In this document: piece after piece, positions 1 through 64,000 of the stretch | How positions within the stretch are numbered: the stretch's first letter is position 1 | Layout of the letters: each line of letters starts with the position of its first letter | Virus record (IMG/VR): IMGVR_UViG_3300032291_001823 | Coordinates: 1-64,000 of that record | DNA length: 64,000 bases | Source of the DNA: a virus | Reading direction: 5' to 3' (one strand) | Program-made: the position numbers and the translations under genes | Notes under the pieces: model-generated | The model's input: only the letters and a program-made list of their open reading frames with translations | Told to the model about the DNA's origin: nothing | Databases searched by the model: none

Positions 1-93
1 TGCAATGTGACAGCATTGTTTTACGGTCTTCACGTATAGCGGTATACCGTAGTACTTCAGATATAGTTCCCGTGCTTTGTCAGAAGGTATCAT
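1..93 (-). CDS. hypothetical protein, truncated by window edge (MIPSDKARELYLKYY...)
   Basis: ATG at 93-91 overlaps the stop of the upstream gene (ATGA). The frame is open to the window start. Not in the ORF track. Confidence 0.6.
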   Translation of the reverse strand, partial: MIPSDKARELYLKYYGIPLYVKTVKQCCHIA

Positions 94-422
94 GCGTCTA
101 GTTTTTTTAGTTCTTCATCTAACCTTTCGAGGAACGATTCCTCGCCATCATCTGATGACAGCAGCCAGTCTACCCTGTGTGCATAAATCTGTGCCTTCCT
201 AAGATAGTATACAGCTCTTTTAAACTCTTCTATCACCTCATCAGAATACTTGTAGTGGTATAGCTCTTCTGGGTACTTTTCATACCATTCAGCATCTCTC
301 CAACGCTCTTCTTTAAGCTCTTCTCTTGTCTTAGGCTTACCGCTGTTGCGTATCTCTTGCTCTATCTCATCTGCTATGTAGCCTATCTTGTACTGATCAT
401 AGGAAAATTTCCCACCACTCAT
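90..422 (-). CDS. hypothetical phage protein (MSGG-F-Y-Q...DWLLSSDDGEE type)
   Basis: 110-aa ORF with ATGA overlaps on both sides, in a co-oriented operon. Confidence 0.75.
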   Translation of the reverse strand: MSGGKFSYDQYKIGYIADEIEQEIRNSGKPKTREELKEERWRDAEWYEKYPEELYHYKYSDEVIEEFKRAVYYLRKAQIYAHRVDWLLSSDDGEESFLERLDEELKKLDA

Positions 423-700
423 TTGTTTTCAATTTTAAGTCCACAATATAAATCAAGCCAAGCCATTTGACGTTCAGCTACTTTTGAATAATAGCGATTT
501 TTCTTTTTAATGTGATTGGCACCCCATTCTCTCCATTCCTTGTTTTGAACATCAGTCATGGTGTATTGTGTAAACCATTCATCTGTTCTGCCTTCTACAT
601 CTTCAAACTTAACGTCATGACCTGCTATTTCAAACATCTTGTCAATGAGTTCTTTTAGCAGTTGTTTTTCCTTGTTTACTTTTTGTTCTGCTCGTGTCAT
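419..700 (-). CDS. hypothetical protein
   Basis: 93-aa ORF, TAATG coupling to the upstream gene. Confidence 0.75.
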   Translation of the reverse strand: MTRAEQKVNKEKQLLKELIDKMFEIAGHDVKFEDVEGRTDEWFTQYTMTDVQNKEWREWGANHIKKKNRYYSKVAERQMAWLDLYCGLKIENK

Positions 701-1437
701 TATCTTACTGAGTTTACTTTGAGTTTATTATCCTGACAAACTAAATATTGACCTGTAGTTTCCATTGTATCAATGAAATAATATTTACCACCAGTGAATT
801 GTTTAGACAGTTCTATGCTTAACCTTTTCATCTGTGTATGTCCTACAATTTGTATGTAGTTGTTCTTTAATCCTTTAGAATGCTTCTTGTTTGCACTCAT
901 TAGTGACCTGGGTCTAATCCAAATTGGTGTTTGTGTTGTGTTATCACCTGTAGGTTCAAATCCATTAAAGTCAAATGCTCTTGGTTTGTGTTTAAATAAT
1001 TCGTTCAAATCTTCAACAATTGTTTCTTTTGACCAACCATTCTCACCAAACGCCTCATCCATAAACACAGGACTTACACCTGCGTGTGTAAATAGATATT
1101 TATCAAAACTATACGCCATTTGTAGATGATGTCTATTCTCATCTATCACTTGTTTTATATTTGGAGCTATGCCAGATTGGTAACCACTGGTTCCTGTATA
1201 TCCCACTTCTGGGAAGTAGTGATGATCATGATTACCTATGAGCATCACCACTTCCACTTGTGGATTGTCTTCCTTATACTTGATGATTTCTTTGAAATTA
1301 TGAATTTGTTCTAGCCCAGAGATTTCAAATGAGTCAAAATAGTCTCCAACCATCACGATTTTATCAGGTTTTTCTAGATGTACAATTAATTTCCAAACAC
1401 TACTACCATGCAAATCTCCAATAATTACAGTTTTCAT
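700..1437 (-). CDS. calcineurin-like metallophosphoesterase
   Basis: Motifs GDLHG, GDYFD, GNHD, THAG and GHT in canonical order. Confidence 0.92.
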   Translation of the reverse strand: MKTVIIGDLHGSSVWKLIVHLEKPDKIVMVGDYFDSFEISGLEQIHNFKEIIKYKEDNPQVEVVMLIGNHDHHYFPEVGYTGTSGYQSGIAPNIKQVIDENRHHLQMAYSFDKYLFTHAGVSPVFMDEAFGENGWSKETIVEDLNELFKHKPRAFDFNGFEPTGDNTTQTPIWIRPRSLMSANKKHSKGLKNNYIQIVGHTQMKRLSIELSKQFTGGKYYFIDTMETTGQYLVCQDNKLKVNSVR

Positions 1438-2051
1438 TTTCTTTTATATTTTTGTATTTTTAATGAATAGTTTTCAGAATAATATTTCCATTGAAAACCT
1501 TTTGCCATCTTTCTTCTATTTTTTAAACAACCTGAAATAAGATTTTTATTTATATTTAACTCTTTAGATGCATTTATTATTCCTTTCCATTCTTTAATAA
1601 AGTTTCCTTCTAAATCGTACTGAAGAATACGTTTCCAATTTCCTTCGGCTTGTTTAGGTTCCCATATTTTTCCTTTTAAAAATTGTCCACTGTTAGGTTT
1701 TTTAGATGAGTTTTTAATTTTTTCTATTGTTTCCTTTGAATGTTTATATCCTTTTGGTAAACCTTCACCTCCTTCTAAAAGATTAGTTAATTTATTTCCT
1801 TGATTTTTATAAAAGGAAATCCAATATTTTTCTCTTTCTTGCCAATTTTCTTCTGTACATATCTCAATAATACTTATGCAAGGTTTTAATCCTAATTTGT
1901 TAAGTGATAATATCCAATTAGTTTTATAAGTTTTATGTTTATCTTTATAATGTCCAGACAATCTTTTATAAAGTTCATTTTTAGTTTTTCCAATATATCT
2001 GATTTCGCCTGTTATAGGGTCAGATAATGCATATATTATAGGAGTTTTCAT
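1434..2051 (-). mobile_element. free-standing GIY-YIG homing endonuclease with NUMOD3- and NUMOD1/IENR1-like DNA-binding modules
   Basis: IIYAL...RYIGKT...RLSGH...EKYWI...LTN catalytic domain; KGYKHSKETIEKIK (NUMOD3-like); ILQYDLEGNFIKEW...GFQWKY (NUMOD1-like). More AT-rich than its neighbours. Likely start is ATG 2051 (the track uses TTG 2057). Confidence 0.9.
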
Positions 2052-2121
2052 GCTCAAATATACAAAAGAACTCCTATAAATATTACTTTATTGTATTATT
2101 AAATCGTTAAGTGTTTTCATG

Positions 2122-2274
2122 TTAATTTACAATTTTCACAAAGTTATGAATATAATCATCTTTAAACGTGTTGCACCTCTGACATTTACAATTCATTCTT
2201 AATCCATAGGAATAAATCATAAACCATTTGTGACCGAATAGCTTGCATCTGAAGGAATTAATAAACTTTTTCAT
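2122..2274 (-). CDS. small Zn-binding-type protein, DUF1660-like (CKLFGHKW...CQRC)
   Basis: Manually translated 50 aa: MKKFINSFRCKLFGHKWFMIYSYGLRMNCKCQRCNTFKDDYIHNFVKIVN. Below the track cutoff. Confidence 0.75.
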   Translation of the reverse strand: MKKFINSFRCKLFGHKWFMIYSYGLRMNCKCQRCNTFKDDYIHNFVKIVN

Positions 2275-2671
2275 TTGACTGGTGGGTTTTGGTTATTTTT
2301 TTCTCATCTATTCCAAGAACACCTAGTATTTTCATAATCTTCTGCCTAAATGTGTAATTGAATTCAAAAAGGTCGTCAAACGTCTCTCTTGAATAAATCA
2401 CTACAGAATGATCATAATTAACTATTTCAGAAGCTACCTCTGTGTTTGACCTGTTTAAGATCTCGACGCACAATTTACAATATATTTTCTTAGGTTCTAC
2501 ATACTTTCTTTTTCTTGATTTTGTCAGAAGGAAGTTTTCAGAATCTTGATATTGTGTAAGGATTGCATCAATGACATCTTTTGAGGTGAGCATTCTATCA
2601 TTTTTTACATACTCCTTAGGAAGTAAATAATGTTTTAGTAGAGGGTAGATGTATGGTGATATTTTTTTCAT
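2258..2671 (-). CDS. DnaA C-terminal (domain IV)-like helix-turn-helix protein
   Basis: KSRKRKYVEPKKIYCKL...EVASEIVNYDHSVVIYS resembles the DnaA domain IV signature SRxR..V..R..AMYL...IG...RDHSTV. Confidence 0.65.
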   Translation of the reverse strand: MKKISPYIYPLLKHYLLPKEYVKNDRMLTSKDVIDAILTQYQDSENFLLTKSRKRKYVEPKKIYCKLCVEILNRSNTEVASEIVNYDHSVVIYSRETFDDLFEFNYTFRQKIMKILGVLGIDEKKITKTHQSNEKVY

Positions 2672-2674
2672 TTG

Positions 2675-2785
2675 CTATTTTTTATAGAATCTCCCTGTTT
2701 GTTCGTCATACAAAGGAGCTGTGTAGAAGCTCCAAGCTAGAAAAATAAAAGACAAGAGCATTAAAATAATAAGGATTTTCAACAT
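2675..2785 (-). CDS. small single-TM protein (36 aa)
   Basis: MLKILIILMLLSFIFLAWSFYTAPLYDEQTGRFYKK, with A-rich leader TTTAAAATCAATCAATT-ATG. Confidence 0.6.
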   Translation of the reverse strand: MLKILIILMLLSFIFLAWSFYTAPLYDEQTGRFYKK

Positions 2786-2810
2786 AATTGATTGATTTTA
2801 AATTGATTAT

Positions 2811-2846
2811 AAAAATGCGTAGAGGATTTCTCCCCTACGCATATTT
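2811..2846 (-). terminator. stem-loop / intrinsic terminator
   Basis: atgcgtag-agga-tttc-tccc-ctacgcat, with an A-run on the left that gives a U-tract on the minus strand. Confidence 0.6.
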
Positions 2847-2849
2847 GCA

Positions 2850-3068
2850 CTAAAAGGAATGATGCAGTCTAATGACCATCTTTCTATTTCCATTAGATGG
2901 AATATAGGAGAATCTTTTCCTTTTTACCACTAGCACTCCCTTTCTTGCCTTGTTGGCAGAAATGATAGAATCTATTAACTTACTGGCTAGGAAGTAGTCT
3001 GACATATCCTTGGTGTAGGATAATGGTTGCAAACTTACTTTTTTTGATGAATAGACTAGTGTAGGCAT
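2850..3068 (-). CDS. hypothetical basic protein
   Basis: 72-aa ORF with leader AACCAAAATCCATAAAT-ATG. Confidence 0.6.
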   Translation of the reverse strand: MPTLVYSSKKVSLQPLSYTKDMSDYFLASKLIDSIISANKARKGVLVVKRKRFSYIPSNGNRKMVIRLHHSF

Positions 3069-3086
3069 ATTTATGGATTTTGGTTA

Positions 3087-3239
3087 CTATTGATTAGCTT
3101 GAACCTTATAGTAGTTAGAAATGTGTATTAGTCTTTCAACTAATTGTTCATCACTTTCTTTTGCTATAACTACAAGATCCTCATATTGAAGCTCATCACC
3201 AGAAAGCTCCAATATTGTGTCAATTAGATGTTCTCTCAT
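3087..3239 (-). CDS. small acidic hypothetical protein (50 aa)
   Basis: MREHLIDTILELSGDELQYEDLVVIAKESDEQLVERLIHISNYYKVQANQ; starts 1 nt after the upstream stop. Confidence 0.65.
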   Translation of the reverse strand: MREHLIDTILELSGDELQYEDLVVIAKESDEQLVERLIHISNYYKVQANQ

Positions 3240-3240
3240 A

Positions 3241-4029
3241 TTATTTCATTGTTTTGAACTTCTCTACCAACCTTCCTTTTGCATTAATAGCAAGACTTAT
3301 ACAGTCTTTATTTCTTCTTAGCTTCTCAATAAAGGTTTTATGATTATAGTCTGTTCCTTCTTCTTTTACATACTTTATATACTCACTGCAGAAATACCTA
3401 TTCTCATAACGGCTCATTTTCATAACAACATTGAGAGCATCTTTAAGATATTCCATAAGAACGATTGCTCTTTGTTTGTTCTTTATAACAAAGTTGCCTG
3501 TTTTGATGAGTTTAGTTACATGTGCACCACTAGCAACTGTATTACCTGAGAAAACTGCTCCAATTATGCTAGCTTCTACATCGCTATATTTTCCAATATA
3601 ACTATTGAGCTCTTTGTAGTCATCTTTAAGATAAGACCAAGCGTCAATGTAATTGGTAAGAATCCAACTCTTAGAAGAATTGTTCAACATAGCAATAGTT
3701 TCTATTAATTCCTGTTGAGTTGCTATTTTAATAGTGATATAAGGAATATCAAAACCAAGTCTTTCAAGAGCTCTAAACATGTGCTGCCCATCAGCAACAT
3801 AAAGTTCAGGTTTACCAGTAAAGAATGCAACTTCTACTACAATTGCAGGTCTAACAACACTCAATTTCTTAACAGACTCATTAATAACATCAACATGCTT
3901 TGTATTCACACTTCTATTCATTAACCCTGGAAGAAAATGAATTTTTTTCTTTGATTTAGAACTGTACCATTTAAGATTGTTAAGAGCAAGTTTGTAAGAT
4001 TGATCTAAACGAAAATTGATTTTTTTCAT
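3241..4029 (-). CDS. ParB/Srx-like (DGQH) domain protein
   Basis: NRSVNTKHV...RPAIVV...LYVADGQHMFRAL...LNNSSKSW pattern. Confidence 0.7.
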   Translation of the reverse strand: MKKINFRLDQSYKLALNNLKWYSSKSKKKIHFLPGLMNRSVNTKHVDVINESVKKLSVVRPAIVVEVAFFTGKPELYVADGQHMFRALERLGFDIPYITIKIATQQELIETIAMLNNSSKSWILTNYIDAWSYLKDDYKELNSYIGKYSDVEASIIGAVFSGNTVASGAHVTKLIKTGNFVIKNKQRAIVLMEYLKDALNVVMKMSRYENRYFCSEYIKYVKEEGTDYNHKTFIEKLRRNKDCISLAINAKGRLVEKFKTMK

Positions 4030-4046
4030 AATAATTGATTTCTAGT

Positions 4047-4880
4047 TTAAAAATTGGTTTCTAACTCTTTTTTTGCTTTCCTTGTATATCCTTCTTTTTT
4101 AAAGTCTTTAATCCAAATAAGTTTACGTCCCACTCTACCTTCTCCATGAGCTTGTAGTCTAAAATGACCTCTCACTTTAAAAGCTTCTGACTTAATAAAC
4201 TCTGTAAACCAAGTTGAGTCCATGATTTCTATTTGATGGTCGTTATCATTATGATATCTACATTTAAACAGTTCGACTTTTATTTTTGGCTGCAAAACTT
4301 TTACTTTTACATCTGCATATTTTCTGAAAAGTTCAAATGCTATTACAATTGTGTAATAAAATTCACAGACTTTTGAACTTAAACTGGCATCATCAACAGA
4401 AACATTATTAATAGAAGTGGTAATAGCCTCCATTCTAGATTTTTGTAAAGGATTTATAAAACTATTAGCTTTAAATCCTGAAACTTGTACAGTGTAAAAT
4501 AGTAATGTTGTGTTTTTATCAAAAGCTGCTATACAAAAGTCATAATCAAGAGCTTCTGGACGTTTTGTAAACCTATAATATATCACCTCGTTCATTAATA
4601 AAACTCCTGTATGAGAATCTTTACAGTCCAAAGATGTCCAGATTTTTTTATCCATTAACTTAGGTACAGCATTCATAAAAGCCTCATCAAATGAATTAGT
4701 CATCTTTCTGATAACTATAGGAGCATCATCTAGATTCATTACATCATTGATTCTTTTCTTTAAAACTGTAATAAGTTCCTCTTTTTTAGGAACATTTGCA
4801 AGAATTATATCAGCATATTCAGGAATACATCTTTTCTTGATCCAATTAATGACTGGTATTCTATTAATTTTTTGTTTCAT
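4047..4880 (-). CDS. hypothetical phage protein with C-terminal VRGHFR motif
   Basis: FKVRGHFRLQAHGEG...KLIWIKDFKK C-terminal motif, typical of an uncharacterised phage family. Confidence 0.7.
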   Translation of the reverse strand: MKQKINRIPVINWIKKRCIPEYADIILANVPKKEELITVLKKRINDVMNLDDAPIVIRKMTNSFDEAFMNAVPKLMDKKIWTSLDCKDSHTGVLLMNEVIYYRFTKRPEALDYDFCIAAFDKNTTLLFYTVQVSGFKANSFINPLQKSRMEAITTSINNVSVDDASLSSKVCEFYYTIVIAFELFRKYADVKVKVLQPKIKVELFKCRYHNDNDHQIEIMDSTWFTEFIKSEAFKVRGHFRLQAHGEGRVGRKLIWIKDFKKEGYTRKAKKELETNF

Positions 4881-4901
4881 GGTTTTAATGTTTAAATAAA
4901 T

Positions 4902-4934
4902 AAAAAAGCCCCCAACAAATTAATGTTGAGGGCT
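4902..4934 (-). terminator. intrinsic terminator
   Basis: Minus strand AGCCCTCAACA-loop-TGTTGGGGGCT followed by TTTTT. Confidence 0.75.
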
Positions 4935-4954
4935 CTATTCACCATATAAAAACC

Positions 4955-5116
4955 CTAACCAAAATGTCTATTGATGTAAGCAGAAGAAACATTGAACTGT
5001 AAACACCACTCATTAAATGATGGTTGTTTTACAACATTCACTGTTCTTGTTCCTGGCTTGAAAGGTTCACCTTTTTTATCAATTGTGAACCCAAGTAGTT
5101 TTTTAATCTTTTTCAT
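4955..5116 (-). CDS. small hypothetical protein (53 aa)
   Basis: MKKIKKLLGFTIDKKGEPFKPGTRTVNVVKQPSFNEWCLQFNVSSAYINRHFG; fills the gap in the operon. Confidence 0.6.
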   Translation of the reverse strand: MKKIKKLLGFTIDKKGEPFKPGTRTVNVVKQPSFNEWCLQFNVSSAYINRHFG

Positions 5117-5119
5117 TGT

Positions 5120-5629
5120 TTAGTAATTTTCATCATTACGAGATTCATCTATTATCCATCTTTCTTCATCACTTTCAGTGTATTCGTCATCATAATCATC
5201 GTCTTCAACAAATTCTTCCTCTGTAGGATATCTGATTATGATTTTTCCTTCGTAGAGCAAAGGAGAGATGGAATCTTCATCATTTGGGTCTATTTCCAGC
5301 TCTATTTCACTTTCATAATCCTGTATAATGGTGTTGTAATGCTTTACAGTTATATCAAGAATGTAATCAGAACTTTCTCCTTCATCAAACCATGCTATTT
5401 CTTCTGGTCCTGCTAGAATGTATTCCTCATTCAAATTAGGATTGCCGTAATAGATGATGTATGGTTCAACAGGATAGCCATTTTGAAAAACATACTCTTC
5501 TTCATCAAAAGGAACATTATCAAGACTTCTAATGTAAGGAACGTCTCTTATCCAACTTAGAAATAACATGCCTTTCTCTAATCGCATAGGCATATAACTT
5601 TTGAAAACTAATGATGCTTTCTCGTACAT
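5120..5629 (-). CDS. acidic hypothetical protein
   Basis: 169-aa ORF, very D/E-rich C-terminus. Confidence 0.75.
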   Translation of the reverse strand: MYEKASLVFKSYMPMRLEKGMLFLSWIRDVPYIRSLDNVPFDEEEYVFQNGYPVEPYIIYYGNPNLNEEYILAGPEEIAWFDEGESSDYILDITVKHYNTIIQDYESEIELEIDPNDEDSISPLLYEGKIIIRYPTEEEFVEDDDYDDEYTESDEERWIIDESRNDENY

Positions 5630-5631
5630 AA

Positions 5632-6198
5632 TTAAAATGAGTTTAATGTTATTGCGTCTAATTCTTCTTTTAGCTTCTCTACTAATTGGTTGTTCTCATA
5701 GCTAATCTCAACAAACTTACCTTTGTTAATCGCTACAGATAGATTGAGATTGTTCTTTTCAAACCAAAACTTATTGTATAGACATTTTTCAAGGGAAATA
5801 GCACTAAGCTCATACCCATCTCCATTCTCATAAGGAGATATGAAAAACTCATAAGAATCATCAGGTTCTCCAAGTTTCTCCTCCATAAGAGATGTGAATT
5901 TGTTATACATAGTTTTTAAAGACAACCAACTGTCTTGCTTTGGCAGTTGTACAACAGCTTTACAGAAAAGCTTTGTAGTTGGTGTGCTAACTAATAACAG
6001 CTTTACAGCATTACCAGCTACAGTTCCTTTCATTTGTACAACATTAGCCTCAGCTTTTACAAACACATAGCCTTTCTGCCTATATTTCATAATGGCACCA
6101 TTAATAGGACCACTAATAGAAACACCATCAAAGCTTTGTGCATTTGTCAAATTAGAATAAATAAACAACATCAAGGCAATAAATAAACATTTTTTCAT
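5632..6198 (-). CDS. secreted/periplasmic protein with Sec signal peptide
   Basis: Start moved to ATG 6198: MKKCLFIALMLFIYSNLTNA|QSFDG, a cleavage before Gln typical of Bacteroidota. The track's longer start overlaps the tRNA-like gene. Confidence 0.75.
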   Translation of the reverse strand: MKKCLFIALMLFIYSNLTNAQSFDGVSISGPINGAIMKYRQKGYVFVKAEANVVQMKGTVAGNAVKLLLVSTPTTKLFCKAVVQLPKQDSWLSLKTMYNKFTSLMEEKLGEPDDSYEFFISPYENGDGYELSAISLEKCLYNKFWFEKNNLNLSVAINKGKFVEISYENNQLVEKLKEELDAITLNSF

Positions 6199-6226
6199 GA
6201 TCTGGTTTTTTGGTTTTAAATATGAG

Positions 6227-6320
6227 CAGTCAGGACAGGATTCGAACCTGTATGATAACACGCCCTATTAATTAACGGTTGTTATCTACGTATAGCGTCT
6301 ACCAATTTCGCCACCTGACT
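6227..6320 (-). tRNA. atypical tRNA-like RNA (no canonical anticodon arm; identity undetermined)
   Basis: Acceptor stem AGTCAGG/CCTGACT, D-arm GCG-AAATTGGTAGA-CGC, T-arm ACAGG-TTCGAAT-CCTGT. The central ~43 nt form one long hairpin (GATAACA/TGTTATC). CCA is not encoded. Confidence 0.75.
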
Positions 6321-6324
6321 ATTT

Positions 6325-6468
6325 GCAACTTCTGGAGAGTTGCCACCCACCTGCAAACTTTTTCAATTTGAATATAGGCACCATTATGCCTTAGTAGGAA
6401 TTGAGTCATCAAGTTTGCTATGTCTATCCCAACCCAAGTGCGTGGGTTCAAGGGTCAAACTCCTACTT
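6325..6468 (-). ncRNA. candidate structured ncRNA (multi-stem, possible pseudoknot)
   Basis: Several complementary pairs of 5-8+ bp in 145 intergenic nt: AGTAGGA/TCCTACT, AACCCA/TGGGTT, GCAAACTT/AAGTTTGC, AGGCA/TGCCT, GCAACT/AGTTGC. Confidence 0.55.
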
Positions 6469-6478
6469 TGTGATTATG

Positions 6479-7075
6479 TCAATACTTCCTAAGCTCATCA
6501 ATTCCAAAATCAAGTTTTGGAGCTTGTGATGCCTCAAGAAGAGATTTTGAGAACATGTCTACATCCTCAAGAGCCAATTCAAGCTCATATTTGAGCTTTT
6601 TAAGGGCTTTTGTAGCATTATCCTTCACTCTTGCAATAGCTTTTTGCTCAAGCTGTTCAAATGGGAGCAATTCTGCACCCCATCTTGCAATAAGATGAAT
6701 ATCAGCTCTCCATTCAGATTCTGCTTTTGTAAAGCCAATAACAAATGGATCTGGACTCTTATCATCATAACAAATATGAATCATAGAATACCAACCATTC
6801 TCTTCAGCTTTCTGAATTTCCTTCAGAACATCCAAAGGAATTGTAGAAGCACTGTATTCCTTGTATTTAACCTGAACAGGACACAAGGTTTTGATAATAC
6901 GTGATGTCTTTGGATCTACATACATATAAGGAGGAGCTTTCTTCTCCTCACTCTTATCTGCATGTTTCAATTGTGCATCCAATCCAAGTTTGGATGCAAT
7001 TTCAAACCATTCTTGAGCGTGTTCTGCTTGCTCTAAGTCTTGGAGTTCTGGTTCGATGAAGATTTCTGTAGCCAT
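6479..7075 (-). CDS. conserved hypothetical phage protein (IPLDVL...PDPFVIG...IARWG)
   Basis: 198-aa ORF with TTAAACCAAAAAACCCCCAAAT-ATG leader. Confidence 0.8.
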   Translation of the reverse strand: MATEIFIEPELQDLEQAEHAQEWFEIASKLGLDAQLKHADKSEEKKAPPYMYVDPKTSRIIKTLCPVQVKYKEYSASTIPLDVLKEIQKAEENGWYSMIHICYDDKSPDPFVIGFTKAESEWRADIHLIARWGAELLPFEQLEQKAIARVKDNATKALKKLKYELELALEDVDMFSKSLLEASQAPKLDFGIDELRKY

Positions 7076-7093
7076 ATTTGGGGGTTTTTTGGT

Positions 7094-7231
7094 TTAATAG
7101 CCTAATTCATCAAGGTCATCAATATTAGCAGTTATATGTACAAATCCTCCTTTTACATAAAGATCAAAGAAGAATGTAGCAAGCTGCTTAAATGAATGAA
7201 ACTCTTGAATTGTTAATGTTACGGTTTTCAT
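7094..7231 (-). CDS. small hypothetical protein (45 aa)
   Basis: MKTVTLTIQEFHSFKQLATFFFDLYVKGGFVHITANIDDLDELGY. Confidence 0.6.
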   Translation of the reverse strand: MKTVTLTIQEFHSFKQLATFFFDLYVKGGFVHITANIDDLDELGY

Positions 7232-7248
7232 GATATTAATTTAAATGG

Positions 7249-7347
7249 TTAGAATTCTTTTGAAACGAGAATTAATTGGATGATGAGAGCTAGAAATGTC
7301 CAGATGAGAATTAGAATAGCTACGAGGATTTTTATCTTTTCTTTCAT
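7249..7347 (-). CDS. small single-TM protein (32 aa)
   Basis: MKEKIKILVAILILIWTFLALIIQLILVSKEF; ATGA overlap with the upstream gene. Confidence 0.55.
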   Translation of the reverse strand: MKEKIKILVAILILIWTFLALIIQLILVSKEF

Positions 7348-7685
7348 TTTTTCTTCTTTACATAAGGACGAATCGATTCTAATGCTATATTATTGCTGCG
7401 CCTACTTATAGGAGACACCTTGTATTTTATATTATTCCTGTCAAGAATATCCTTTACTAAAGGAAGTTCTTTATCAGTGTGTAATATAGCTTCAGATATG
7501 CTTGAATGTCTGAGAATTTCATAATCCTTCATAAGAGGAGAAAGGATTCCCACATAATGACGTATAACTTTCACTACAGAGATTTTAACACATATTCCTT
7601 TCTCATCCTTAACATACTTACCCTTATCATCTCTCATTCTTTCTTCTACAGTCTTTTTCTCTTCTACAATAAATGCGTATGTCAT
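7344..7685 (-). CDS. hypothetical basic protein
   Basis: 113-aa ORF, ATGA-coupled on both sides. Confidence 0.7.
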   Translation of the reverse strand: MTYAFIVEEKKTVEERMRDDKGKYVKDEKGICVKISVVKVIRHYVGILSPLMKDYEILRHSSISEAILHTDKELPLVKDILDRNNIKYKVSPISRRSNNIALESIRPYVKKKK

Positions 7686-7861
7686 ATTTGTTCCTCTTTA
7701 TATGTGATGTAATAAAGTGCGCTTGTTCCATATCCAGCAAGTGATATGCAAGATATAAACAATAAATTAAGCAAACTAGGCTCGAGATAACAAAATGCAA
7801 GAAAAATAATAATGGATGTCAACATCACCATTAAAATGCTGATAATCAATAACTTGTTCAT
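7682..7861 (-). CDS. small two-TM membrane protein (59 aa)
   Basis: MNKLLIISILMVMLTSIIIFLAFCYLEPSLLNLLFISCISLAGYGTSALYYITYKEEQI; leader TTTAAAACCAAAACC-ATG. Confidence 0.65.
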   Translation of the reverse strand: MNKLLIISILMVMLTSIIIFLAFCYLEPSLLNLLFISCISLAGYGTSALYYITYKEEQI

Positions 7862-7886
7862 GGTTTTGGTTTTAAATGAATGAAAT

Positions 7887-7919
7887 AAAAAAGAGGCCCT
7901 AATGTAGACACATTGAGCC
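7887..7919 (-). terminator. putative intrinsic terminator
   Basis: Minus strand GGCTCAATGTG-TCT-ACATTAGGGCC followed by TCTTTTTT. Confidence 0.55.
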
Positions 7920-7945
7920 GTACTAACCTTTGAAAAACACCTATT

Positions 7946-8257
7946 TTAGCTTGGATAGCAATCTGTTACAACTTGAGGACATTCATTGTAAATCCACCAC
8001 TCTGAGCCGTCATATTCTCCTCTTGTTCCCCATGTATTATTATTAAACCATATAGTTCCATATAAATACTGAAGTCCATATCCAGCGTCATAATCAAAAT
8101 CAAGACTATTTAGGAAGTCTTGATATTGTTCCTCTGTATATCCAATACGAAGGACCGTCTGTTTTTCTTTAAAATCATCATCTGTAAAAGTGATGATGGC
8201 ACAAATAACGTTTGGAAGGCCAGTTACAAAGTCTTGAAATTCTTCTTTTGCGTTCAT
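7946..8257 (-). CDS. conserved hypothetical phage protein (YDAGYG...GTIWF...RGEYDGSEWW)
   Basis: 103-aa ORF with a recognisable phage-family motif. Confidence 0.8.
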   Translation of the reverse strand: MNAKEEFQDFVTGLPNVICAIITFTDDDFKEKQTVLRIGYTEEQYQDFLNSLDFDYDAGYGLQYLYGTIWFNNNTWGTRGEYDGSEWWIYNECPQVVTDCYPS

Positions 8258-8604
8258 TATTCTTGATTTAATATGTCATCTAATTTATTACATTCACCAT
8301 TAGCTATTGTTCCCAATTTACGACCAAAATCATATATTACAACACTATCTTCCTCCATAAACAGCTGAAATTCACTTGATTCTGTAATAACTAAGTCTTG
8401 ATTACGCTTCCATTGTCCTGTAATAAGACCATTTGCCACCTCCTCAGCATAAAAATGCTCATATAGAACACCATTAGCTTTTACATTAAATATAGGACGA
8501 CCCTCATCATCATCCCATAATTCTGTTACAATAACATCAGATTGTTCCTTCAGAGAACAAGAAAATAAGGCAAAAACAAACATAATAGCAACTAAATACT
8601 TCAT
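8257..8604 (-). CDS. putative lipoprotein
   Basis: Start moved to ATG 8604: MKYLVAIMFVFALFS|C lipobox; leader TTTAAAATCAAGTAT-ATG. Confidence 0.7.
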   Translation of the reverse strand: MKYLVAIMFVFALFSCSLKEQSDVIVTELWDDDEGRPIFNVKANGVLYEHFYAEEVANGLITGQWKRNQDLVITESSEFQLFMEEDSVVIYDFGRKLGTIANGECNKLDDILNQE

Positions 8605-8866
8605 ATACTTGATTTTAAATTGGTGACAAAAGAAAAATGCAGGCCTTGCACCTGCTTGGGAGCATCTATCCCTCCAATTTCCCTCTGCACTCAAAATGTA
8701 ATACGTGTACGAACACTTTTTCTGAATACTCATGTACGAGAACACGTTATTTTACATATTACATTCTGTCAGCCCTTGGGAAGCTGTTTGTGGTGCATTA
8801 GAATAAGAATGTGTTTTCATTTCCATTAGCTTATATACACATTCAACGCCTTGCTATGTAAGGCAT

Positions 8867-8895
8867 AAAATAAAGAGCCCTGTTACAGGCTCTTT
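8867..8895 (-). terminator. hairpin terminator overlapping stop of 8883..9155
   Basis: aaagagcc-ctgt-t-acag-gctcttt, with an A-run on the left. Confidence 0.5.
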
Positions 8896-9155
8896 AATAT
8901 CCAATCCAAAGGATTTCTCCCTAATATAATATCTGTTTTAATGGCAGATATGGCATCTTGTAAACCATATCCACTCTCTAATGAATATAAATATGCATTC
9001 CTATCTGAGCCTTTAATAATAACTTCCAAACTGTTACCATTGCCAGAAGATGAAATAACATACAATGAATCAGAAGAAACAGCTAATCTATATTTACAGG
9101 GTGCAGAATAATTAACTTTAAAAGGAGTTTTGACAAATGTTTTAATGAGTTTCAT
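8883..9155 (-). CDS. hypothetical protein
   Basis: 90-aa ORF with TTAAAATCAATAAAC-ATG leader. Confidence 0.65.
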   Translation of the reverse strand: MKLIKTFVKTPFKVNYSAPCKYRLAVSSDSLYVISSSGNGNSLEVIIKGSDRNAYLYSLESGYGLQDAISAIKTDIILGRNPLDWILKSL

Positions 9156-9344
9156 GTTTATTGATTTTAATGCTTTAATTGATTTTAATGCTATGTATAT
9201 CTACGAATTTGACTGATTTTAAGGAATTTGAAATGGGTTGTGAAGGGTTTTAATGACTATACACCACCCTATTTATGTCCATATTTTCCCCACCCTATGC
9301 AACATAAGTCGTTGATTCCCACCCATATATATACATTATGTGGG

Positions 9345-9378
9345 AAAAAAAGGGCCTCCCACAAATTGTAGGAAGCCC
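9345..9378 (-). terminator. intrinsic terminator
   Basis: Minus strand GGGCTTCCTACAA-T-TTGTGGGAGGCCC followed by TTTTTTT, just after the stop at 9385. Confidence 0.8.
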
Positions 9379-9384
9379 ATGCTA

Positions 9385-9771
9385 TCAGATTGCATCAGAT
9401 TCGAGTGCTTTAATACTCTCCACACTCAAGCCAAGTGAGGAAGCCTGCTTTTTGTAAGCCGCTTCACACTCGTCGTTAAGCAATCGAGCATCATTCTTCG
9501 CAGCAAACATTTCTTCCTTAGTCTTGAAAATGCTGCAAGCCTGCACTCTGGAGAATGTTTGTCCCGTGCGCTCTTTGGTCTTCGGGTCAAGCTCGTCGAA
9601 TGTCTTAATTGCTGTGAGAGCGAAGAGTTCTTTGGGCAGAGTGTCCTTGGTCAGACCAAGTGCTTCAATCTGGCGTGCAGGAATGTGAATTCTGTCTCCG
9701 CTTGCATTGTAAGCCGTGAAATTCTGTCCGCTCTTGGATTGGCTAATGCTAATCAATTTTACAGTTTGCAT
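9385..9771 (-). CDS. hypothetical protein, first gene of leftward block
   Basis: Start moved to ATG 9771 (MQTVKLISISQSKSG...). Visibly higher GC than neighbours, with its own terminator. Confidence 0.75.
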   Translation of the reverse strand: MQTVKLISISQSKSGQNFTAYNASGDRIHIPARQIEALGLTKDTLPKELFALTAIKTFDELDPKTKERTGQTFSRVQACSIFKTKEEMFAAKNDARLLNDECEAAYKKQASSLGLSVESIKALESDAI

Positions 9772-10013
9772 TGTCTTTCGATTTAATTTTTTGTGTGTTA
9801 CATTGAATGGGGGATAGTCCCAACCACACAATCTGTACTGGGGGTTGCAATATGGAGTGGTCCCCTGTCCCATGAACATAAAACATTTCCTAATTCCTAT
9901 GTAATATCCGTGTAATGCTTTCCTTATGAAGGAATAATGGGGGGCATACCCAGATTTATATTTCTATATAGGGGGGCTTTTATATTGTCATTAACCCCCA
10001 GAAAAAAAATTAT

Positions 10014-10046
10014 TTTGTCATATATTGCTAAATACATTTACCTTTG
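10014..10046 (+). promoter_or_regulatory. Bacteroidota sigma70-type promoter
   Basis: TTTG (10014-17), 21-nt spacer, TACCTTTG (10039-46). Confidence 0.65.
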
Positions 10047-10089
10047 AGGGCGGAGGGTGGGTTTGGAATTACATTAAAAAGGGTTTTAT

Positions 10090-10323
10090 ATGATTTGGGT
10101 TATATTGTTGGTGCTTTTTAGTATTTCCTTTGTATATGGATGTATTAGGATGTATTTAGCTTCTGTGTCTTTTGAGATTATCAATCTTTCATATGGGTAT
10201 TATAATATAGGTGTACATTATAATAGGGTGTATGAGGATGAAGAAGTTTGTTACAATGAGCTTTTAATTGGATTATTTCTTATAAATATTGTGTTTGTAT
10301 TTGTAGGAGATAGTGATGGGTGA
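10090..10323 (+). CDS. small membrane protein
   Basis: 77 aa, hydrophobic N- and C-terminal segments, downstream of the promoter. Confidence 0.6.
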   Translation: MIWVILLVLFSISFVYGCIRMYLASVSFEIINLSYGYYNIGVHYNRVYEDEEVCYNELLIGLFLINIVFVFVGDSDG

Positions 10324-10376
10324 GTAATTTTTGGACATAATATGGCATTTAGATGTAATGTATTGTTCATCAAGTG

Positions 10377-10407
10377 TTTGTGGATTGTATGTAATTTTAT
10401 ATTTTTG
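10377..10407 (+). promoter_or_regulatory. Bacteroidota sigma70-type promoter (near-leaderless transcript)
   Basis: TTTG (10377-80), 19-nt spacer, TATTTTTG (10400-07); ATG at 10415. Confidence 0.65.
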
Positions 10408-10414
10408 TATTGTA

Positions 10415-10795
10415 ATGTCAACAAAAGAATTAAATAAGGAAGCTATAGGTGTTTTACAAAGGATTAAAAGGCCTGAGGAGAATGCTTATGATTTGGCAGA
10501 GAAGTATTATAAGATTATTTCTGTTGTTAATAATTTGAAGTTGACAGAGAGGGAAGTGCAATTAGTGGCATATACGGCTATTAAGGGGAATATTTCTTAT
10601 GCTAGTAATAGGAATGAGTTTTGTGAGAAGTATGACAGCTCTGAGGCAACGGTTAATAATATTATTTCCAAGCTTAAGAGGATAGGGGTGTTGGTGAAGG
10701 ATGGGAATAAGACGAAGGTGAATCCTGTTATATTGCTGGATTTTAATAAACAGTTGACATTAGAAATAAAGCTTTTACATGGAGATGGACGTTAA
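10415..10795 (+). CDS. winged HTH DNA-binding protein
   Basis: Start moved to ATG 10415. LTEREVQLV...FCEKYDSSEATVNNIISKLKRIGVLVKDGNKTKVNP fits a wHTH pattern. Confidence 0.7.
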   Translation: MSTKELNKEAIGVLQRIKRPEENAYDLAEKYYKIISVVNNLKLTEREVQLVAYTAIKGNISYASNRNEFCEKYDSSEATVNNIISKLKRIGVLVKDGNKTKVNPVILLDFNKQLTLEIKLLHGDGR

Positions 10796-11141
10796 ACCAC
10801 GATCGATGTCCATGAAGGACTATCTCGTGAGGGTGCTTGCTGTAAAGATGATGATGGCTGAGAAGACGATAGAAACTGTTATAAATCACCAGTTCCAAAG
10901 TTCTTCTGAGGCAATGTTGAATAATAGTAGTGTGGAGATAAGTGGGTTTGGGAAGTTTTATTTTAATAAGAAGAAGGCACAGAATAAGCTGGAAGCCCTT
11001 GTTTGTATAAAGGGTAAGCTGGAGGATGAGCTTAAAAAGGACACTCTTTCTGATAAACAGAGGGGTAAGCATGAAACTAGATTACAGGGTGTTTGTTCAG
11101 AAATTGATTATTTGATACAGAAAACCAATACAAATGATTAA
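10779..11141 (+). CDS. HU/IHF-like DNA-binding protein
   Basis: IETVINHQF...SSVEISGFGKFYF matches the HU/IHF signature V-x-I-x-GFG-x-F. Confidence 0.7.
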   Translation: MEMDVKPRSMSMKDYLVRVLAVKMMMAEKTIETVINHQFQSSSEAMLNNSSVEISGFGKFYFNKKKAQNKLEALVCIKGKLEDELKKDTLSDKQRGKHETRLQGVCSEIDYLIQKTNTND

Positions 11142-11445
11142 TTTTCATCAAGTGTTCGAAGGATGGAGAAATAATATTCTTCCTCCAGAGGAGATGAAAG
11201 AAGCCATTGCATCTGTGAGTGTTGAAAGGTTGGAGGTTTGTAAGGGATGTAGCTTCTACTCTGAGAACAAGAAGAAAGAAGGATGGGCTATTTTACGTCT
11301 AGACATACATTGTACAAAGTGTGGATGTACGCTTTCTGCTAAAACTAAGTGTATGTCTTGCAGTTGTCCAATAGGGTTTTGGAAGGAAGTTATTTCTCAA
11401 AAAGATGAAGAATTGATTCAAAATGAACAACAACTTAAGAATTAA
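11134..11445 (+). CDS. Cys-rich Zn-binding protein
   Basis: RLEVCKGC...CTKCGCTLSAKTKCMSCSCPIGFW. Confidence 0.75.
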   Translation: MINFHQVFEGWRNNILPPEEMKEAIASVSVERLEVCKGCSFYSENKKKEGWAILRLDIHCTKCGCTLSAKTKCMSCSCPIGFWKEVISQKDEELIQNEQQLKN

Positions 11446-11689
11446 AAAGGTGCCTCTGGAAACTTTCCTTGACATTCTTTCAGATTTGTTTGACAGGGGG
11501 GTTGATTATGTTGACATAGCAGGAACGGACGAAGAGAATGGCATCACCATATCCTTCTGTAAGGAGTATATGTCTGAGGAATTTGCTGAGAACTTTGACG
11601 CAATTCCTACAACAACAAAGTCCTCAGAAGAGATTAATATTAATCTTCCAAGTGATAGCGACGTAGATGATTTAAATGATTTAATATGA
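11423..11689 (+). CDS. acidic hypothetical protein
   Basis: 88-aa ORF in operon. Confidence 0.7.
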   Translation: MNNNLRIKKVPLETFLDILSDLFDRGVDYVDIAGTDEENGITISFCKEYMSEEFAENFDAIPTTTKSSEEININLPSDSDVDDLNDLI

Positions 11690-11868
11690 GTAGTATATTT
11701 GAAGTTTGGGTGATGATAGAGAAACTGGCAGCACTTGCTGCTACAGAAGGAGTTTCTGAAGAGATTAAGAAATTGGCAAATGCTGAAATTGAAAAGCTTT
11801 TGCATAATGTAATATTGCCAGAAGCAAAGGAGCTTTCAGCTAATTATTCTGGTATAATAACAAAATAG
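11686..11868 (+). CDS. hypothetical protein
   Basis: 60-aa ORF, ATGA-coupled. Confidence 0.65.
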   Translation: MSSIFEVWVMIEKLAALAATEGVSEEIKKLANAEIEKLLHNVILPEAKELSANYSGIITK

Positions 11869-11876
11869 AAAGGGAA

Positions 11877-12170
11877 ATGAGCAGAAAAGCCAGTTATTAC
11901 AACCAGGTTATCAATGCTCTTCAGGAACTACATACTCACTACCCATCTTATAATTTGGGTAGGCATTTAGCGACAGCTTTTTCAGACTATGGAGATTTGT
12001 GGGGAGTGACAGACAAAGAGATGGTTTTTGCATTAGATAGGTATAGGGCACAGCTTGATATGGATTATTCTCATAAGGATGAGGATTATATTGATAAGAT
12101 TGTGAAGGATGGGATGAATTTAGATAAATTATTTAAAGAAGACGAAGACGATTATGGCGACAGCTATTAA
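11877..12170 (+). CDS. hypothetical protein
   Basis: 97-aa ORF in operon. Confidence 0.7.
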   Translation: MSRKASYYNQVINALQELHTHYPSYNLGRHLATAFSDYGDLWGVTDKEMVFALDRYRAQLDMDYSHKDEDYIDKIVKDGMNLDKLFKEDEDDYGDSY

Positions 12171-12489
12171 GAAAACTACATATATTAATGCAGAGCTCGA
12201 ATGGGCTGAAGAACAGCTTAAGAGCTGGAAAGCTTATGTTGATGCCAATCCTCTACATGAGCTCAAGGATAGGATTGAATGGAAGCCTACAGCTAAGGGT
12301 GGAATGCTACCTATGGTGATTGCCTCTATTGAAGCACAGGGTAAGTTTGTTCAGGAGACAATGAAGAACTATCTTGCATTGGTTGAAGTGGTGGATAAGC
12401 TGAGGAGTATTGAAGAAGCTAAGGTGGAAGTGAGAGGAAAGGGTGAACTTAGTGCGCAGGCAGAGGAGTTTTTGAAAAATAGAAAATGA
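12154..12489 (+). CDS. conserved protein upstream of terminase; candidate terminase small subunit
   Basis: Helical 111-aa protein ATGA-coupled to the large terminase. Function inferred from position only. Confidence 0.45.
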   Translation: MATAIKKTTYINAELEWAEEQLKSWKAYVDANPLHELKDRIEWKPTAKGGMLPMVIASIEAQGKFVQETMKNYLALVEVVDKLRSIEEAKVEVRGKGELSAQAEEFLKNRK

Positions 12490-14516
12490 ACAACCTAGAA
12501 TCAATAGATTATAAGGACTGGTTCATGAATCAAAAACGAATCCCTGATAGGGATAGTGATGAGTATGTTCCGTTCTTTAATTTTCATAAAAATCTTTGTT
12601 TAAACGGTGCTATGATGAATGGGGTGTATATCAACCCCTTTTTATATTGGCACCTAAACATATGGCATACGGAGGTGGATGTTATTGATGAGAGAGGTAG
12701 AATCTCTCAGAAATACGCCAATCCACTTCTGAGGGACAACGAATGGATTGTAACAAACGAGATTGATAGAGCACAGCAGGAGAAGAAAGGACTTGTCATT
12801 CTTGGTATACGAAGGTTTGCTAAGTCTGTTCTTGAGGCAAGTTATATAGCATGGGGAGCTACATTTGATGAAAACTCCCAAAACATTATTGCTGGACTGA
12901 ACGCTCCAGATATTAAGCTTATTACAGATAAGATTGATAAGGGATTAAACTTCCTTCCAGAAGCTTGGAGATGGCAGAGAATTGAGGACAATTGGAAGAA
13001 TCAAGTGACACTGGGTATTAAAACAAAGGGAGGTGAAAGGATTCCTTTCTCCCAAATCCTCATAAGGAACCTAGACGAGGGTAATAATGAGGAAGCTATT
13101 GCTGGTACCAAGCCACGTAAATTGATTATTGACGAGATTGGTAAGGGATCTTTTCTCAGAGGATTTCAGGCAGCTGTACCTGGTTTCACTACACCTTTTG
13201 GATGGGGTTGTTCCCCTATTCTTACAGGTACTGGTGGTGATATGAAGAAGTTTATGGATGCAAAGAGCTTAATGTTTGACGTAGACAATTTTAACTTTCT
13301 TACATATAACAATGACAAAGATACAGCAAGAGTGCACGGATTATTCATCTCGTACAAATATAGGATGGAGGCAAAAGAGGAGTCTAGCCTTGGTGAATTC
13401 CTTAAGGAACCTACTGGTAGCGATTTACACAACATTAAGATGTTGGTTAGCAATGAGGAAAAGGCAGTCAATATAACTACAGCCAACTTAGAACGTCTAA
13501 AGAAAGCAGGAGACAGGATAGCATATCTGAAGGAAAAGATGTACTATCCATTAGAAGTGGATGACATTTTCCTAAACGAGGATACAAATATATTTGATAT
13601 TGAGGCTGCTAAAAGACAGAAAACTAGGCTTTTATACCAAGAACGTACAGGCACCCCAGTGATATTGTTCTCTGATGGAGAAAAGATTGGTCATGATTTT
13701 ACAGATAAATTACCAATTACAAACTTCCCATTAAAGAACTCAGACGCAAAGGATGCCCCTATTGTAATATATGAGTTTCCTGTAAACAACCCTCCTTATG
13801 GATTGTACGTAGCAGGAGTTGACCCGTATAGACAAGGACAATCAGCATACAGTTCCTCTTTAGGAGCTGTATACGTATATAAAAGAATGCATGATATTAC
13901 AGGGGAGAAATATCAGGACATGTTTGTTGCTTCCTACGTAGCAAGACCTGATAAGAAGGAAAAGTGGGAAGAGCAGGCTAGATTGCTTATAAAATATTAT
14001 AACGCAAGAACTCTGTGTGAGAATGATGATATTTCCTTCATAGAATACATGAAAGCCAAGGGAGATGCCCATTATTTGGAGAAACAACCCCAATGGTTGA
14101 TGGAAGTTGTGCCAAACACAACAGTGAAACGTGAATACGGCATACACAGGAGCTCCCAGAAAATAATAGACTATCTTCACAACTGTCTTAAGAAGTATTT
14201 GGAAGATGTTATACATTCAGAAAAAGACGAGCAAGGTAATCTTATAAGAGAGGTTACAGGGGTGAGTAAGATATTTGATCCAGTGCTGCTTGAAGAGATA
14301 ATACAGTATAACGACCAGGGAAACTTCGATAGATTGGTTGCTGCAGAACTTGCTATAGCACAAGCCCTTAAAATGGACCCCATCATGGGAAGAGTTGGAG
14401 GTTCAGGAGACGAAAGAATAGCAGCTCTCTTTTCTAAGAACAAAAAGAAAAGATCCGTTATAGAGTCTTCAGGAGGAGGATTGTTTAACCATAGAAAAAA
14501 TAAACTCTTTACATAA
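12486..14516 (+). CDS. terL: terminase large subunit
   Basis: Walker A-like GIRRFAKS, Walker B LIIDEIG, coupling motif TGTGG, nuclease motifs YVAGVDPY and GNFDRLVA. Confidence 0.95.
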   Translation: MNNLESIDYKDWFMNQKRIPDRDSDEYVPFFNFHKNLCLNGAMMNGVYINPFLYWHLNIWHTEVDVIDERGRISQKYANPLLRDNEWIVTNEIDRAQQEKKGLVILGIRRFAKSVLEASYIAWGATFDENSQNIIAGLNAPDIKLITDKIDKGLNFLPEAWRWQRIEDNWKNQVTLGIKTKGGERIPFSQILIRNLDEGNNEEAIAGTKPRKLIIDEIGKGSFLRGFQAAVPGFTTPFGWGCSPILTGTGGDMKKFMDAKSLMFDVDNFNFLTYNNDKDTARVHGLFISYKYRMEAKEESSLGEFLKEPTGSDLHNIKMLVSNEEKAVNITTANLERLKKAGDRIAYLKEKMYYPLEVDDIFLNEDTNIFDIEAAKRQKTRLLYQERTGTPVILFSDGEKIGHDFTDKLPITNFPLKNSDAKDAPIVIYEFPVNNPPYGLYVAGVDPYRQGQSAYSSSLGAVYVYKRMHDITGEKYQDMFVASYVARPDKKEKWEEQARLLIKYYNARTLCENDDISFIEYMKAKGDAHYLEKQPQWLMEVVPNTTVKREYGIHRSSQKIIDYLHNCLKKYLEDVIHSEKDEQGNLIREVTGVSKIFDPVLLEEIIQYNDQGNFDRLVAAELAIAQALKMDPIMGRVGGSGDERIAALFSKNKKKRSVIESSGGGLFNHRKNKLFT

Positions 14517-17101
14517 TGGCAATAATTAGATATACAAAAGATGCTACAATACGTTATGCGTATTTAAATATATTCCCTGACCAGTTTAAAACTGAAAAGG
14601 AAAAGAGAGATGAGAGCTGGATAAAGAACACAATGGACTATTTTGCAAATAAGGCTTACGCTGAATATGTTAAAAATAGGGACACATTTGTTAAAAACTA
14701 CGATCTTGTAAAGGGCATCCTTCGTATGGAGGACTTCTATCAAGAGCCTGAGGTTAAGAGTTTTACAGAGATGCTTACAGCAGATTTGCAACTTCCTGCT
14801 TATGTAAAGCACTATTCAATAATAACAACACCGATTAACGAACTTGTTGGAGAGATATCCAAGCGTCCAGATGCATTTAGGGTGAAAGCTTTTGATGATG
14901 ACAGTCAGTCAGAGGAATTGAAGTTTAAAACAGAGATTCTTCAAAACTATGTAATGTCTCAAGCAAAGCAAAAGATTGCTGAGAAAATGGCTATGGAAGG
15001 AGCTGAGATTGATGAGGAGCAGCTTCAGCAAATGACAATTGAGCAAGTTAAGGATGAGCTAGATACATATACATCTGTTGCTGAGAAGTGGGCAAATCAC
15101 GTATTGACAGCCCAAAAAGCTGAGTTTATTCTGAAGGAAAAAGGTGAAGATGCCTTTAGAGACATGCTTATTTCTGCCAGAGAGTTCTTCCATATTTATG
15201 AGGACAACTCCAAAACTGGCTATAATGTAGAGGTGGCTAATCCAAAGAACACATGGTTTCTCACCACTCCAGATAGGAAATATATTTCTGACCCTACAGG
15301 AAGAGCTCAAGGTGCCTACGCTGCTGGTACAGTGCAGGTGATGGAGCTTTCTGAAATAATCGAATCCATACCAGATCTTACAAAGGATGAAATAGATCAC
15401 CTGAGAAGCTCTCTGCAAGACTATGGATTGATTAATGTTCGTGAATCAAACCTTGGTAATCCAGACGTATCTCCTGGTATTGATTCTGTTACATATGACA
15501 CTTATGACCCATTGGTTCTTCAGACAAGGATGATGATTGAGTCTGAGATGAAAGAGAATAATGATGGGTTGAAAGATTTTCTAGGACTCACATCAAACGT
15601 TTCCTCTTTTGGTTACAAGTATGTGGTTGTTAGATCTTATTGGTTGAGTAAGAGGAAAATAGGTAAGCTTATTTACATAGATGAACTGGGAAATGAACAG
15701 TCTATTCTGGTAGATGAAAATTATAAATCGGGAACAATCCCTACACAACAATCTCTTGAATGGGGATGGGTTAATCAGTGGTATCAAGGAACTAAGATTG
15801 GTCCTGACATCTATCACATCAAGCCTTACAAACTCTTGAACTATTGCCCTATAATAGGACTTGTTCATGAGATTAAGAACACTGAAGCTAAGAGTCTTGT
15901 AGATCTTATGAAGCCCTTCCAGGTGTTGTACAACGTATGTATGAACCAGCTTTACAAACTCCTTGAGAAAGAAGTGGGTAAGGTGTATTTGACATCTATT
16001 AGACACGTTCCTGTTCCAAAGGATGGTGATGCTCAGGATGCTCTTGATGTTTGGGAAATGGAAGCTAGAAACAGAGGTGTAGTGTTTATTGATGACTCTC
16101 CAGAGAACCTAAAAAGCCCAAGCTCATTCAACCAATTTAGAGATATTGACCTTACACGCACGCAGGAGATTCAATCTAGATATCAGCTTGCTCAACAACT
16201 CAAGAGTGAGTGTTGGGAGCTCATAGGTATGACTAGGCAGCGTATGGGTTCTATTTCAGCAAGTGAGTCTGCTACAGGTGTAAATGCAGCTGTTCAACAG
16301 TCGTATTCCCAAACAGAGCCTCTGTTTGTAGCACACGAGTATGTAATGGGTCAACTGTATCAAGCAATTATTGATGCATCTCAATATGTTGAAAGCAAAA
16401 AACCACAATCCACGCTTTCATACATCACATCTGAAGGAGAATCTGCATTCATCCAAGTTAATGGTACAGATTTGAAATTCCGTGATTTGAAAGTCTATCT
16501 TACAAATCGTCCTGAAGATAAGAAGATGTTTGATGAGATTAGAGGTCTTTCTCAGGCAGTTCTTCAAAATGGTGGTTCTCTGCATGACATAATTGAGCTT
16601 TATTCAACAAATTCTGTTAGGCAAATGAAGAGAGTGTTCAAAACTCTCAAAGAAAGGCAAGAACAACTGCAAGATCAGCAGATGCAAATGCAACAGCAGC
16701 AGATGGAGCAGCAGCAACAAATTGCTCAAGCTCAGATGGAACAAGCACAAATGCAGAACGAGCAGAAGGTTGCAAATGAAAACTACCAAAAAGAACTTGA
16801 CAGGATCAATAAAAAGGAAATTGCAATCATCCAAGCAACAGGATTTGGTAAAGTGGAGAGTGAGGATTTGAATAGCAATGCTGTTCCAGATGTCCTTGAG
16901 ATGAGCAGATTTGCTAGCGAAGAGGCTCAAGCTGCTAAAGATTACCAAATGAAAATGTCTGATATACAAAATAAGAACAGGCTTGCTGCAGAGAAAATGC
17001 AAATAGAAAGAGAGAAAATTCAATTGGCTAGAGAGAATCAAGCAAACGATTTAGCAGTAGCTAAAGAGAATGCAAAGGGCAGAAATAAAAAGAAATCGTA
17101 A
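14516..17101 (+). CDS. portal protein
   Basis: 861 aa directly after terminase; HYSIITTPINELVGE, KSLVDLMKPFQVLYN, GMTRQRMG and Q-rich C-terminal coiled coil, as in crAss-like portals. Confidence 0.9.
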   Translation: MAIIRYTKDATIRYAYLNIFPDQFKTEKEKRDESWIKNTMDYFANKAYAEYVKNRDTFVKNYDLVKGILRMEDFYQEPEVKSFTEMLTADLQLPAYVKHYSIITTPINELVGEISKRPDAFRVKAFDDDSQSEELKFKTEILQNYVMSQAKQKIAEKMAMEGAEIDEEQLQQMTIEQVKDELDTYTSVAEKWANHVLTAQKAEFILKEKGEDAFRDMLISAREFFHIYEDNSKTGYNVEVANPKNTWFLTTPDRKYISDPTGRAQGAYAAGTVQVMELSEIIESIPDLTKDEIDHLRSSLQDYGLINVRESNLGNPDVSPGIDSVTYDTYDPLVLQTRMMIESEMKENNDGLKDFLGLTSNVSSFGYKYVVVRSYWLSKRKIGKLIYIDELGNEQSILVDENYKSGTIPTQQSLEWGWVNQWYQGTKIGPDIYHIKPYKLLNYCPIIGLVHEIKNTEAKSLVDLMKPFQVLYNVCMNQLYKLLEKEVGKVYLTSIRHVPVPKDGDAQDALDVWEMEARNRGVVFIDDSPENLKSPSSFNQFRDIDLTRTQEIQSRYQLAQQLKSECWELIGMTRQRMGSISASESATGVNAAVQQSYSQTEPLFVAHEYVMGQLYQAIIDASQYVESKKPQSTLSYITSEGESAFIQVNGTDLKFRDLKVYLTNRPEDKKMFDEIRGLSQAVLQNGGSLHDIIELYSTNSVRQMKRVFKTLKERQEQLQDQQMQMQQQQMEQQQQIAQAQMEQAQMQNEQKVANENYQKELDRINKKEIAIIQATGFGKVESEDLNSNAVPDVLEMSRFASEEAQAAKDYQMKMSDIQNKNRLAAEKMQIEREKIQLARENQANDLAVAKENAKGRNKKKS

Positions 17102-17125
17102 TTATTTACGTTATAGTAAAAATCA

Positions 17126-17203
17126 CTAATGCTATATTATCGCAAAAATTGAATTCTATAATGTATTACGTCTTTGTAATTAATGCACGTTAATATATTT
17201 TTA
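17126..17203 (+). promoter_or_regulatory. putative late promoter with upstream GCTATATTAT motif
   Basis: GCTATATTAT 17131-40; TTTG 17173-76, 19-nt spacer, TATTTTTA 17196-203. Confidence 0.5.
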
Positions 17204-17235
17204 CACAGTAAACCAATAATTTAAATAAACTACAT

Positions 17236-18486
17236 ATGGCCGATAATCTAAACACTCCATCTTTTGGAAACTTTAGTATTGAAAACACTATGGAAATGGG
17301 AATGGGAAGTGCAGATCTTATTAATGATTTGCTAGGTCCTGAATCAGTTTCAGCAGCCCCTTCTGACGTTAAAGAACTTGAACCAGAAGCTCCTGTAGAA
17401 GCTCCTAAAAAAGCATCTCAACAATCTCCTAAAGAGGAGAAAAAAGTTGAGCCTGAAGATTCAAAAAAATCTATACAAGATTTTTTATATGGTTCTGAAC
17501 AAGAAACTGATGAGGACGATGAAGAAACTTCATCAAAACCTGCAGCAAAACCTGAACCAACTAGTGCTGACAGTGATGATTCCTCAGATTCTGAAGAGGT
17601 TAATCAATTCGAAGCTCTTTCTCGTGACCTTTTCAAACTAGGTGTATTCAATAAAGATGATGAAGATGAAGAATCCCCATCAATAACCACTCCTGAGGAA
17701 TTTCTAGAGAGGTTTAATTTAGAGAAGAAGAAAGGAGCAATTGACATAGTGAATAATTTCATAGGTCAATTTGGTGAAGACTACCAACAAGCTTTCCAAG
17801 CTATTTTTGTAAAAGGTGTTGATCCAAAAGATTATTTCGGTACATATAATAATATTCAAAGTTTTTCAGACTTGGATCTTTCACAAGAAAGTAATCAAGT
17901 TTCTGTAATTAAACAAGCTCTGGCTGATCAAGGATTTGAACCAGAAGATATTGATACAGAAGTCGAAAGACTTAAAAACTATGGAGATCTTGAAACTGTT
18001 TCAGCAAAACACCACAAAGTGTTAGTTAAGAAAGAAGCAGCAAAGCTTGCTCAAATGGAGCAGCAAAGAGAACAAGACCTCCAAAAGCAACAAGCCCTTA
18101 AACAACAGTATGTACAAAACGTACAAACTGTTCTACAGGATAAATTAAAAGCTAAAGAATTTGACGGAATCCCCATCAATCCAAAATTAGCTAACGAACT
18201 ACAAGATTTTCTTTTGGTTGACAAATATCAAACTCCTTCTGGCGAAAAGCTGACAGAGTTTGACAGGCAAATTTTGGAATTGAAAAGACCTGAAAACCAT
18301 TCTACTAAAGTTAAAGTGGGACTAATTCTTAAAATTCTGGAAACCGATCCTACGTTGTCAACAATACAAAAAAGAGGAATCAGTAAAAAATCAGATGATT
18401 TATTTAGTGAAGTTGCAAGGCAGAGTACAAAAACTGCAGCAAAATCTTCAAAAGAATCATCTAGGACAACATCATGGTTTCAGTAA
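17236..18486 (+). CDS. putative scaffolding protein
   Basis: Acidic disordered N-half and coiled-coil C-half, between portal and capsid genes. Confidence 0.65.
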   Translation: MADNLNTPSFGNFSIENTMEMGMGSADLINDLLGPESVSAAPSDVKELEPEAPVEAPKKASQQSPKEEKKVEPEDSKKSIQDFLYGSEQETDEDDEETSSKPAAKPEPTSADSDDSSDSEEVNQFEALSRDLFKLGVFNKDDEDEESPSITTPEEFLERFNLEKKKGAIDIVNNFIGQFGEDYQQAFQAIFVKGVDPKDYFGTYNNIQSFSDLDLSQESNQVSVIKQALADQGFEPEDIDTEVERLKNYGDLETVSAKHHKVLVKKEAAKLAQMEQQREQDLQKQQALKQQYVQNVQTVLQDKLKAKEFDGIPINPKLANELQDFLLVDKYQTPSGEKLTEFDRQILELKRPENHSTKVKVGLILKILETDPTLSTIQKRGISKKSDDLFSEVARQSTKTAAKSSKESSRTTSWFQ

Positions 18487-18515
18487 ACATTTATAATAAT
18501 TAAAAAGATAACAAA

Positions 18516-20069
18516 ATGCCAATTCAAACTATCCCAGGTTTAACTGGGTTTACGTATGCTAGAGTGGCTTCTATGGATAAACGTGCTGTAGGCAAGCTTA
18601 CGGACGCTAATCACTTAGAAAGTTTCCACTCCACCGAACCTGCTGATTATGATAAGAAAATCATCAGCTTGTACACTCAAAGTTCTTTGTACAGCAACGA
18701 TTTTCTGGACATGATCAACAAGTCCACTCCTTATTACATTGATAACAACAGTGATGCTTGGAAATGGCAGGTACAAGTGCCTTACAAGTTTCCAAAAATT
18801 ATCGATGTTCCTGGAACAACAGAAGCTCTTTCGAAGCCTGGTATTGATGGTCAAGAGTTTGCTCTTGTACTTGACACCAATGAGTTTTCTAAAAATGCAA
18901 TTGTTTCTGTAGGTTCTCGTCAGTATGGTCCTAGGTTTTATGTTGTTAAAGATCCAGTTCCTTGGAACATGGGCTACCTTTACAGCTTCACTCTTGTAAG
19001 TGACAACCCAACAGTTGATTTCGTAAGCAGCACCTTCTTACAAGTTGGTATTGAGCTGGAACTGGTTGACGCTGCAATTGGTGAGTTTGACCAGGATTTG
19101 TTAGGTCTTCCTCGTCTTGGTGAGCAAATCACAATGTTTGAATCTCTTGGTTCAGCTTATGGTTATGAGCACAAAATCACTGAGTGGGCTGATGACAAAA
19201 TGATGCGTGATGCTTCTGGTAAGCCTCTTGACATCCTTGTATATGCTCCTCAACGTAGGAACCAGCTTCCTCTCACTAGGAACGATGTTAAATGGGAACC
19301 ATTCATCGAGTTCTGGATGCGTAAGTCTATGCTTGAATTGAAAGTTAAGCGTATGATTTGGAGCAAGCCTGGCACTGTTAAAACAAACGGTTCTAAGCAA
19401 GAATTGAAGCGTACTTCTGCTGGTGTTTATCACAGGATGCGTAACAATGGTAACTTGGTTCAATACAATCGTGGTGAATTCACTGCAAATCTGATTCGTT
19501 CCGTATTTGGTGATTTGTTCTATCGCAGGGTGGACGTTAAAGACCGTAGGGTTAAAATGTACACCAACGAAGCAGGTTTCGATGTATTCCAACAAGCTCT
19601 TAAGAACGATGCTCTGAATTCTGGTCTCACCTTTATGGCTGATTCTGGAAACAGGTATTTGCAAGGAGAAGGTCAACACATCACTTACAACTTTGCTTTC
19701 GATAGCATGGTTACTCGTGAGACAGGTCGTGTTGAACTGATCCATCTGAAGGAACTTGATCTTCCACAATCTAATCTGGAATTTGGTCAGAATAAAAAAT
19801 CTACTCCTGTATTCATGGTGTTCGATGTTTCTCCAATGAGCGATGGTTCAATGATTAACAACATCCGTGAAGTAAGGATGAAAGGTGCTCCTTCCATGAC
19901 TTGGGGTTATATTGACGGAACTCGTCACCACTTAGGCTTTGCTAAGTCTCAGGGTATGAGCTCTGCTAACAAGTTCCCTGGTTATGAAATCTGGATGAAA
20001 GATCGTTGCGATGTGTTCATTGAGGATCTCTCTCGCACAGTTTTGATCGAAGAGATTCCACAGTTCTAA
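18516..20069 (+). CDS. major capsid protein (crAss-like HK97 fold)
   Basis: 517 aa, position after portal/scaffold, strong codon bias (CGT, AAC, TTC), crAss-like MCP size and features (KMYTNEAG). Confidence 0.88.
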   Translation: MPIQTIPGLTGFTYARVASMDKRAVGKLTDANHLESFHSTEPADYDKKIISLYTQSSLYSNDFLDMINKSTPYYIDNNSDAWKWQVQVPYKFPKIIDVPGTTEALSKPGIDGQEFALVLDTNEFSKNAIVSVGSRQYGPRFYVVKDPVPWNMGYLYSFTLVSDNPTVDFVSSTFLQVGIELELVDAAIGEFDQDLLGLPRLGEQITMFESLGSAYGYEHKITEWADDKMMRDASGKPLDILVYAPQRRNQLPLTRNDVKWEPFIEFWMRKSMLELKVKRMIWSKPGTVKTNGSKQELKRTSAGVYHRMRNNGNLVQYNRGEFTANLIRSVFGDLFYRRVDVKDRRVKMYTNEAGFDVFQQALKNDALNSGLTFMADSGNRYLQGEGQHITYNFAFDSMVTRETGRVELIHLKELDLPQSNLEFGQNKKSTPVFMVFDVSPMSDGSMINNIREVRMKGAPSMTWGYIDGTRHHLGFAKSQGMSSANKFPGYEIWMKDRCDVFIEDLSRTVLIEEIPQF

Positions 20070-20076
20070 TAGCCTC

Positions 20077-20214
20077 TCTAGGAATAGTATTCCTAGACCA
20101 ATCCTACCGAGAAGAGCTCTCCTCTAACTCCCTCCTTTGGAGGGCTCTTCTCAACCTACAGATGGATGGACTGGGGTGTCTCCCAGTTGCATTCCCTTCG
20201 ATGGGAACCATCTG
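20077..20214 (+). ncRNA. structured intergenic element after MCP (palindrome, long hairpin, three-way junction)
   Basis: tctaggaata-g-tattcctaga; gagaagagctctcc/ggagggctcttctc; cagatgg/ccatctg enclosing two hairpins. Confidence 0.55.
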
Positions 20215-20241
20215 CTACAAACCAAATAAAATAAACTAAAT

Positions 20242-21207
20242 ATGGGCAAAGTTGGTAAAATTTCCACAATTAAGAAAGAGTATAACAACTCTCAGTTGCA
20301 AACAATGCAAGGTGGTCTTTCGCAAAAAGGTATGACAAGAATTCCTGGAACAGGTGTTTTTAAGTATCCTTATAAAGAACTTGATGGTCAGTATAGGACA
20401 GGTTTAGATCCAAACGCATCTTATATAAGAAGAATTCAAGATCCTACAGAAAGAGAACTGGAAAGAGAGCGTGTTGAAAATCTTAAGATTAAGCTGGAAC
20501 AAGCACTTAACATTGAGCTTGGTCCTCGTTCTCCTTTTTGGAACAGCGGATTAAGCACTTCTTCAAATGACACTCTGCACGTTCAGGCTGTAAAATTGAT
20601 GGATGGTGACAATTTCTACGATCTTGATCAACCTCTTCAGGAACTAGCATTTTCTTGGTTGCGTGTGCATCCTACAATTGCAAGTTCTTATCAAGCTTGG
20701 GAGCGTGGTGAATTTCCTGCAGACACACAGTTTTATGTAGTGGATGATGAAATTGAAAACGCAGTTATGTTTAAAAAGAAACAACTTGTAAATAAAGCAA
20801 TTTCCAAGTTTGATAACATGACTCCTGAGAAGAAGAAGAAAGTTGCAAGGTTGTTGGGACTACCTGTCACAGACAATACAAAAGAAGAAGTTGTTTACAA
20901 TCTTGTAGATAATGTGTTGAAAGAGACAGAATTCAAAACTGGAAGTTACCAAGGTCTTTCTACAGTGGAAGTGTTTAACAGATTCGCTGACATGAGAGAA
21001 AATTTGCTCCATATTAAAGACCTCGTTAAACAAGCAACCTCTCATTCTATATATAGGATAAAACCTAATGGAAGGATTTATGAAGGAGAATTTGAAGTTG
21101 CAACTGACGAAGAAGAACTCGTAAAATTCCTTGCAGACGAAGATCATCAAGATGAACTTCTCACTCTAGAAGGAAAATTGAAAACTAAAAAACTAGCAGC
21201 TCTATGA
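20242..21207 (+). CDS. conserved crAss-like protein downstream of MCP (virion assembly)
   Basis: 321 aa; synteny with the crAss-like capsid module. Confidence 0.65.
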   Translation: MGKVGKISTIKKEYNNSQLQTMQGGLSQKGMTRIPGTGVFKYPYKELDGQYRTGLDPNASYIRRIQDPTERELERERVENLKIKLEQALNIELGPRSPFWNSGLSTSSNDTLHVQAVKLMDGDNFYDLDQPLQELAFSWLRVHPTIASSYQAWERGEFPADTQFYVVDDEIENAVMFKKKQLVNKAISKFDNMTPEKKKKVARLLGLPVTDNTKEEVVYNLVDNVLKETEFKTGSYQGLSTVEVFNRFADMRENLLHIKDLVKQATSHSIYRIKPNGRIYEGEFEVATDEEELVKFLADEDHQDELLTLEGKLKTKKLAAL

Positions 21208-21935
21208 TATTAGTAGATAGTTTATTATATAAGATTGATCAGAAACTAAATAAACTATCTACCAATGAGCATCAACAGATTAATCTTGAGGACAAAATTT
21301 TAGTTCTCAATGAAAGTCAAATAAAATTGATTAAACAAAAGGTTGATGGTTTTAGTGTAGTTAGCGGTATGGGTTTTGATTCTTTTAAGAAACGTTATGA
21401 GGATCTCCAAAGATTGGTGGTACACTACAATCATCAGCCTTTAAATTTAGAAATCAAGAATCCGAAGATAAACCAATGGTATACAAAACTTGACCAGCTT
21501 TTCCCAAAATACATGTTTTACATTGACAGCTATATGCTAGCTGACAAAGATAAGTGTAAAGACAGGGTGATATGGATAAACAAGGATTTGTCAAAACATG
21601 GTGACACTTCTCTACTCCTAAATAACGATAACTACAAACCTTCTTTCGAATACCAAGAAACTTTCAATTATGTGTCATCTGATGAGATAAGTGTATTCAC
21701 AGATGGTACGTTCACACCAAAACAAATCTACATATCTTACATGAGGTATCCAGACTATATAGATAAGGCTGGATATGTAAAGTTTGATGGAACAGATTCT
21801 ACAGATGTTAATTGTGAACTTGAAGAGTATTTGGAGGACGAACTTGTAGATCTCACTGTTCAAAATCTTGCAATGTACACAGAAAACCAATCAGCAGTAC
21901 AGAACAGTGCATATAGAATACAAACAAACGAATAG
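21204..21935 (+). CDS. putative tail ring / head-tail connector protein
   Basis: LNESQIKLIK...YISYMRYP...CELEEYLEDELVDLTV fits the crAss ring-protein pattern. Confidence 0.65.
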   Translation: MILVDSLLYKIDQKLNKLSTNEHQQINLEDKILVLNESQIKLIKQKVDGFSVVSGMGFDSFKKRYEDLQRLVVHYNHQPLNLEIKNPKINQWYTKLDQLFPKYMFYIDSYMLADKDKCKDRVIWINKDLSKHGDTSLLLNNDNYKPSFEYQETFNYVSSDEISVFTDGTFTPKQIYISYMRYPDYIDKAGYVKFDGTDSTDVNCELEEYLEDELVDLTVQNLAMYTENQSAVQNSAYRIQTNE

Positions 21936-21962
21936 GCTTTTTAATATTTAAAATAAACAAAA

Positions 21963-23156
21963 ATGGCAGATTTTTCTTTAACTACGCTCTTCGTGGTTCC
22001 TGTTGGCAGCTCAATTGCCAGTAGCGGTTCTACGCAAGACCTTACAGCTGGAACAGTCGGTTTCTATAGGAACGACTATACAGTTGCCACAGCAGCAAAC
22101 ATTGGTGCTGCTCCTTATTTCTATGTTGCTCAAGGTAGATCAAACACCTATCTTCAAGGATCAAAAAGATCTGACAAAATTGGTGTTGCTACAAATGCAT
22201 TATCAGGTAATGCTGAAACAATTTTACCAAGAAACTCTAATGTAACTGAGTGGTACAAAGTTAGCGGTTGTCCTACACCAATTACACAAATCACTGACAT
22301 CGGTAACTGGACTGTTCAGTGCGGTGAGACTGTAACTGTTACCCTCCGTGCACATTCTTCTTACTTGGACACCTTGTATTTCAACGGTTTCACTCGTAGT
22401 GTAACTGTTCAAGCTCCTTGTTGTGATTGTGGTGGAAACCCTTGTGCAAATGTTAACGTTCCAGCTTTGATTGACGAAATCATTCTGGCTTTCCAGCAAC
22501 AAGCTCCTGGTATCAATCCTGATGATATTAGTTTTAACAATTTCTATCAGTTCCAGCGTCTTCGTAATGATGCCACTGCGATTCTTCGTATCACTGGTAA
22601 GCCTCTTACCAAATATGGTCAGCCTTGTGATGTAGCTGCTTTCCCTTACGAATATGACAGGATGTGGTTCCGTGCATTCGTATACGAAGGTCCAGCCACC
22701 ACAGCAGACTTCATTGTAGCAGACGCTTGTAACCTTGTTGCAAACCCTCAAGTTGTTCAACGTGCATCTTATGCAATTGGAACTTCTGACGAGATTGCAC
22801 AACTTGAGAAGAACTTCTACAGCTATCAAGCTGGTTATCTCAAGCACCTCTACAGGATGGCTGGTTACAATGGTAACTTCGAATCTTGGGTTTCTGCAGG
22901 TACTACTTATGACACTTATTACATTAAGTTCAATGAGTATGACAAATCTGCTTATCAGTGGAGCGATTACATCAAAGAAGATAGTACAGTGATTATAGCA
23001 GTACCTACTGGATCAGGTGCCGCAACTTCTGTAAGTGCAATTCTCACTGCAGCTTTGGGTACTCCAGTTGACAACGGTTCTGTATGCTTGACTACTACAT
23101 CAACTAGTACAACTATATGGCCAACCACTTCAACAACTACTACACTGATTCCTTAA
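21963..23156 (+). CDS. putative auxiliary capsid (decoration) protein with Thr-rich C-terminus
   Basis: 397 aa, capsid-like codon bias, synteny, followed by a strong hairpin. Confidence 0.6.
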   Translation: MADFSLTTLFVVPVGSSIASSGSTQDLTAGTVGFYRNDYTVATAANIGAAPYFYVAQGRSNTYLQGSKRSDKIGVATNALSGNAETILPRNSNVTEWYKVSGCPTPITQITDIGNWTVQCGETVTVTLRAHSSYLDTLYFNGFTRSVTVQAPCCDCGGNPCANVNVPALIDEIILAFQQQAPGINPDDISFNNFYQFQRLRNDATAILRITGKPLTKYGQPCDVAAFPYEYDRMWFRAFVYEGPATTADFIVADACNLVANPQVVQRASYAIGTSDEIAQLEKNFYSYQAGYLKHLYRMAGYNGNFESWVSAGTTYDTYYIKFNEYDKSAYQWSDYIKEDSTVIIAVPTGSGAATSVSAILTAALGTPVDNGSVCLTTTSTSTTIWPTTSTTTTLIP

Positions 23157-23178
23157 TAAAATAAGGATCATATAAACC

Positions 23179-23228
23179 TATGCCTGAGGGTGAGAGAGGA
23201 TTCTCAAGTCCTCAGGCATAATTATTTT
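23179..23228 (+). terminator. long hairpin (terminator or mRNA stabiliser)
   Basis: tatgcctgagg/cctcaggcata 11-bp stem plus inner tgaga/tctca stem, then attatttt. Confidence 0.65.
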
Positions 23229-23235
23229 AAAAGAT

Positions 23236-23790
23236 ATGGCAAACGTACTGGATATATTAGTTATCGACACTCATAATATCAACACATTAGGAATAGCTGA
23301 TAACTCTACATATGATGCCACTCCTGTAAGTCCAACAATAAGTATTACAGTTCCTGGATTTGCAGCAGTGGTTTTACCGTTTGTTCCAAATGATTTCAAC
23401 GTTTTCAATTCTACCTCTTTAGGATTGTCAGCGGTGGGACAACCTTTACAACCTCTTCCTGATGGAGTGTATTATTTAAAATACACTATCAATCCAGCTT
23501 TGACAAACTTTGTCAATAAGACAATAATGAGAGTTGATAAGATACAGGAGAAGTTTGATGAAGCTTTCATGAAGCTTGATATGATGCAGTGCGATTTGGC
23601 TATAAAACAACAACAAAAAGTTGAACTGAACAGTATATACTATTTCATACAAGGATCTATTGCAGCAGCTAATAACTGTGCTGTAGACACTGCTAATAAA
23701 TTGTATACGCAAGCAGACAAAATGTTGTCAAACTTTATAAAGAACAATTGTGGTTGTTCTGGAACAAATTACTTTAACAGCTTTGTATAA
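23236..23790 (+). CDS. putative tail hub protein
   Basis: LPDGVYYLKYTI Ig-like N-domain plus helical Cys-containing C-domain; synteny. Confidence 0.55.
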   Translation: MANVLDILVIDTHNINTLGIADNSTYDATPVSPTISITVPGFAAVVLPFVPNDFNVFNSTSLGLSAVGQPLQPLPDGVYYLKYTINPALTNFVNKTIMRVDKIQEKFDEAFMKLDMMQCDLAIKQQQKVELNSIYYFIQGSIAAANNCAVDTANKLYTQADKMLSNFIKNNCGCSGTNYFNSFV

Positions 23791-23808
23791 CATACAAACA
23801 TTATAATT

Positions 23809-23946
23809 ATGGGAGCACAATGTAGAAATTGCGGAATGAAAGTTGGTTGTGGATGTCAATTAATAAATGGATTATGTTCAGCTTGCAACAGTGCTATTCA
23901 GAACATAACACAAAAGATAAAAAATGTTATCACCAAGATTAGTTAA
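23809..23946 (+). CDS. small Cys-rich protein (45 aa)
   Basis: MGAQCRNCGMKVGCGCQLINGLCSACNSAIQNITQKIKNVITKIS; not in the track. Confidence 0.7.
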   Translation: MGAQCRNCGMKVGCGCQLINGLCSACNSAIQNITQKIKNVITKIS

Positions 23947-24190
23947 TTGCGTAGACTGCACCACTCCTGCAAATTTGATACTTGATATTGACTGCAAGCT
24001 AACAGATCTTGCAAATAATCAATACAATAACATAGTATTTATGTTAGGACTTCCTTTTAACCAAACGGTTATTGGAGACCTTCTTAACTACAAGAGGATA
24101 TTGGTAAATAAGATTTGTAACCCAGACTACGCCAAAAGCTACACTATTGAAATGATAGCTAGCAGGGTAAAGATTTTAATATATAAATAA
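23924..24190 (+). CDS. putative tail hub protein (small subunit)
   Basis: 88 aa, Cys-containing; synteny. Confidence 0.5.
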   Translation: MLSPRLVNCVDCTTPANLILDIDCKLTDLANNQYNNIVFMLGLPFNQTVIGDLLNYKRILVNKICNPDYAKSYTIEMIASRVKILIYK

Positions 24191-24198
24191 TTAATAAA

Positions 24199-25338
24199 AT
24201 GGCTTGTAATAACTGCTATAATGGTTGTGTAGAAACAACTTCAGATAAATGTGTAAGATATACAGGTGAGAATGTTGCTAGCTTGGCTATTGAAAATGGG
24301 GACAATCTATTTACAGTGGAGCAAGCTTTAATAAATACAATTGTTTCTTTTCTTGATGGAACAGGAATAAAGATAAATATTCCAATTGGAGACTACTGTA
24401 CACTTGTAACACAATATCTTCCTCCCTGCTTTCCTGCATGTGGAAATCCTTCTGCAAAGGAACTTTTTACAGCTTTAGTAAAAGCTGCTTGTAACTTGCA
24501 AACTCAAGTTACATCAATCAACGGAACTCTCACCATACTGAATGCCAATTATACTATTGGATGTCTTACAGGAGTTACAGCATCGTCTGATACGCATGAT
24601 ATTGTACAAGCTGTAATTACAAAACTTTGTCAGCTAGGAGTTGACTTGGCAGCACTTTCTCTTGATGTAAGTACAAACTATGTAAAGATTGCTGACCTTA
24701 ACGGTTTGATTGCTGCATATCTTGCTTCTGTAGCACCATCAACTACTCCTTATTATACAAGAATGGTTCCTTTCACTGTAATGGAATACTATGGAGGACT
24801 TTCTGGTAACTTTGATGTTAATGGTGTAGGAATAGGACCTTGGCAACAAATCTATCTTTGTAATGGTCTTAATGGAACTCCTGATAAGAGAGGAAGAGTT
24901 GGTGTAGGTGCAATTGTAGGTGTAGGTGGTGGAGCTCTTAATCCAGCTGTAGATCCTTCTAATCCAAGCAATCCAAACTATGCTCTAAATCTTGCTACAG
25001 GTGCAAACACCGTAACATTGTCTGCTACACAGATTCCTGCTCACACGCACAGTGTAACTTTGACAGATCCTGGGCATCATCACTTTGTTGCTGGGTCAGA
25101 CACATCAGCATCTACCGCTATAATAAACTCAACAACTCCTATTGCTTCTGCAGGATCCTATGGAACAAACGAACAATATGCACTTCGTCCTAGCACACTA
25201 GGTGCAACTGTAGGAAAGACAAGTACTAGTTTTACAGGAGTTAATGCAACAATAGGCTCTACAGGAGGCGGACTTTCTCATGCAAACATACAGCCTTCTA
25301 TTGCTTGTTATTATATTATGTACATTCCAAATCCTTAA
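24199..25338 (+). CDS. tail collar domain / short fibre protein
   Basis: YLCNGLNGTPDKRGRVGVG (tail collar), GANTVTLSATQIPAHTH, DPGHHH, GGGLSHANIQPSIACYYIM. Confidence 0.8.
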   Translation: MACNNCYNGCVETTSDKCVRYTGENVASLAIENGDNLFTVEQALINTIVSFLDGTGIKINIPIGDYCTLVTQYLPPCFPACGNPSAKELFTALVKAACNLQTQVTSINGTLTILNANYTIGCLTGVTASSDTHDIVQAVITKLCQLGVDLAALSLDVSTNYVKIADLNGLIAAYLASVAPSTTPYYTRMVPFTVMEYYGGLSGNFDVNGVGIGPWQQIYLCNGLNGTPDKRGRVGVGAIVGVGGGALNPAVDPSNPSNPNYALNLATGANTVTLSATQIPAHTHSVTLTDPGHHHFVAGSDTSASTAIINSTTPIASAGSYGTNEQYALRPSTLGATVGKTSTSFTGVNATIGSTGGGLSHANIQPSIACYYIMYIPNP

Positions 25339-25341
25339 ACT

Positions 25342-25683
25342 ATGGCTTGTGTACCTGGTATGCCTTGTTACAACGCTGATATTGTTTACACTTACTATCC
25401 CTCTGGATGTGTATATGATGGGTTTTTAGGCTATCCTATAAACTCAGATTACATCTATTATTCTGGATCAAACCTTCCAGGATCAGGAGTACAGTTTAAA
25501 GATTGTCTCACTACAGCACTTCAGAAGATAGATTCTAAAATTACACCAGTTGCTATTGTACAATCAATGATAGCCATCCTAAGCACCAACCCTGGATATT
25601 TGGCAGCATTATGTTTATTGTTAACACAGTGTGCAAGTGTCACAACAAGCACAACAAGCACAACAACTACAATAGCTCCTTAA
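25342..25683 (+). CDS. small virion protein with fibre-type N-module and Thr tail
   Basis: YIYYSGSNLPGSGV...LTTALQKIDSKI; ends TTSTTSTTTTIAP. Confidence 0.6.
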   Translation: MACVPGMPCYNADIVYTYYPSGCVYDGFLGYPINSDYIYYSGSNLPGSGVQFKDCLTTALQKIDSKITPVAIVQSMIAILSTNPGYLAALCLLLTQCASVTTSTTSTTTTIAP

Positions 25684-25691
25684 ATTTATAA

Positions 25692-25751
25692 AAACTCTGT
25701 TTTGTTGGTTTTACAGGGTTTACCTCTGACGTGTCTACGTTGGGGGTTTTT
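25692..25751 (+). terminator. tandem hairpins ending in intrinsic terminator
   Basis: aaactctgt...acagggttt, then acctctgacgt-gtct-acgttgggggt followed by ttttt. Confidence 0.65.
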
Positions 25752-25793
25752 AATTAATCATGTTAATGTAATAATTGACAAAATTAAAATTAT

Positions 25794-25824
25794 TTTGTAT
25801 ATTCAATAATATTCCCTATCTTTA
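25794..25824 (+). promoter_or_regulatory. putative Bacteroidota-type promoter
   Basis: TTTG 25794-97, 19-nt spacer, TATCTTTA 25817-24. Shares AAAATTATTTTGT with the promoter at 10014. Confidence 0.5.
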
Positions 25825-25850
25825 TGTCAATTTAACTAAACATTTCATAA

Positions 25851-27071
25851 ATGTCTGAAAATCAATCACTTCTGATTCAACTTCAAAATTTATTGACGTG
25901 GAAGAAAAGCAAGAAGTTTTATGCAGATAAACTTGGTGTGACAGAAGAATGTGTAGATGATCTTTTGAAAGAGTTAAGAGATGTAAAACCTGTTCAAGTT
26001 TTTGAAAACAACACAGCAATATTCAAAGAAGATATTGTAAACGGAACTGGAGAAATAGTTTTAAACGTTAAGGAAGAAATAAAGTCTTTAGAAGAGCTGA
26101 TTGAAAAGTCTAAAATAGATGTTTCTGTTTGGGAAATAACTAAATACGTACAAAACTATTGGGGAAACACAACCACACCTAACTGGCAAGTTAAAGCATG
26201 GTTGAGTAAAAAGAGTCAGGAAACAATATTCCAAAACGAATTTATTTCCTTTCTAAAGGAATATAAACCCACTCTTCCTTCTATAGGCTCTCCTAAAGTG
26301 AGAAAAGATGTGTCAGAAGCATCTTTGATAATAAACAAACAAGATTCACATTTTAACAAGCTTGATGTAGATGGTTCAAATAACATCAACGACAGGTTTG
26401 CAAAGATAAGAGAAAAGGTAGAAGTGATTGTTAATCAAGCTCTTGTGTCAAATCTTGTTGATACAATTTATTATGTAATAGGTTCTGATGAGTTCAATAG
26501 TGAGTTTAACGGAACTACAACTAAAGGAACACCTCAGCAAAATATATTGTCATATCATAAATCTTTTGAAAAAATATGCAATCATGAGGTTGATATGATA
26601 AACTTTTTGGCATCTAATTGTTTTTTCCTGAACATTATTTACGTTCCTGGAAATCACGATGAATATGTAGGATGGCATTTGGTCAAATGGTTAGAAACGT
26701 ATTACAAGTCAGAAGAGCACATATCTTTTGAAACTTCTCCTAAGTATAGAAAATATGTGAGCTACGGAAAGACAGGAATAATGTTCAACCATGGAGATGC
26801 AATGAAGCCTGCTAAGCTTGCTGGTATATTTCCAATAGAATATAAGGACAAATGGTCAAGTCATGAGAACTTTTACATATTCACAGGAGATAAACATCAT
26901 GAGGTGAGTCACGACTTTGGAGGAATTAAATTTTATCAAATTCCAGCATTCTCAAATGCTAAGAGTTCATGGGACGATAAGAATGGATATACAGGATCAA
27001 GAGGAGAAGTGACAGGATTTCTAATAGACCATCTCTATGGAATGACGAATATATATAAACAGTATTTATAA
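25851..27071 (+). CDS. metallophosphoesterase with N-terminal HTH-like segment
   Basis: QDSH, GSDEFN, PGNHD, NHGD and GDKHH motifs; N-terminal YADKLGVTEECV. Confidence 0.8.
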   Translation: MSENQSLLIQLQNLLTWKKSKKFYADKLGVTEECVDDLLKELRDVKPVQVFENNTAIFKEDIVNGTGEIVLNVKEEIKSLEELIEKSKIDVSVWEITKYVQNYWGNTTTPNWQVKAWLSKKSQETIFQNEFISFLKEYKPTLPSIGSPKVRKDVSEASLIINKQDSHFNKLDVDGSNNINDRFAKIREKVEVIVNQALVSNLVDTIYYVIGSDEFNSEFNGTTTKGTPQQNILSYHKSFEKICNHEVDMINFLASNCFFLNIIYVPGNHDEYVGWHLVKWLETYYKSEEHISFETSPKYRKYVSYGKTGIMFNHGDAMKPAKLAGIFPIEYKDKWSSHENFYIFTGDKHHEVSHDFGGIKFYQIPAFSNAKSSWDDKNGYTGSRGEVTGFLIDHLYGMTNIYKQYL

Positions 27072-27796
27072 TGGCCACTCTAAGAAAATTAGTATCTGAC
27101 GTAAGAAGCATGCACAAACTTTTATCAACTGATAGTTTGATAACTGATCGTGCTATTGCGTCTGAAATTAAAAACAATTCTCTTTTATTGATAAAGAGAG
27201 AAACAAATCTTAGAAAACTTTGGGCAACAGACACACTGTTTACAACAATACCCTGCCTTGAAATGGTGGAAGTTCCCATTTCAGAATGTTGTGATTACGT
27301 AGACCCATGTACTATATCAAGGAGTAAAGAAAAGATTCCAAGAATAGCAGAAGGAAACTACCAATACATCATACAAGGTGTCTACTCAATAAATGCAATG
27401 AGTGGTCAGGGAAAGAAACTTAAAGAAATTACAGTAAATAGATATATAAATCTTTTGAAACTTCCAATAATAAAGAAAGAAGCTTATTATTGGATAATAA
27501 ACAATTATTTATATGTAAGTAATCCTCTTCTGAAAGCAATAAGAATGACTGCTTTGTTTGAAGAGGATGTTCCAAACAGCATAATGTTCTCAGAATGCTG
27601 TTGCGGAGAAAGTATAAACATTGACGAGTTTTGCAAAAATCCTTTGGACAAACCTTATTCTCTCCCAGGATATTTGCAAAGTCAGGTGCTTGAACTTACT
27701 ACTAAAAAGCTACTACAAACTTACTTTAGTATTAAAACTGACATATCTGACGATGGTATAGATGGTCAGGCTCCCAATGCACCAAATCTTAAATAA
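27071..27796 (+). CDS. putative tail ring protein
   Basis: crAss-like pattern (RSKEKIP...YYWIINNYLY...ALFEE); synteny before the IHF-like gene. Confidence 0.6.
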   Translation: MATLRKLVSDVRSMHKLLSTDSLITDRAIASEIKNNSLLLIKRETNLRKLWATDTLFTTIPCLEMVEVPISECCDYVDPCTISRSKEKIPRIAEGNYQYIIQGVYSINAMSGQGKKLKEITVNRYINLLKLPIIKKEAYYWIINNYLYVSNPLLKAIRMTALFEEDVPNSIMFSECCCGESINIDEFCKNPLDKPYSLPGYLQSQVLELTTKKLLQTYFSIKTDISDDGIDGQAPNAPNLK

Positions 27797-28269
27797 TGAG
27801 AACCAAGATCGATTGGAGATCGGCAAGTAGAGAGAACTATATAAATTTTTGCAAGAAACATCCAGATGTAAACCTATCATTTGATGCTTGGAGGGATGTT
27901 ATCTATAGATTTAACGAAGCTTTCAGAAATTACATTTTAGAAACTGGAAACAGAGAAAAGCTTCCTTTTGGATTTGGAGAGTTTTCAATAAACAAAAAGA
28001 AAAGGAAGAAACACAAAGGTGCAGAAAGTGAGTTTGTAAATCTCGCTATAGACTGGAAGAAAACCAAAGAGAAAGGGAAAGTTATTTACAATTTCAACTA
28101 CCATACAGAAGGATATTTCTTTGGATGGATTTGGTTTAAAGAAACAGCAAGATTAAAAAACTGTAACTTTTGGTATTTCAAACCTTCAAGAGTTACATCA
28201 AGAATGATAGCACATTACATCAACGCTGACGAAAAATACCAACACATTTACAAAGAATGGAAGAAATAG
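27796..28269 (+). CDS. IHF/HU-like protein of crAss tail module
   Basis: KLPFGFGEFSINKKK...IDWKKTKE...YNFNYHTEGY. Confidence 0.75.
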   Translation: MRTKIDWRSASRENYINFCKKHPDVNLSFDAWRDVIYRFNEAFRNYILETGNREKLPFGFGEFSINKKKRKKHKGAESEFVNLAIDWKKTKEKGKVIYNFNYHTEGYFFGWIWFKETARLKNCNFWYFKPSRVTSRMIAHYINADEKYQHIYKEWKK

Positions 28270-28294
28270 TTTTTACAAATAGAAAGATACAAAA

Positions 28295-29224
28295 ATGAGC
28301 TACTACTATAAATATAATTTTGTAAGCCCAGAACCAGTTTTTTCCGTTATAAAGGAAGAACTGAAAAGCTATTTTGATACAGGAGCTGTTGATGATCTTC
28401 TGTTTCCTACATACTTGGATAAGTGTCTTAGGAAACTTGGAAGAGCTACGTATGAAATTCAAGAAACTTATTTGACAATAGAAGACTTTGAAGCAAGGCT
28501 TCCTGACAACTTCTTTGCTGTAAGAGAAGCTTGGATGTGCACATATGTTGATGGCTATCCTTACAGGTCAGCAAACTCATTCTATTCACAAGCTGCTTCT
28601 CAAACAACAATTCAAGTTTCTCCTATAATTGTAGGTGGTGGTGATGTTTGTGGCAATCCTAGTTGTACAAATCCTTCATGCTCAGGCACTTGTATGCCTG
28701 AGATACAGGCTGTCTACAAGACAAACAATGAGCTGAATATAGCCTACCAAAAATCATACCTACTTAAGCCAGGAAACATCTCTGTAAAAGCTCATTGCTC
28801 ATTAGATTGTGCAAACATTGGGGCTTCTTCTGCAGACAGTTTTGATATAAGGGATAACAAGTTTGTAACAAACTTCAGACAAGGTATTGTCCATCTCGTA
28901 TTTTATGCATATGACTATGATCAGTCAGGAAATCAAATGATTCCTGACAACTACCGTATAAGAGAATATGTTGAAGCGTTTATCAAATATAAAATATTTG
29001 AAACTCTTTCTAATCAGATAAACGACGAGACATTCAATCAAGTTCAACAAAAGCTTGTTTACTATAAACAATTGTCAGATGAAGCATTTATAATGGCTGA
29101 CATAGAAATAAAGAAACAAGATCCTTACGCAAAGCAAAGAAGAATCAAGCAAGATTTGAACAGGTTCAACATGTACGAACTGCCTAATAGGACAAATAGA
29201 TATGGCTGGAGAAGAAACGGGTAA
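28295..29224 (+). CDS. tail tubular/ring protein
   Basis: ARLPDNFFAV...FVTNFRQGIVHLVFYA...MIPDN; lies immediately before the muzzle gene. Confidence 0.7.
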   Translation: MSYYYKYNFVSPEPVFSVIKEELKSYFDTGAVDDLLFPTYLDKCLRKLGRATYEIQETYLTIEDFEARLPDNFFAVREAWMCTYVDGYPYRSANSFYSQAASQTTIQVSPIIVGGGDVCGNPSCTNPSCSGTCMPEIQAVYKTNNELNIAYQKSYLLKPGNISVKAHCSLDCANIGASSADSFDIRDNKFVTNFRQGIVHLVFYAYDYDQSGNQMIPDNYRIREYVEAFIKYKIFETLSNQINDETFNQVQQKLVYYKQLSDEAFIMADIEIKKQDPYAKQRRIKQDLNRFNMYELPNRTNRYGWRRNG

Positions 29225-32200
29225 TATTAAACTGCAACAAGCTGTTGGTAGGATAGGGCTTGACATGGATTCATCTGCAAATCAGGTGGCTCCAGGTAAG
29301 CTTTCATATGCCCTAAATGCAGCATTAGAGAACTACGACTCTAACTCAGTGAACTATCAGAATGAACCAGGAAATGAACTTTGTGTTTCATTTCCTGAAG
29401 GATATTCATTGATAGGTTCACATTTTATAAACGAATCTGGAAAACATATATTCTTTTTAACAAACGATACAACAGGCGATTGTGAGATTGGATATATGGA
29501 TAATAACGATTGTGTTTACAAAACTTACATAAACGCACCTTGTTTAAATTTTAAAGTGAGCAGCCCTATTCATAAGGTTGTTCATAAAATTACAAACTGT
29601 ACCACTGAAATCTATTGGACAGATGGTTTGAACCCTAGAAGGTTTCTAGATTTAAATAACCCACCATACACTACATCTATAGGAGTAAATGTTTGTGATA
29701 GTATTGATACATCTGCAATTGACTGTAACAAATTAAAGATACAGCCTAATTTTTCAATTCCTGAAATAGATGTAACAGATATAGTTAATGGAGGAAATTT
29801 AACTGCAGGTGTGTATCAATTTGCAATACAATATTGTGACGCTGGTGGAGAGCCTTACACATCATACTACTCTGTAACAAACCCCACTCCAATATCCAAC
29901 GAAGATATCATCACTCTTGATTTCAACTATTCTGTAGGAAAGTCTATAGAACTATATATAAAGAATCTAGATCTTACAAGATATTTTGAATATTACAATA
30001 TTGCTGTAATTAAAACAATTAATGCAATAACTTCTGTTGAATTAATTGGTACGTATTTTATTGATAGTTCTTCAAAAACAATCACTTACACTGGTCAGAA
30101 TCAAACACAAATAAGACTTACGTTAGATGATGTGTTTGAAAAATTCCCATATTACGATATTGCAAGTGACGTAACTGCTGTACAAGATGTTATAGTTTGG
30201 CAAGGTCTTACATCTATAGATCAAGTTAACTATCAGAAGATTGCTAATCAAATAACTCTTCAGTGGGAAACTTGGAGAATACCCTCTACAGAAAACTATT
30301 CAAACTCAGTGAATGCCACAAATCTTCGTGGTTATTTAAGAGATGAGGTTTATGCATTTGAAATAGTTTTCCTATTAAAAAATGGTCAACAGACAGATGG
30401 TTTCCATATTCCTGGAAGAACATTGTCAGTTAATGACACATTATATCCAGATGTACCTGATACAAACCCTGACTTTATAGGAGAACCTACGTATTCCTCT
30501 GGAGGAATTGGATATAGCCCTTATTGGAAAATATACAACACTGCCACAGAAATAGATTTCTCAGAAGGATATAGTTCAAACGCAGATTATAAAGGTGCAT
30601 ACAAATATGGTGATTTTGCATATTGGGAATCAACAGATGTATACCCTTGTAATACAGATGTTTGGGGAGATTTAGCAAATCAACCAATCAGACATCATAA
30701 GTTTCCAGATGCGCTTGTAAGCCCTATATTTGAAAGTGCAGTTTATGCATCAGGATCTCCATTAACTCCTGTTGAGACAAAGAATGCAGTGTTTCCAATA
30801 GGTGTAAAGATTGATGTACAACAGATTAATCAACTTGTACAAACATCAGACCTAACTGCTGACGAGAAACAGAACATAGTTGGTTTTAAGATTGTACGTG
30901 GTAACAGAAATACAAATAAGTCTGTTATTGCAAAAGGTATTTTAAGAAACGTAGGAAAGTACAACAGAGAAGGAACAGATTATTATTTTCCAAACTACCC
31001 TTACAACGACCTTAAGAAAGATCCTTTTATTACAACTAAAAGCAATGCTTTCTTAGGTCAGTGTGAAAGTTATAGAATAACTGTACTCACTTCAGGTGAA
31101 TACCAGTATACAGATTGTTACACTGCTGAAGTTGTAGAAGCACCAATGAATGCTGGTGATGTTATTACACAGTGTACAATTGGAACAATTACACTAATAA
31201 GTGGAACTGCAACAATACTAAAAACTTCATGGTATACATACAAAATCTCTTCAATATCAGTTTCAAATACATGGTTTTGGGTTGATCCTGTATCACTTCT
31301 TACAAAAAGTTGGATAGTTGGTCCTGGTCAAACTGTTACAGTGGATTCAAGCATCTTGCCAAATCCTGTACCAGGATTGCCAGGAACATTTACAAGAAAT
31401 GCAATCAGTAATATAAATAATCCTTCTTGTGCAGGAACAGACCTGGATGGATTTTCAACAGACGATTCCAAATTCAGACATGTATTCAACTCTCCAGAAA
31501 CATCCTTTGGAAGTCCTTTCTTAGGAAGTGTTTTGAAGTTGGAAAATGTAATGTTTGGTGCTGGTAGGGCTCACTTTGTAGAAGTGAAGAAGAATGCAAT
31601 GTATAAGCTTATTACAAAAGAAGCACAAGAAGATGCACTGAAAGCAAGTGAAGATGTTTCTAGAATTGCAGGAACTTTTGATGCCACTGCAATGTTTACG
31701 GCTTACCAATCCTACTTACAGATATATATAAATGGTATTACAAGAAAGAATTATGGATATTCTTTCAACTCTATAGCTGAGTATAACTATTCAGCCAACA
31801 TAGATAATAATCTGGGAATTAAACAAAGAGAACTTGATCTCTATCAATATCTTATTCCTGGTGTACAGAATGTAGGAGATAATTATAATATAAACAATTT
31901 CCAAAGAGAGTCTTCTGTTTATTTGAAAACAGCAGGAACTACACCTCTACCATTCCCAGATAAAACAAACAGTCTCATCCTCTCTTCTGGAGGAAGCTTG
32001 ATAAGTGATGATTCAAGATTTACAATATCACAAAAAGACAGTTGTCTCACTCCAGAAAAAGAACAACCTATAAGTGTAGTTAGTTATTACGCAGCAATTA
32101 AGAACATCATCCCTAACCAATGGGGTCAGATGTATTCTTATGAAACAATAGACACAGGAGCGCAAGTAATATTCGACCTATCTAACTCTTATACAGGAAC

Positions 32201-33857
32201 AACTGTTTTTGGTGGAGACACATTTATAAATAAATTCTCATTCAAAACAAAAGTGCCCTTCTTTATTGATAATAGGGTGGGTGCTCCTGATGATAGTGAT
32301 GTGTTCTATGATGAACTTGGAAATATTGGCTATCCAAAGTATTGGCACTCTGCAAGATCTATTCTTAGCAATTACACTGTAGGAGGTGGTACAGGACCTC
32401 TTAAAAATATTATTTCTTACAAAGCACGTAATTTTGATTGCCCAAATAGTCAAGCAGATACATCTGGTAATCCTGGAAGAACATTCTATGATGGAAAGAT
32501 GTACATGTTTACATATGGTATTCCTACATTCTACTGTGAGTCAAGTGTAAACGTAGATCTTAGACAAGCATTTAATAATAAGGAAGGAGATTTCTATCCT
32601 CATGTTAGTACAGGTATTCCTGATGAATGGGTTCAGGAAAGTAATGTAACTATTGCGTTTGACAACACTTACTATTACAATCCATCTTTCTCAAAACAGA
32701 ACACTGAGAATTTTTTCTCACACCTTCCAGTTGATTGGACTGATGATCAATGTTATACAAATTTTCCATTCAGAGCAATATATTCTGACAGACAACAAAG
32801 TTATACAGACAATCGTGTAAATAGTTGGTTGATATACAGACCAATTAGCTTCTTTGATTTTCCACAGAATTATGGAAAGCTTACAAGCTTAGATGGTATT
32901 CAGAATAGAGCTGTCCTTGCAAGGTTTGAAAACAAATCATTGCTTTACAACACCTTGCTAACAATTGATACAAGCAACCCTCAAGCTGCTTACGTAGGAA
33001 ACGACACATTGTTCAGAAGTTCTCCTCCAATAGATTTTGCAGAAACAGATCTTGGTTATGTAGGAAGTCAGAATAAAATGTTGTTAAAGATTCCTCAAGG
33101 ACAGATAACTATTGATGCAAAAAGAGGACAAGTGTTTCTTGTTTCAGGGAACAGTGTACAAGACTTGTCAGCGTTTGGCTCAGGACTGAATAGGTTCTTT
33201 ACAGATCATCTTGCTTTTGAAATACTTAGATATTTTCCAAATGTTCCTACAGACAACCATTTCAATGGTGTAGGATTGCATGGTGTATTTGATAGCAAGT
33301 TTGATAGGGTTATAATAAGTAAACTTGATTATATTCCTCTAAGAAATGACATTAAATACGACGCTGTTAAAGATGAGTTCTACATTGAAACCAAATATAG
33401 AATGCCTAGTGAGGAATTATTTTACAGCGTCATTCGTGAAGTTGTTTATTTAACAGACACTACATATTTTTGTAATAAGTCTTGGACACTCTCTTTCAAT
33501 TTCAATACAAAGAGTTGGGTGAGTTTCCATAGTTATATTCCTAACTGGTATATTGCAGAAAACAATTTCTTCTATTCTGGAATAAATACAGGTTGTGATT
33601 TACATGCAATTGCTGTACAGAGAATACCAACACCAACCACCACTACAACAAGTACAACACGTAGAACCACAACCACCACCACTACAACTACAACACTTGC
33701 GCCTCAATGTACTCTTGCAGGAAATGCTAGAGTTGGTGTTTGTACACTTGCAGGAACTGCAGTGCTAATACCTCCAGTGACTACAACTACAACCACAACA
33801 ACAATAGCAGCAAATTGTACATTGGCAGGAACAGCAGAATTTATTCCACCAGCTTAA
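29202..33857 (+). CDS. muzzle / tail stabilisation protein, N-terminal major part
   Basis: GLDMD...YALNA, IYWTDGLNPRRF, GYLRDEVYAF, IRHHKFPD, FGGDTFI, DAKRGQVF, SWTLSF...WVSFHSY. Confidence 0.8.
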   Translation: MAGEETGNIKLQQAVGRIGLDMDSSANQVAPGKLSYALNAALENYDSNSVNYQNEPGNELCVSFPEGYSLIGSHFINESGKHIFFLTNDTTGDCEIGYMDNNDCVYKTYINAPCLNFKVSSPIHKVVHKITNCTTEIYWTDGLNPRRFLDLNNPPYTTSIGVNVCDSIDTSAIDCNKLKIQPNFSIPEIDVTDIVNGGNLTAGVYQFAIQYCDAGGEPYTSYYSVTNPTPISNEDIITLDFNYSVGKSIELYIKNLDLTRYFEYYNIAVIKTINAITSVELIGTYFIDSSSKTITYTGQNQTQIRLTLDDVFEKFPYYDIASDVTAVQDVIVWQGLTSIDQVNYQKIANQITLQWETWRIPSTENYSNSVNATNLRGYLRDEVYAFEIVFLLKNGQQTDGFHIPGRTLSVNDTLYPDVPDTNPDFIGEPTYSSGGIGYSPYWKIYNTATEIDFSEGYSSNADYKGAYKYGDFAYWESTDVYPCNTDVWGDLANQPIRHHKFPDALVSPIFESAVYASGSPLTPVETKNAVFPIGVKIDVQQINQLVQTSDLTADEKQNIVGFKIVRGNRNTNKSVIAKGILRNVGKYNREGTDYYFPNYPYNDLKKDPFITTKSNAFLGQCESYRITVLTSGEYQYTDCYTAEVVEAPMNAGDVITQCTIGTITLISGTATILKTSWYTYKISSISVSNTWFWVDPVSLLTKSWIVGPGQTVTVDSSILPNPVPGLPGTFTRNAISNINNPSCAGTDLDGFSTDDSKFRHVFNSPETSFGSPFLGSVLKLENVMFGAGRAHFVEVKKNAMYKLITKEAQEDALKASEDVSRIAGTFDATAMFTAYQSYLQIYINGITRKNYGYSFNSIAEYNYSANIDNNLGIKQRELDLYQYLIPGVQNVGDNYNINNFQRESSVYLKTAGTTPLPFPDKTNSLILSSGGSLISDDSRFTISQKDSCLTPEKEQPISVVSYYAAIKNIIPNQWGQMYSYETIDTGAQVIFDLSNSYTGTTVFGGDTFINKFSFKTKVPFFIDNRVGAPDDSDVFYDELGNIGYPKYWHSARSILSNYTVGGGTGPLKNIISYKARNFDCPNSQADTSGNPGRTFYDGKMYMFTYGIPTFYCESSVNVDLRQAFNNKEGDFYPHVSTGIPDEWVQESNVTIAFDNTYYYNPSFSKQNTENFFSHLPVDWTDDQCYTNFPFRAIYSDRQQSYTDNRVNSWLIYRPISFFDFPQNYGKLTSLDGIQNRAVLARFENKSLLYNTLLTIDTSNPQAAYVGNDTLFRSSPPIDFAETDLGYVGSQNKMLLKIPQGQITIDAKRGQVFLVSGNSVQDLSAFGSGLNRFFTDHLAFEILRYFPNVPTDNHFNGVGLHGVFDSKFDRVIISKLDYIPLRNDIKYDAVKDEFYIETKYRMPSEELFYSVIREVVYLTDTTYFCNKSWTLSFNFNTKSWVSFHSYIPNWYIAENNFFYSGINTGCDLHAIAVQRIPTPTTTTTSTTRRTTTTTTTTTTLAPQCTLAGNARVGVCTLAGTAVLIPPVTTTTTTTTIAANCTLAGTAEFIPPA
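33627..33854 (+). repeat. Thr tracts and three CTLAG repeats
   Basis: ACN-codon runs; CTLAGNA, CTLAGTAVLIPP, CTLAGTAEFIPP. Confidence 0.85.
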
Positions 33858-33876
33858 AACCTTAAAATATTATAAA

Positions 33877-34482
33877 ATGGCACAAACAGTATTAATAACA
33901 TTGACTACGGCAGGAGCTGATACAGGACCTTTTAATCTATTTTCAAATGTAGATGGTTATGTATCTGCGTTTCAAACAGGAGTGGCGAAAGCTTCTCTTG
34001 TTTCAGGATTTACATCTACAGTTGTTCCTGATGGAACATCTATAATAAGGGTGAAGTCTACAAGTGTTCTTTGTCCAAACTTTATAGATTTGGCAGTTTC
34101 TGGTGTCACCACCACCACAACCACCACTACACAAGATCTTATTCAGGTGATTCTTTATGGTAGGCATGATCCAGCTGCTTCTACATTCCCACTTTTGGCA
34201 TTTGCATATTCACAAAACGGAGGAGTTTCATGGACTCAAGTGGGTGCATCTTTTAACGACACAACTTGTACCCAAAGAGCTGTTATCAGTGTACAAAGAA
34301 ACTCATCTCTTTCAATAAAAGTTGTTCAAGATGGAAACGTTGGAAATACATGGCAATCAAGTAGAAGTGGTACAAGCTGTCCTGCTTTTACAATATTAAA
34401 CTGTATTTGGCCAGCAGCAACTGCAGCAAATTCAAATACATACTACTTTACAGTGAATGGTGATAATCAAGGAACTTGTTAA
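33877..34482 (+). CDS. virion protein: TGPF N-module, Thr linker, variable C-domain
   Basis: MAQTVLITLTTAGADTGPFNLFS...VTTTTTTTTQD... Confidence 0.7.
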   Translation: MAQTVLITLTTAGADTGPFNLFSNVDGYVSAFQTGVAKASLVSGFTSTVVPDGTSIIRVKSTSVLCPNFIDLAVSGVTTTTTTTTQDLIQVILYGRHDPAASTFPLLAFAYSQNGGVSWTQVGASFNDTTCTQRAVISVQRNSSLSIKVVQDGNVGNTWQSSRSGTSCPAFTILNCIWPAATAANSNTYYFTVNGDNQGTC

Positions 34483-34491
34483 GAATAACAA

Positions 34492-35361
34492 ATGGCTAAG
34501 ACAATAATCATAAAGTTAACTAGTGCAGGCAGAAGAACAGGCCCCTTTCAGATATTAGATGATAGGGGCAATGTTCTTGCCAATGATGTTTCTAAACAAA
34601 ACATCATTGATGGCTTTACAGTTAGTGTTGCTGATGAAACAAAGGTTATTGTAATAAAATCTCTATACACATGCTGCAACACCTCAATCAACGTCTCAAT
34701 AGGAACAGCTACAAAGGAGGAACTAGCAGCTCAACAATTCAAAGACACAAACACTGCATCTCTTTGGAGGCATTTGACAAACACCACTATTTATAATAAA
34801 TATTACGGCTGTACAAATCCTTACATTATAGAATATTCATTTGCATTTAGATATCAAGATGAGATTCTTCAAAATATAAAAGACTATACAAAGGTGTATC
34901 AATACATTCCTTCAGAATATGGTGTGTTTGATGACAATCTTAAAGTTGAAATAGACAACCAGTATTTTGATAAATCAATTCTTTACAATGGTCAGCAGTC
35001 TTCTGGTGTGTTGAAACTTGTTCCAAAACCAATCAACAACCTGAGTGACTACATGAAATATCCTATTTACAGCGCAGACAGTAAAACAATAACATTTACA
35101 AAAAGCGATAACTTCTACCAGTATAATACATTTTGGTCTTTGGTAAGAGATAAGTCTAAACCACTGTTCCTATCAACATGTGAGTCTCTTTCAATTGACA
35201 AAGTTGTAAACCAATCTAATATGGACTACTCTAAAAGATCCTTTAAGAAGGAACCTTTGAGAGCTAAAGAACTTAAAGTTAGACATATTCTTGATTCAAG
35301 AAGCGACGTACATTTAGTTTCACAATTCTTTGTAACAGCAAACCAAATCTCTTACAAATAA
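34492..35361 (+). CDS. TGPF N-module fused to probable muzzle C-terminal part
   Basis: MAKTIIIKLTSAGRRTGPF...; SLWRH...YNKYYG...PYIIE...FDKSILYNGQQSSGVLKL...LRAKELKVR resembles crAss muzzle C-termini. Confidence 0.65.
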   Translation: MAKTIIIKLTSAGRRTGPFQILDDRGNVLANDVSKQNIIDGFTVSVADETKVIVIKSLYTCCNTSINVSIGTATKEELAAQQFKDTNTASLWRHLTNTTIYNKYYGCTNPYIIEYSFAFRYQDEILQNIKDYTKVYQYIPSEYGVFDDNLKVEIDNQYFDKSILYNGQQSSGVLKLVPKPINNLSDYMKYPIYSADSKTITFTKSDNFYQYNTFWSLVRDKSKPLFLSTCESLSIDKVVNQSNMDYSKRSFKKEPLRAKELKVRHILDSRSDVHLVSQFFVTANQISYK

Positions 35362-35362
35362 C

Positions 35363-37834
35363 ATGGCTAACAAGATTACATGCACATGTGGACATTCCTG
35401 GAATAAATCAGATTCCAGTAAGAAGGATGCAACTGTATGTCATATATGTGGAAAAGATAACACTATGAAAAATGGAGGATGGTTAGATAAATATGAAGCT
35501 CCAAAAGCCCAGAATGGTATAGAAGGAACCATGGGAGGTCTCACTGACAAGGGATTTAATTATAATGGTGCATGGGGTGGAACAATGCAGAATGGTGGAG
35601 GTTTAACATTCCTTGAACCTACAAGTAGAAAGTTACCAAAAGGATATGTTATTCCATATAACACTCCTAGTACAGAGTTAGCAATTTCTGTAGGTGGTGA
35701 AAATGGAGAACCAGCTTATTTAATTCCATCATTTAAGTATGGTAGACATTTAACAGATAAAGATGCTAAAGCTGAATTTAGAAAAACAGGAGAACATCTT
35801 GGTGGTCCATTTAAAACATGGCAAGAAGCTGATGAGTGGGAAAGAACAGTGAGACATCCGTATGTAGAGAAAGGACAAAACATTCCTACACCTCTTAGAA
35901 GATGGGGAAAAGATTTTGCAATGGGTGGGTCTATGCCTGGTGCTGTAGGATTCACGTACGCACGCACAGGAAGTATTCCTTCTAATGGTCCTTATGCAAA
36001 GAAGACAAAGGCTAGTGCACAAGATGGTACAAATGTAAAAAAACCATCGGTTAAACTTTCTCCTGATGAAATAAAAATGGAGCGTTTAAAACAGTATGCA
36101 CAACAAGCTTCTAGAAAAGAAAACCCCAAGTTACAGTCTAGAGGATCTACACCTGATGCTGTTAGAAAGAAGTTGCATGATGATGCTCAAAAGGCAAAAC
36201 TAAAAAACCAAATACTAAAAGGTGCTGACATTGCTACAGACATAATGCAAGTTGGAAACTTTGTTCCTAATCCAATAGGTCAAGCTATTGGTAAAGTTGG
36301 TAATGCAGCTGGTGCTTGGATAGATGCTGCGCAGGCAGCTGGTGATCTTTATAATAGAAATTATGTATCTGCTGCAATAAATGCAGCAAGTGTTGCACTA
36401 CCTAATGTACTTGCAAAGAATGAGTTTAGAAGAAATAGTAAATATTTAAAACCAGGACAACCTCTATACCCATTTAGTCCACAAGCAAGAAATAACTTTA
36501 TTGATAGAGAATATTACATAGAACCTTTTACAAAGGTGAGAGGTATGACAGATAAATCTCTATTAGCAAATCGTGCATTGCTTGGAGTACTTGGTGCTGA
36601 AACAGCTTATGATTCTTATCAGAATGGTGGTGAAATGAAATACTACCAAGAAGGCTTGGATTTCAAACCTAAGACAATCAGTGAAGATGGTTCCATTATA
36701 ACACCTTATGGACAATGGGAATATCCTGGTGAGATAACAACAATTCCATCTAACGAAATAACAATGGAAGGAGTACCTTATCCTGTCCTTGGAATATCAG
36801 ACACTGGTGATACACAGATGATGTATCCTGAGGAAGAATATGAGTTTGATGGAGAATCAGTTACAGAATACCCTGTAATGCAAAAAGGTGGACGTGTTCC
36901 TGTATACACAGAGAATCCAAGAGATCCTAGACTTAGAGCTTATCAGGATAGTTTAAAGTTGCATAACCTTTCTTTAAAAATAGCTAATAGACCAAATGGT
37001 GATATAAGTTATGGAAGAAAGCCTGAAGGTAAGTTTAGTAAAACTTTTACTGCAGCAGATGCTATCGATTACTTATATCCAGTTACTCCTGATGAAATAG
37101 CAATGGTTAAACTGAGTAATAAATCTAAAATATTACCTACAAGACATTATCCAGGAGAAGGTGGTGGTGTACACTTTAAAAAACCAGTGCAACCTGTAGA
37201 ATATAGAAAACCAGAACCTACAACGGTGTATGTTGATGATCTTAACGATCCAAGACTAAGAGCATACCAAGATAGCTTATCTCTTTCTTCAAGACCAAGG
37301 CAAAATCCTAATCCAATGATATCTATTCAGGAGTGGGAAAAGTCAAGAAGCAGTAGTGCTAAAAATTTTAAAGAAAAAGGAATAATGCCAATAGGTATAA
37401 GGGAGTTTTCTGAACAACCTTATAGGAAATCAGAAGCTGTATTTGCAAAACCTAAACAAAAAGTAGAATATAGAAAACCACAACCAAAGAAAGAACAACC
37501 TGTTAAGAAACAAGAACAATCTAAACCTGTTGAGAGAAAGCAGAACGTATATGAAGGTTCTCCTGTATATTCTCCAGGAACAGGAAGTGGTCTACCATCA
37601 GCTCTTATAGGTTTTACTAATCAACAAGGTGACACAACATATATTAAGCCTGAAGACTACGAAAGGTTTGCTGTTCCTAAATATGGAAAAGAGTTTATAG
37701 AGAGTAAGAAGAAACAGAGGAACGGTGGTGTTAACAGTGCTGATGCTCAACCTATTAAGAAGCTAGATCAATTGCTTAACTTTACAAACTATAATAAACC
37801 ATCCAAAGGTGGATGGCTTGATAAATACAACTGA
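35363..37834 (+). CDS. modular cargo/ejection-type protein with repeated xQxGG motifs
   Basis: 823 aa, position between muzzle and vRNAP, about 11 motif copies, internal duplication. Confidence 0.65.
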   Translation: MANKITCTCGHSWNKSDSSKKDATVCHICGKDNTMKNGGWLDKYEAPKAQNGIEGTMGGLTDKGFNYNGAWGGTMQNGGGLTFLEPTSRKLPKGYVIPYNTPSTELAISVGGENGEPAYLIPSFKYGRHLTDKDAKAEFRKTGEHLGGPFKTWQEADEWERTVRHPYVEKGQNIPTPLRRWGKDFAMGGSMPGAVGFTYARTGSIPSNGPYAKKTKASAQDGTNVKKPSVKLSPDEIKMERLKQYAQQASRKENPKLQSRGSTPDAVRKKLHDDAQKAKLKNQILKGADIATDIMQVGNFVPNPIGQAIGKVGNAAGAWIDAAQAAGDLYNRNYVSAAINAASVALPNVLAKNEFRRNSKYLKPGQPLYPFSPQARNNFIDREYYIEPFTKVRGMTDKSLLANRALLGVLGAETAYDSYQNGGEMKYYQEGLDFKPKTISEDGSIITPYGQWEYPGEITTIPSNEITMEGVPYPVLGISDTGDTQMMYPEEEYEFDGESVTEYPVMQKGGRVPVYTENPRDPRLRAYQDSLKLHNLSLKIANRPNGDISYGRKPEGKFSKTFTAADAIDYLYPVTPDEIAMVKLSNKSKILPTRHYPGEGGGVHFKKPVQPVEYRKPEPTTVYVDDLNDPRLRAYQDSLSLSSRPRQNPNPMISIQEWEKSRSSSAKNFKEKGIMPIGIREFSEQPYRKSEAVFAKPKQKVEYRKPQPKKEQPVKKQEQSKPVERKQNVYEGSPVYSPGTGSGLPSALIGFTNQQGDTTYIKPEDYERFAVPKYGKEFIESKKKQRNGGVNSADAQPIKKLDQLLNFTNYNKPSKGGWLDKYN
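36902..37485 (+). repeat. tandem ~100-aa internal duplication
   Basis: VYTENPRDPRLRAYQDSL...FKKPVQPVEYRKPEP versus VYVDDLNDPRLRAYQDSL...FAKPKQKVEYRKPQP. Confidence 0.85.
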
Positions 37835-37835
37835 T

Positions 37836-40517
37836 ATGAAAGCAAAAATGCTCAAAATTGCTGGTGTTAAGTCTGAAGCTGAGTTCTACAAGAAGTTTCC
37901 TACAGAGGAAGCATTTATGGCTAAGCATGGCAAAGCTTTTAGCAAAGCTCAAAAAGGAATCAAACTGAGTGATCCTGATGTATCATCTGGTTTGAAAAAT
38001 ATTATAGAAGGGTCTATTCAACTGAAAGAGGATATAGCTAATGTGAAGAAGGCAAAGCAGTATGGTAAGATTGCTGAACTTGCACAGAAAGCTGTTCGAA
38101 AACCAGAGGTTCCCAGAAGAAGATATATTAGACCAGAAGATACAATGGTTAATCCTATGAATCCTATGGGATCTGGAGCAGACTTCCTTCAGATGGAAAT
38201 GGGAGGAAATGTTACAGAAATTCAAAATATGTACAATCCTGGAGACATTTATTCTGACATGGGATATGAGCCTCTTGATGATAGTAATATAAAACAATAC
38301 GATGATGGAGGAAAACTTTTTGGATTAAATTCTAAAGAATCTGGTCAACTTGGTGGAGGTCTTGGAAGTCTTATTGGTGGTGGATCAGGAAGACCTTCTG
38401 GAGCAAGTCAAGTTGGAAGTGGCGTGGGTAGCATAGCAGGAATGGCAATTGGTGGTCCTCTTGGAGCAGCAATAGGTAGTGCTCTTGGAGGAGCAGTTGG
38501 AGGACTTATTGGAGGCGGTCAAGAAAAGAAAATAAAAGAACAAGAAAAGAAAATAGGAAACCTTGCTTTTCAAAGTGGTGTTGTAGGATTGCAAGATTCA
38601 ATGTCAGCATACATGAAGAATGGTGGTTGGGTTTCTAATGATTGGCAACCACAAGTGATTGCAAAGTTTGGAGAGTATGACGTTAAAGATTTGCTGAAAG
38701 CTCCAAATGATGCAGACATGCTTAGGTCTGGTGGTCATCTTAAAGACTACACAGCTCCTAGTGCAAGAGCTATGTCTACAGAAAGACCTGATTTTCAAAT
38801 GGGTGGAGAGCTTCAAACTTATTGGGGTGGATATGCAGAACCTATTTCTCAAAATCCTTATTTACCTGATGGTGGTGAAACTGTAATGTTTAGAGGACAG
38901 TCTCACGATGAATCTGATGGACAAGGAAGAACAGGAATTGGAATCACCTATGGTGACAATCCTGTAGAAGTTGAAAGGGGTGAACCTGCTGTAAAACTTA
39001 GAGATGGAGGTAGTAATGAAGAAAACCTTGTTGTATTTGGTAATATGAAGATTCCTTCCTACGGAGTTAGTGAGTTGGATGATCCTAAAGCAAAAGGTAT
39101 GAAGTTTAAAACATATACAGCAGGCTTGAGTAAAATTGAAAACAAAGCAAATAAAACAACTGACAAGGCTTTGAAACTTTTAGAAGATACTGACACAGAT
39201 AGTGCTTTTGATCTTCTGTCAATTTCTACAGCTAAAGCAATGTTAAAAGGATCTGACATGAAACTTAAAGATGCAGCTATGAAAAAACAAACAGCTGCTA
39301 GTATACAAAGTGCAATATTAGATACAGCAGAAGAAATGGGAGTTGAAAGTGATTCTCTTTCTAGAGGAAAAATCAAATCTGCTAAATCTGGAGGTAAGTT
39401 TACATCTGCTCAGGTGGGAATTAATCAACCTTTGACACCAATCCCTCCTGTAAATACATATTATCAAATTCCAGTTAGAGAAAATCAACTTCTTAAAACA
39501 ACTGCTGCTGTACAAGAGTTGGTTAAACAACAGCAACAACAACAAGTAAAAAAAGCTGCACCAAAATCTAAAGTTACAAAAGCTCCTGCTATATCAGCTC
39601 CTATAAAAGATAGACTTTTTGCACCAGTAGCACCTATAAAAAGAGACATACCAAAACTTCCAGCTATTAGTTCTACTATTGATCCAGAAATTTCAAAACG
39701 TGTAATTTCTGATTTAGAAAATCTTAAATTATCTAAACCAGGTGAGCCAGAAGATGAGTTTGATATGTCAGATTTTCTACAAATGGTAAACCCTTATTTA
39801 AGACCTGGTATACAAAATCGTTTAGACCCAGGTCAACTTGCTCCAGAGATGTTTGCTCTTTCAGCAAATCAACTTGAGCCAGTACAAGCCCAACTCTACA
39901 CACCTCTTCTTGAGGAAGTAAGTAGAATCTCTTTACAAGACCAGCTTAATGAAATACAAGCTGAGGCAAATGCTGCTAGAAGAATGGTTGGTGGTAATCC
40001 AGCAGCTCAAGCAGCTATAGCAGCTCAAGCAGCATCTGCTAAGAACAAAGTGCTTGGTGAACAATTTAGAGTTAATCAAGCAATGGAAATGGAGTCTCGT
40101 AGAAGAAACTTAGCTACATTGAATGATGCCACTCTTAAGAACCTTGGTATTCTTGATCAACAATATCAAAGGCAGTCTCAGGCTAAATCTGCTACAAAAG
40201 CACAAGCATTCACTGCTCTTAGTTCAATTGCTGATAAGATTGCAAAGAATAAAGCTGAAACTCTGAGCACAAATGTAATGGCAAACATGTATCCACAATA
40301 CACGTTTGGTCCTAATGGTAGAGTGTTTAACACTGGTTTGACAGAATTTAATATTCCTCAAGTTGGTGCCACATCAACCACAAAAGATAGTAAAGGAAAT
40401 GATCTTATTCCTATATATGGAAAAGACAATAATATTACAGGATATAGGGTGAAAGAGGATCCTAAGCCTAAAAAAGGAAGAAACGGTTCTATCGTAAAAG
40501 CAATAAAAAATCTATAA
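37836..40517 (+). CDS. cargo/ejection protein with glycine-zipper TM segment
   Basis: Start moved to ATG 37836. GSGVGSIAGMAIGGPLGAAIGSALGGAVGGLIGG; GQSHDE...VEVERGE motif; coiled-coil C-region; about 9 xQxGG motifs. Confidence 0.7.
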   Translation: MKAKMLKIAGVKSEAEFYKKFPTEEAFMAKHGKAFSKAQKGIKLSDPDVSSGLKNIIEGSIQLKEDIANVKKAKQYGKIAELAQKAVRKPEVPRRRYIRPEDTMVNPMNPMGSGADFLQMEMGGNVTEIQNMYNPGDIYSDMGYEPLDDSNIKQYDDGGKLFGLNSKESGQLGGGLGSLIGGGSGRPSGASQVGSGVGSIAGMAIGGPLGAAIGSALGGAVGGLIGGGQEKKIKEQEKKIGNLAFQSGVVGLQDSMSAYMKNGGWVSNDWQPQVIAKFGEYDVKDLLKAPNDADMLRSGGHLKDYTAPSARAMSTERPDFQMGGELQTYWGGYAEPISQNPYLPDGGETVMFRGQSHDESDGQGRTGIGITYGDNPVEVERGEPAVKLRDGGSNEENLVVFGNMKIPSYGVSELDDPKAKGMKFKTYTAGLSKIENKANKTTDKALKLLEDTDTDSAFDLLSISTAKAMLKGSDMKLKDAAMKKQTAASIQSAILDTAEEMGVESDSLSRGKIKSAKSGGKFTSAQVGINQPLTPIPPVNTYYQIPVRENQLLKTTAAVQELVKQQQQQQVKKAAPKSKVTKAPAISAPIKDRLFAPVAPIKRDIPKLPAISSTIDPEISKRVISDLENLKLSKPGEPEDEFDMSDFLQMVNPYLRPGIQNRLDPGQLAPEMFALSANQLEPVQAQLYTPLLEEVSRISLQDQLNEIQAEANAARRMVGGNPAAQAAIAAQAASAKNKVLGEQFRVNQAMEMESRRRNLATLNDATLKNLGILDQQYQRQSQAKSATKAQAFTALSSIADKIAKNKAETLSTNVMANMYPQYTFGPNGRVFNTGLTEFNIPQVGATSTTKDSKGNDLIPIYGKDNNITGYRVKEDPKPKKGRNGSIVKAIKNL

Positions 40518-40558
40518 CTGATTCAGTTATACCAACTTACCAAGTTTCGTTATGATGT

Positions 40559-40590
40559 CTTGGTTATTATAATATATTAAATTACATTTG
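40559..40590 (+). promoter_or_regulatory. Bacteroidota-type promoter
   Basis: CTTG 40559-62, 20-nt spacer, TACATTTG 40583-90; ATG at 40606. Confidence 0.6.
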
Positions 40591-40605
40591 CTAACTTAAC
40601 ATATC

Positions 40606-43248
40606 ATGGCTTCATTTACTGACCAAATAATGCAATTTAACCCATACGTTCAGCAATTGCCTGTTGAGGCAATGGCTAAAGTGGGTATGTATAAACAACA
40701 GAAGTATGAAGAAGGGGTACAGAAAATCCAAAGCTATATAGATAATGTGGCTGGATTGGATGTTGTTAAACCATTACATAAACAATATCTTCAATCCAAG
40801 CTTGATGAGCTTGGAGGAAAACTGAAGAGCGTAGCTGCTGGAGACTTCTCAAACTTCCAATTAGTTAACTCTGTAGGAGGAATGGCTACACAAATTGCAA
40901 AAGACCCCACAGTACAAAATGCAGTAGCATCAACTCAATATGTAAGAAAAGGACAGCAAGATATGGAGACTGCTAGAAAAGCAGGTAAATCTTCTGTACA
41001 AAACGAAGCATGGTTTAATAATAAAATAAACGGATGGTTAAATAACAATGACATAAATGCTTCTTTTTCGGACTATTATGTTGAATATACAGATATTGAA
41101 AAGAAGCTTAGGGATGTTGCAAAAGATGTCCACGAATACGATCGATCTATAGAAATGCCTTTCCAAAGAGATAATGGTGGCAATATTTTATATTTTGATA
41201 AAAATGGTAATGTTACAACTCCAGACAAAGGGCAGAGTAGGATTGATGAAGTGCTGCTAAAAACTAAAGTTAAAGGGAAATCTGCTCAAAAGATTCTTGA
41301 TAACTTTTACAGTAGTATTGATGAGAATGATAAAAGACAATTGAATATTGACGGTTGGTATCATTATAGAGGATACACTGGAGACTCGTTTAAACAAAAA
41401 ATAACAAGTGATATAACTTCTTCATACAATATGAAGAAAGACATACTATCAAAAGAAATTGTCAAGATATCAACAGAGCTCTCTGGAAATTCTAAGCTTA
41501 CAAAGGAACAAAGAAATGCTCTTACAGCAAAGATGAACGAGTATACAGATCTTGTAAACAAAGGTGGAATAGATAAAGAGCTTAGTGAGAAACTTAGTGA
41601 TATTGGTAGAATTAGCGATGATGAACTTAAGGGTTCAGTTTACATGGAAAAAACATTAAATAAACTGGCCACTGATATTTCCTACCAAGATATAGAAACA
41701 GAATATAAAGACAACCCTTACTTCAATGCATTGATGAAGAAGAAGGATTTAGCATTTAAATATTCAGAAGCTGTTAGAGACCAGAAGAATAAAGATAGAG
41801 ATTACGGGTTAAGTCTAGAAAGACTTAATATAGAAAAATTCAAGTTAACAAAAGATGCTGCTGGTAAAGATATTATATTCGAAAACTTAGGAACATCTAC
41901 AGATAAAACTCTTCCTACACTTGGGGATTTGCAAAATGGCATCACTGGTCTTGATGACGAAATGCAAAAGTTTAAACGAGAGAACGCTCCTTTTGTTATT
42001 TCAGGATATAACGAGATGAATGATGTTCAGAAAAGAGAGGCAATGAATAGCCTAGTTGATCAATACCTAGCAAACCCATCAAGCATCACTGATAATAACA
42101 AAAGAAAAATTCTTGATCAGTGGATTGGTATGCAAACTGATATGACTAGGAGAATGAGCAATTATGTAAACATTACACAAAAGGCAAAACCTTTTGACGA
42201 CGCAATTAATAATATTGCAGACTCTCTTCCTGGATATGTAAAAAATGGTACACAAATATATAGTGCTAAAGAAATCAGAAGTATAACTAGTGATATTAAT
42301 AGATTTACTTCTTCTTTACAATTAAACAAATTTGGAGTTCCTATTGGAGGTGGGGTGACAGATTGGGGTAAAATGAAACAAGCATACGCTAATTCAAAAT
42401 ATCTTCCAATAATTAATGTTATTGAGAAAAGACAAAAAAGTGGATTGGCATCATTAGTTGGTGAAGAAATGGAGATTGCAAAAACACTTGATAATATTCG
42501 TAGTCAAGTTAGAGAGAAATCAGCTAAGATTTCAAAAGATAAAGATAATTTTATTAATACAGAACTTGGAAAAATAATGCCTCAGTATCAAGATGAAGTT
42601 GGTACATTGGATAAAGAAGATAAGGTTACAATGGGAAAAGTTGATAATCTTATTGGTAACATGTATGGGATAGCAAGTCAACTTGGTGGAAAGATTGATT
42701 CTGAAAAGTTTGACCCTGCCACCATAACAGCATGGAGAACAGGTAAGCAAGCTAGTGATTTAAAATATGTTGTAAAGAGAAAAGCTGATATGTCTCAAGG
42801 AACTCTTCAAATATTTAATGGAAACGAAGTTCAAGAGATTCCACTTAACTCTAAACAACTAGGTAGATATTTTCCACAAGCAGCTAAAGGACATCCTCTA
42901 GATAGTGCGAAATATATGGTAATGAGTTCTCCTACAAAAACAACAAACGCAGCTGGAGTAGTTGATGGTGGACCATCTGGAGCATTAAATGCTGCATTTA
43001 CAGGAGATCAGCTTCCGCTATTGGCAGGAAGTAAATATTCAAGTTTGGTAAGATTTGACATTGAAGGCGCTTCTGACAACGATGGTGGAGACGACGATCT
43101 ATACCAAATTAGAATGTATGTAAATGATAATGGTATTTGGAAAGATGATGTTGTGAACAAAGAGGGCTTTGCAAAATTAGATGGTGTATTTGCAATTATG
43201 CAAAACATTGGTACAAAGAAATATCAAGAAATAAAAGATAGCAAATAA
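40606..43248 (+). CDS. cargo/internal virion protein
   Basis: FNPYVQQLPVEAM...QQKYE N-terminus typical of the gene preceding crAss vRNAP; TAATG-coupled to it. Confidence 0.65.
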   Translation: MASFTDQIMQFNPYVQQLPVEAMAKVGMYKQQKYEEGVQKIQSYIDNVAGLDVVKPLHKQYLQSKLDELGGKLKSVAAGDFSNFQLVNSVGGMATQIAKDPTVQNAVASTQYVRKGQQDMETARKAGKSSVQNEAWFNNKINGWLNNNDINASFSDYYVEYTDIEKKLRDVAKDVHEYDRSIEMPFQRDNGGNILYFDKNGNVTTPDKGQSRIDEVLLKTKVKGKSAQKILDNFYSSIDENDKRQLNIDGWYHYRGYTGDSFKQKITSDITSSYNMKKDILSKEIVKISTELSGNSKLTKEQRNALTAKMNEYTDLVNKGGIDKELSEKLSDIGRISDDELKGSVYMEKTLNKLATDISYQDIETEYKDNPYFNALMKKKDLAFKYSEAVRDQKNKDRDYGLSLERLNIEKFKLTKDAAGKDIIFENLGTSTDKTLPTLGDLQNGITGLDDEMQKFKRENAPFVISGYNEMNDVQKREAMNSLVDQYLANPSSITDNNKRKILDQWIGMQTDMTRRMSNYVNITQKAKPFDDAINNIADSLPGYVKNGTQIYSAKEIRSITSDINRFTSSLQLNKFGVPIGGGVTDWGKMKQAYANSKYLPIINVIEKRQKSGLASLVGEEMEIAKTLDNIRSQVREKSAKISKDKDNFINTELGKIMPQYQDEVGTLDKEDKVTMGKVDNLIGNMYGIASQLGGKIDSEKFDPATITAWRTGKQASDLKYVVKRKADMSQGTLQIFNGNEVQEIPLNSKQLGRYFPQAAKGHPLDSAKYMVMSSPTKTTNAAGVVDGGPSGALNAAFTGDQLPLLAGSKYSSLVRFDIEGASDNDGGDDDLYQIRMYVNDNGIWKDDVVNKEGFAKLDGVFAIMQNIGTKKYQEIKDSK

Positions 43249-46200
43249 TGGCAATTTTTAAAGAAGAGTTGATAACAAACACTCCTTTAGAAGGAGATCC
43301 TATTCCGCAACTTGCATTAGGTACTCCTCAATTAAGTGCTATGCCCACACTTCCAAATATTGAAGTTAGTGGAGGCTCTGTAAATAAATCTATAGAGGGT
43401 CTTGACTCTTCTCAATTATCAAAGCTTGCAAAACTTCCTGGACAAGGTGGTGGTGCTAATCTTATTCCGTTAAGTGAAGTGGCAGCTAACAAAAGATACA
43501 ACACTTATGTTAGAGGGATGGATCTTGAGAATATTTATGGAATGCAACAATCTGCATGGGCACAATTGGGAAATAGTGCTGTGAAAATGGCAGGATTGGC
43601 TGCAGGTACATTTGCTCAAAGTTTTGCTACAATTCCTAATACTATTTCTGCTTTTAAAAATGGTACAGCTGCTTTATCTGGAGGACCAGATAGTTATGAA
43701 GCTGCAATAGATGATTGGACAAAAAATCTAGAAGACTATTTTCCTAACTACTACACTAGAAAAGAAAAAGAAAATCCATATCTAGCAATAGTTCCTTTCA
43801 TGCCTGGAAGTGCTAATTTCTGGGGTGATAAAATTATTAAGAATCTTGGTTTTACAGCAGGAGCTATTGGTGGAGCTCTTGTACAAGATGCAATTATTGG
43901 AGCTGCTACAGAAGGAATTGGAGCTGCTCCATTGGTGGCATCTCAACTTGGTAAAGCTTCTTTGTGGTTAAATAAACTTTACGCTGGTAGTACAAAAGTA
44001 GATAAGGTTTTAGATCTTGCAAAAACTGTTGGAAAAACTGAACAACAAATTCTAAACATTAAACGTTTAGGAGAGATTGCTGCTGGAACAAAAGTAACAA
44101 ACGGATTTAGATATGGAATGGGCATATATGGCTCTTCTAGAACTGAAGCTGCAATTGAGGCTCGTGATGGATATAGGCAAGTGAAGGATGAGTTGATTAA
44201 AGAATATAAAAGTCAAAATCCTGGAAAAGAACCAATTAGTTCTGATTTAGAAGAAATTGAAAAATATGCAACAGATGCAATGAATACCAGATTTGGTATT
44301 AACATGGCACTACTGACAGTATCCAATGCTGTTCAGTTTGGAAACTTGTTTAAATCATTTACATCTGCTCAAAAAGGAATTAGCGGACAGCTCACAAGAG
44401 ATATAGACGAGGTTGGTAAAATTGGACTTAAGGAAGGATCGCTTGACTTGTTTGAAAGAAAAGGTGCTCAAACACTTTCTGGAAAAATCTGGGAGTCTGT
44501 ACAACCTAAATTGCCAAACATTCTGTCAGAAGGTGTATATGAGGAAGGTGGTCAATATGCTGCAGAAAAAGGAACTTATGATTATTTTACAAGAAAGTAT
44601 AAAAATCTTTCAAACCCATTATACAAAGATAACTGGAGCACCACTGTTGAAGCAGTTAATTCTACAGTGAAGGGACTAAAAGATCAATTTGGAACAGACG
44701 AAGGATTGGAGAACATGATTGTTGGTGCAATCAGCGCAATGATTAGTGGTGGAATAATGTCTAAAATTGATACAGTAAGAGGACAAGGATCTGATGAACG
44801 TTTGCAAAGTTCTATAAACATTCTCAATCAATATGGTCTCACTGGAGTGTTGAGTAGTAATTTTGAAAACACTTTGAACTCAGCTGGCATTGCTAAAGAG
44901 ATGGATGAGGCTGTAAAAGCTAATGACGTCTTTAAATATAAAAATCTTAAGAACGACATGTTCATCAACTTTGTACAATCACGTATTCCTTCAGGAATGC
45001 ATGAGGTTACAATTGAACAGTTGAGGATGTTGAAAGATTTGGATAAAGCTGAGTTTGAGAAGTCATTTGGTATGGACTTCAATTCTTCCAATAAGTCCAC
45101 TGTAAATGAATATGTAGATTCATTAATTGATGAAGCTAATCAAATTAAGAAGATTAGTGATTCAATTGATTTTACATTCAAGAATCCTTTCAAGAAGATA
45201 GACAACCCAACCACTACTGAAGAGGGAATTGAAACCTCACGTTTTAATGATTTCAATAAATGGAAAGCAGAGCTTACATTTCTTGCAGCAAAGATTCCAC
45301 ATGTAAATAACAGATTAGACTCTATACAACAAAGTGTCAATAGCATTAGTCCTATTGTTACAAATGATTTGCTTTCTCAATTAACAAACAAAGAGTCTCT
45401 TAAAGATCTTAGCACATCTTATGAGGAAAAAGCCAATCAGTTAAATAAAACTATTACAGAGTTTACATCTATACAGGATAAGAAAAGAATAAACAATCAG
45501 GTTAAGGCATTACGTACAGCTTCTGAAAGAATCAATCTTGGTTTGACAAATGGTGTAGATGGTAAATTATTTGATTATCTACTCAACTTTGAGCTCAATA
45601 ATCAAGACCCAACTGCTAGCAGACAAGTTGGTCCAGAGAATACCACTGACTTATTCACTTATGGTCATGACATTAATAGGCTCAACTCTCTGAAAGATGA
45701 TGTGTCTGAATTATACGACAATCTCACAGGCGAAAAAGGATTTAACAAATTCATGGACCAAGGAGAGCAGCTTCGTTCTGGTGCTATTCCTGAGGAAGAA
45801 GATAAAGAAGAAAAAGAGATTGTTGTAAAAGAAGGTCCTCAGTTTACAAATAAAGCTGGTGTTAAAGAAACATTTGAAGAGGGTAGAGAATATCAAATTC
45901 CTGCAGGAAAGAAAGCTAAAATTGATAAGATTGCTGATGATAGGTGGCAAGTGACTGCACCTGATGGTAACATCACCTTTTATGAATCTGAGGAAAAAGC
46001 AAAAGAACAAGTTGATTCTATAAATGAAGAATTTGGTAATCTTCAGAAAGCAAAGGTGATTGCTATCAATCCTGATGGTACACTGAAGGTGGAAGATATA
46101 AATGGTGACATATATAATGTCGATCCATCCAAGTTTGAGGGGTATGAAAAGGTAGAAACTGAGCAGGAGAAACTGCAGAAGTTTAAACAAGATGTAGAAG

Positions 46201-49200
46201 AAGATCAAAAAGATATAGAACATACATCTGGAACAATAGCTTCCAAAGAAAATACAGCAAAAACAAAAGCTGAGTTTGATGTAGAGAGTAAGAAGAAAGG
46301 AATTGAATGGTTATTTATATCAACTAGTGGTGCGTCTGAAGACTGGGAATCAGGTAAACTTAGTCCTAGTCAGCAACGTGCTATTACACTTAGGAACAAT
46401 TACAGAAACCTTCCTAACAGAAACAACCTCAGAATAATCCTTGTTACACAGAATCAAGAAAACTCTCTTGGTTTATCTGGACTGACAGCAATGTCAATGG
46501 CTAACACTGGTGTAGATTCTTCTACATACACAGACTTGAATGATGGATTTGTTGGTGCAGTGTATGTTGAACAAGATGGGGCTGATGTATATTTTGTAGA
46601 TAAGAGTGGTAAGAAACTTGGAAAGGTTGGTGATCCTGTGGACATTAATCAAGTGGTATTTGATACAATGCCTACAACAAGTCTTACATGGAGTGATAAA
46701 GAAAATAGGTATAGAGCTGGAGATGAGGATAAGGCACAAGAGTATTCAGATAGGTGGAAAGCAAAACGCAACCAACTGTTTAACACTCCAGAAGGAAAAT
46801 ATGAAATCTATAAGTTTTCTGTAAGCCCTGGTATTCCAGACATAGCAAACCTTAGCGATAACAACACTGTTGGTGAAACTCTTATTCCTGAAAATGAGAT
46901 TGTTTACCAAGAAGGACTTGTTGTAATCCCTACAACAGGAAATATTCAACACCAAGGACGCAACCTTAAGTTTCCTGATGGTGTTCCTGTTTTCCAATAC
47001 AGAGATGTATTGACATTCCTCAAGACACGTAAGTTCACTAAAGCTGAAGCACGAACTATTTTTGAGGTGATGAAAAAGATGTCTGAAGACATCAAACAAA
47101 AACTTGACCAAGGAAAGAAAATAAAGAGCAACAAGAAGTATACAAGGTTCCTTCAAAATGTTCTTTATTGGAGGAAATCACCAAAGACAGATAAGAATCA
47201 GATATTCATTGACTATGATACAATGGATTTCTTCTTTGGTGGAAAGAGATATGATTTGACAAACCTTGGTGCAAGTGAGGCTGAAATTATAGATCAGCTT
47301 GAGAATCTCTACGCTAACATCAATAATGACTCTCTTACAAAAAACTTTAGTGAGAAGTTTAATGAATATTATATTGATGAGTCTAAAAATCTTGCAACAA
47401 GAACATGGGATAATTATCAGTCTTATCTGTTGTCTTCAAAGTATCCAGATGGGTCTAATAGGTCAGTGGTAGACATTCCTTTGACAACTCCTATTCAGAA
47501 ACCTACAGAGCTTAAGCCTTTTAATTTCAAACAAAAGTATTCCATTCTTGAGGGAGTGGAACTTCCTTCTATTGAAGTGAAGCCTGTTGTTAAACCAGAA
47601 GCTCCTACAGCACCTGCTCCTTCTGGAAAGAAGATAGGTGATTACACCGTAGATGGTGTAACGCAAAACGTATACCAACTTAAGAACGGTCCTGTTGGAT
47701 TTACAGCCACTATTAAGGATGGTGAAGTTTTTGTAGAGGTTGAATCTAATGACACAATAAAGAAAATTACTGATAATAAGGATGCTCTTAACAATACAAT
47801 AATTCCTTTATTAAAAGCAGAAAAGAAATTTGATGCTACAGAAAAAGACGAACAGCATGTTCTTGGTTTTGTTTCTCTCAAAATAGCAAACGATTTACAA
47901 AAACAATTGAATGCTTCAGTTGCTCCTACAACAGCAGCTGTATTGCAGCCTGATGTTTCTCCTCTTGCACAAGTGCAAGGAACAGCTAGGACAGAGCCTC
48001 TTACAACAGCAGTTTCTACAGATGCTAAGACTGATATAGAAGAAACTGGAAATCAGTTACAGGTTATTCAAATGATGACTCTTCGTATAAAGTCTTTGTC
48101 CAAAGAAGAAAGAGCTTTGATGGACAAATACTACGATGTACTAAATGCTGAAGGTTTAAGGAATGGAAAAGAGTTGTCTGAACTGTATTATAAAGTTAAA
48201 AAAGACGGTAGTAATCCTGAGCTAGTAAAGAAGGTAGATGAGTTTCTTTCAGAAGTTAAGAAACTTCAAGCAGCTCCTGCTGTTACAGATGTTAAACCAA
48301 CTACTCAGTTTACTCAATCTTTTGGAGCCTTTACTGTCTATGAAGGAAGTGACGGATCATATGATGTACAAGATAATACTGGTGAAGGCATAATAGCTGA
48401 GTATGTTAAAACAAAAGAAGAGGCTATACTCATAGCTAAGCGAGCTGATATAGAGAAAAGAAAACAAGAAGAGATAAAACAAAAAGCTCCATACGTTTTA
48501 ATAAAAGGAAGCTATGAGGGAGAGAATAAGACAATCGGTACATTAACTTTCAAAAGTAATGTAGACAATATATATGCATACGATGAAGGAAGTACAAACA
48601 TATCTAAAGACGCACTAAGAGGTGATAAGAGACTTTCAAAAATAACTAAAGAACAATACGACGCTGCTATAAAAGCACCTGAGTTAATAAAAGAAATTGA
48701 GGCTGAATATAATGCAAAATTAGATGTCTTAGAAGGGATTAAACCTACTGCACCAACAAATTTTGGAGGAACTAAACCACCTCCTAATACAGAATATAGA
48801 AGAGTGGGTGCTGATGGAATAGAAAGAATTTCTAGTGAAGAGCTTGAGTTGTTCAAAGCTTGGGCTGCTGAAAAGGTTCCTACTATTCCATATACAGTGA
48901 TGGAGAATGTTCTTACAACACATGATGGTGAGAAAGCATGGGGTGCATTTGAAAATGGTGTTGCTAAGTTCTATAGGTCTGCAGCTAGAGGTACAGAATA
49001 TCATGAAATAGGAGAAGCTGTATGGAACGGTATGCTTTCTCCTGAAGAGCGTCAGGCTATTCTTGATGAAGAAAGACAAAAGTCTGGTAAGTTTAAAGAT
49101 AGACAATCAGGAAAAACTTATTCCTATGATGATCCAAATGTAACTGACCAGATGCTGAAGGAGAGAATCATGGATGATTTTGCTGAGTTTAGACTTGGTA

Positions 49201-52200
49201 AACTCCCTGCTCGTTCTCTGAAGGAGAAAGTTCTCAGATTCTTCAGAAGCATTATTGAATTCTTCAAGCAGTTTGTACAGAAACCTTCTATGAAGGAACA
49301 ACTGTTTAAAGCAATTGACACAGGTAGATTTAAAGAAAGAGTTATTTCAGAGAGCGCAAAGAATGAATTTGCTGAATATAGAGCTGTAGAAGGATTGACA
49401 GAAGAGCAAACTCATGACTTTGTACAGGATATTACAGCTCGTGTTTTTCAAATAGCATTTGGAACAAACATGTCTTTGTACAATCCTGAGCAAATTACAG
49501 CTCCTCAAATATTTGCAGAAATAAAAGAAAGCTATCAACAAGAAGGAAAATTAGATTTGCTTTCTGAAAATACATGGAGACAACTTATTGGTAAAACTCG
49601 TGACTTCCTTCGTACGTTCAAAATAGATTTTGATGAAGAGGGTGTTCTTGGTATAAACGATGAGAACTATAATAAGAATGATTATGCTCGTGAGGCATTC
49701 TCTACAGACTGGAAAAAGTCTTCTCCATTTCCTATCAAGTTAATCCTGGGTACATTAACAGAAACTGTACCAACAAGTCAGATAGACACCACTTCTTTGG
49801 ATCTTCCAAAACAAAAACTGTCTAGTGTAAATGGATATAAAATTCTAAACTTTGCAAGAACCTTTGCAACAGCTTTGGATAAGTTTGCAAACACCAACAG
49901 TGTAACAAAACTTGTAGACAAACTTATCGAACTGTCTAGATATGACAGTAATTACGTTCGCCTCTTCACTCGTCTGAAGGGAGATAGAAACACTGTATCT
50001 ATAGACTTCTCAAAGTTCGAAGAGCAAGACTGGAGACTGTTCATCAACTTCTACCAGACATTTACAAAACAAAAACCTAATGCTGTTATACAATATATAG
50101 GTGAAAACAATGAAGTGTATAATGGTGCAGCTAATCTGTTCAGTGCTGTAGAACAATTTAAACAGGGATGGATTGAGAATGTTAAGACGTTAGCAAATGA
50201 TAATACATCTCTGATATATTATTATTCTCCAGATAAGACATATAGAACAAAGAAACTGTCTGATATTCCTATTGGTAATCCTCAACAGATGGTTGAGTTT
50301 CTTGACAAGCTTGGTATAAACTTCCCATTTGAGGTGTATCAAAACCTTAAAGACCCTCAACAAAAAGCTTTTGGAAGAGCTATATCTGCAATACATAAAT
50401 ATGCAAGTGAGAAAGAGATAGGAAAGGTTACAGGAGAAACACTCACCATAAATGGTCAGCTGAACACTCTTGCAGAACTTTATATAAAAGCCACCAATCC
50501 AAATATAGATTCTACATATTTTGGTGTAGATGGTAAACGTCAGCAATCTTATGCTGATAGTAATGCACCTTCTGTATTTGAGAACACGTTTAATGAAATA
50601 GAAACACTTGACGAGCTTCTTTCTGCAAGACCTGAACTTAACGATGTATTCTCTAAGAACAGTTTGATTCTAAAAAAAGGAGGACCATTCTTTGACAAAG
50701 ATGGTAAACGTACAGATAGGAAATTGAAAGTGGGCTACATCCAAGGTACAAAAGATACAGTGGATGATAAAGGAACATCTACATCAAAGCTAGGACTTGG
50801 TAGTAGGTTTACACAAGAGTTTAATCAAAACTTGTCTGGTGACTACTATATTCTTATTCCTGCAGACGGATCTACAGAATGGATGCTCAATCTTGGAAAC
50901 CAAATAAGTTTTGAAGATTTTGAAGGAAATGAGGCAAATGATCAAATCCACAAAGTGTTCAGAGGTTATCTGGAAGATGAGATTGAACTTGCCCTGTCTG
51001 ACAGGTCTTATTTGAGAAATGTCAAACCTCGTGCAAAAGAACTTCGTTTCTTCAAAGATATTCTTTCTGAAAACCTTTTGACAAACTTAAACAAGTTAAT
51101 AGAAAAAGGTGACAAAGAAAAAATCAAAGAGTTCATTGATGAAAATATTTCTGAGATAAATGCAAACATAGACGACTATGTAAATGGTACAGTGGATGAT
51201 TCAATTAGAGATTTTAAAAATAATAGTCAGATTTTCCAAATTAATGAGGATGCTTATTCATTCCCATTAATGAATGATAAGTTTGCAAAAGAGCAAGATG
51301 TTAATAAATATAACATGTCTGAGGATGAGCTGAAGGCATTGTTCAAATTTGCAAACACCAATTACATCATAAACAATATTGAGTTCCATAAGATATTGTT
51401 TGGTGATCCTTATCAGTTTGCAATTAAAGAAAATCAACTGGATGAGACAAAACGTATCAAATCATTCCTCTCTCCAAGAAGAGTGACATTTGATAGCCCT
51501 GAGTTTAACACATGGTTGAATAGTAAGAATAAAGCAGGAGACATTTCTCTCTTACCTGGAGATCCTGGTTACCATGTACATAAAAGTTACACTTCAACAA
51601 TCACCACTGCTGACGTAAATATTGTTGGTAGTATTGCTATGATGGAAGGTGTTCCTAAAGATATAAAAGATGCTTATGCCAAAACAAATGAGGCAGATGC
51701 AGCATCTATATTGATGGACACTACATACAGAGAAATCAAGAATAAGAACGGACAATGGAGTAGGGAAGCTGAAGATTGGCATCAGTGGCAAATGGCTTAT
51801 ACAAGAAACAGGATGTCTGCCAAAGGATTGTACACTTATACAAATGACAATCTTAAAAAACAAGATGAGAAAACTATATCATCTCCTTCACCTAAACATA
51901 CATTAGAGATATTGAAACCTATTGTGACTGGTAGTAAACACAATAAGAACACTATCGATCTTGTGTTGGATAAGTTTTCTCAAATGCCCATGTATTATAG
52001 CATGATTGAGGGAACCAATCTAGAGAACCTCTATCTGAAGATGATGAAGGAGGACGTAGGATATACAATAATGATAAGTGGTAGAAAGGTTGGAGCTGAA
52101 AGTCTTCATAGTTTGTACAATCAAGATGGCTCATTTAATCAAGAAGCTTTCAATAATCGAATTGAAGTTCCTTGGAAGGCTTATGGTATTCAAGTGGAAA

Positions 52201-55200
52201 CTACAACAGAAGACGATAAGTATCAAACAAGAGGATCTCAGCTTACTAAAATGTCAAGCATGGATCTCTTTAGCAATGGTGAACCTCTTAGTAAAAATCC
52301 TGAAAGACAAGCAGTTATAAGAAAAGCTTATGATAGGAATAAGGATATTCTTGACAAGATGCATGAGAATTCTTATTATGAGCTTCTTAATAAATTAGGA
52401 GTTGAAGACCTTGGTGATAGTTTTAATGTAGTGGATAGGAAGAAACTTTCAGAATCTCTTGAACATGAGATGCTTAGAAGGGAGCTTTCTGACAATGCTA
52501 TTGATACTGTTAGAACTGATGAGAACGGTCAATTCAGAATACCATTTGAATCATCTCCTGCATACACACAGATAAGAAGTCTTATGTTCTCTATGGTGGA
52601 CAAAGCTCTTGTTTCTCCAAAGATGAGTGGTGGTGCACACGTACAGGTTCCTGTTACACTCTGGGAATCTGCTACAAAAGGAAGAAGCTTGGCTTATAAA
52701 ACCAAAGATGGTTGGAAAAAGATAACCAAAGAGGCATATGATAAGCTAGATGATAATGAGAAGAAGAAGGTGGCTCTTACAGATGACACTCTTAAGTTCT
52801 ATACAAAGGATGCTCCGTATTGCGAAGTGATGATTCCTCATTGGTTCAAAGACAAGTTTCCAAAAAACAAATTCAAGACAGATGAAGATATTCTTAACTA
52901 TCTGAATAATACAGAAGAGGGTAGGAAGATTCTTACAGGTATAGGATTTCGTATTCCTACACAGGCAACAAGTTCTGTTGAGGTGTTTAGGGTGAAAGGG
53001 TTTCTTCCAAAATATATGGGAGCAACAGTTATTGTACCTTCTGAAATCACCACTAAGTCTGGATCTGACTTTGATATTGATAAACTCAATATGTACCTGA
53101 AGTCTGTATACGTGAATGCAAGAGGTGAGGTTAAGTTGATAAAATATCTAGGATCTGAAGGAAAAACAAAAGAATTCTTTAGAGGTGAGTTTGATAGGAT
53201 TCTTGAAGGTAAAGCAGTTAAGAAAGCTGAACTACTTGAGGCAGTTGATATTCTTGCATACAATTTAGCAGATCCGAAAAACCTTCTTAAGAGGTATGAT
53301 GGTATTTTGAATGTACTTTTAGAAGAGTATAACGATATTTCTGATTTGGCAGATTCTCTTATGAAGGATTTGGAAAAACTTGGAGATGAGTCTGTTCAAG
53401 CTGATCTTAAAGAAAAGTTTGTAAACCAAGCATATAAGCAATCCCTTGAGAATGAATATTACGAATCTCTTGAAGAATTGCTCACTCTTCCTGAAGTGTT
53501 CCAAAGATTAATATCTCCTGTAAGTGATGGTGGTCTTAAGAAACTGTCTGAAAGACTGGATGAATTAACAGGTTTTGACGAGAGTAAGATTAAGAACAGG
53601 CTTCTTAACAGAAGCTATATGACTGCTCTCAGACATGCTTTTGTATCTGCAAAGAAATGGGTGGGTATTGCTGCTGTTAATATTACAGGACACTCATTGT
53701 TCCAGAAGTCTCAAATATATCTTGACCCAGAAAGATTTGCATTTTTACCAAAGAGAGACAAAGAACTTCTTGGAGATGGTTCAGTTGTTCTCCCTCACAA
53801 CACTGTTGTTGTAAATGGAAAGACATACGTATCAATGTCTGGAGCAAAGACTGAAGATGGAACACAATACATATCTGATAGATTGTCTGGATATGGTACA
53901 TCCTTTGTGGATGTTGCAAAAGATCCATACATCATGAAGATTATAAAGAGTGAATTGGTTGTTGGTACATTTATGTATCTTGAGAGAATTGGTGTAGGTG
54001 AGAAAGCTGCAATGTTCTTGAATCAACCAATCATTGCTAAATACCTTAGCCATCTGGACAGCATTGGTTATAAAAACCTATTCAACAAAGGTAATATAAC
54101 TAATGCCCTGGAATCTTTTCCTTCAAAAGGAGAAACATTTAGGGCAGCAGGTATAGATGTAAATTCTCTTGGGAGTAATATTGAGAAGTATTACAAAAAT
54201 GGTGGTAAGTTTGACACAGACATAGACAATGCTGTTCAGCAAAAGATATTCTTTGAGTTCTTGAAATATGCTAAAATGGCTGAGTTCAGTTTCAACCTCA
54301 CTCAAGGATATAACTACGACACTACTAGATTTGGTAGTGGTGACGCTCTATTCAGAAAACAAGTAAAAACCCAGAAAGCAAGAGATAAAAATATATTCTC
54401 TTCTATAGATAAGGTTTTTGATACATCATTTATTGGTGAGCAAGCTTTTTTAATTGACAAATCTACAGAAGCATTAGGAGAATATCTAAAGCTTGAAAAT
54501 CCAAAACTGAGAATAATAAGCGACAGTGTTCTAAGACCGTTTGCTGAAAACCAGTATTTGTCAGCTGACGATTATGAAAGGATAGGAAACAGGATTACAT
54601 CATCTTTCCTAGACTTCATAATCCAAACCAAGACAACGCTAAGTGATGAAATAAAAGAACTATTGGTAGATCCTGCTACAGCTGTAGCTACACAACTTGC
54701 TGAAGCTCAGGCTAAGTTTCCTGAAAACAAGTTGTTGAATGAACTGCAGGTGGTTAGTTCTGATAGGTTTGATGGAGCAAAAAGCATCAAGCTTAGGACA
54801 AATGATAAGTCTGCATACAGTGAAAATCTCTACCAAGGAATGTTCAGACAACTCAGAGACACTCCTGAGACAAATGCTTTATATAATAATATTGTAAAGC
54901 TGGCTATTCTTCAAGGAACCTATCAGAGTGCAATATCAATAAGGAATGTAATTCCTATTGAAGACTTTAGTAAAACAATTGCTCCAGTTATTGCAAATCT
55001 TGTAGCCACTCCTGAAATAGAAGCATTTGCAAAAGGAGCATTCCAAAGAAACAATTGGAAGAACCAAGATGTATGGAGAACAATTTCTCCTAAGTTTTTT
55101 GTAAACGATGAACCTATTGGACAAGTTGAGACGTACAGTGGTGATGTTATTGACATCTATCAATACAACTCTCCTGCATTTCCAAATGTTGCAAATCTGA

Positions 55201-56144
55201 ATATAAAAAGTGAAGATAGAAAAATCCTTACACTGAATGAGGCTTATAACTATCTCGATGTACAAAGAGACTTCCTTTTAGTTCCTGCTGTTGTTACAGA
55301 TAGAAAGACTGGTGATATGATTGACGTTGAGTCAGGAACCACTATGGCAAAATCAATGATTGCTCAAATGAAAGCAAAAGGTGATATGTCATACAAGGAT
55401 GTATATGGTTATCAGAAGGTGAGATATGATAATGGAGATCCTGTTCTTACATATGATAAGGATGGAAATGCAATACACATTTACAAACTTATCAATCTAT
55501 ATGGAGATGGAGTGTTTGCTTCTGAGTATTATAGTGTAAACAAACCTTCTGTGTTCAACAATGGTACAAAGAAGATTGATAATGAGATTCCTAACGCAGA
55601 CATTATTAACTACTTTGCTCCAAGAACAACAGATCCTAAACCAATAGCTCCTACTCCTATAGAACCTAAACCTGCTGAAGAACCTAAGAAGAAAGAACTA
55701 TTCACTCCAGAGAAAGGAATTGCTCAGAAATCATTCAGAGGCAAGCCGTTGAACTTTGTAGACAAGATTCCTACACAAAAGGAAACAGTTGTTGCAATGC
55801 AGAACAATAGACAAACTGGTGTAATCACTATAGATTATAAAGCCATGGTTCAAAAGTTTGACGATAAGGCATGGACTAAACCAGCTAAGCAACTCGATGG
55901 ATCTTTTGCTACACCTTTAGCTGAAGATGCATTTAAAAGTGCAGAGGAATGGTTTACCTTTGCATTGATTCATGAAGTGAAGCATGATACAATTTTTAAA
56001 GAACCAGGAGAGACAACAGGACAATACGAGGATAGGATTAATCAAGCTGCTATGAAAGACCTTGAGGAAAACTATACAAAACCTCCAGTTGTAGATAATT
56101 TTCCTGACAAGAATTTGAATGTTAAAGATCAAAAATGTAACTAA
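43248..56144 (+). CDS. virion-packaged DNA-dependent RNA polymerase (large multidomain cargo protein)
   Basis: 4298 aa; GFRIPTQ...VPSEITTKSGSDFDIDK with DFDID at 53067-53081; ETKRIKSF; N-terminal hydrophobic Gly/Ala segments; zincin-like motifs. Confidence 0.92.
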   Translation: MAIFKEELITNTPLEGDPIPQLALGTPQLSAMPTLPNIEVSGGSVNKSIEGLDSSQLSKLAKLPGQGGGANLIPLSEVAANKRYNTYVRGMDLENIYGMQQSAWAQLGNSAVKMAGLAAGTFAQSFATIPNTISAFKNGTAALSGGPDSYEAAIDDWTKNLEDYFPNYYTRKEKENPYLAIVPFMPGSANFWGDKIIKNLGFTAGAIGGALVQDAIIGAATEGIGAAPLVASQLGKASLWLNKLYAGSTKVDKVLDLAKTVGKTEQQILNIKRLGEIAAGTKVTNGFRYGMGIYGSSRTEAAIEARDGYRQVKDELIKEYKSQNPGKEPISSDLEEIEKYATDAMNTRFGINMALLTVSNAVQFGNLFKSFTSAQKGISGQLTRDIDEVGKIGLKEGSLDLFERKGAQTLSGKIWESVQPKLPNILSEGVYEEGGQYAAEKGTYDYFTRKYKNLSNPLYKDNWSTTVEAVNSTVKGLKDQFGTDEGLENMIVGAISAMISGGIMSKIDTVRGQGSDERLQSSINILNQYGLTGVLSSNFENTLNSAGIAKEMDEAVKANDVFKYKNLKNDMFINFVQSRIPSGMHEVTIEQLRMLKDLDKAEFEKSFGMDFNSSNKSTVNEYVDSLIDEANQIKKISDSIDFTFKNPFKKIDNPTTTEEGIETSRFNDFNKWKAELTFLAAKIPHVNNRLDSIQQSVNSISPIVTNDLLSQLTNKESLKDLSTSYEEKANQLNKTITEFTSIQDKKRINNQVKALRTASERINLGLTNGVDGKLFDYLLNFELNNQDPTASRQVGPENTTDLFTYGHDINRLNSLKDDVSELYDNLTGEKGFNKFMDQGEQLRSGAIPEEEDKEEKEIVVKEGPQFTNKAGVKETFEEGREYQIPAGKKAKIDKIADDRWQVTAPDGNITFYESEEKAKEQVDSINEEFGNLQKAKVIAINPDGTLKVEDINGDIYNVDPSKFEGYEKVETEQEKLQKFKQDVEEDQKDIEHTSGTIASKENTAKTKAEFDVESKKKGIEWLFISTSGASEDWESGKLSPSQQRAITLRNNYRNLPNRNNLRIILVTQNQENSLGLSGLTAMSMANTGVDSSTYTDLNDGFVGAVYVEQDGADVYFVDKSGKKLGKVGDPVDINQVVFDTMPTTSLTWSDKENRYRAGDEDKAQEYSDRWKAKRNQLFNTPEGKYEIYKFSVSPGIPDIANLSDNNTVGETLIPENEIVYQEGLVVIPTTGNIQHQGRNLKFPDGVPVFQYRDVLTFLKTRKFTKAEARTIFEVMKKMSEDIKQKLDQGKKIKSNKKYTRFLQNVLYWRKSPKTDKNQIFIDYDTMDFFFGGKRYDLTNLGASEAEIIDQLENLYANINNDSLTKNFSEKFNEYYIDESKNLATRTWDNYQSYLLSSKYPDGSNRSVVDIPLTTPIQKPTELKPFNFKQKYSILEGVELPSIEVKPVVKPEAPTAPAPSGKKIGDYTVDGVTQNVYQLKNGPVGFTATIKDGEVFVEVESNDTIKKITDNKDALNNTIIPLLKAEKKFDATEKDEQHVLGFVSLKIANDLQKQLNASVAPTTAAVLQPDVSPLAQVQGTARTEPLTTAVSTDAKTDIEETGNQLQVIQMMTLRIKSLSKEERALMDKYYDVLNAEGLRNGKELSELYYKVKKDGSNPELVKKVDEFLSEVKKLQAAPAVTDVKPTTQFTQSFGAFTVYEGSDGSYDVQDNTGEGIIAEYVKTKEEAILIAKRADIEKRKQEEIKQKAPYVLIKGSYEGENKTIGTLTFKSNVDNIYAYDEGSTNISKDALRGDKRLSKITKEQYDAAIKAPELIKEIEAEYNAKLDVLEGIKPTAPTNFGGTKPPPNTEYRRVGADGIERISSEELELFKAWAAEKVPTIPYTVMENVLTTHDGEKAWGAFENGVAKFYRSAARGTEYHEIGEAVWNGMLSPEERQAILDEERQKSGKFKDRQSGKTYSYDDPNVTDQMLKERIMDDFAEFRLGKLPARSLKEKVLRFFRSIIEFFKQFVQKPSMKEQLFKAIDTGRFKERVISESAKNEFAEYRAVEGLTEEQTHDFVQDITARVFQIAFGTNMSLYNPEQITAPQIFAEIKESYQQEGKLDLLSENTWRQLIGKTRDFLRTFKIDFDEEGVLGINDENYNKNDYAREAFSTDWKKSSPFPIKLILGTLTETVPTSQIDTTSLDLPKQKLSSVNGYKILNFARTFATALDKFANTNSVTKLVDKLIELSRYDSNYVRLFTRLKGDRNTVSIDFSKFEEQDWRLFINFYQTFTKQKPNAVIQYIGENNEVYNGAANLFSAVEQFKQGWIENVKTLANDNTSLIYYYSPDKTYRTKKLSDIPIGNPQQMVEFLDKLGINFPFEVYQNLKDPQQKAFGRAISAIHKYASEKEIGKVTGETLTINGQLNTLAELYIKATNPNIDSTYFGVDGKRQQSYADSNAPSVFENTFNEIETLDELLSARPELNDVFSKNSLILKKGGPFFDKDGKRTDRKLKVGYIQGTKDTVDDKGTSTSKLGLGSRFTQEFNQNLSGDYYILIPADGSTEWMLNLGNQISFEDFEGNEANDQIHKVFRGYLEDEIELALSDRSYLRNVKPRAKELRFFKDILSENLLTNLNKLIEKGDKEKIKEFIDENISEINANIDDYVNGTVDDSIRDFKNNSQIFQINEDAYSFPLMNDKFAKEQDVNKYNMSEDELKALFKFANTNYIINNIEFHKILFGDPYQFAIKENQLDETKRIKSFLSPRRVTFDSPEFNTWLNSKNKAGDISLLPGDPGYHVHKSYTSTITTADVNIVGSIAMMEGVPKDIKDAYAKTNEADAASILMDTTYREIKNKNGQWSREAEDWHQWQMAYTRNRMSAKGLYTYTNDNLKKQDEKTISSPSPKHTLEILKPIVTGSKHNKNTIDLVLDKFSQMPMYYSMIEGTNLENLYLKMMKEDVGYTIMISGRKVGAESLHSLYNQDGSFNQEAFNNRIEVPWKAYGIQVETTTEDDKYQTRGSQLTKMSSMDLFSNGEPLSKNPERQAVIRKAYDRNKDILDKMHENSYYELLNKLGVEDLGDSFNVVDRKKLSESLEHEMLRRELSDNAIDTVRTDENGQFRIPFESSPAYTQIRSLMFSMVDKALVSPKMSGGAHVQVPVTLWESATKGRSLAYKTKDGWKKITKEAYDKLDDNEKKKVALTDDTLKFYTKDAPYCEVMIPHWFKDKFPKNKFKTDEDILNYLNNTEEGRKILTGIGFRIPTQATSSVEVFRVKGFLPKYMGATVIVPSEITTKSGSDFDIDKLNMYLKSVYVNARGEVKLIKYLGSEGKTKEFFRGEFDRILEGKAVKKAELLEAVDILAYNLADPKNLLKRYDGILNVLLEEYNDISDLADSLMKDLEKLGDESVQADLKEKFVNQAYKQSLENEYYESLEELLTLPEVFQRLISPVSDGGLKKLSERLDELTGFDESKIKNRLLNRSYMTALRHAFVSAKKWVGIAAVNITGHSLFQKSQIYLDPERFAFLPKRDKELLGDGSVVLPHNTVVVNGKTYVSMSGAKTEDGTQYISDRLSGYGTSFVDVAKDPYIMKIIKSELVVGTFMYLERIGVGEKAAMFLNQPIIAKYLSHLDSIGYKNLFNKGNITNALESFPSKGETFRAAGIDVNSLGSNIEKYYKNGGKFDTDIDNAVQQKIFFEFLKYAKMAEFSFNLTQGYNYDTTRFGSGDALFRKQVKTQKARDKNIFSSIDKVFDTSFIGEQAFLIDKSTEALGEYLKLENPKLRIISDSVLRPFAENQYLSADDYERIGNRITSSFLDFIIQTKTTLSDEIKELLVDPATAVATQLAEAQAKFPENKLLNELQVVSSDRFDGAKSIKLRTNDKSAYSENLYQGMFRQLRDTPETNALYNNIVKLAILQGTYQSAISIRNVIPIEDFSKTIAPVIANLVATPEIEAFAKGAFQRNNWKNQDVWRTISPKFFVNDEPIGQVETYSGDVIDIYQYNSPAFPNVANLNIKSEDRKILTLNEAYNYLDVQRDFLLVPAVVTDRKTGDMIDVESGTTMAKSMIAQMKAKGDMSYKDVYGYQKVRYDNGDPVLTYDKDGNAIHIYKLINLYGDGVFASEYYSVNKPSVFNNGTKKIDNEIPNADIINYFAPRTTDPKPIAPTPIEPKPAEEPKKKELFTPEKGIAQKSFRGKPLNFVDKIPTQKETVVAMQNNRQTGVITIDYKAMVQKFDDKAWTKPAKQLDGSFATPLAEDAFKSAEEWFTFALIHEVKHDTIFKEPGETTGQYEDRINQAAMKDLEENYTKPPVVDNFPDKNLNVKDQKCN

Positions 56145-59100
56145 TGGCTTGTAGATTAGATGTTAGAAAAGCAATATTAGACAATGCCTTTGATGAAGCT
56201 TTTGAGGGTAGGTATACATTTACACGTATGTCAGACGACACTGTCAGAATAAATGGTCAAGTGGATGCTGCACAAACAAAGGCTTTAAGTAGGAACCAGG
56301 CTATTAACATAGCTAATCAAAAACTAGAGTCAATCAAGAAATCATTCAATAATGCAATAACTGGATATGTTACAAACAGATCTGAGTATGATCCAGTTAC
56401 AATTACATTAAACGTTAATCCAGCATACATTGAATATGAATATAGGAAACTACCATTAGATAAACAAACTGATCCTGCAGATAGAATGTTTCAGCTTCCA
56501 GGAACAGAACTATCAAAAGCTTCTCCTGAGACAATCAAACGTATTAAAGAACTCCTCAATAGGATAGGTGTTGATTATCAAGTTGTTAGCAAGATAGCTG
56601 TCAATGGTAAAATAATTGGTGCAAACGGTGTTGCTGATATAACACAGAAGCTTATTCAAGTGGTGAATGGTAAAGAAGCAACAGCGCTTCCTGAGGAAGC
56701 TATGCACTTTGTTGTAGAAATCATCCAACAAACAGATCCTAAACTCTTCAGCACTCTTCTGAAGGAGATTAATGGATATAGGATGATGAAGGATGTATTT
56801 GCCACATACAGCAGCGATCCCAACTACCAAACAAAAGAAGGTAAACCTGATGTAATAAAACTCAAGAAAGAGGCTATTGCAAAGGTGCTTGCTGAAACAG
56901 TTATAAATAAGTCAGAAGGATCTATAGAAAATCCAGAGAATGTTGCTAAGGTGGAGAGTTGGTGGCAGAAAATAGTTAACTATCTAAAAGGATTGTTTAA
57001 TAAGAGTGGGTTTGACACAGCAGCAATGAAGATTATCTCTGGAGAAGAAATTGGAAGTGTAGATGATGTTAGAAATAAAGAAGCACAGATATACCTACAG
57101 AAAGGTACTAGAGATTCTATATATGAAAAGCTTAAAGACATTTCTTCAAAGATTGAAAAAAAGGACGACGGATATTATATAGATGGTAAGAAGGTGCCTA
57201 GAAGGGTAACTGATCTTGTAAAAGATTGGTATGAGAGAAGGTTTAAAGCTAAAGATCTTACAAAGAATGAATATCAAACGGCTTTGTTTGATTTAAAGGC
57301 AGAGAAGGGAACAGCTGGTCATGCTGATCTTGAATATGCTTTTACTGTATTTGTAAACGAAGATGGATATTTAAGAACCACTCCACTTGATGATAGTGGA
57401 TATGTTTCCCAGCTCAATCCAGATAATAGGGATATGTACGAGCTTTTGAGAGATAACTTAAAAGAACGTCTCAACTCTTTTCCTAAAGAGAATGGAGGAA
57501 CAAGATTCTTGTCTGAAATAATGACGTATGATGCTAAACGTGGACTTGCTGGTACAATAGATTTCTTGGCAATTGAACCTGATGGTAAAACTAACATCCT
57601 GGACTGGAAGTTCATGGATTTGAATGTTGACAAATATACAGATGTTCCTTGGTATAAGGTGAATGCTTGGAGACAGCAAATGGAGCAATACAAACTCTTG
57701 TTGGAGAAAGTTTATGGGGTTAAACCACAAGACTTTAAGCAGACAAGAATGATTCCAATCAAGGCTAAATATGTTGGTGGAAATGTTAAAGAAGGAATCT
57801 TACCTACACTTTCAGGTATACAGATTGGAGATGTTAACGTAAAAAATGTTAAGGAGGATTACTTATTACCTGTAGGACTAGAAGGTGAAAAAACAGGAAA
57901 CAAAAAGATTGATGCTCTCCTGGAAAAACTAAATGCTGTATACAAAAAGATGTCTGAAAAGAAAGCTCTTCCTAGTGAGAAGCTTAATAAGGCTGAGCAA
58001 TTGAATGCTCTCTTTTCTGCTATTAGGCAGCTTCAGATTAAACAAAACATCAAACCTTTGTTGTATCAAGCAAAGGTGTTAAATAAACAACTGAATAAAC
58101 TTCTTGAGCAATACCAAACAAACTGGAAAGGAAAAGATGTCAAATCTTTCTCTCAAGAACAAATCAGCGCTTTCTATGATGAATTGGAAAATGCATACAA
58201 TTCAATATCACATTACACTACATTAGATACAGAACTTAAGTTTCTATTCCAAGGAGAACTGTCTGAAGAAGATAAAGCACTTAGAGAAGACTTAAGAGAT
58301 ACAGTTGATGATGCAAGAGGTATATTATCAGAACTATCTGAAGTGTCAGGAGAGTTTGTAGAAGACTTTGTAGCTGGATCTGAAGGAGTAGAGAACTTCC
58401 TCACTCCTGAGAAGGTGATAAAGGGTATAACAAAATGGTTTTCTTCTACAGCTACAATTCCATTAAAAGCTTTGGAGGTGCTGTATAAAAAAGCAAATAG
58501 AGCATTTACATATGCTGCTCAAGATACAATTGTTGAAACCAAAAAACTCACGAACATCAAATCTAAATATGATGAGTGGGCAAAAGGTAAAGGGTTGTCA
58601 TCTAAAAACTATTTCAGCTTTATAAAGAAAGAAAAGTCAAATGAGCTTATAGATGAGTTTAATCCAGAATTCTATAAAACTCTCAGAACAAAGATTGGTG
58701 AGAAGGACATTCAGTGGATTAAGAACAATATAAATGTTGCAGAATATACAGACTTTCTTAAAGAAAAACTGAAAGAAGATTTACAACGTATCCAAGATAA
58801 AGCAAGGGTGGGAACTGATGAGGAAATACAGAAAGAGATAAAAAGAGAAATTGCACAAACTAAATCTTTATACGACACATCTACAATAGATTCAGCTGGA
58901 TGGTATAACTATGACCTACTTAAAAAGTTTCCTGACAGAACTACTTGGGAATCAAATGAATGGAAACAACTTAATAAGACTGAGAACAAACCAGCTCTTG
59001 ATTTCTATAATTATATTAAAGAAAGGAACGAATACTATCAGGAGATAGGATATATCAGTAAGGCTGAGGCTAGGGTGTTTCTACCTTTTGTTCGTAAAGG

Positions 59101-61081
59101 ACTTATGGAGAAACTTGTACTTGGTGGTAAAATTACAGTTGGTGAACAGTTCCTAAGAACTATATCTATTGATGAGGGAGACATTGGATTTGGTAAAATT
59201 GATCCTCTTACAGGTAGACCAATTGACACTATTCCTACATATTTCACTAAAGAAATTGAAGGAGAACTTAGTGAAGACTTGTTTAGAAACATGGCTCTTT
59301 ACAATGAAATGGCTATCAGATATAAATATCTTAGTGACATTGAAGCTCAAGGACGTGCATTGATTAACACTGAAAGAAACAAGAAAGCAATTGCTACATC
59401 CATGTTTGGCAAAACCGTATATAAAGATGGTGTGTTACAATACACTCCAGATAATAATGAGAATGCCCAGCTAATTGAGAACATGGTGAAGGGTATTGTA
59501 TACGGACAGAAGTTTGTAGAAAGTGAAAGTTTTGACCAACTTCTTGGTAGCCTGAGTGATTTTGGCGAAAGAGCTAATAAGAAACTTGGAATTAATATAT
59601 TCCCAGAGAATTTATCTGGAAGACAAATCAGTATTAACAAGGTGATAAATCAACTTAATAATACATTCCAATTAAATGCCTTAGGACTTAATCCCTTATC
59701 TGCTCTATCAAACTTGTTGGGTGGTAGTTTTCAATCTATAATTAACGCTGAGACCTATTTTACAAAAAGTGATTTTGTATCTTCTGAGCTCTTTCTTACA
59801 GCAGGCAAAATGACTGGTGGTGAAGATCAAAAAAAGTTTGTTGGAGCACTTGAATATTTTCTCCCTCTTACAGAAAGTTACAATAAAGAACTTGCTAAAC
59901 ATCTATCAATCAATAAGTTAAGTCAAGAGAACATACAAGAATTTCTTATGATACTCATGAGGAAATCAGATATGCTTGTACAAACTGCAAACTTCCGTTC
60001 CTTCTTAATTAACACTATAGTAGATGGAGGTAGAGTTGTAAATGCTCGTCAATATCTTAGAGAGCAACCTGAATATCAAGATATGTATGCAGGAACTCAA
60101 GAAGATAGGAAAGCTAGAAAGGAAAAGTTTGAAAGTGATGTAAAAAAGTTAATTGATGAAAAGGGTGTATTAAAACTTGCTGAAATAAAAGATGGAGAAT
60201 TTATTATTCCAGGAGTTGATAAAAAGGATGAGAGTGTTATAGAACTTAGAAGAAAGGTGCAACAGGTTAGTAAGGATGCATTGGGTAACTTGTCTGAAGA
60301 TGATTTGAGAATGATAAATCTTAACATATATGGAAAATCTTTCATGTTGTTCAAGAACTGGATTCCTCGTCTGGTGGATGTGCGTTTAGGTAATATTAAA
60401 TACAACTCAGCATCTGATGCTTATGAGTGGGGAAGAATGAGAAATGTGTTTAGGGTGATATCAGAAGACTTACTTGGTTCAATTAACAATCTTACAAACT
60501 CTCTACAAGGAAATGATAAGGGTGTAGAGTTTATGAGAAAGCTTTACGAAAAGAAGAAACAAGAATACGAAACAGAAACTGGAAAGCCTTTGGAAATGAC
60601 AGAATCCCAGTTTATGGATCTCACAAGGAAAAATATTAAAGGACAGCTTGTAGACCTAATGTTCATGTTAACTGTGTATGCTCTCTATCTTGGACTGAAA
60701 GCAAATGCTCCAGAGGATGATGAAGATGCTATGGTTAAGAACCAATATAAGTTTATGCTTAGAGCTGCTGATAAGGTTAAAGATGAATTGGCTTATTTCT
60801 ATGATCCTACAAGCTTAACAAGTCTTGTATCCTCTGGAATATTCCCATCAATGTCTTATCTAAATAACTTTAAAAAGCTTGTTGTTAACTTTAACACTGA
60901 GATGTTTGGACTGGCAGTTGGTGATGAGGAGCTTGTAGAAAAAACCAAGGTGATCAAATATCTTATGAAAACATTCCCTGTAGCTAATCAAGCTGCTGGA
61001 ATGCTTCCAATGTTCTACCCAGAACTTGCTAAAGATCTTGGTATAAAGGCACAATCACAAGCTAGACCAATTTCTCTGTAA
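56144..61081 (+). CDS. large cargo protein with degenerate zincin domain and PD-(D/E)XK nuclease domain
   Basis: LPEEAMH...KKEAIAK; EKGTAGH...LSEI...AGTIDFL...ILDWK...QMEQY; C-terminal helical region with hydrophobic segments. Confidence 0.75.
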   Translation: MACRLDVRKAILDNAFDEAFEGRYTFTRMSDDTVRINGQVDAAQTKALSRNQAINIANQKLESIKKSFNNAITGYVTNRSEYDPVTITLNVNPAYIEYEYRKLPLDKQTDPADRMFQLPGTELSKASPETIKRIKELLNRIGVDYQVVSKIAVNGKIIGANGVADITQKLIQVVNGKEATALPEEAMHFVVEIIQQTDPKLFSTLLKEINGYRMMKDVFATYSSDPNYQTKEGKPDVIKLKKEAIAKVLAETVINKSEGSIENPENVAKVESWWQKIVNYLKGLFNKSGFDTAAMKIISGEEIGSVDDVRNKEAQIYLQKGTRDSIYEKLKDISSKIEKKDDGYYIDGKKVPRRVTDLVKDWYERRFKAKDLTKNEYQTALFDLKAEKGTAGHADLEYAFTVFVNEDGYLRTTPLDDSGYVSQLNPDNRDMYELLRDNLKERLNSFPKENGGTRFLSEIMTYDAKRGLAGTIDFLAIEPDGKTNILDWKFMDLNVDKYTDVPWYKVNAWRQQMEQYKLLLEKVYGVKPQDFKQTRMIPIKAKYVGGNVKEGILPTLSGIQIGDVNVKNVKEDYLLPVGLEGEKTGNKKIDALLEKLNAVYKKMSEKKALPSEKLNKAEQLNALFSAIRQLQIKQNIKPLLYQAKVLNKQLNKLLEQYQTNWKGKDVKSFSQEQISAFYDELENAYNSISHYTTLDTELKFLFQGELSEEDKALREDLRDTVDDARGILSELSEVSGEFVEDFVAGSEGVENFLTPEKVIKGITKWFSSTATIPLKALEVLYKKANRAFTYAAQDTIVETKKLTNIKSKYDEWAKGKGLSSKNYFSFIKKEKSNELIDEFNPEFYKTLRTKIGEKDIQWIKNNINVAEYTDFLKEKLKEDLQRIQDKARVGTDEEIQKEIKREIAQTKSLYDTSTIDSAGWYNYDLLKKFPDRTTWESNEWKQLNKTENKPALDFYNYIKERNEYYQEIGYISKAEARVFLPFVRKGLMEKLVLGGKITVGEQFLRTISIDEGDIGFGKIDPLTGRPIDTIPTYFTKEIEGELSEDLFRNMALYNEMAIRYKYLSDIEAQGRALINTERNKKAIATSMFGKTVYKDGVLQYTPDNNENAQLIENMVKGIVYGQKFVESESFDQLLGSLSDFGERANKKLGINIFPENLSGRQISINKVINQLNNTFQLNALGLNPLSALSNLLGGSFQSIINAETYFTKSDFVSSELFLTAGKMTGGEDQKKFVGALEYFLPLTESYNKELAKHLSINKLSQENIQEFLMILMRKSDMLVQTANFRSFLINTIVDGGRVVNARQYLREQPEYQDMYAGTQEDRKARKEKFESDVKKLIDEKGVLKLAEIKDGEFIIPGVDKKDESVIELRRKVQQVSKDALGNLSEDDLRMINLNIYGKSFMLFKNWIPRLVDVRLGNIKYNSASDAYEWGRMRNVFRVISEDLLGSINNLTNSLQGNDKGVEFMRKLYEKKKQEYETETGKPLEMTESQFMDLTRKNIKGQLVDLMFMLTVYALYLGLKANAPEDDEDAMVKNQYKFMLRAADKVKDELAYFYDPTSLTSLVSSGIFPSMSYLNNFKKLVVNFNTEMFGLAVGDEELVEKTKVIKYLMKTFPVANQAAGMLPMFYPELAKDLGIKAQSQARPISL

Positions 61082-61100
61082 ATAATAACAGAGTTGTATA

Positions 61101-61162
61101 GCTATATTATGACCAAAATTTTAGGAGGTGTCATTGTAAATTATGGGAATTGGTTATTTTTG
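61101..61162 (+). promoter_or_regulatory. putative late promoter with upstream GCTATATTAT motif
   Basis: GCTATATTAT 61101-10; ATTG 61133-36, 18-nt spacer, TATTTTTG 61155-62. Confidence 0.55.
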
Positions 61163-61251
61163 TAATCTCCCGTAGACACATTTCGATTAAAATGTGTGTG
61201 TAAAGTCAGCTCTGACAGATTCCAATTATATACTTTTTTATCTTTTTATAA

Positions 61252-62736
61252 ATGAATGTCACTTGTTCATCACCAGTGTGCCCTGTCATATTGAATTCCA
61301 CCTGCGTATTTTACGAAGGTGAGAGTCTTATTTATACAGGTATAAACACAAACGACAGTTTGCAGGTAGCTCTGCAAAAGATAGATGCTGCTCTTGGTGT
61401 AACAACCGTAGTGAATATTTATAACTCAAACGGAACATTAACAGGAAACAGAACAATAAGTTCTGGAGGATTTACATTAACAATAGGTCCTGTTACAACC
61501 TTTACAGCAGCTCCTGCAATAAGCACAATTACACAAGGATCTGTTTTCTTTGCAGGTTCAGGAGGAACAATAAGTCAGAACAATTCTCAATTCTTTTGGG
61601 ATAATAGCACCAATAGATTAGGATTGGGAACAATCACTCCTTTATATAAGCTTGATATTAGTGGAACAGCACGTGTATCAAGTACATTAGAGGTTAATAG
61701 TTTGAATGGTGTTGGAAGTAGAATGGTGGTGGCTAATGCTAGTGGTGTATTAAGCACACAATCAATTCCTGTAAGTGGTGTAACAAGTATAAATACAACA
61801 GCTCCTATAACAGGGGGTCCAATCACTACCACTGGTACAATAGGTATAACACAAGCAACAATCTCTACAAACGGTTACCTAAGTTCAACAGATTGGAGTA
61901 TATTCAATAATAAACAGAACGCCCTATCCTTAACAACAACAGGAACAGGTGGTGCTTCTACACTTATTGGTAGTGTATTAAACATTCCTCAATATCAATC
62001 TGCATTAACTAATCCTATTACAGGCATAGGTGCAGCAGGACAAGTGGCATATTGGACAGGAGTGAGTTCTCAGAGTGGAAGTAATAATTTCCAATGGGAT
62101 AACACAAATCAAAGACTTTCAATAACTGGTCAAAATGTAACAAATACAACAACAATAAGTGCTACTTGTGCAGCATCAACTTTTTCATTGAATAATGTAT
62201 CAAATCATTATGCAAATTTTACTCTATCTACAACATCAGCAAGTGGTTCAATTTCTAATATATTAAGTAATAATTCATCATTAACTGGCTCTTTTGTTTT
62301 ATTCTCATCAGCTGAGGGAAATAACCTTTTTGGGACATCAAGGAATAGTGCTTTAGCATTAGTAAATAATAGCGGAACAAAGTTTTACATTGGTACAATT
62401 AATGCTACTGATTTAATATTCGGTACTACCAATATAGAACGTTTTAGATTGTTCGCAGGTGGAAATCTCGGAATAGGCACAGGAGCAACCGACACAACGG
62501 AACGCTTGCAGGTGAGTGGTACATCTGTAATCAAGGACATAGTGACATCAAGTGTTACATCTGCATTGCTTCAGTTGTCATCAACCACCAAAGGTTTCCT
62601 TCCTCCAAGAATGACTCTTGTCCAAAAGAACGCAATAGCAACACCAGTTGAAGGTCTTATTGTATATCAAACGGATGGAACAAAGGGATTATATTTATAT
62701 GACGGTGCTTCCTGGAGAGCAATAACAATAATATAA
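61252..62736 (+). CDS. tail fibre protein
   Basis: G/S/T-rich; FFWDNSTNRLGLGT, NGYLSSTDWSIFNNKQ, STTKGFLPPRMT...GLIVYQTD fibre modules. Confidence 0.8.
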   Translation: MNVTCSSPVCPVILNSTCVFYEGESLIYTGINTNDSLQVALQKIDAALGVTTVVNIYNSNGTLTGNRTISSGGFTLTIGPVTTFTAAPAISTITQGSVFFAGSGGTISQNNSQFFWDNSTNRLGLGTITPLYKLDISGTARVSSTLEVNSLNGVGSRMVVANASGVLSTQSIPVSGVTSINTTAPITGGPITTTGTIGITQATISTNGYLSSTDWSIFNNKQNALSLTTTGTGGASTLIGSVLNIPQYQSALTNPITGIGAAGQVAYWTGVSSQSGSNNFQWDNTNQRLSITGQNVTNTTTISATCAASTFSLNNVSNHYANFTLSTTSASGSISNILSNNSSLTGSFVLFSSAEGNNLFGTSRNSALALVNNSGTKFYIGTINATDLIFGTTNIERFRLFAGGNLGIGTGATDTTERLQVSGTSVIKDIVTSSVTSALLQLSSTTKGFLPPRMTLVQKNAIATPVEGLIVYQTDGTKGLYLYDGASWRAITII

Positions 62737-62739
62737 AAC

Positions 62740-64000
62740 ATGGCAAACAGCATAGGATTAGTAGATGGTAATGTAATAACAGCAAGTGTTCCAGTGGCAG
62801 CAACAGCTGGTCAAGTGTTAAGCTCAAATGGAACAACGCTTGCATGGACAACTCCTACAACAGGAACTGTAACTGGGCTAACAGGAGAAGTTACTACAAC
62901 TGGTAGTGGATTATTGACTGTAACTTTGTCAAACTTAGCCGTAATAGGTAAAACGCTTTCAGGACTTTCTGTAACTTCTGGATCTATCACATCTGCTGAT
63001 TCTATACTCACAGCAATGGGTAAGATACAAGGGCAGATAAATGGTCTAGCTGGAGGATCAACTTATAAAGGAACATGGAATGCTGCTACTAACACACCTA
63101 CTATTGTAAGTAGCGTTGGTACTGGTGGTGATTATTACATTGTCAGTGTAGCAGGTACTACTAATATTAATGGTACAGCTTCATGGGATGTAGGTGATTG
63201 GATTATATTTGATGGAACTGTTTGGCAGAAGGTGGACAACACTGACTCCGTAACATCTGTTAATGGTTTTACAGGTGCAGTTAATCTCACTACAACAAAC
63301 ATAACAGAAGGAACTAACCTGTATTATACAGACACCAGAGCTAGATCTGCCATTAGTCTTACAACAACTGGGTCAAGTGGAGCTTCCACTTATATTTCAG
63401 GTGCTTTAAATATTCCCAACTATACTCTTGCTGGACTTGGAGGTGTACCTACAACCACTACATTGAGTATAAATGGTACATCATTTGACTTGAGTGCTAA
63501 TAGAGTTTGGTCTGTGGGAACAGTTACAAGCGTAGTTGGTACAGGAGGTTATGGTGGACTCACTCTTAGCGGTACGGTTACTAACACAGGCTCACTGACG
63601 CTTGGGGGAACCCCAACGGGCACATGGCCAATAAGCATAGGAGGAAATGCAGCAACAGTAACAATAGCTAACACAAACGTAAACACCAGTTATTATATAC
63701 CTTTAGTTTCTTCAACAGGAAATATGTCCTTGCTGATCGACGGTGGTAATGATCTTAACTACAATCCATTTACAAACGTATTCACTATAGGTGGTAGTAT
63801 TGTTATTAATAGTGTAGTTATCAACGGTGGTACTGCTAATCAGTTCATGAAGGCCAACGGTACTCTTGATAATAATATATACCTAACAGGTTCTGGAGTA
63901 TCTGGAAGAATAGCGTTCTGGGATTCTACATATGGTTTATCTAGTTCAGCAGCAATGCTATTTAACTCAGGTACAAATAACGTAACCTTAACAAGTCTAT
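62740..64000 (+). CDS. tail fibre protein, truncated by window end
   Basis: ATG 62740, open to the end; YKGTWNAATNTP...GDWIIFDGTVWQKVDNTD, ITEGTNLYYTDTRAR modules. Absent from the track because no stop codon falls inside the window. Confidence 0.8.
   Translation, partial: MANSIGLVDGNVITASVPVAATAGQVLSSNGTTLAWTTPTTGTVTGLTGEVTTTGSGLLTVTLSNLAVIGKTLSGLSVTSGSITSADSILTAMGKIQGQINGLAGGSTYKGTWNAATNTPTIVSSVGTGGDYYIVSVAGTTNINGTASWDVGDWIIFDGTVWQKVDNTDSVTSVNGFTGAVNLTTTNITEGTNLYYTDTRARSAISLTTTGSSGASTYISGALNIPNYTLAGLGGVPTTTTLSINGTSFDLSANRVWSVGTVTSVVGTGGYGGLTLSGTVTNTGSLTLGGTPTGTWPISIGGNAATVTIANTNVNTSYYIPLVSSTGNMSLLIDGGNDLNYNPFTNVFTIGGSIVINSVVINGGTANQFMKANGTLDNNIYLTGSGVSGRIAFWDSTYGLSSSAAMLFNSGTNNVTLTSL

Follow-up and report, generated by a model that had tools for sequence, protein, structure and literature searches.

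An anticodon-less, tRNA-Leu-like phage RNA with an exchangeable insert: a candidate tRNA mimic from a large phage family

A 94-nt tRNA-shaped RNA encoded by a tailed phage lacks the anticodon arm and is non-decoding. It belongs to a large, uncatalogued family that is so far represented by uncharacterised examples from phage T5. Our preferred explanation, held with confidence near the halfway mark, is that this small RNA derives from class II tRNA-Leu, that it would combine a constant chassis with an exchangeable module, and that it would act as a tRNA mimic in the conflict between phage and host. The chassis comprises the acceptor, D and T arms, which form an L-shaped upper body. The module, a linker of 8-9 nt followed by a hairpin of 7 bp with a 19-nt loop, replaces the anticodon arm and fills the position of the variable arm.

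Results

The phage and the locus

The window, as the whole 64,000-nt stretch analysed is called here, forms the first part of a 93.5-kb IMG/VR virus record. The phage is tailed and encodes a terminase (12486-14516), a portal protein (14516-17101) and one ORF of 4298 aa. The terminase showed 27-41% identity to those of Leptolyngbya phage Lbo-JY46, Cellulophaga phages phi17:2 and phi4:1, Flavobacterium phages and gut crAss-like phages, which on this gene places the phage as a distant relative of the crAss-like phages. DNA runs with this phage came from metagenomes of freshwater, sediment, soil and wetland; no RNA run with the locus was listed. A BLASTN search with the 3-kb region gave no match among 50,697 phage records.

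The RNA gene reads from 6320 to 6227 on the minus strand, between the minus-strand genes at 6479-7075 and 5632-6198, and no other tRNA or tRNA-like gene was found in the 93.5-kb record. The leader directly upstream of the element was ~99% identical in two near-isogenic relatives (L002 and L003) and had a fold z-score of only –1.6; it is probably co-transcribed with the element. In another relative of this phage, L005, a tmRNA is encoded near the syntenic place. The features of the locus, in the order of transcription, are as follows.

6321-6478, minus strand: conserved non-coding leader, 158 nt, directly upstream of the element; ends ...GCAAAU, with U at –1
6227-6320, minus strand: whole tRNA-shaped RNA gene, 94 nt, discriminator G (6227) included
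6314-6320, minus strand: acceptor stem, 5' strand AGUCAGG, pairs 7/7 with 6228-6234
6295-6311, minus strand: D arm, stem GCG/CGC, loop AAAUUGGUAGA, class II Leu type, G18G19 present
6287-6294, minus strand: single-stranded linker UAUACGUA, 8 nt, in the place of the anticodon arm
6254-6286, minus strand: module hairpin GAUAACA/UGUUAUC, 7 bp, 19-nt loop, at the class II variable-arm position
6252-6253, minus strand: AU junction; U6252 is the equivalent of position 48
6235-6251, minus strand: T arm ACAGG-UUCGAAU-CCUGU, read directly; the commonest T arm of the family
6228-6234, minus strand: acceptor stem, 3' strand CCUGACU, pairs with 6314-6320
6199-6226, minus strand: 3' trailer CUCAUAUUUAAAACC..., reaching the ATG of the next gene; first base C; CCA not encoded

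A tRNA body without an anticodon arm

Direct reading of the element bore out the original prediction: the acceptor has 7 bp, the D arm is of the Leu type, the T arm is canonical, and the anticodon arm is absent. U8 and G9 stand between the acceptor and the D arm, the T-loop fits the pattern UUCRANY, and the U at –1, the C at +1 and the U at 6252 are placed as in tRNA genes. A 5-bp anticodon stem with a 7-nt loop, U33 and a Leu anticodon is absent, and the discriminator is G73, not the A73 of class II tRNA-Leu. The fold z-score of the element was –2.6.

The Rfam tRNA model (RF00005) matched the element only under permissive filters, with 38.9 bits (gathering score 29; E-value 1.7e-6 over 1 kb and 3.7e-8 over the 93.5-kb record) and a 26-nt insertion at the anticodon loop, compared to 55-75 bits for the true tRNAs in arrays that hold such elements. 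The default-filter Rfam scan of the window gave no match because its filters lose the element, and ARAGORN reported zero tRNA and zero tmRNA genes in the window and in the whole 93.5-kb record. The blindness of both tools would explain why genes of this kind stay unannotated.

A large phage family shares the chassis

IMG/VR was scanned for the two acceptor halves plus the beginning of the D arm, 62-92 nt of any sequence being allowed between; neither the rest of the D arm nor the T arm was required. At least 120 stretches matched, and these loci held at least 133 distinct elements of 83-113 nt. Among the matches listed, a D arm of the Leu type (GCG...CGY) was present in 112 of 133 elements and the exact T arm of the window in 63 of 133. 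D and T arms were nearly invariant across these matches, the T-arm variants being mostly single changes in the T-loop or at the first stem base, and a few carrying compensatory stem changes. The inserts between the arms, 31-63 nt long, fell into at least ~82 unrelated classes among the matches listed. A covariance search had been proposed at the outset to look for conserved arms with variable middles, and this is the pattern found in the relatives.

A second IMG/VR scan, anchored on the D and T arms with the acceptor left free, returned at least 104 elements, with at least ~50 combinations of acceptor and discriminator among the matches listed. In these matches the acceptor was paired at 7/7 positions in 90 of 104 and at 6/7 in 12 of 104, and no true tRNA-Leu was among them. 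In a 62-member alignment all seven acceptor pairs covaried and 99.4% of the cells were paired; double-change cells numbered 168 compared to 40 in shuffles, and pairing dropped to 33-39% when the partners were slid. Stems that covary across hundreds of relatives agree with the initial view that the element is kept by selection and is not decaying.

A looser family pattern (Leu-type D and T arms, a paired 7-bp acceptor and 28-72 nt of unrelated sequence between) recovered at least 208 distinct anticodon-less elements from the viral contigs fetched, with 41 distinct acceptor stems, all of them paired. The window element fits the patterns of both IMG/VR scans; its score of 80.9 bits with the family model R1 is high by construction, since the sequence is in the training set. 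A14, A15 and G18G19 were invariant across the family, and in the fetched contigs the discriminator was A73 in 189/208 elements (91%) and position 48 was U in 194/208 (93%).

True tRNA-Leu genes on the same chassis were few in the same contigs, only 3 among the matches listed. The true tRNA-Leu(UAA) of contig L110 has a T arm equal to a common family variant, and a D arm of the window type is present in the true tRNA-Leu(UAG) of Ralstonia phage RsoM2USA, to which one BLASTN match of the 94-nt element had led; BLASTN otherwise gave only partial arm matches to ordinary tRNAs. The existence of true tRNA-Leu genes on this chassis makes it most likely that the family descends from phage tRNA-Leu.

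Many members lie within tRNA arrays, with at least a dozen in 5 kb of L012, and others amid 20 or more true tRNAs in L118 and L032. A scan of prokaryote genomes (one for each of 185,579 species) yielded ~13 true elements, all on short MAG contigs, and the matches in isolates were chance matches without the T arm. The family is phage-specific. No published description of it was found in a literature search that covered few subscription journals.

The inserts do not form an anticodon arm

ARAGORN forced 32 of the 133 relatives into tRNAs, with 14 amino acids and 19 triplet anticodons among them and also anticodons of 2 and 4 nt. Loops of the predicted insert hairpins ranged from 3 to 21 nt, and 7 nt was not favoured. 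A helix ended no more than 3 nt from the T stem, at the variable-arm position, in 59% of the classes, that of the window included, and began directly after the D stem in 38%. The inserts folded only modestly better than shuffles (mean z –0.7). The lack of a common anticodon arm among the relatives supports the proposal, made from the sequence of the window, of a non-decoding tRNA mimic.

The insert of the window element recurs in six phage lineages

Scanning by the conserved loop flanks of the window insert turned up, in chassis context, 11 distinct copies of the same insert class; the six phage lineages that carry them have unrelated flanks. One copy stands on a different acceptor stem, ACGGGGG, and the other copies of the class carry A73. 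The linker UAUACGUAG was invariant in 11/11 distinct copies and the loop flanks ACCGUUAAU and AGGGCG were constant, and the loop centre varied. Positions 2-4 of the module stem read AUA/UAU, GGU/ACU, GUA/UAU and AAC/GUU among the lineages, and two positions each showed three different Watson-Crick pairs. These compensatory changes back the long hairpin GAUAACA/UGUUAUC as it was first drawn. Its palindromic cap, UUAAUUAA, is present as described but is only the loop centre, which varies among homologues. We take the conservation of linker, loop flanks and stem pairing to indicate that the module is under selection and is functional rather than filler.

No neighbouring protein was common to the six lineages, and the RNA gene therefore moves as a self-contained unit. 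Among the matches listed, none of the neighbouring ORF clusters occurred at more than 15 of 120 loci, and the recurrent neighbours were ordinary phage genes (terminase, RNase H-like, VRR-NUC, HNH, GIY-YIG and PolA). A dedicated protein partner is not encoded nearby. Across the insert classes the motif GUAAG(U) was weakly enriched, partly as GNRA-type loops.

Cassette exchange between near-identical phages

Cassette exchange was seen at this locus between near-identical phages. The flanking proteins of L002 and L003 were 96-98% identical to those of the window, and in all three genomes the 180 nt upstream and the start of the downstream gene were ~99% identical, with the gene body between them replaced. 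The 105-nt element of L002 carries an unrelated insert and the compensatory T stem ACUGG/CCAGU; ACUCG/CGAGU is the second compensatory T stem of these near-isogenic relatives. L003 has two elements with a 78-aa ORF between them. One has the different acceptor GUUGGGA/UCCCAAC, a 5-bp stem that closes a 9-nt loop, and another hairpin; the other combines the acceptor of the window element with yet another insert. The element of L002 and both copies in L003 carry G73, as does the window element. The discriminator G and the trailer thus stay with the locus, which puts the breakpoints inside the chassis, and since the insert class of the window occurs elsewhere on A73, the discriminator travels with the locus and not with the module.

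In four metagenomes from four studies the summed contig depth was ~55-920 over the chassis arms compared to ~6 over the flanks. Each run gave 48-159 records, many of which span the chassis arms alone and then continue into other inserts or flanks. No listed contig crossed the element in three of the four runs; the contigs stopped within it or at its edges. The frequent exchange could in part be mere recombination of repeated sequences rather than selection for diversity. A diversity-generating retroelement was considered and rejected, because the changes affect insert length and all four bases rather than adenines alone.

Flanks of the tRNA type

RNase P cleavage, 3' trimming and CCA completion are general tRNA biology. 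The base at –1 was U in 78% and a pyrimidine in 96% of the 208 elements, and the discriminator was followed by C in 200 of them (96%), the full CCA being rarely encoded. True class I tRNA genes of the same contigs had this C in 394 of 404 cases and the full CCA in only 45. Some members elsewhere have a TAnnTTTG box of the Bacteroidota type, a promoter-like –7 element, a few bases upstream. The likeness of the flanks to those of true tRNA genes in the same contigs suggests that the element is matured in the style of a tRNA. To judge by its flanks, the window element would be transcribed within the minus-strand operon; RNase P would cut after U–1, and 3' trimming and CCA completion would follow after the encoded C. 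Because no terminator-like site was found on either side of the element and its flanks are of the tRNA type, we propose that the RNA is cut from the operon transcript.

Likeness to known RNAs

Among ordinary tRNAs the closest likeness is to class II tRNA-Leu (RF00005), which has the same acceptor, a 3-bp D stem with the loop AAUUGGUAGA, the T arm and U48, a hairpin at the variable-arm position and the same style of 5' and 3' flanks. Unlike the window element, it has an anticodon stem-loop and A73 in place of G73.

The tRNA-like stable RNAs of T4 and T5 have been known for decades. T5 RNA1 (NC_005859 30501-30644) is annotated as a tRNA-like stable RNA with unknown functions. The whole family chassis aligns with it, with a 7-bp acceptor, an identical D-loop (GGAAUUGGUAGACG), the T arm and a long insert, and like many family members it sits among phage tRNA genes. 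It differs from the window element in an insert about twice as long (element ~131 nt), in the sequences of the acceptor and T arm, in its discriminator U and in its E. coli host. The chassis model gave T5 RNA1 34.1 bits and the true tRNA-Leu of T5 36.8 bits, and the model therefore cannot separate membership of the family from a shared origin in tRNA-Leu. T5 RNA2 has the family T arm (GCAGGUUCGAAUCCUGU) and a looser likeness than RNA1. Where its tRNA cluster ends, T4 encodes two small RNAs, rnaC (species 1) and rnaD (species 2), annotated as stable RNAs of unknown function. As in the family, an acceptor and a T arm make up a tRNA-like domain in rnaC, in its 3' 92 nt, which scored 28.5 bits, a generic match; unlike the family, rnaC has no Leu-type D arm and has extra 5' sequence. 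T4 rnaD did not match the chassis model.

Lbo-JY46, the closest cultured relative by terminase, carries an unannotated 102-nt member of the family on the minus strand of PP438436, at 124040-124141 (44 bits, ARAGORN silent). Its acceptor has 7 bp and its D arm is of the Leu type; the insert is 49 nt long, with its last hairpin directly against the T stem, and the discriminator G is followed by C.

tmRNA resembles the element in the upper half made of acceptor and T arm and in a large insertion between the halves. It differs in its G3:U70 pair (U-A at 3:70 in the window element), its tag reading frame and its pseudoknots, and the element has a true D stem; neither ARAGORN nor Rfam detected a tmRNA at the window locus. 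Other tRNA mimics are YrlA (a bacterial Y-RNA-like RNA), the mascRNA of MALAT1, the tRNA-miRNA chimeras of gammaherpesviruses and engineered tRNA scaffolds, in which a chosen RNA is displayed where the anticodon arm would be. As in our proposal, these use the tRNA fold for processing, stability or docking and a different part for specificity. YrlA, unlike the element, has its termini at the anticodon side, and these mimics differ from it in host and lineage; no relation by Rfam or by sequence was found between them and the window element.

Discussion

We believe that the chassis would provide for processing, stability and docking onto tRNA-binding proteins, and that the module would be the specific, exchangeable part, with recombination inside the conserved chassis exchanging whole gene bodies. 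Three features fit a trans-acting mimic whose action is specified by its module: both parts are under selection, the element is independent of the neighbouring genes, and near-identical phages swap it rapidly. As to what it might act on, we tentatively suggest a decoy or uncleavable competitor for tRNA-directed enzymes of the host, such as defence tRNases; the decoy role raised in the original prediction thus stays plausible. Septu and retron-Eco7 cleave class II tRNA-Tyr in its variable loop and are countered by tRNAs of phages (PMC13096335); the anticodon arm of tRNAs is cut by OLD (PMC12445682) and by bacterial Schlafens (PMC13056530). Since such defences cut anticodon and variable arms, a tRNA body without an anticodon is an obvious candidate for a counter-measure. 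The inserts are unlike anticodon stem-loops, and a classical substrate decoy for anticodon nucleases is therefore not evident. The window lineage, with G73 in a family that is 91% A73, may also differ in function from the bulk of the family.

The near-isogenic trio of the window, L002 and L003 amounts to a swap experiment made by nature and points to fast turnover, as at loci of phage-host conflict. The architecture of T5 RNA1 becomes one instance of a very abundant, phage-specific family with a constant tRNA-Leu body and exchangeable, individually conserved modules, which standard tRNA finders and default Rfam scans miss; to this the window adds a clean case of module exchange and a G73 lineage. 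More speculatively, and with considerable doubt on our part, the leucine-tRNA body could be a platform for hundreds of different small RNA modules, traded between co-infecting phages by recombination inside that body. The modules would then make up a fast-evolving set of decoys or inhibitors aimed at tRNA-directed bacterial immunity or at other host factors that bind tRNA, and the T5 stable RNAs, perhaps with those of T4, would belong to the set. T5 and Lbo-JY46 are cultured, which opens the family to direct testing. If the anti-defence idea is wrong, the elements would still be a large class of structured RNA that merits an Rfam entry.

Five other explanations bear on the same evidence. In the first, the RNA would be a chargeable but non-decoding carrier of leucine, which once leucylated would act through its aminoacyl end, for instance by soaking up LeuRS or EF-Tu or by serving as the donor in non-ribosomal aminoacyl transfer. 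E. coli LeuRS reads A73 and the elbow and core of the tRNA and ignores the anticodon arm and the long variable arm. Family elements have a D loop of the Leu type and size, and true phage tRNA-Leu genes have the same LeuRS-type features; with A14, A15, G18G19 and U48 kept, and A73 in most cases, most members could be leucylated. We consider the explanation unlikely for the window element, which has G73 like the elements of L002 and L003, where the G73 chassis keeps different modules. G73 in the window lineage, together with the same module on A73 elsewhere, makes it unlikely that leucine charging is essential here, and the explanation does not account for inserts that are diverse yet individually conserved.

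It is likewise improbable, in our view, that the element is a regulatory RNA scaffolded by a tRNA body, in which the module would base-pair with, or be an aptamer for, an RNA or metabolite of host or phage and the chassis would merely stabilise and process it. Such an RNA would suit the conserved single-stranded segments (UAUACGUAG and the loop flanks in this class, GGUGGUAUAAAU in another) and the mobility of the element as a unit without a linked protein. Against it, the phage's own 93.5-kb record holds no complement of 11 nt or more to the window insert, an Rfam search of the inserts at eight array loci matched no known RNA family, aptamers and sRNAs included, and the near-invariance of the D and T loops exceeds what, in our judgement, a mere scaffold seems to need.

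The original prediction had also allowed for an RNase P/RNase Z tag for a neighbouring RNA. As a pure processing signal, the element would cut the transcript between the genes at 6479-7075 and 5632-6198, or mature the upstream 158-nt RNA, and the released RNA itself would be functionless. In favour of such a signal, the genes on both sides share the strand of the element, neither side has a terminator-like site, a conserved structured leader precedes the element and the base at –1 is U. We nevertheless disfavor this reading and think it quite unlikely to be the whole explanation: six unrelated contexts preserve the insert, with compensatory changes, elements occur in arrays of a dozen and among full tRNA sets, and a promoter-like –7 box of their own lies immediately upstream of some members. 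The D arm, moreover, is nearly invariant, and a minimal RNase P substrate probably needs no D arm.

An element acting at the level of DNA, as a recombination hotspot, an attachment site or a target of homing endonucleases and not as an RNA gene, is very unlikely. The chassis is highly repeated in metagenomes, assemblies break there, and genes for HNH and GIY-YIG endonucleases are among the recurrent neighbours. The covariation of the acceptor, with its 41 different paired sequences, is in contrast a constraint at the level of RNA, the 20 most recurrent neighbour clusters of the 120 loci listed included no integrase, and flanks of the tRNA type are kept. The attachment-site reading in particular was rejected on the acceptor covariation and these flanks.

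That the element is a real decoding tRNA with an intron or an expanded anticodon loop, or a decaying tRNA-Leu pseudogene, is barely credible, even though the Rfam alignment of the window element draws a 5-bp stem AUACG/CGUGU closing a 26-nt loop and related contigs such as L110 have a true tRNA-Leu(UAA) with the same D and T arms: that stem overlaps the 3' strand of the covariation-supported hairpin, and the relatives share no anticodon arm. A cloverleaf with a 7-nt loop, a plausible intron and decayed stems, each of which would have spoken against the original prediction, were looked for and none was recovered. No bulge-helix-bulge could be drawn and Rfam gave no intron match; the excess is 19 nt, far too short for a group I intron, and by hand no 19-nt excision from the 26-nt loop leaves U33 and a purine at 37. 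The pseudogene reading was rejected on stems that are intact and covarying and that, family-wide, are 99% paired, the opposite of decay.

Arrays and insert classes in other phages

In locus L012 (contig IMGVR_UViG_3300035681_000025; whole 4957-base locus), at least 12 elements with the chassis of acceptor stem, Leu-type D arm and T arm, each 85-169 nt long, were interspersed with true tRNAs within 5 kb. In some phages, chassis RNAs thus come in whole arrays. One insert class, found at L004:4388-4493 (plus strand) and in the relatives L074 and L127, had the acceptor and T arm of the window's element together with a disrupted D arm (GGCGAAAGCUAUUGGUAAAG...), and this broken-D-arm class was conserved across at least these three contigs. 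A family member was also present, unannotated, in a cultured phage, where it overlapped the end of a small predicted ORF:

L350:1501-1602 (PP438436.1 124040-124141), minus strand: anticodon-less Leu-type tRNA-like gene, 102 nt, Leptolyngbya phage Lbo-JY46

Among 404 true tRNA genes in the viral contigs of loci L008-L235, C was encoded directly after the discriminator in 394, with the full CCA encoded in just 45; the 3' end style of true tRNA genes in these contigs is uniform and unusual.

Leader and flanking genes

The window's element is adjoined on its upstream side by a leader that was ~99% identical across the window and its near-identical relatives L002 and L003:

6321-6478, minus strand: non-coding leader, 158 nt

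It contained several hairpins (AACCCA/UGGGUU, AGGCA/UGCCU, GCAAC/GUUGC) and, at ~6354-6361 (minus strand), the sequence AAAGTTTG, which nearly matches the Bacteroidota -7 box; the fold z-score of the leader was only -1.6. A GGCAACU...AGUUGC hairpin resembling the leader's was seen upstream of family members in three other loci (L023, L035 and L108).

The L003 phage, 96-98% identical to the window's, carried at the corresponding locus:

L003:3756-4306, plus strand: two tRNA-like genes with unlike acceptor stems

Between them lay a 78-aa ORF (3877-4113) and a leader unlike the window's, which ended at its 3' end in GCAAAU, as the window's leader does.

A more distant relative (flanking protein 66% identical), immediately downstream of a gene pair homologous to the window's, carried:

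L005:4234-4680 (contig IMGVR_UViG_3300020159_001521), plus strand: full-length tmRNA (Rfam 78.7 bits, E = 2.6e-29)

G3:U70 was present, and ARAGORN did not report this tmRNA.

Two further genes lay in the window, the first in the structural module and the second in an early-looking minus-strand block:

43248-56144, plus strand: 4298-aa ORF
3241-4029, minus strand: ParB-like protein (phrog_12305, E = 6.9e-15)

Follow-up and report, generated by a model that had tools for sequence, protein, structure and literature searches.

The locus

The window, a stretch of 64,000 nucleotides from IMG/VR record IMGVR_UViG_3300032291_001823 (the full record is 93.5 kb and 81% complete), is from a divergent crAss-like phage, one of a group that is among the most abundant viruses known. 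The muzzle gene is followed in it by two small ORFs and then by ORFs A, B, C, D and E (Table 1), and this order from muzzle to cargo is kept across 63 IMG/VR loci. D, at 4298 aa, is a fusion with matches to both gp47 and gp50 of ΦcrAss001, and E matches gp49. With the muzzle match upstream, and with B matching the portal-bound domain of ΦcrAss001 gp45, the initial annotation was right to see cargo genes here; by position A and B belong among the late, virion genes, and their products may be delivered with the DNA. Among GenBank phages there is no near match in DNA, and the one protein match, a short one, is to a Leptolyngbya phage.

Table 1. Features of the cargo region, with positions in the window
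Feature	Position	Strand	Basis
Muzzle gene, PF25731	29202-33857		Pfam match, upstream of A
ORF A, 823 aa, hypervariable cassette-array cargo protein	35363..37834	+	Mosaic homologues, position
Cassette 1, CxC...CxxC zinc-ribbon module, A aa 1-39, MKNGG at end	35363..35479	+	AF2
GGWLDKY copy 1, A aa 38-44	35474..35494	+	Synonymous codons unlike copy 2
Cassette 2, A aa 76-187, LTFLEP..LIPSF..KTGEHLGG..DFAM	35588..35923	+	Between TM/QNGG and FAM/GG
Most conserved A-family segment, A aa 188-225, GGSMPGAVGFTYARTGSIPSNGPYAKKTKASAQDG	35924..36037	+	Family columns
Helical Ala/Gly-rich module, A aa 232-358	36056..36436	+	AF2 helices 234-358, pLDDT 52-77
YQNGG...ITMEGV beta module, A aa 419-510, MQKGG at end	36617..36892	+	Conservation, AF2
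Cassette 3, A aa 510-788, RVPVY..2x DPRLRAYQDSL..QRNG	36892..37727	+	Between MQKG/G and QRNG/G
C-terminal GGWLDKYN tail, A aa 816-823	37808..37831	+	Family C-termini
ORF B, 893 aa, crAss cargo protein C1 (gp45) homologue	37836..40517	+	hhalign
B N-terminal helical domain, aa 1-40, MKAKMLKIAGVKSEAEFYKKFPTEEAFMAKHG	37836..37955	+	pLDDT 78-85
Glycine zipper, candidate membrane segment, B aa 173-231	38352..38528	+	PF13488, hydropathy
Portal-binding-domain homologue, B aa 318-425	38787..39110	+	hhalign; pLDDT 71-93
ORF C, at the gp46 position			Assigned by position only
HEIGE in ORF D, aa 1919-1923	49002..49016	+	Aligned with gp47 zincin motif HEAFH
HEVKH near ORF D C-terminus, aa 4242-4246, candidate zincin	55971..55985	+	

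The family of A comprises more than 1,769 mosaic metagenomic homologues, and at the position of A in the 63 loci the ORFs with a WLDKY end span 240 to 2042 aa. Pfam and PHROGs offer no family for A or B beyond a sub-threshold Gly zipper in B, and no enzymatic domain was recognised with them in A. Searching the PDB with the cargo proteins (phmmer) gave nothing significant, Foldseek of the A and B models against the PDB gave no match at E <= 0.001, with gp45 absent from the matches listed, and VIA-align wide with the A model gave generic helical-hairpin matches to residues 251-367 and nothing else.

What can be said of the segments of A comes largely from AF2 models and family conservation. Cassette 1 has predicted strands (pLDDT about 70-77) and only weak Zn-ribbon matches in Pfam. 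Cassette 2 has a folded core with pLDDT 83-90, its sole functional lead being to Tox-URI2/GIY-YIG at a sub-threshold atlas score of 0.86-0.88. The segment that follows it, the most conserved in the family, is invariant at G188, G196, Y199, R201, P206, G209, T215 and A219 and yet is predicted to be disordered (pLDDT 30-37); it is a candidate docking segment and, by eye, appears to resemble the tail-barrel-bound gp45 segment SAYGG-PLEFGSGAIGYEF. The hydropathy of the Ala/Gly-rich module peaks at 1.08, below the usual level for a transmembrane segment. In the ITMEGV module columns 421-509 are almost invariant, with pLDDT 83-96 over 451-500, and the same module is found at the head of a Leptolyngbya phage protein and of Cellulophaga phage phi4:1 gp040, which was annotated as a virion protein from MS/MS of virions. 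Cassette 3 has no Pfam family.

The joint motif

All the motif copies and segments that the initial annotation listed for A and B are present in the translations. Those in A include MKNGG (34-39), AQNG (49-52), MQNGG (75-79), FAMGG (185-189), AQDG (219-222), YQNGG (419-423), MQKGG (506-510), QRNGG (785-789) and SKGG (814-817), and GGWLDKY occurs twice, at 38-44 and 816-822. The tight form of the motif, [MFYA][QKE]xGG, has four copies in A and four in B, as against two in the ~19,000 residues that the window encodes elsewhere. Composition-preserving shuffles gave means of 0.24 for A and 0.34 for B, and reached the observed number in none of 5000 trials for A and with P = 0.0006 for B, so that the supposed enrichment over the rest of the window's proteins is confirmed. 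A looser form has nine copies in each protein where 2.7 and 3.5 are expected. Across the family 63 of 416 sequence-independent GG contexts fit the tight motif (15.6 expected, p = 8e-21), and it is enriched also in ΦcrAss001 gp45 (P = 0.009) and phi4:1 gp040 (P = 0.0007). C, D and E, cargo proteins as well, show no enrichment, the great length of D containing just two copies (shuffle P = 0.12).

The most enriched residue at -3 is Met (x7.9 overall, x2.9 in independent contexts), and each flanking position of the generic motif contributes no more than 0.2 bit in independent contexts. Its copies use GGA, GGT, GGC and GGG, TTA, CTT and CTG, TAT and TAC, and even TCA and AGT, interchangeably. Selection is therefore on the peptide. 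Twelve of the 18 motif GGs checked on AF2 models lie within linkers of pLDDT < 55, low confidence being no proof of disorder and the underlying alignments being mosaic; the others are at module edges or inside the confidently modelled portal-binding domain.

Gain and loss of modules at joints

Where relatives of A share blocks of sequence, the blocks tend to end at the motif. At a block identity of 90% or more, 82% of the ends are within 5 residues of a GG or of [MAFY][QKE]xG, against 19% for the null, a comparison in which related sequences were counted, so that the events are not independent, and in which local alignment ends are drawn to conserved motifs and look more precise, by a few residues, than they are. 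The share of ends within 5 aa of any GG rises from 32% through 42% to 65% at identities of at least 60%, 75% and 90% (null 12-13%). GG or [MAFY][QKE].G is present in 229 of 269 distinct junction contexts; among mock motifs, SS and [MAFY][QKE].[SA] are depleted at junctions and NN is near the null. When the family was cut at GG only and the segments were clustered, they chained into a single large cluster, since such cutting misses the A-Q-N/D-G joints.

The nearest strain, L001, gives a closer view, though of one strain pair. Its DNA is 97-99% identical on the flanks (97.0% over 8.0 kb and 97.5% over 7.3 kb) and lacks window positions 35366-35479, 35588-35923 and 36892-37727, i.e. three cassettes of A, each in frame. 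Its A protein begins MKK-WLDKY, with no DNA match there for cassette 1, and the other two gaps join equivalent points in two motifs, TM/QNGG to FAM/GG and MQKG/G to QRNG/G. The junction statistics and this comparison agree in placing the motifs at the borders of unrelated segments, as had been claimed, and the prediction that modules in orthologues would be gained or lost at motifs has been borne out. The number of joints differs freely with the number of cassettes between strains.

What is exchanged? Relatives of A carry cassettes with Amidase_2, LysM, ART-PolyVal (PF18760), ADPrib_exo_Tox and DUF6973, recognisable enzymes being found in 5-6% of the relatives listed. In two of them, P0016 and P0010, the payload cassettes are flanked by xxxGG, and that of P0016, an Amidase_2, sits in the slot taken in A by cassette 2. 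The idea of a swappable payload that accompanied the initial annotation is thereby upheld.

ORF B and the portal-bound cargo protein

The profile of the B family matches gp45 by hhalign at 95.4% (E = 1.7e-8), B 318-425 falling on gp45 422-505; significance came from profile comparison only, pairwise BLAST between the two giving none. B has 41 colinear orthologues, and since all begin MKAxxLKIAGVK its start is most likely the ATG at 37836; a GTG at 37809, overlapping A, was considered and set aside on the same N-termini. Its glycine zipper (PF13488, E = 0.003, below the cut-off; hydropathy 1.46) has local BLAST similarity to gp45 136-160, around a transmembrane segment predicted at 136-158.

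The portal-binding-domain homologue of B contains FQMGG, YWGG, LPDGG and LRDGG, and its GG columns are invariant or almost so across the orthologues. In gp45 the portal-bound region is 425-552, the ordered segments being 214-245 and 425-552 (PMC10172136). Both begin at a GG motif or immediately after one, AFGGWL standing at the opening of the portal-bound domain, and GG434 and GG447 lie within cryo-EM density. The published model has a single gp45 chain that runs through four GG sites on its way between tail and capsid (PMC10172136). The gp45 motif copies that align with B are therefore, being in ordered and continuous density, uncleaved.

The GGWLDKY peptide

An end of GGWLDKY type is found in 154 of 216 A-family proteins, the tail of A itself being KPSKGGWLDKYN. 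The C-terminal copy is variable both in its choice of synonymous codons and in its spacing from the next ATG. In some relatives A and B are fused, and GGWLDKY is missing from 18 of 19 such proteins, one having GWLDAY near its N-terminus. The N-terminal domain of B has the same distribution: every split B gene has it, and the 19 fused forms all lack it. As the fused forms have one junction in common (NFTNYN-x-MAKAKKGKKL), there was probably one fusion event, and the co-occurrence may amount to one or two evolutionary observations. With that weight it suggests that GGWLDKY is a docking peptide which tethers A to the N-terminal helical domain of B, its putative receptor. Of the capsid-loading tag that the initial annotation saw in the motif at large, the longer GGWLDKY keeps a place on the grounds of this co-occurrence, and the other joints do not fit it.

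Residue 3 of B is A or K alongside WL(D/E)KY and D alongside WL(N/S/T)KY, a pattern that is confounded by phylogeny and hence is not evidence. A search of full-text literature for WLDKY returned unrelated papers only.

What are the joints for?

The reading that we favour, and hold to be on balance probable, is that A and B jointly make up this phage's form of the crAss cargo (ejection) protein C1, with A a cassette array in which peptide-selected joints insulate the modules and in which GGWLDKY provides docking to B. B would retain the conserved parts, i.e. the glycine-zipper membrane segment, the portal-binding domain and a helical C-terminus, while A would be the hypervariable payload array, with modules of about 10 to 280 residues in series, each closed by a joint. 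The joint would consist of M, F, Y or A, then Q, E or K, then a residue that is often N or D, and G-G, or else be the one-glycine form A-Q-N/D-G; in structure this is most likely a tight turn at the glycines, anchored by a hydrophobic residue, by which adjacent modules are insulated. Insulated in this way, they could form an extended chain, like beads on a string, to be stored in the lumen of head or tail and threaded through the portal. Because all modules end alike, recombination or slippage between joint copies could delete, insert or swap them in frame, and the payload (peptidoglycan amidase, LysM, ADP-ribosyltransferases and other modules) would turn over even between strains. GGWLDKY, a longer peptide built on a joint, would probably tether A to the N-terminal helical domain of B where the genes are separate.

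The initial annotation leaned instead to proteolysis, whereby a maturation protease specific for di-glycine, encoded by phage or host, would cut at the joints, and A and B would be polyproteins that yield many small effectors before or after ejection. In its favour, Φ-Q-x-G-G resembles the sites of SUMO/Ulp1 and of adenain and ASFV pS273R, most joints are within linkers predicted to be disordered and accessible, the literature expects cleavage of the fused crAss RNAP polyprotein with a zincin-like domain in a gp65/gp47-type neighbour, and some family proteins begin at the motif (MKNGGWLD..., MMAGGSLPG...). There is, however, no sign of cleavage, and a cut at the C-terminal GGWLDKYN would free a hexapeptide only. 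In gp45 the counterparts of the copies in B's portal-binding domain are uncleaved, and D, itself a fusion of gp47 and gp50, has no tight copy near its presumed junction and no enrichment. Nor was an enzyme found. At E <= 1 nothing in the 93.5-kb record matches PF02902, PF03412 or PF04586 (C48, C39 and S78), and no protease is among the 25 listed of the 35 Pfam families matched by the rest of it, a search of a phage record that is 81% complete and one to which a host enzyme would be invisible. A and B contain no HExxH, and no MPTase/zincin autoprocessing domain; 38 long relatives gave one SprT-like match, below the cut-off. As to the zincin-like domains downstream that had been put forward as the proteases, the gp47 motif HEAFH is degenerate here and reads HEIGE, and the HEVKH region has no Pfam match at the C-terminus of D and only sub-threshold atlas leads to M85/M91 (0.80-0.81), its relatives being too close for conservation of HExxH to be judged. 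We regard cleavage at the joints as unlikely, and give equally little credence to the combined version in which an unrecognised di-glycine protease frees up to ~10 effectors from A while a GGWLDKY docking code loads A onto C1.

Might every joint, rather than GGWLDKY alone, be a docking motif, repeated along the chain for the portal wing, the tail-ring lumen or the capsid interior, and loading unfolded cargo? The gp45 segments lying on portal and tail barrel start at or beside GG, AFGGWL included, the motif is retained at the peptide level, and joints are flanked by highly conserved segments predicted to be disordered. Against this, the information in the flanking positions is weak for a specific binding site, C, D and E also need packaging without being enriched for the motif, and joint number varies so freely with cassettes between strains that stoichiometric docking is improbable; we give the proposal a small chance, if a real one. 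For each of two further possibilities we see hardly any room. One makes the joint the footprint of a DNA recombination signal or microhomology, or of an RNA element coupling translation of B, with no function in the protein: cassette ends do fall within motif copies, and the C-terminal copy is just upstream of the B start codon, but synonymous sites vary within and between genomes (TCA/AGT serine included), stop-to-ATG distances vary, and N-terminal and internal copies have no start downstream. Synonymous variation and variable spacing lead us to discard such an origin. By the other, the Met of M-x-x-G-G would be an internal translation start giving nested shorter products from one gene, for which there are the enrichment of Met at -3 and the family proteins that start at the motif; yet F, Y and A share the position, many joints have no Met, and the motif-start proteins may reflect gene calling or contig ends.

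The shared joint provides a simple rule for splitting long unannotated cargo proteins into modules and for locating payload cassettes, and joints are natural sites at which to engineer cargo fusions in laboratory phages. That the payload differs between strains 97-99% identical is as expected at a host-conflict interface, and the pairing of GGWLDKY with the N-terminal domain of B suggests how variable cargo might be tethered to a conserved, portal-bound protein. Should a di-glycine protease and a docking code be real after all, plug-and-play effector delivery would be common to thousands of crAss-like phages.

Comparison with known systems

In the di-glycine processing of virion polyproteins (adenovirus adenain, ASFV pS273R, SUMO/Ulp1), GG follows a hydrophobic or Q-containing context, and capsid-packed proteins are among the substrates; here, in contrast, the search turned up no protease, of clan CE or otherwise, and the aligned gp45 copies are uncleaved. 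A close counterpart is gp45 (C1) of Bacteroides phage ΦcrAss001, a protein stored in head and tail and then ejected (Bayfield et al. 2023, PMC10172136). Like B, it follows the muzzle gene and has the portal-binding domain and a helical C-terminal part; its glycine-zipper or transmembrane segment has a candidate counterpart in B, and like A and B it has Φ-x-x-GG motifs (FAEGG, KAFGG, NAFGGWL and FAYGG), though that paper does not mention a joint motif. The differences are that C1 here is divided between A and B in most relatives, some having a fusion, that A has a strain-variable cassette array and GGWLDKY, and that sequence similarity is not detectable beyond the portal domain and the zipper.

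The polyvalent proteins (Iyer et al. 2017, PMC5512222) likewise are encoded beside virion genes; they have many unrelated domains per chain and are delivered with DNA, as A may be too, and they share with relatives of A the ART-PolyVal domain, peptidoglycan hydrolases and mosaic, fast-evolving architectures. In contrast, the present A has no recognised enzymatic domain, A and B have no MPTase/zincin, and the text of that paper, in which neither 'linker' nor 'glycine' occurs, describes no joint motif. The Gly-rich motifs (GRMs) of T-even gp38, conserved between variable segments and with exchanges in or near them (Trojet et al. 2011, PMC3157838), offer an analogy, not a homology. The GRMs are a fixed five and have been proposed to form the single conserved structural core of a small domain (PMC3157838), whereas joints vary in number and are mostly in predicted linkers, of low confidence in the AF2 models, which show no glycine core; further, joints part whole modules of an ejected protein rather than loops of a receptor-binding tip.

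The ejection proteins of podoviruses (T7 gp14/15/16 and P22 gp7/16/20) are internal virion proteins that are ejected before the DNA, have a membrane segment and a swappable peptidoglycan hydrolase domain, and have been called 'mosaically modular' (Swanson et al. 2022, PMC8954989). No sequence relation to them was found and no joint motif is described in PMC8954989; what sets the proteins of this crAss-like phage apart is a far greater number of cassettes and their turnover at the level of strains.

Genome setting and gene order

The window derives from a divergent crAss-like phage. Its muzzle gene encodes a product assigned to the Crassvirus family PF25731 (E = 1e-40), and the crAss families of major capsid and rings 1 and 2, together with that of the P22-type portal, turn up in the remainder of the 93.5-kb record. 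Similarity to ΦcrAss001 gp50 and gp47 (its N-terminal part) in ORF D (4298 aa), and to gp49 in ORF E (1645 aa), allows the order to be read as muzzle – 201 aa – 289 aa – A – B – C – D – E, A and B being the cargo ORFs of 823 and 893 aa. This mirrors the gp44 – gp45 – gp46 – gp47/49/50 order of ΦcrAss001, a gene set that supplies the cargo proteins residing in head and tail until they are ejected on infection (PMC10172136). In D the gp47-like parts are aa 92-576 and 1894-2028, with the gp50-like part at aa 2806-3596. An alternative GTG start for B at 37809, overlapping A, is less likely because all orthologues open with MKAxxLKIAGVK, which favours the ATG.

Coordinates of features in the window
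Feature	Position	Description
Muzzle gene	29202-33857	ORF
A	35363-37834	ORF
B	37836	most likely start (ATG)
D	43248-56144	single 4298-aa fusion of gp47-like and gp50-like parts of the crAss virion RNA polymerase set
Piece of A missing in nearest strain	35366-35479	zinc ribbon up to MKNGG
Piece of A missing in nearest strain	35588-35923	aa 76-187; cassette 2 (112 aa)
Piece of A missing in nearest strain	36892-37727	aa 510-788
DPRLRAYQDSL, twice in cassette 3	36923-36955 and 37247-37279	internal duplication
KKPVQPVEYRKPEP with AKPKQKVEYRKPQP, cassette 3	37178-37219 and 37445-37486	second repeat pair
Site lacking the insert of nearest strain	about 37817-37879	between A and B genes
GGNVTEIQNMYNPGDIYSDMGYEPLDDS, in B	38205-38300	aa about 124-155

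The joint motif

All the motifs and segments of A and B listed by the initial annotation are present, and the expected enrichment of the joint over the rest of the proteome was borne out: its tight form, [MFYA][QKE]xGG, occurs four times in A and four times in B (0.24 and 0.34 expected from composition-keeping shuffles) versus two occurrences in the ~19,000 residues encoded elsewhere in the window. Among family GG contexts with unrelated flanks 63 of 416 fit the tight form, where 15.6 are expected (p = 8e-21), and so the motif is not a set of repeats of one ancestral piece. N or D precedes GG in about half of the contexts listed, and the generic flanks carry at most 0.2 bit of further information per position. 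Enrichment is modest in ΦcrAss001 gp45 (P = 0.009) and clear in Cellulophaga phi4:1 gp040 (P = 0.0007), whose annotation rests on virion MS/MS.

A mosaic payload exchanged at joints

The family to which A belongs is very large and mosaic. In a 5.8-billion-protein collection 1,769 of the 8,000 candidates scored were matches, from 460 to 1,420 aa long, with the best local alignment spanning just 14-77% of A; across 63 IMG/VR loci the gene at this position encodes 240 to 2,042 aa, with neighbour genes conserved. Known-enzyme cassettes of some relatives include Amidase_2, LysM, ART-PolyVal, ADPrib_exo_Tox and DUF6973, and the amidase of one relative (P0016), flanked by MQDGG and FQLGG, lies in the exact slot of the window's LTFLEP..FAMGG module.

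That modules come and go at the motifs, as had been anticipated, is upheld by two comparisons. In an all-versus-all survey of 216 family proteins, scoring those block ends where shared sequence gives way to unrelated sequence, 32, 42 and 65% of ends lay within 5 aa of any GG for blocks of at least 60, 75 and 90% identity (null 12-13%), and 82% versus a 19% null at ≥90% identity when GG or the one-glycine variant [MAFY][QKE]xG was counted, these counts not being independent events and alignment ends being drawn to conserved motifs. Either form is present in 229 of 269 distinct junction contexts; of the mock motifs, SS and [MAFY][QKE]x[SA] are depleted at junctions and NN is close to null. The cleaner test is the nearest strain, L001, with DNA identity of 97.0% over 27357-35365 and 97.5% over 37880-45203, whose A gene is without three in-frame pieces of the window's A. 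The second and third gaps each open within a motif and close at the equivalent point of the following one (TM|QNGG...FAM|GG and MQKG|G...QRNG|G), as expected if two copies of the joint had recombined or slipped.

Cassette 2 of A, whose slot holds an amidase in a relative, has as its language-model look-alikes clusters in which Tox-URI2 domains (42% of members) and GIY-YIG domains occur (scores 0.86-0.88, sub-threshold), and could be an ejected nuclease. P0122, of the A family, has an SprT-like zincin cassette below its cut-off; the fused A+B protein P0137 has, by precomputed Pfam annotation, a cassette of PF01464, the SLT lytic-transglycosylase family. Between its A and B genes L001, at 97-99% identity, carries a 691-nt insert (L001:9195-9885) encoding a 218-aa Cys-rich ORF (MKTKICKLCKEELS...NVQFVCNRANMMKSN) with sub-threshold Pfam hits only, which looks like a homing-endonuclease-type gene.

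Proposed docking, predicted disorder and the gp45 relationship

Of the 216 family proteins, 154 end in W-L-x-K-Y plus no more than a few residues (none or a single one where loci were read as DNA), and many open with M-x-x-WLDKY or hold internal copies after a joint. A single event probably gave rise to the 19 proteins that join A to B via NFTNYN-x-MAKAKKGKKL. WLDKY is nowhere in 18 of these, and the B N-terminal helical domain, present in every separate B gene, is in none of the 19. Because the two go missing together, GGWLDKY is a candidate docking peptide and the B N-terminal domain its candidate receptor, both of which covalent fusion would make redundant. Across 36 IMG/VR loci the residue at x of WL-x-KY and residue 3 of B seem to vary together (D/E in the tail with A or K in B; N/S/T in the tail with D in B), which looks like charge compensation but is confounded by phylogeny.

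By profile comparison B is a gp45-family member (probability 95.4%, E = 1.7e-8), its residues 318-425 corresponding to gp45 422-505 and its FQMGG/YWGG lying opposite NAFGG/NTQGG. Ordered gp45 segments start at joints, since the domain resolved on the portal (425-552; PMC10172136) and the segment resolved in the tail barrel (214-245, beginning just after SAYGG) open at or after GG motifs. In AlphaFold models built from alignments of the family, small modules are confidently predicted in A (1-30, 105-165, 451-545, 730-785) and B (1-40, 321-500, 660-810), with long low-confidence stretches between them. Of 18 motif GGs placed on the models, 12 are in stretches of pLDDT <55 and the others are at module edges or inside the portal-binding domain, itself confidently modelled; in B, FQMGG directly precedes the first strand of a folded domain and WGG is the turn of its first hairpin. 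In both families conservation is highest in stretches predicted to be disordered, such as A 188-225 and B 'GGNVTEIQNMYNPGDIYSDMGYEPL', as would be typical of segments folding on a partner. GGNVTEIQNMYNPGDIYSDMGYEPLDDS, also among the best-conserved segments of the B family and likewise of predicted disorder (pLDDT about 30), is a possible second peptide for docking or host binding.

Nucleic acid signal, cleavage site or peptide?

Could the joint act as nucleic acid, as a recombination signal in DNA or a coupling element in RNA? This is unlikely, since synonymous codons interchange freely, the two GGWLDKY copies of A having five synonymous differences (counted from codons) and motif codons across loci including all four Gly, five Leu and both Tyr codons and both serine codon families, and since the spacing from A stop to B ATG varies among loci. 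Selection on the joint acts at the peptide, not the DNA.

The initial annotation took the joints for protease sites or capsid-loading tags, with zincin-like domains of downstream cargo as candidate enzymes. Of the latter, the zincin-like motif of gp47, HEAFH, aligns with HEIGE in D, and a second candidate, HEVKH at D 4242, draws no Pfam match and has look-alikes below threshold only. PF02902 (C48), PF03412 (C39) and PF04586 (S78) gave no match in the record, and a Pfam scan of 78 other ORFs gave no protease among 25 listed of the 35 families matched. Nor did evidence of cleavage emerge: gp45 GG434 and GG447 sit inside continuous density, which means that they are uncut, and the single gp45 chain that the ΦcrAss001 authors model from tail to capsid (PMC10172136) spans four further GG sites. 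The literature expects cleavage of gp47+gp50-type fusions such as D, but there the motif is not enriched, with no tight copy near the presumed gp47/gp50 junction. Given a record completeness of 81% and the possibility of a host protease, cleavage at joints survives, at low probability only.

Relation to known systems

Neither the joint nor GGWLDKY is described in the crAss structure paper (PMC10172136), in the polyvalent-protein paper (PMC5512222) or in what full-text search retrieved. A and B would work in like manner to podovirus ejection proteins and to the polyvalent proteins that Iyer et al. (PMC5512222) describe. T-even gp38, with its glycine-rich motifs (PMC3157838), likewise has exchanges at conserved motifs, whereas the joints of A and B vary in number and separate whole modules.
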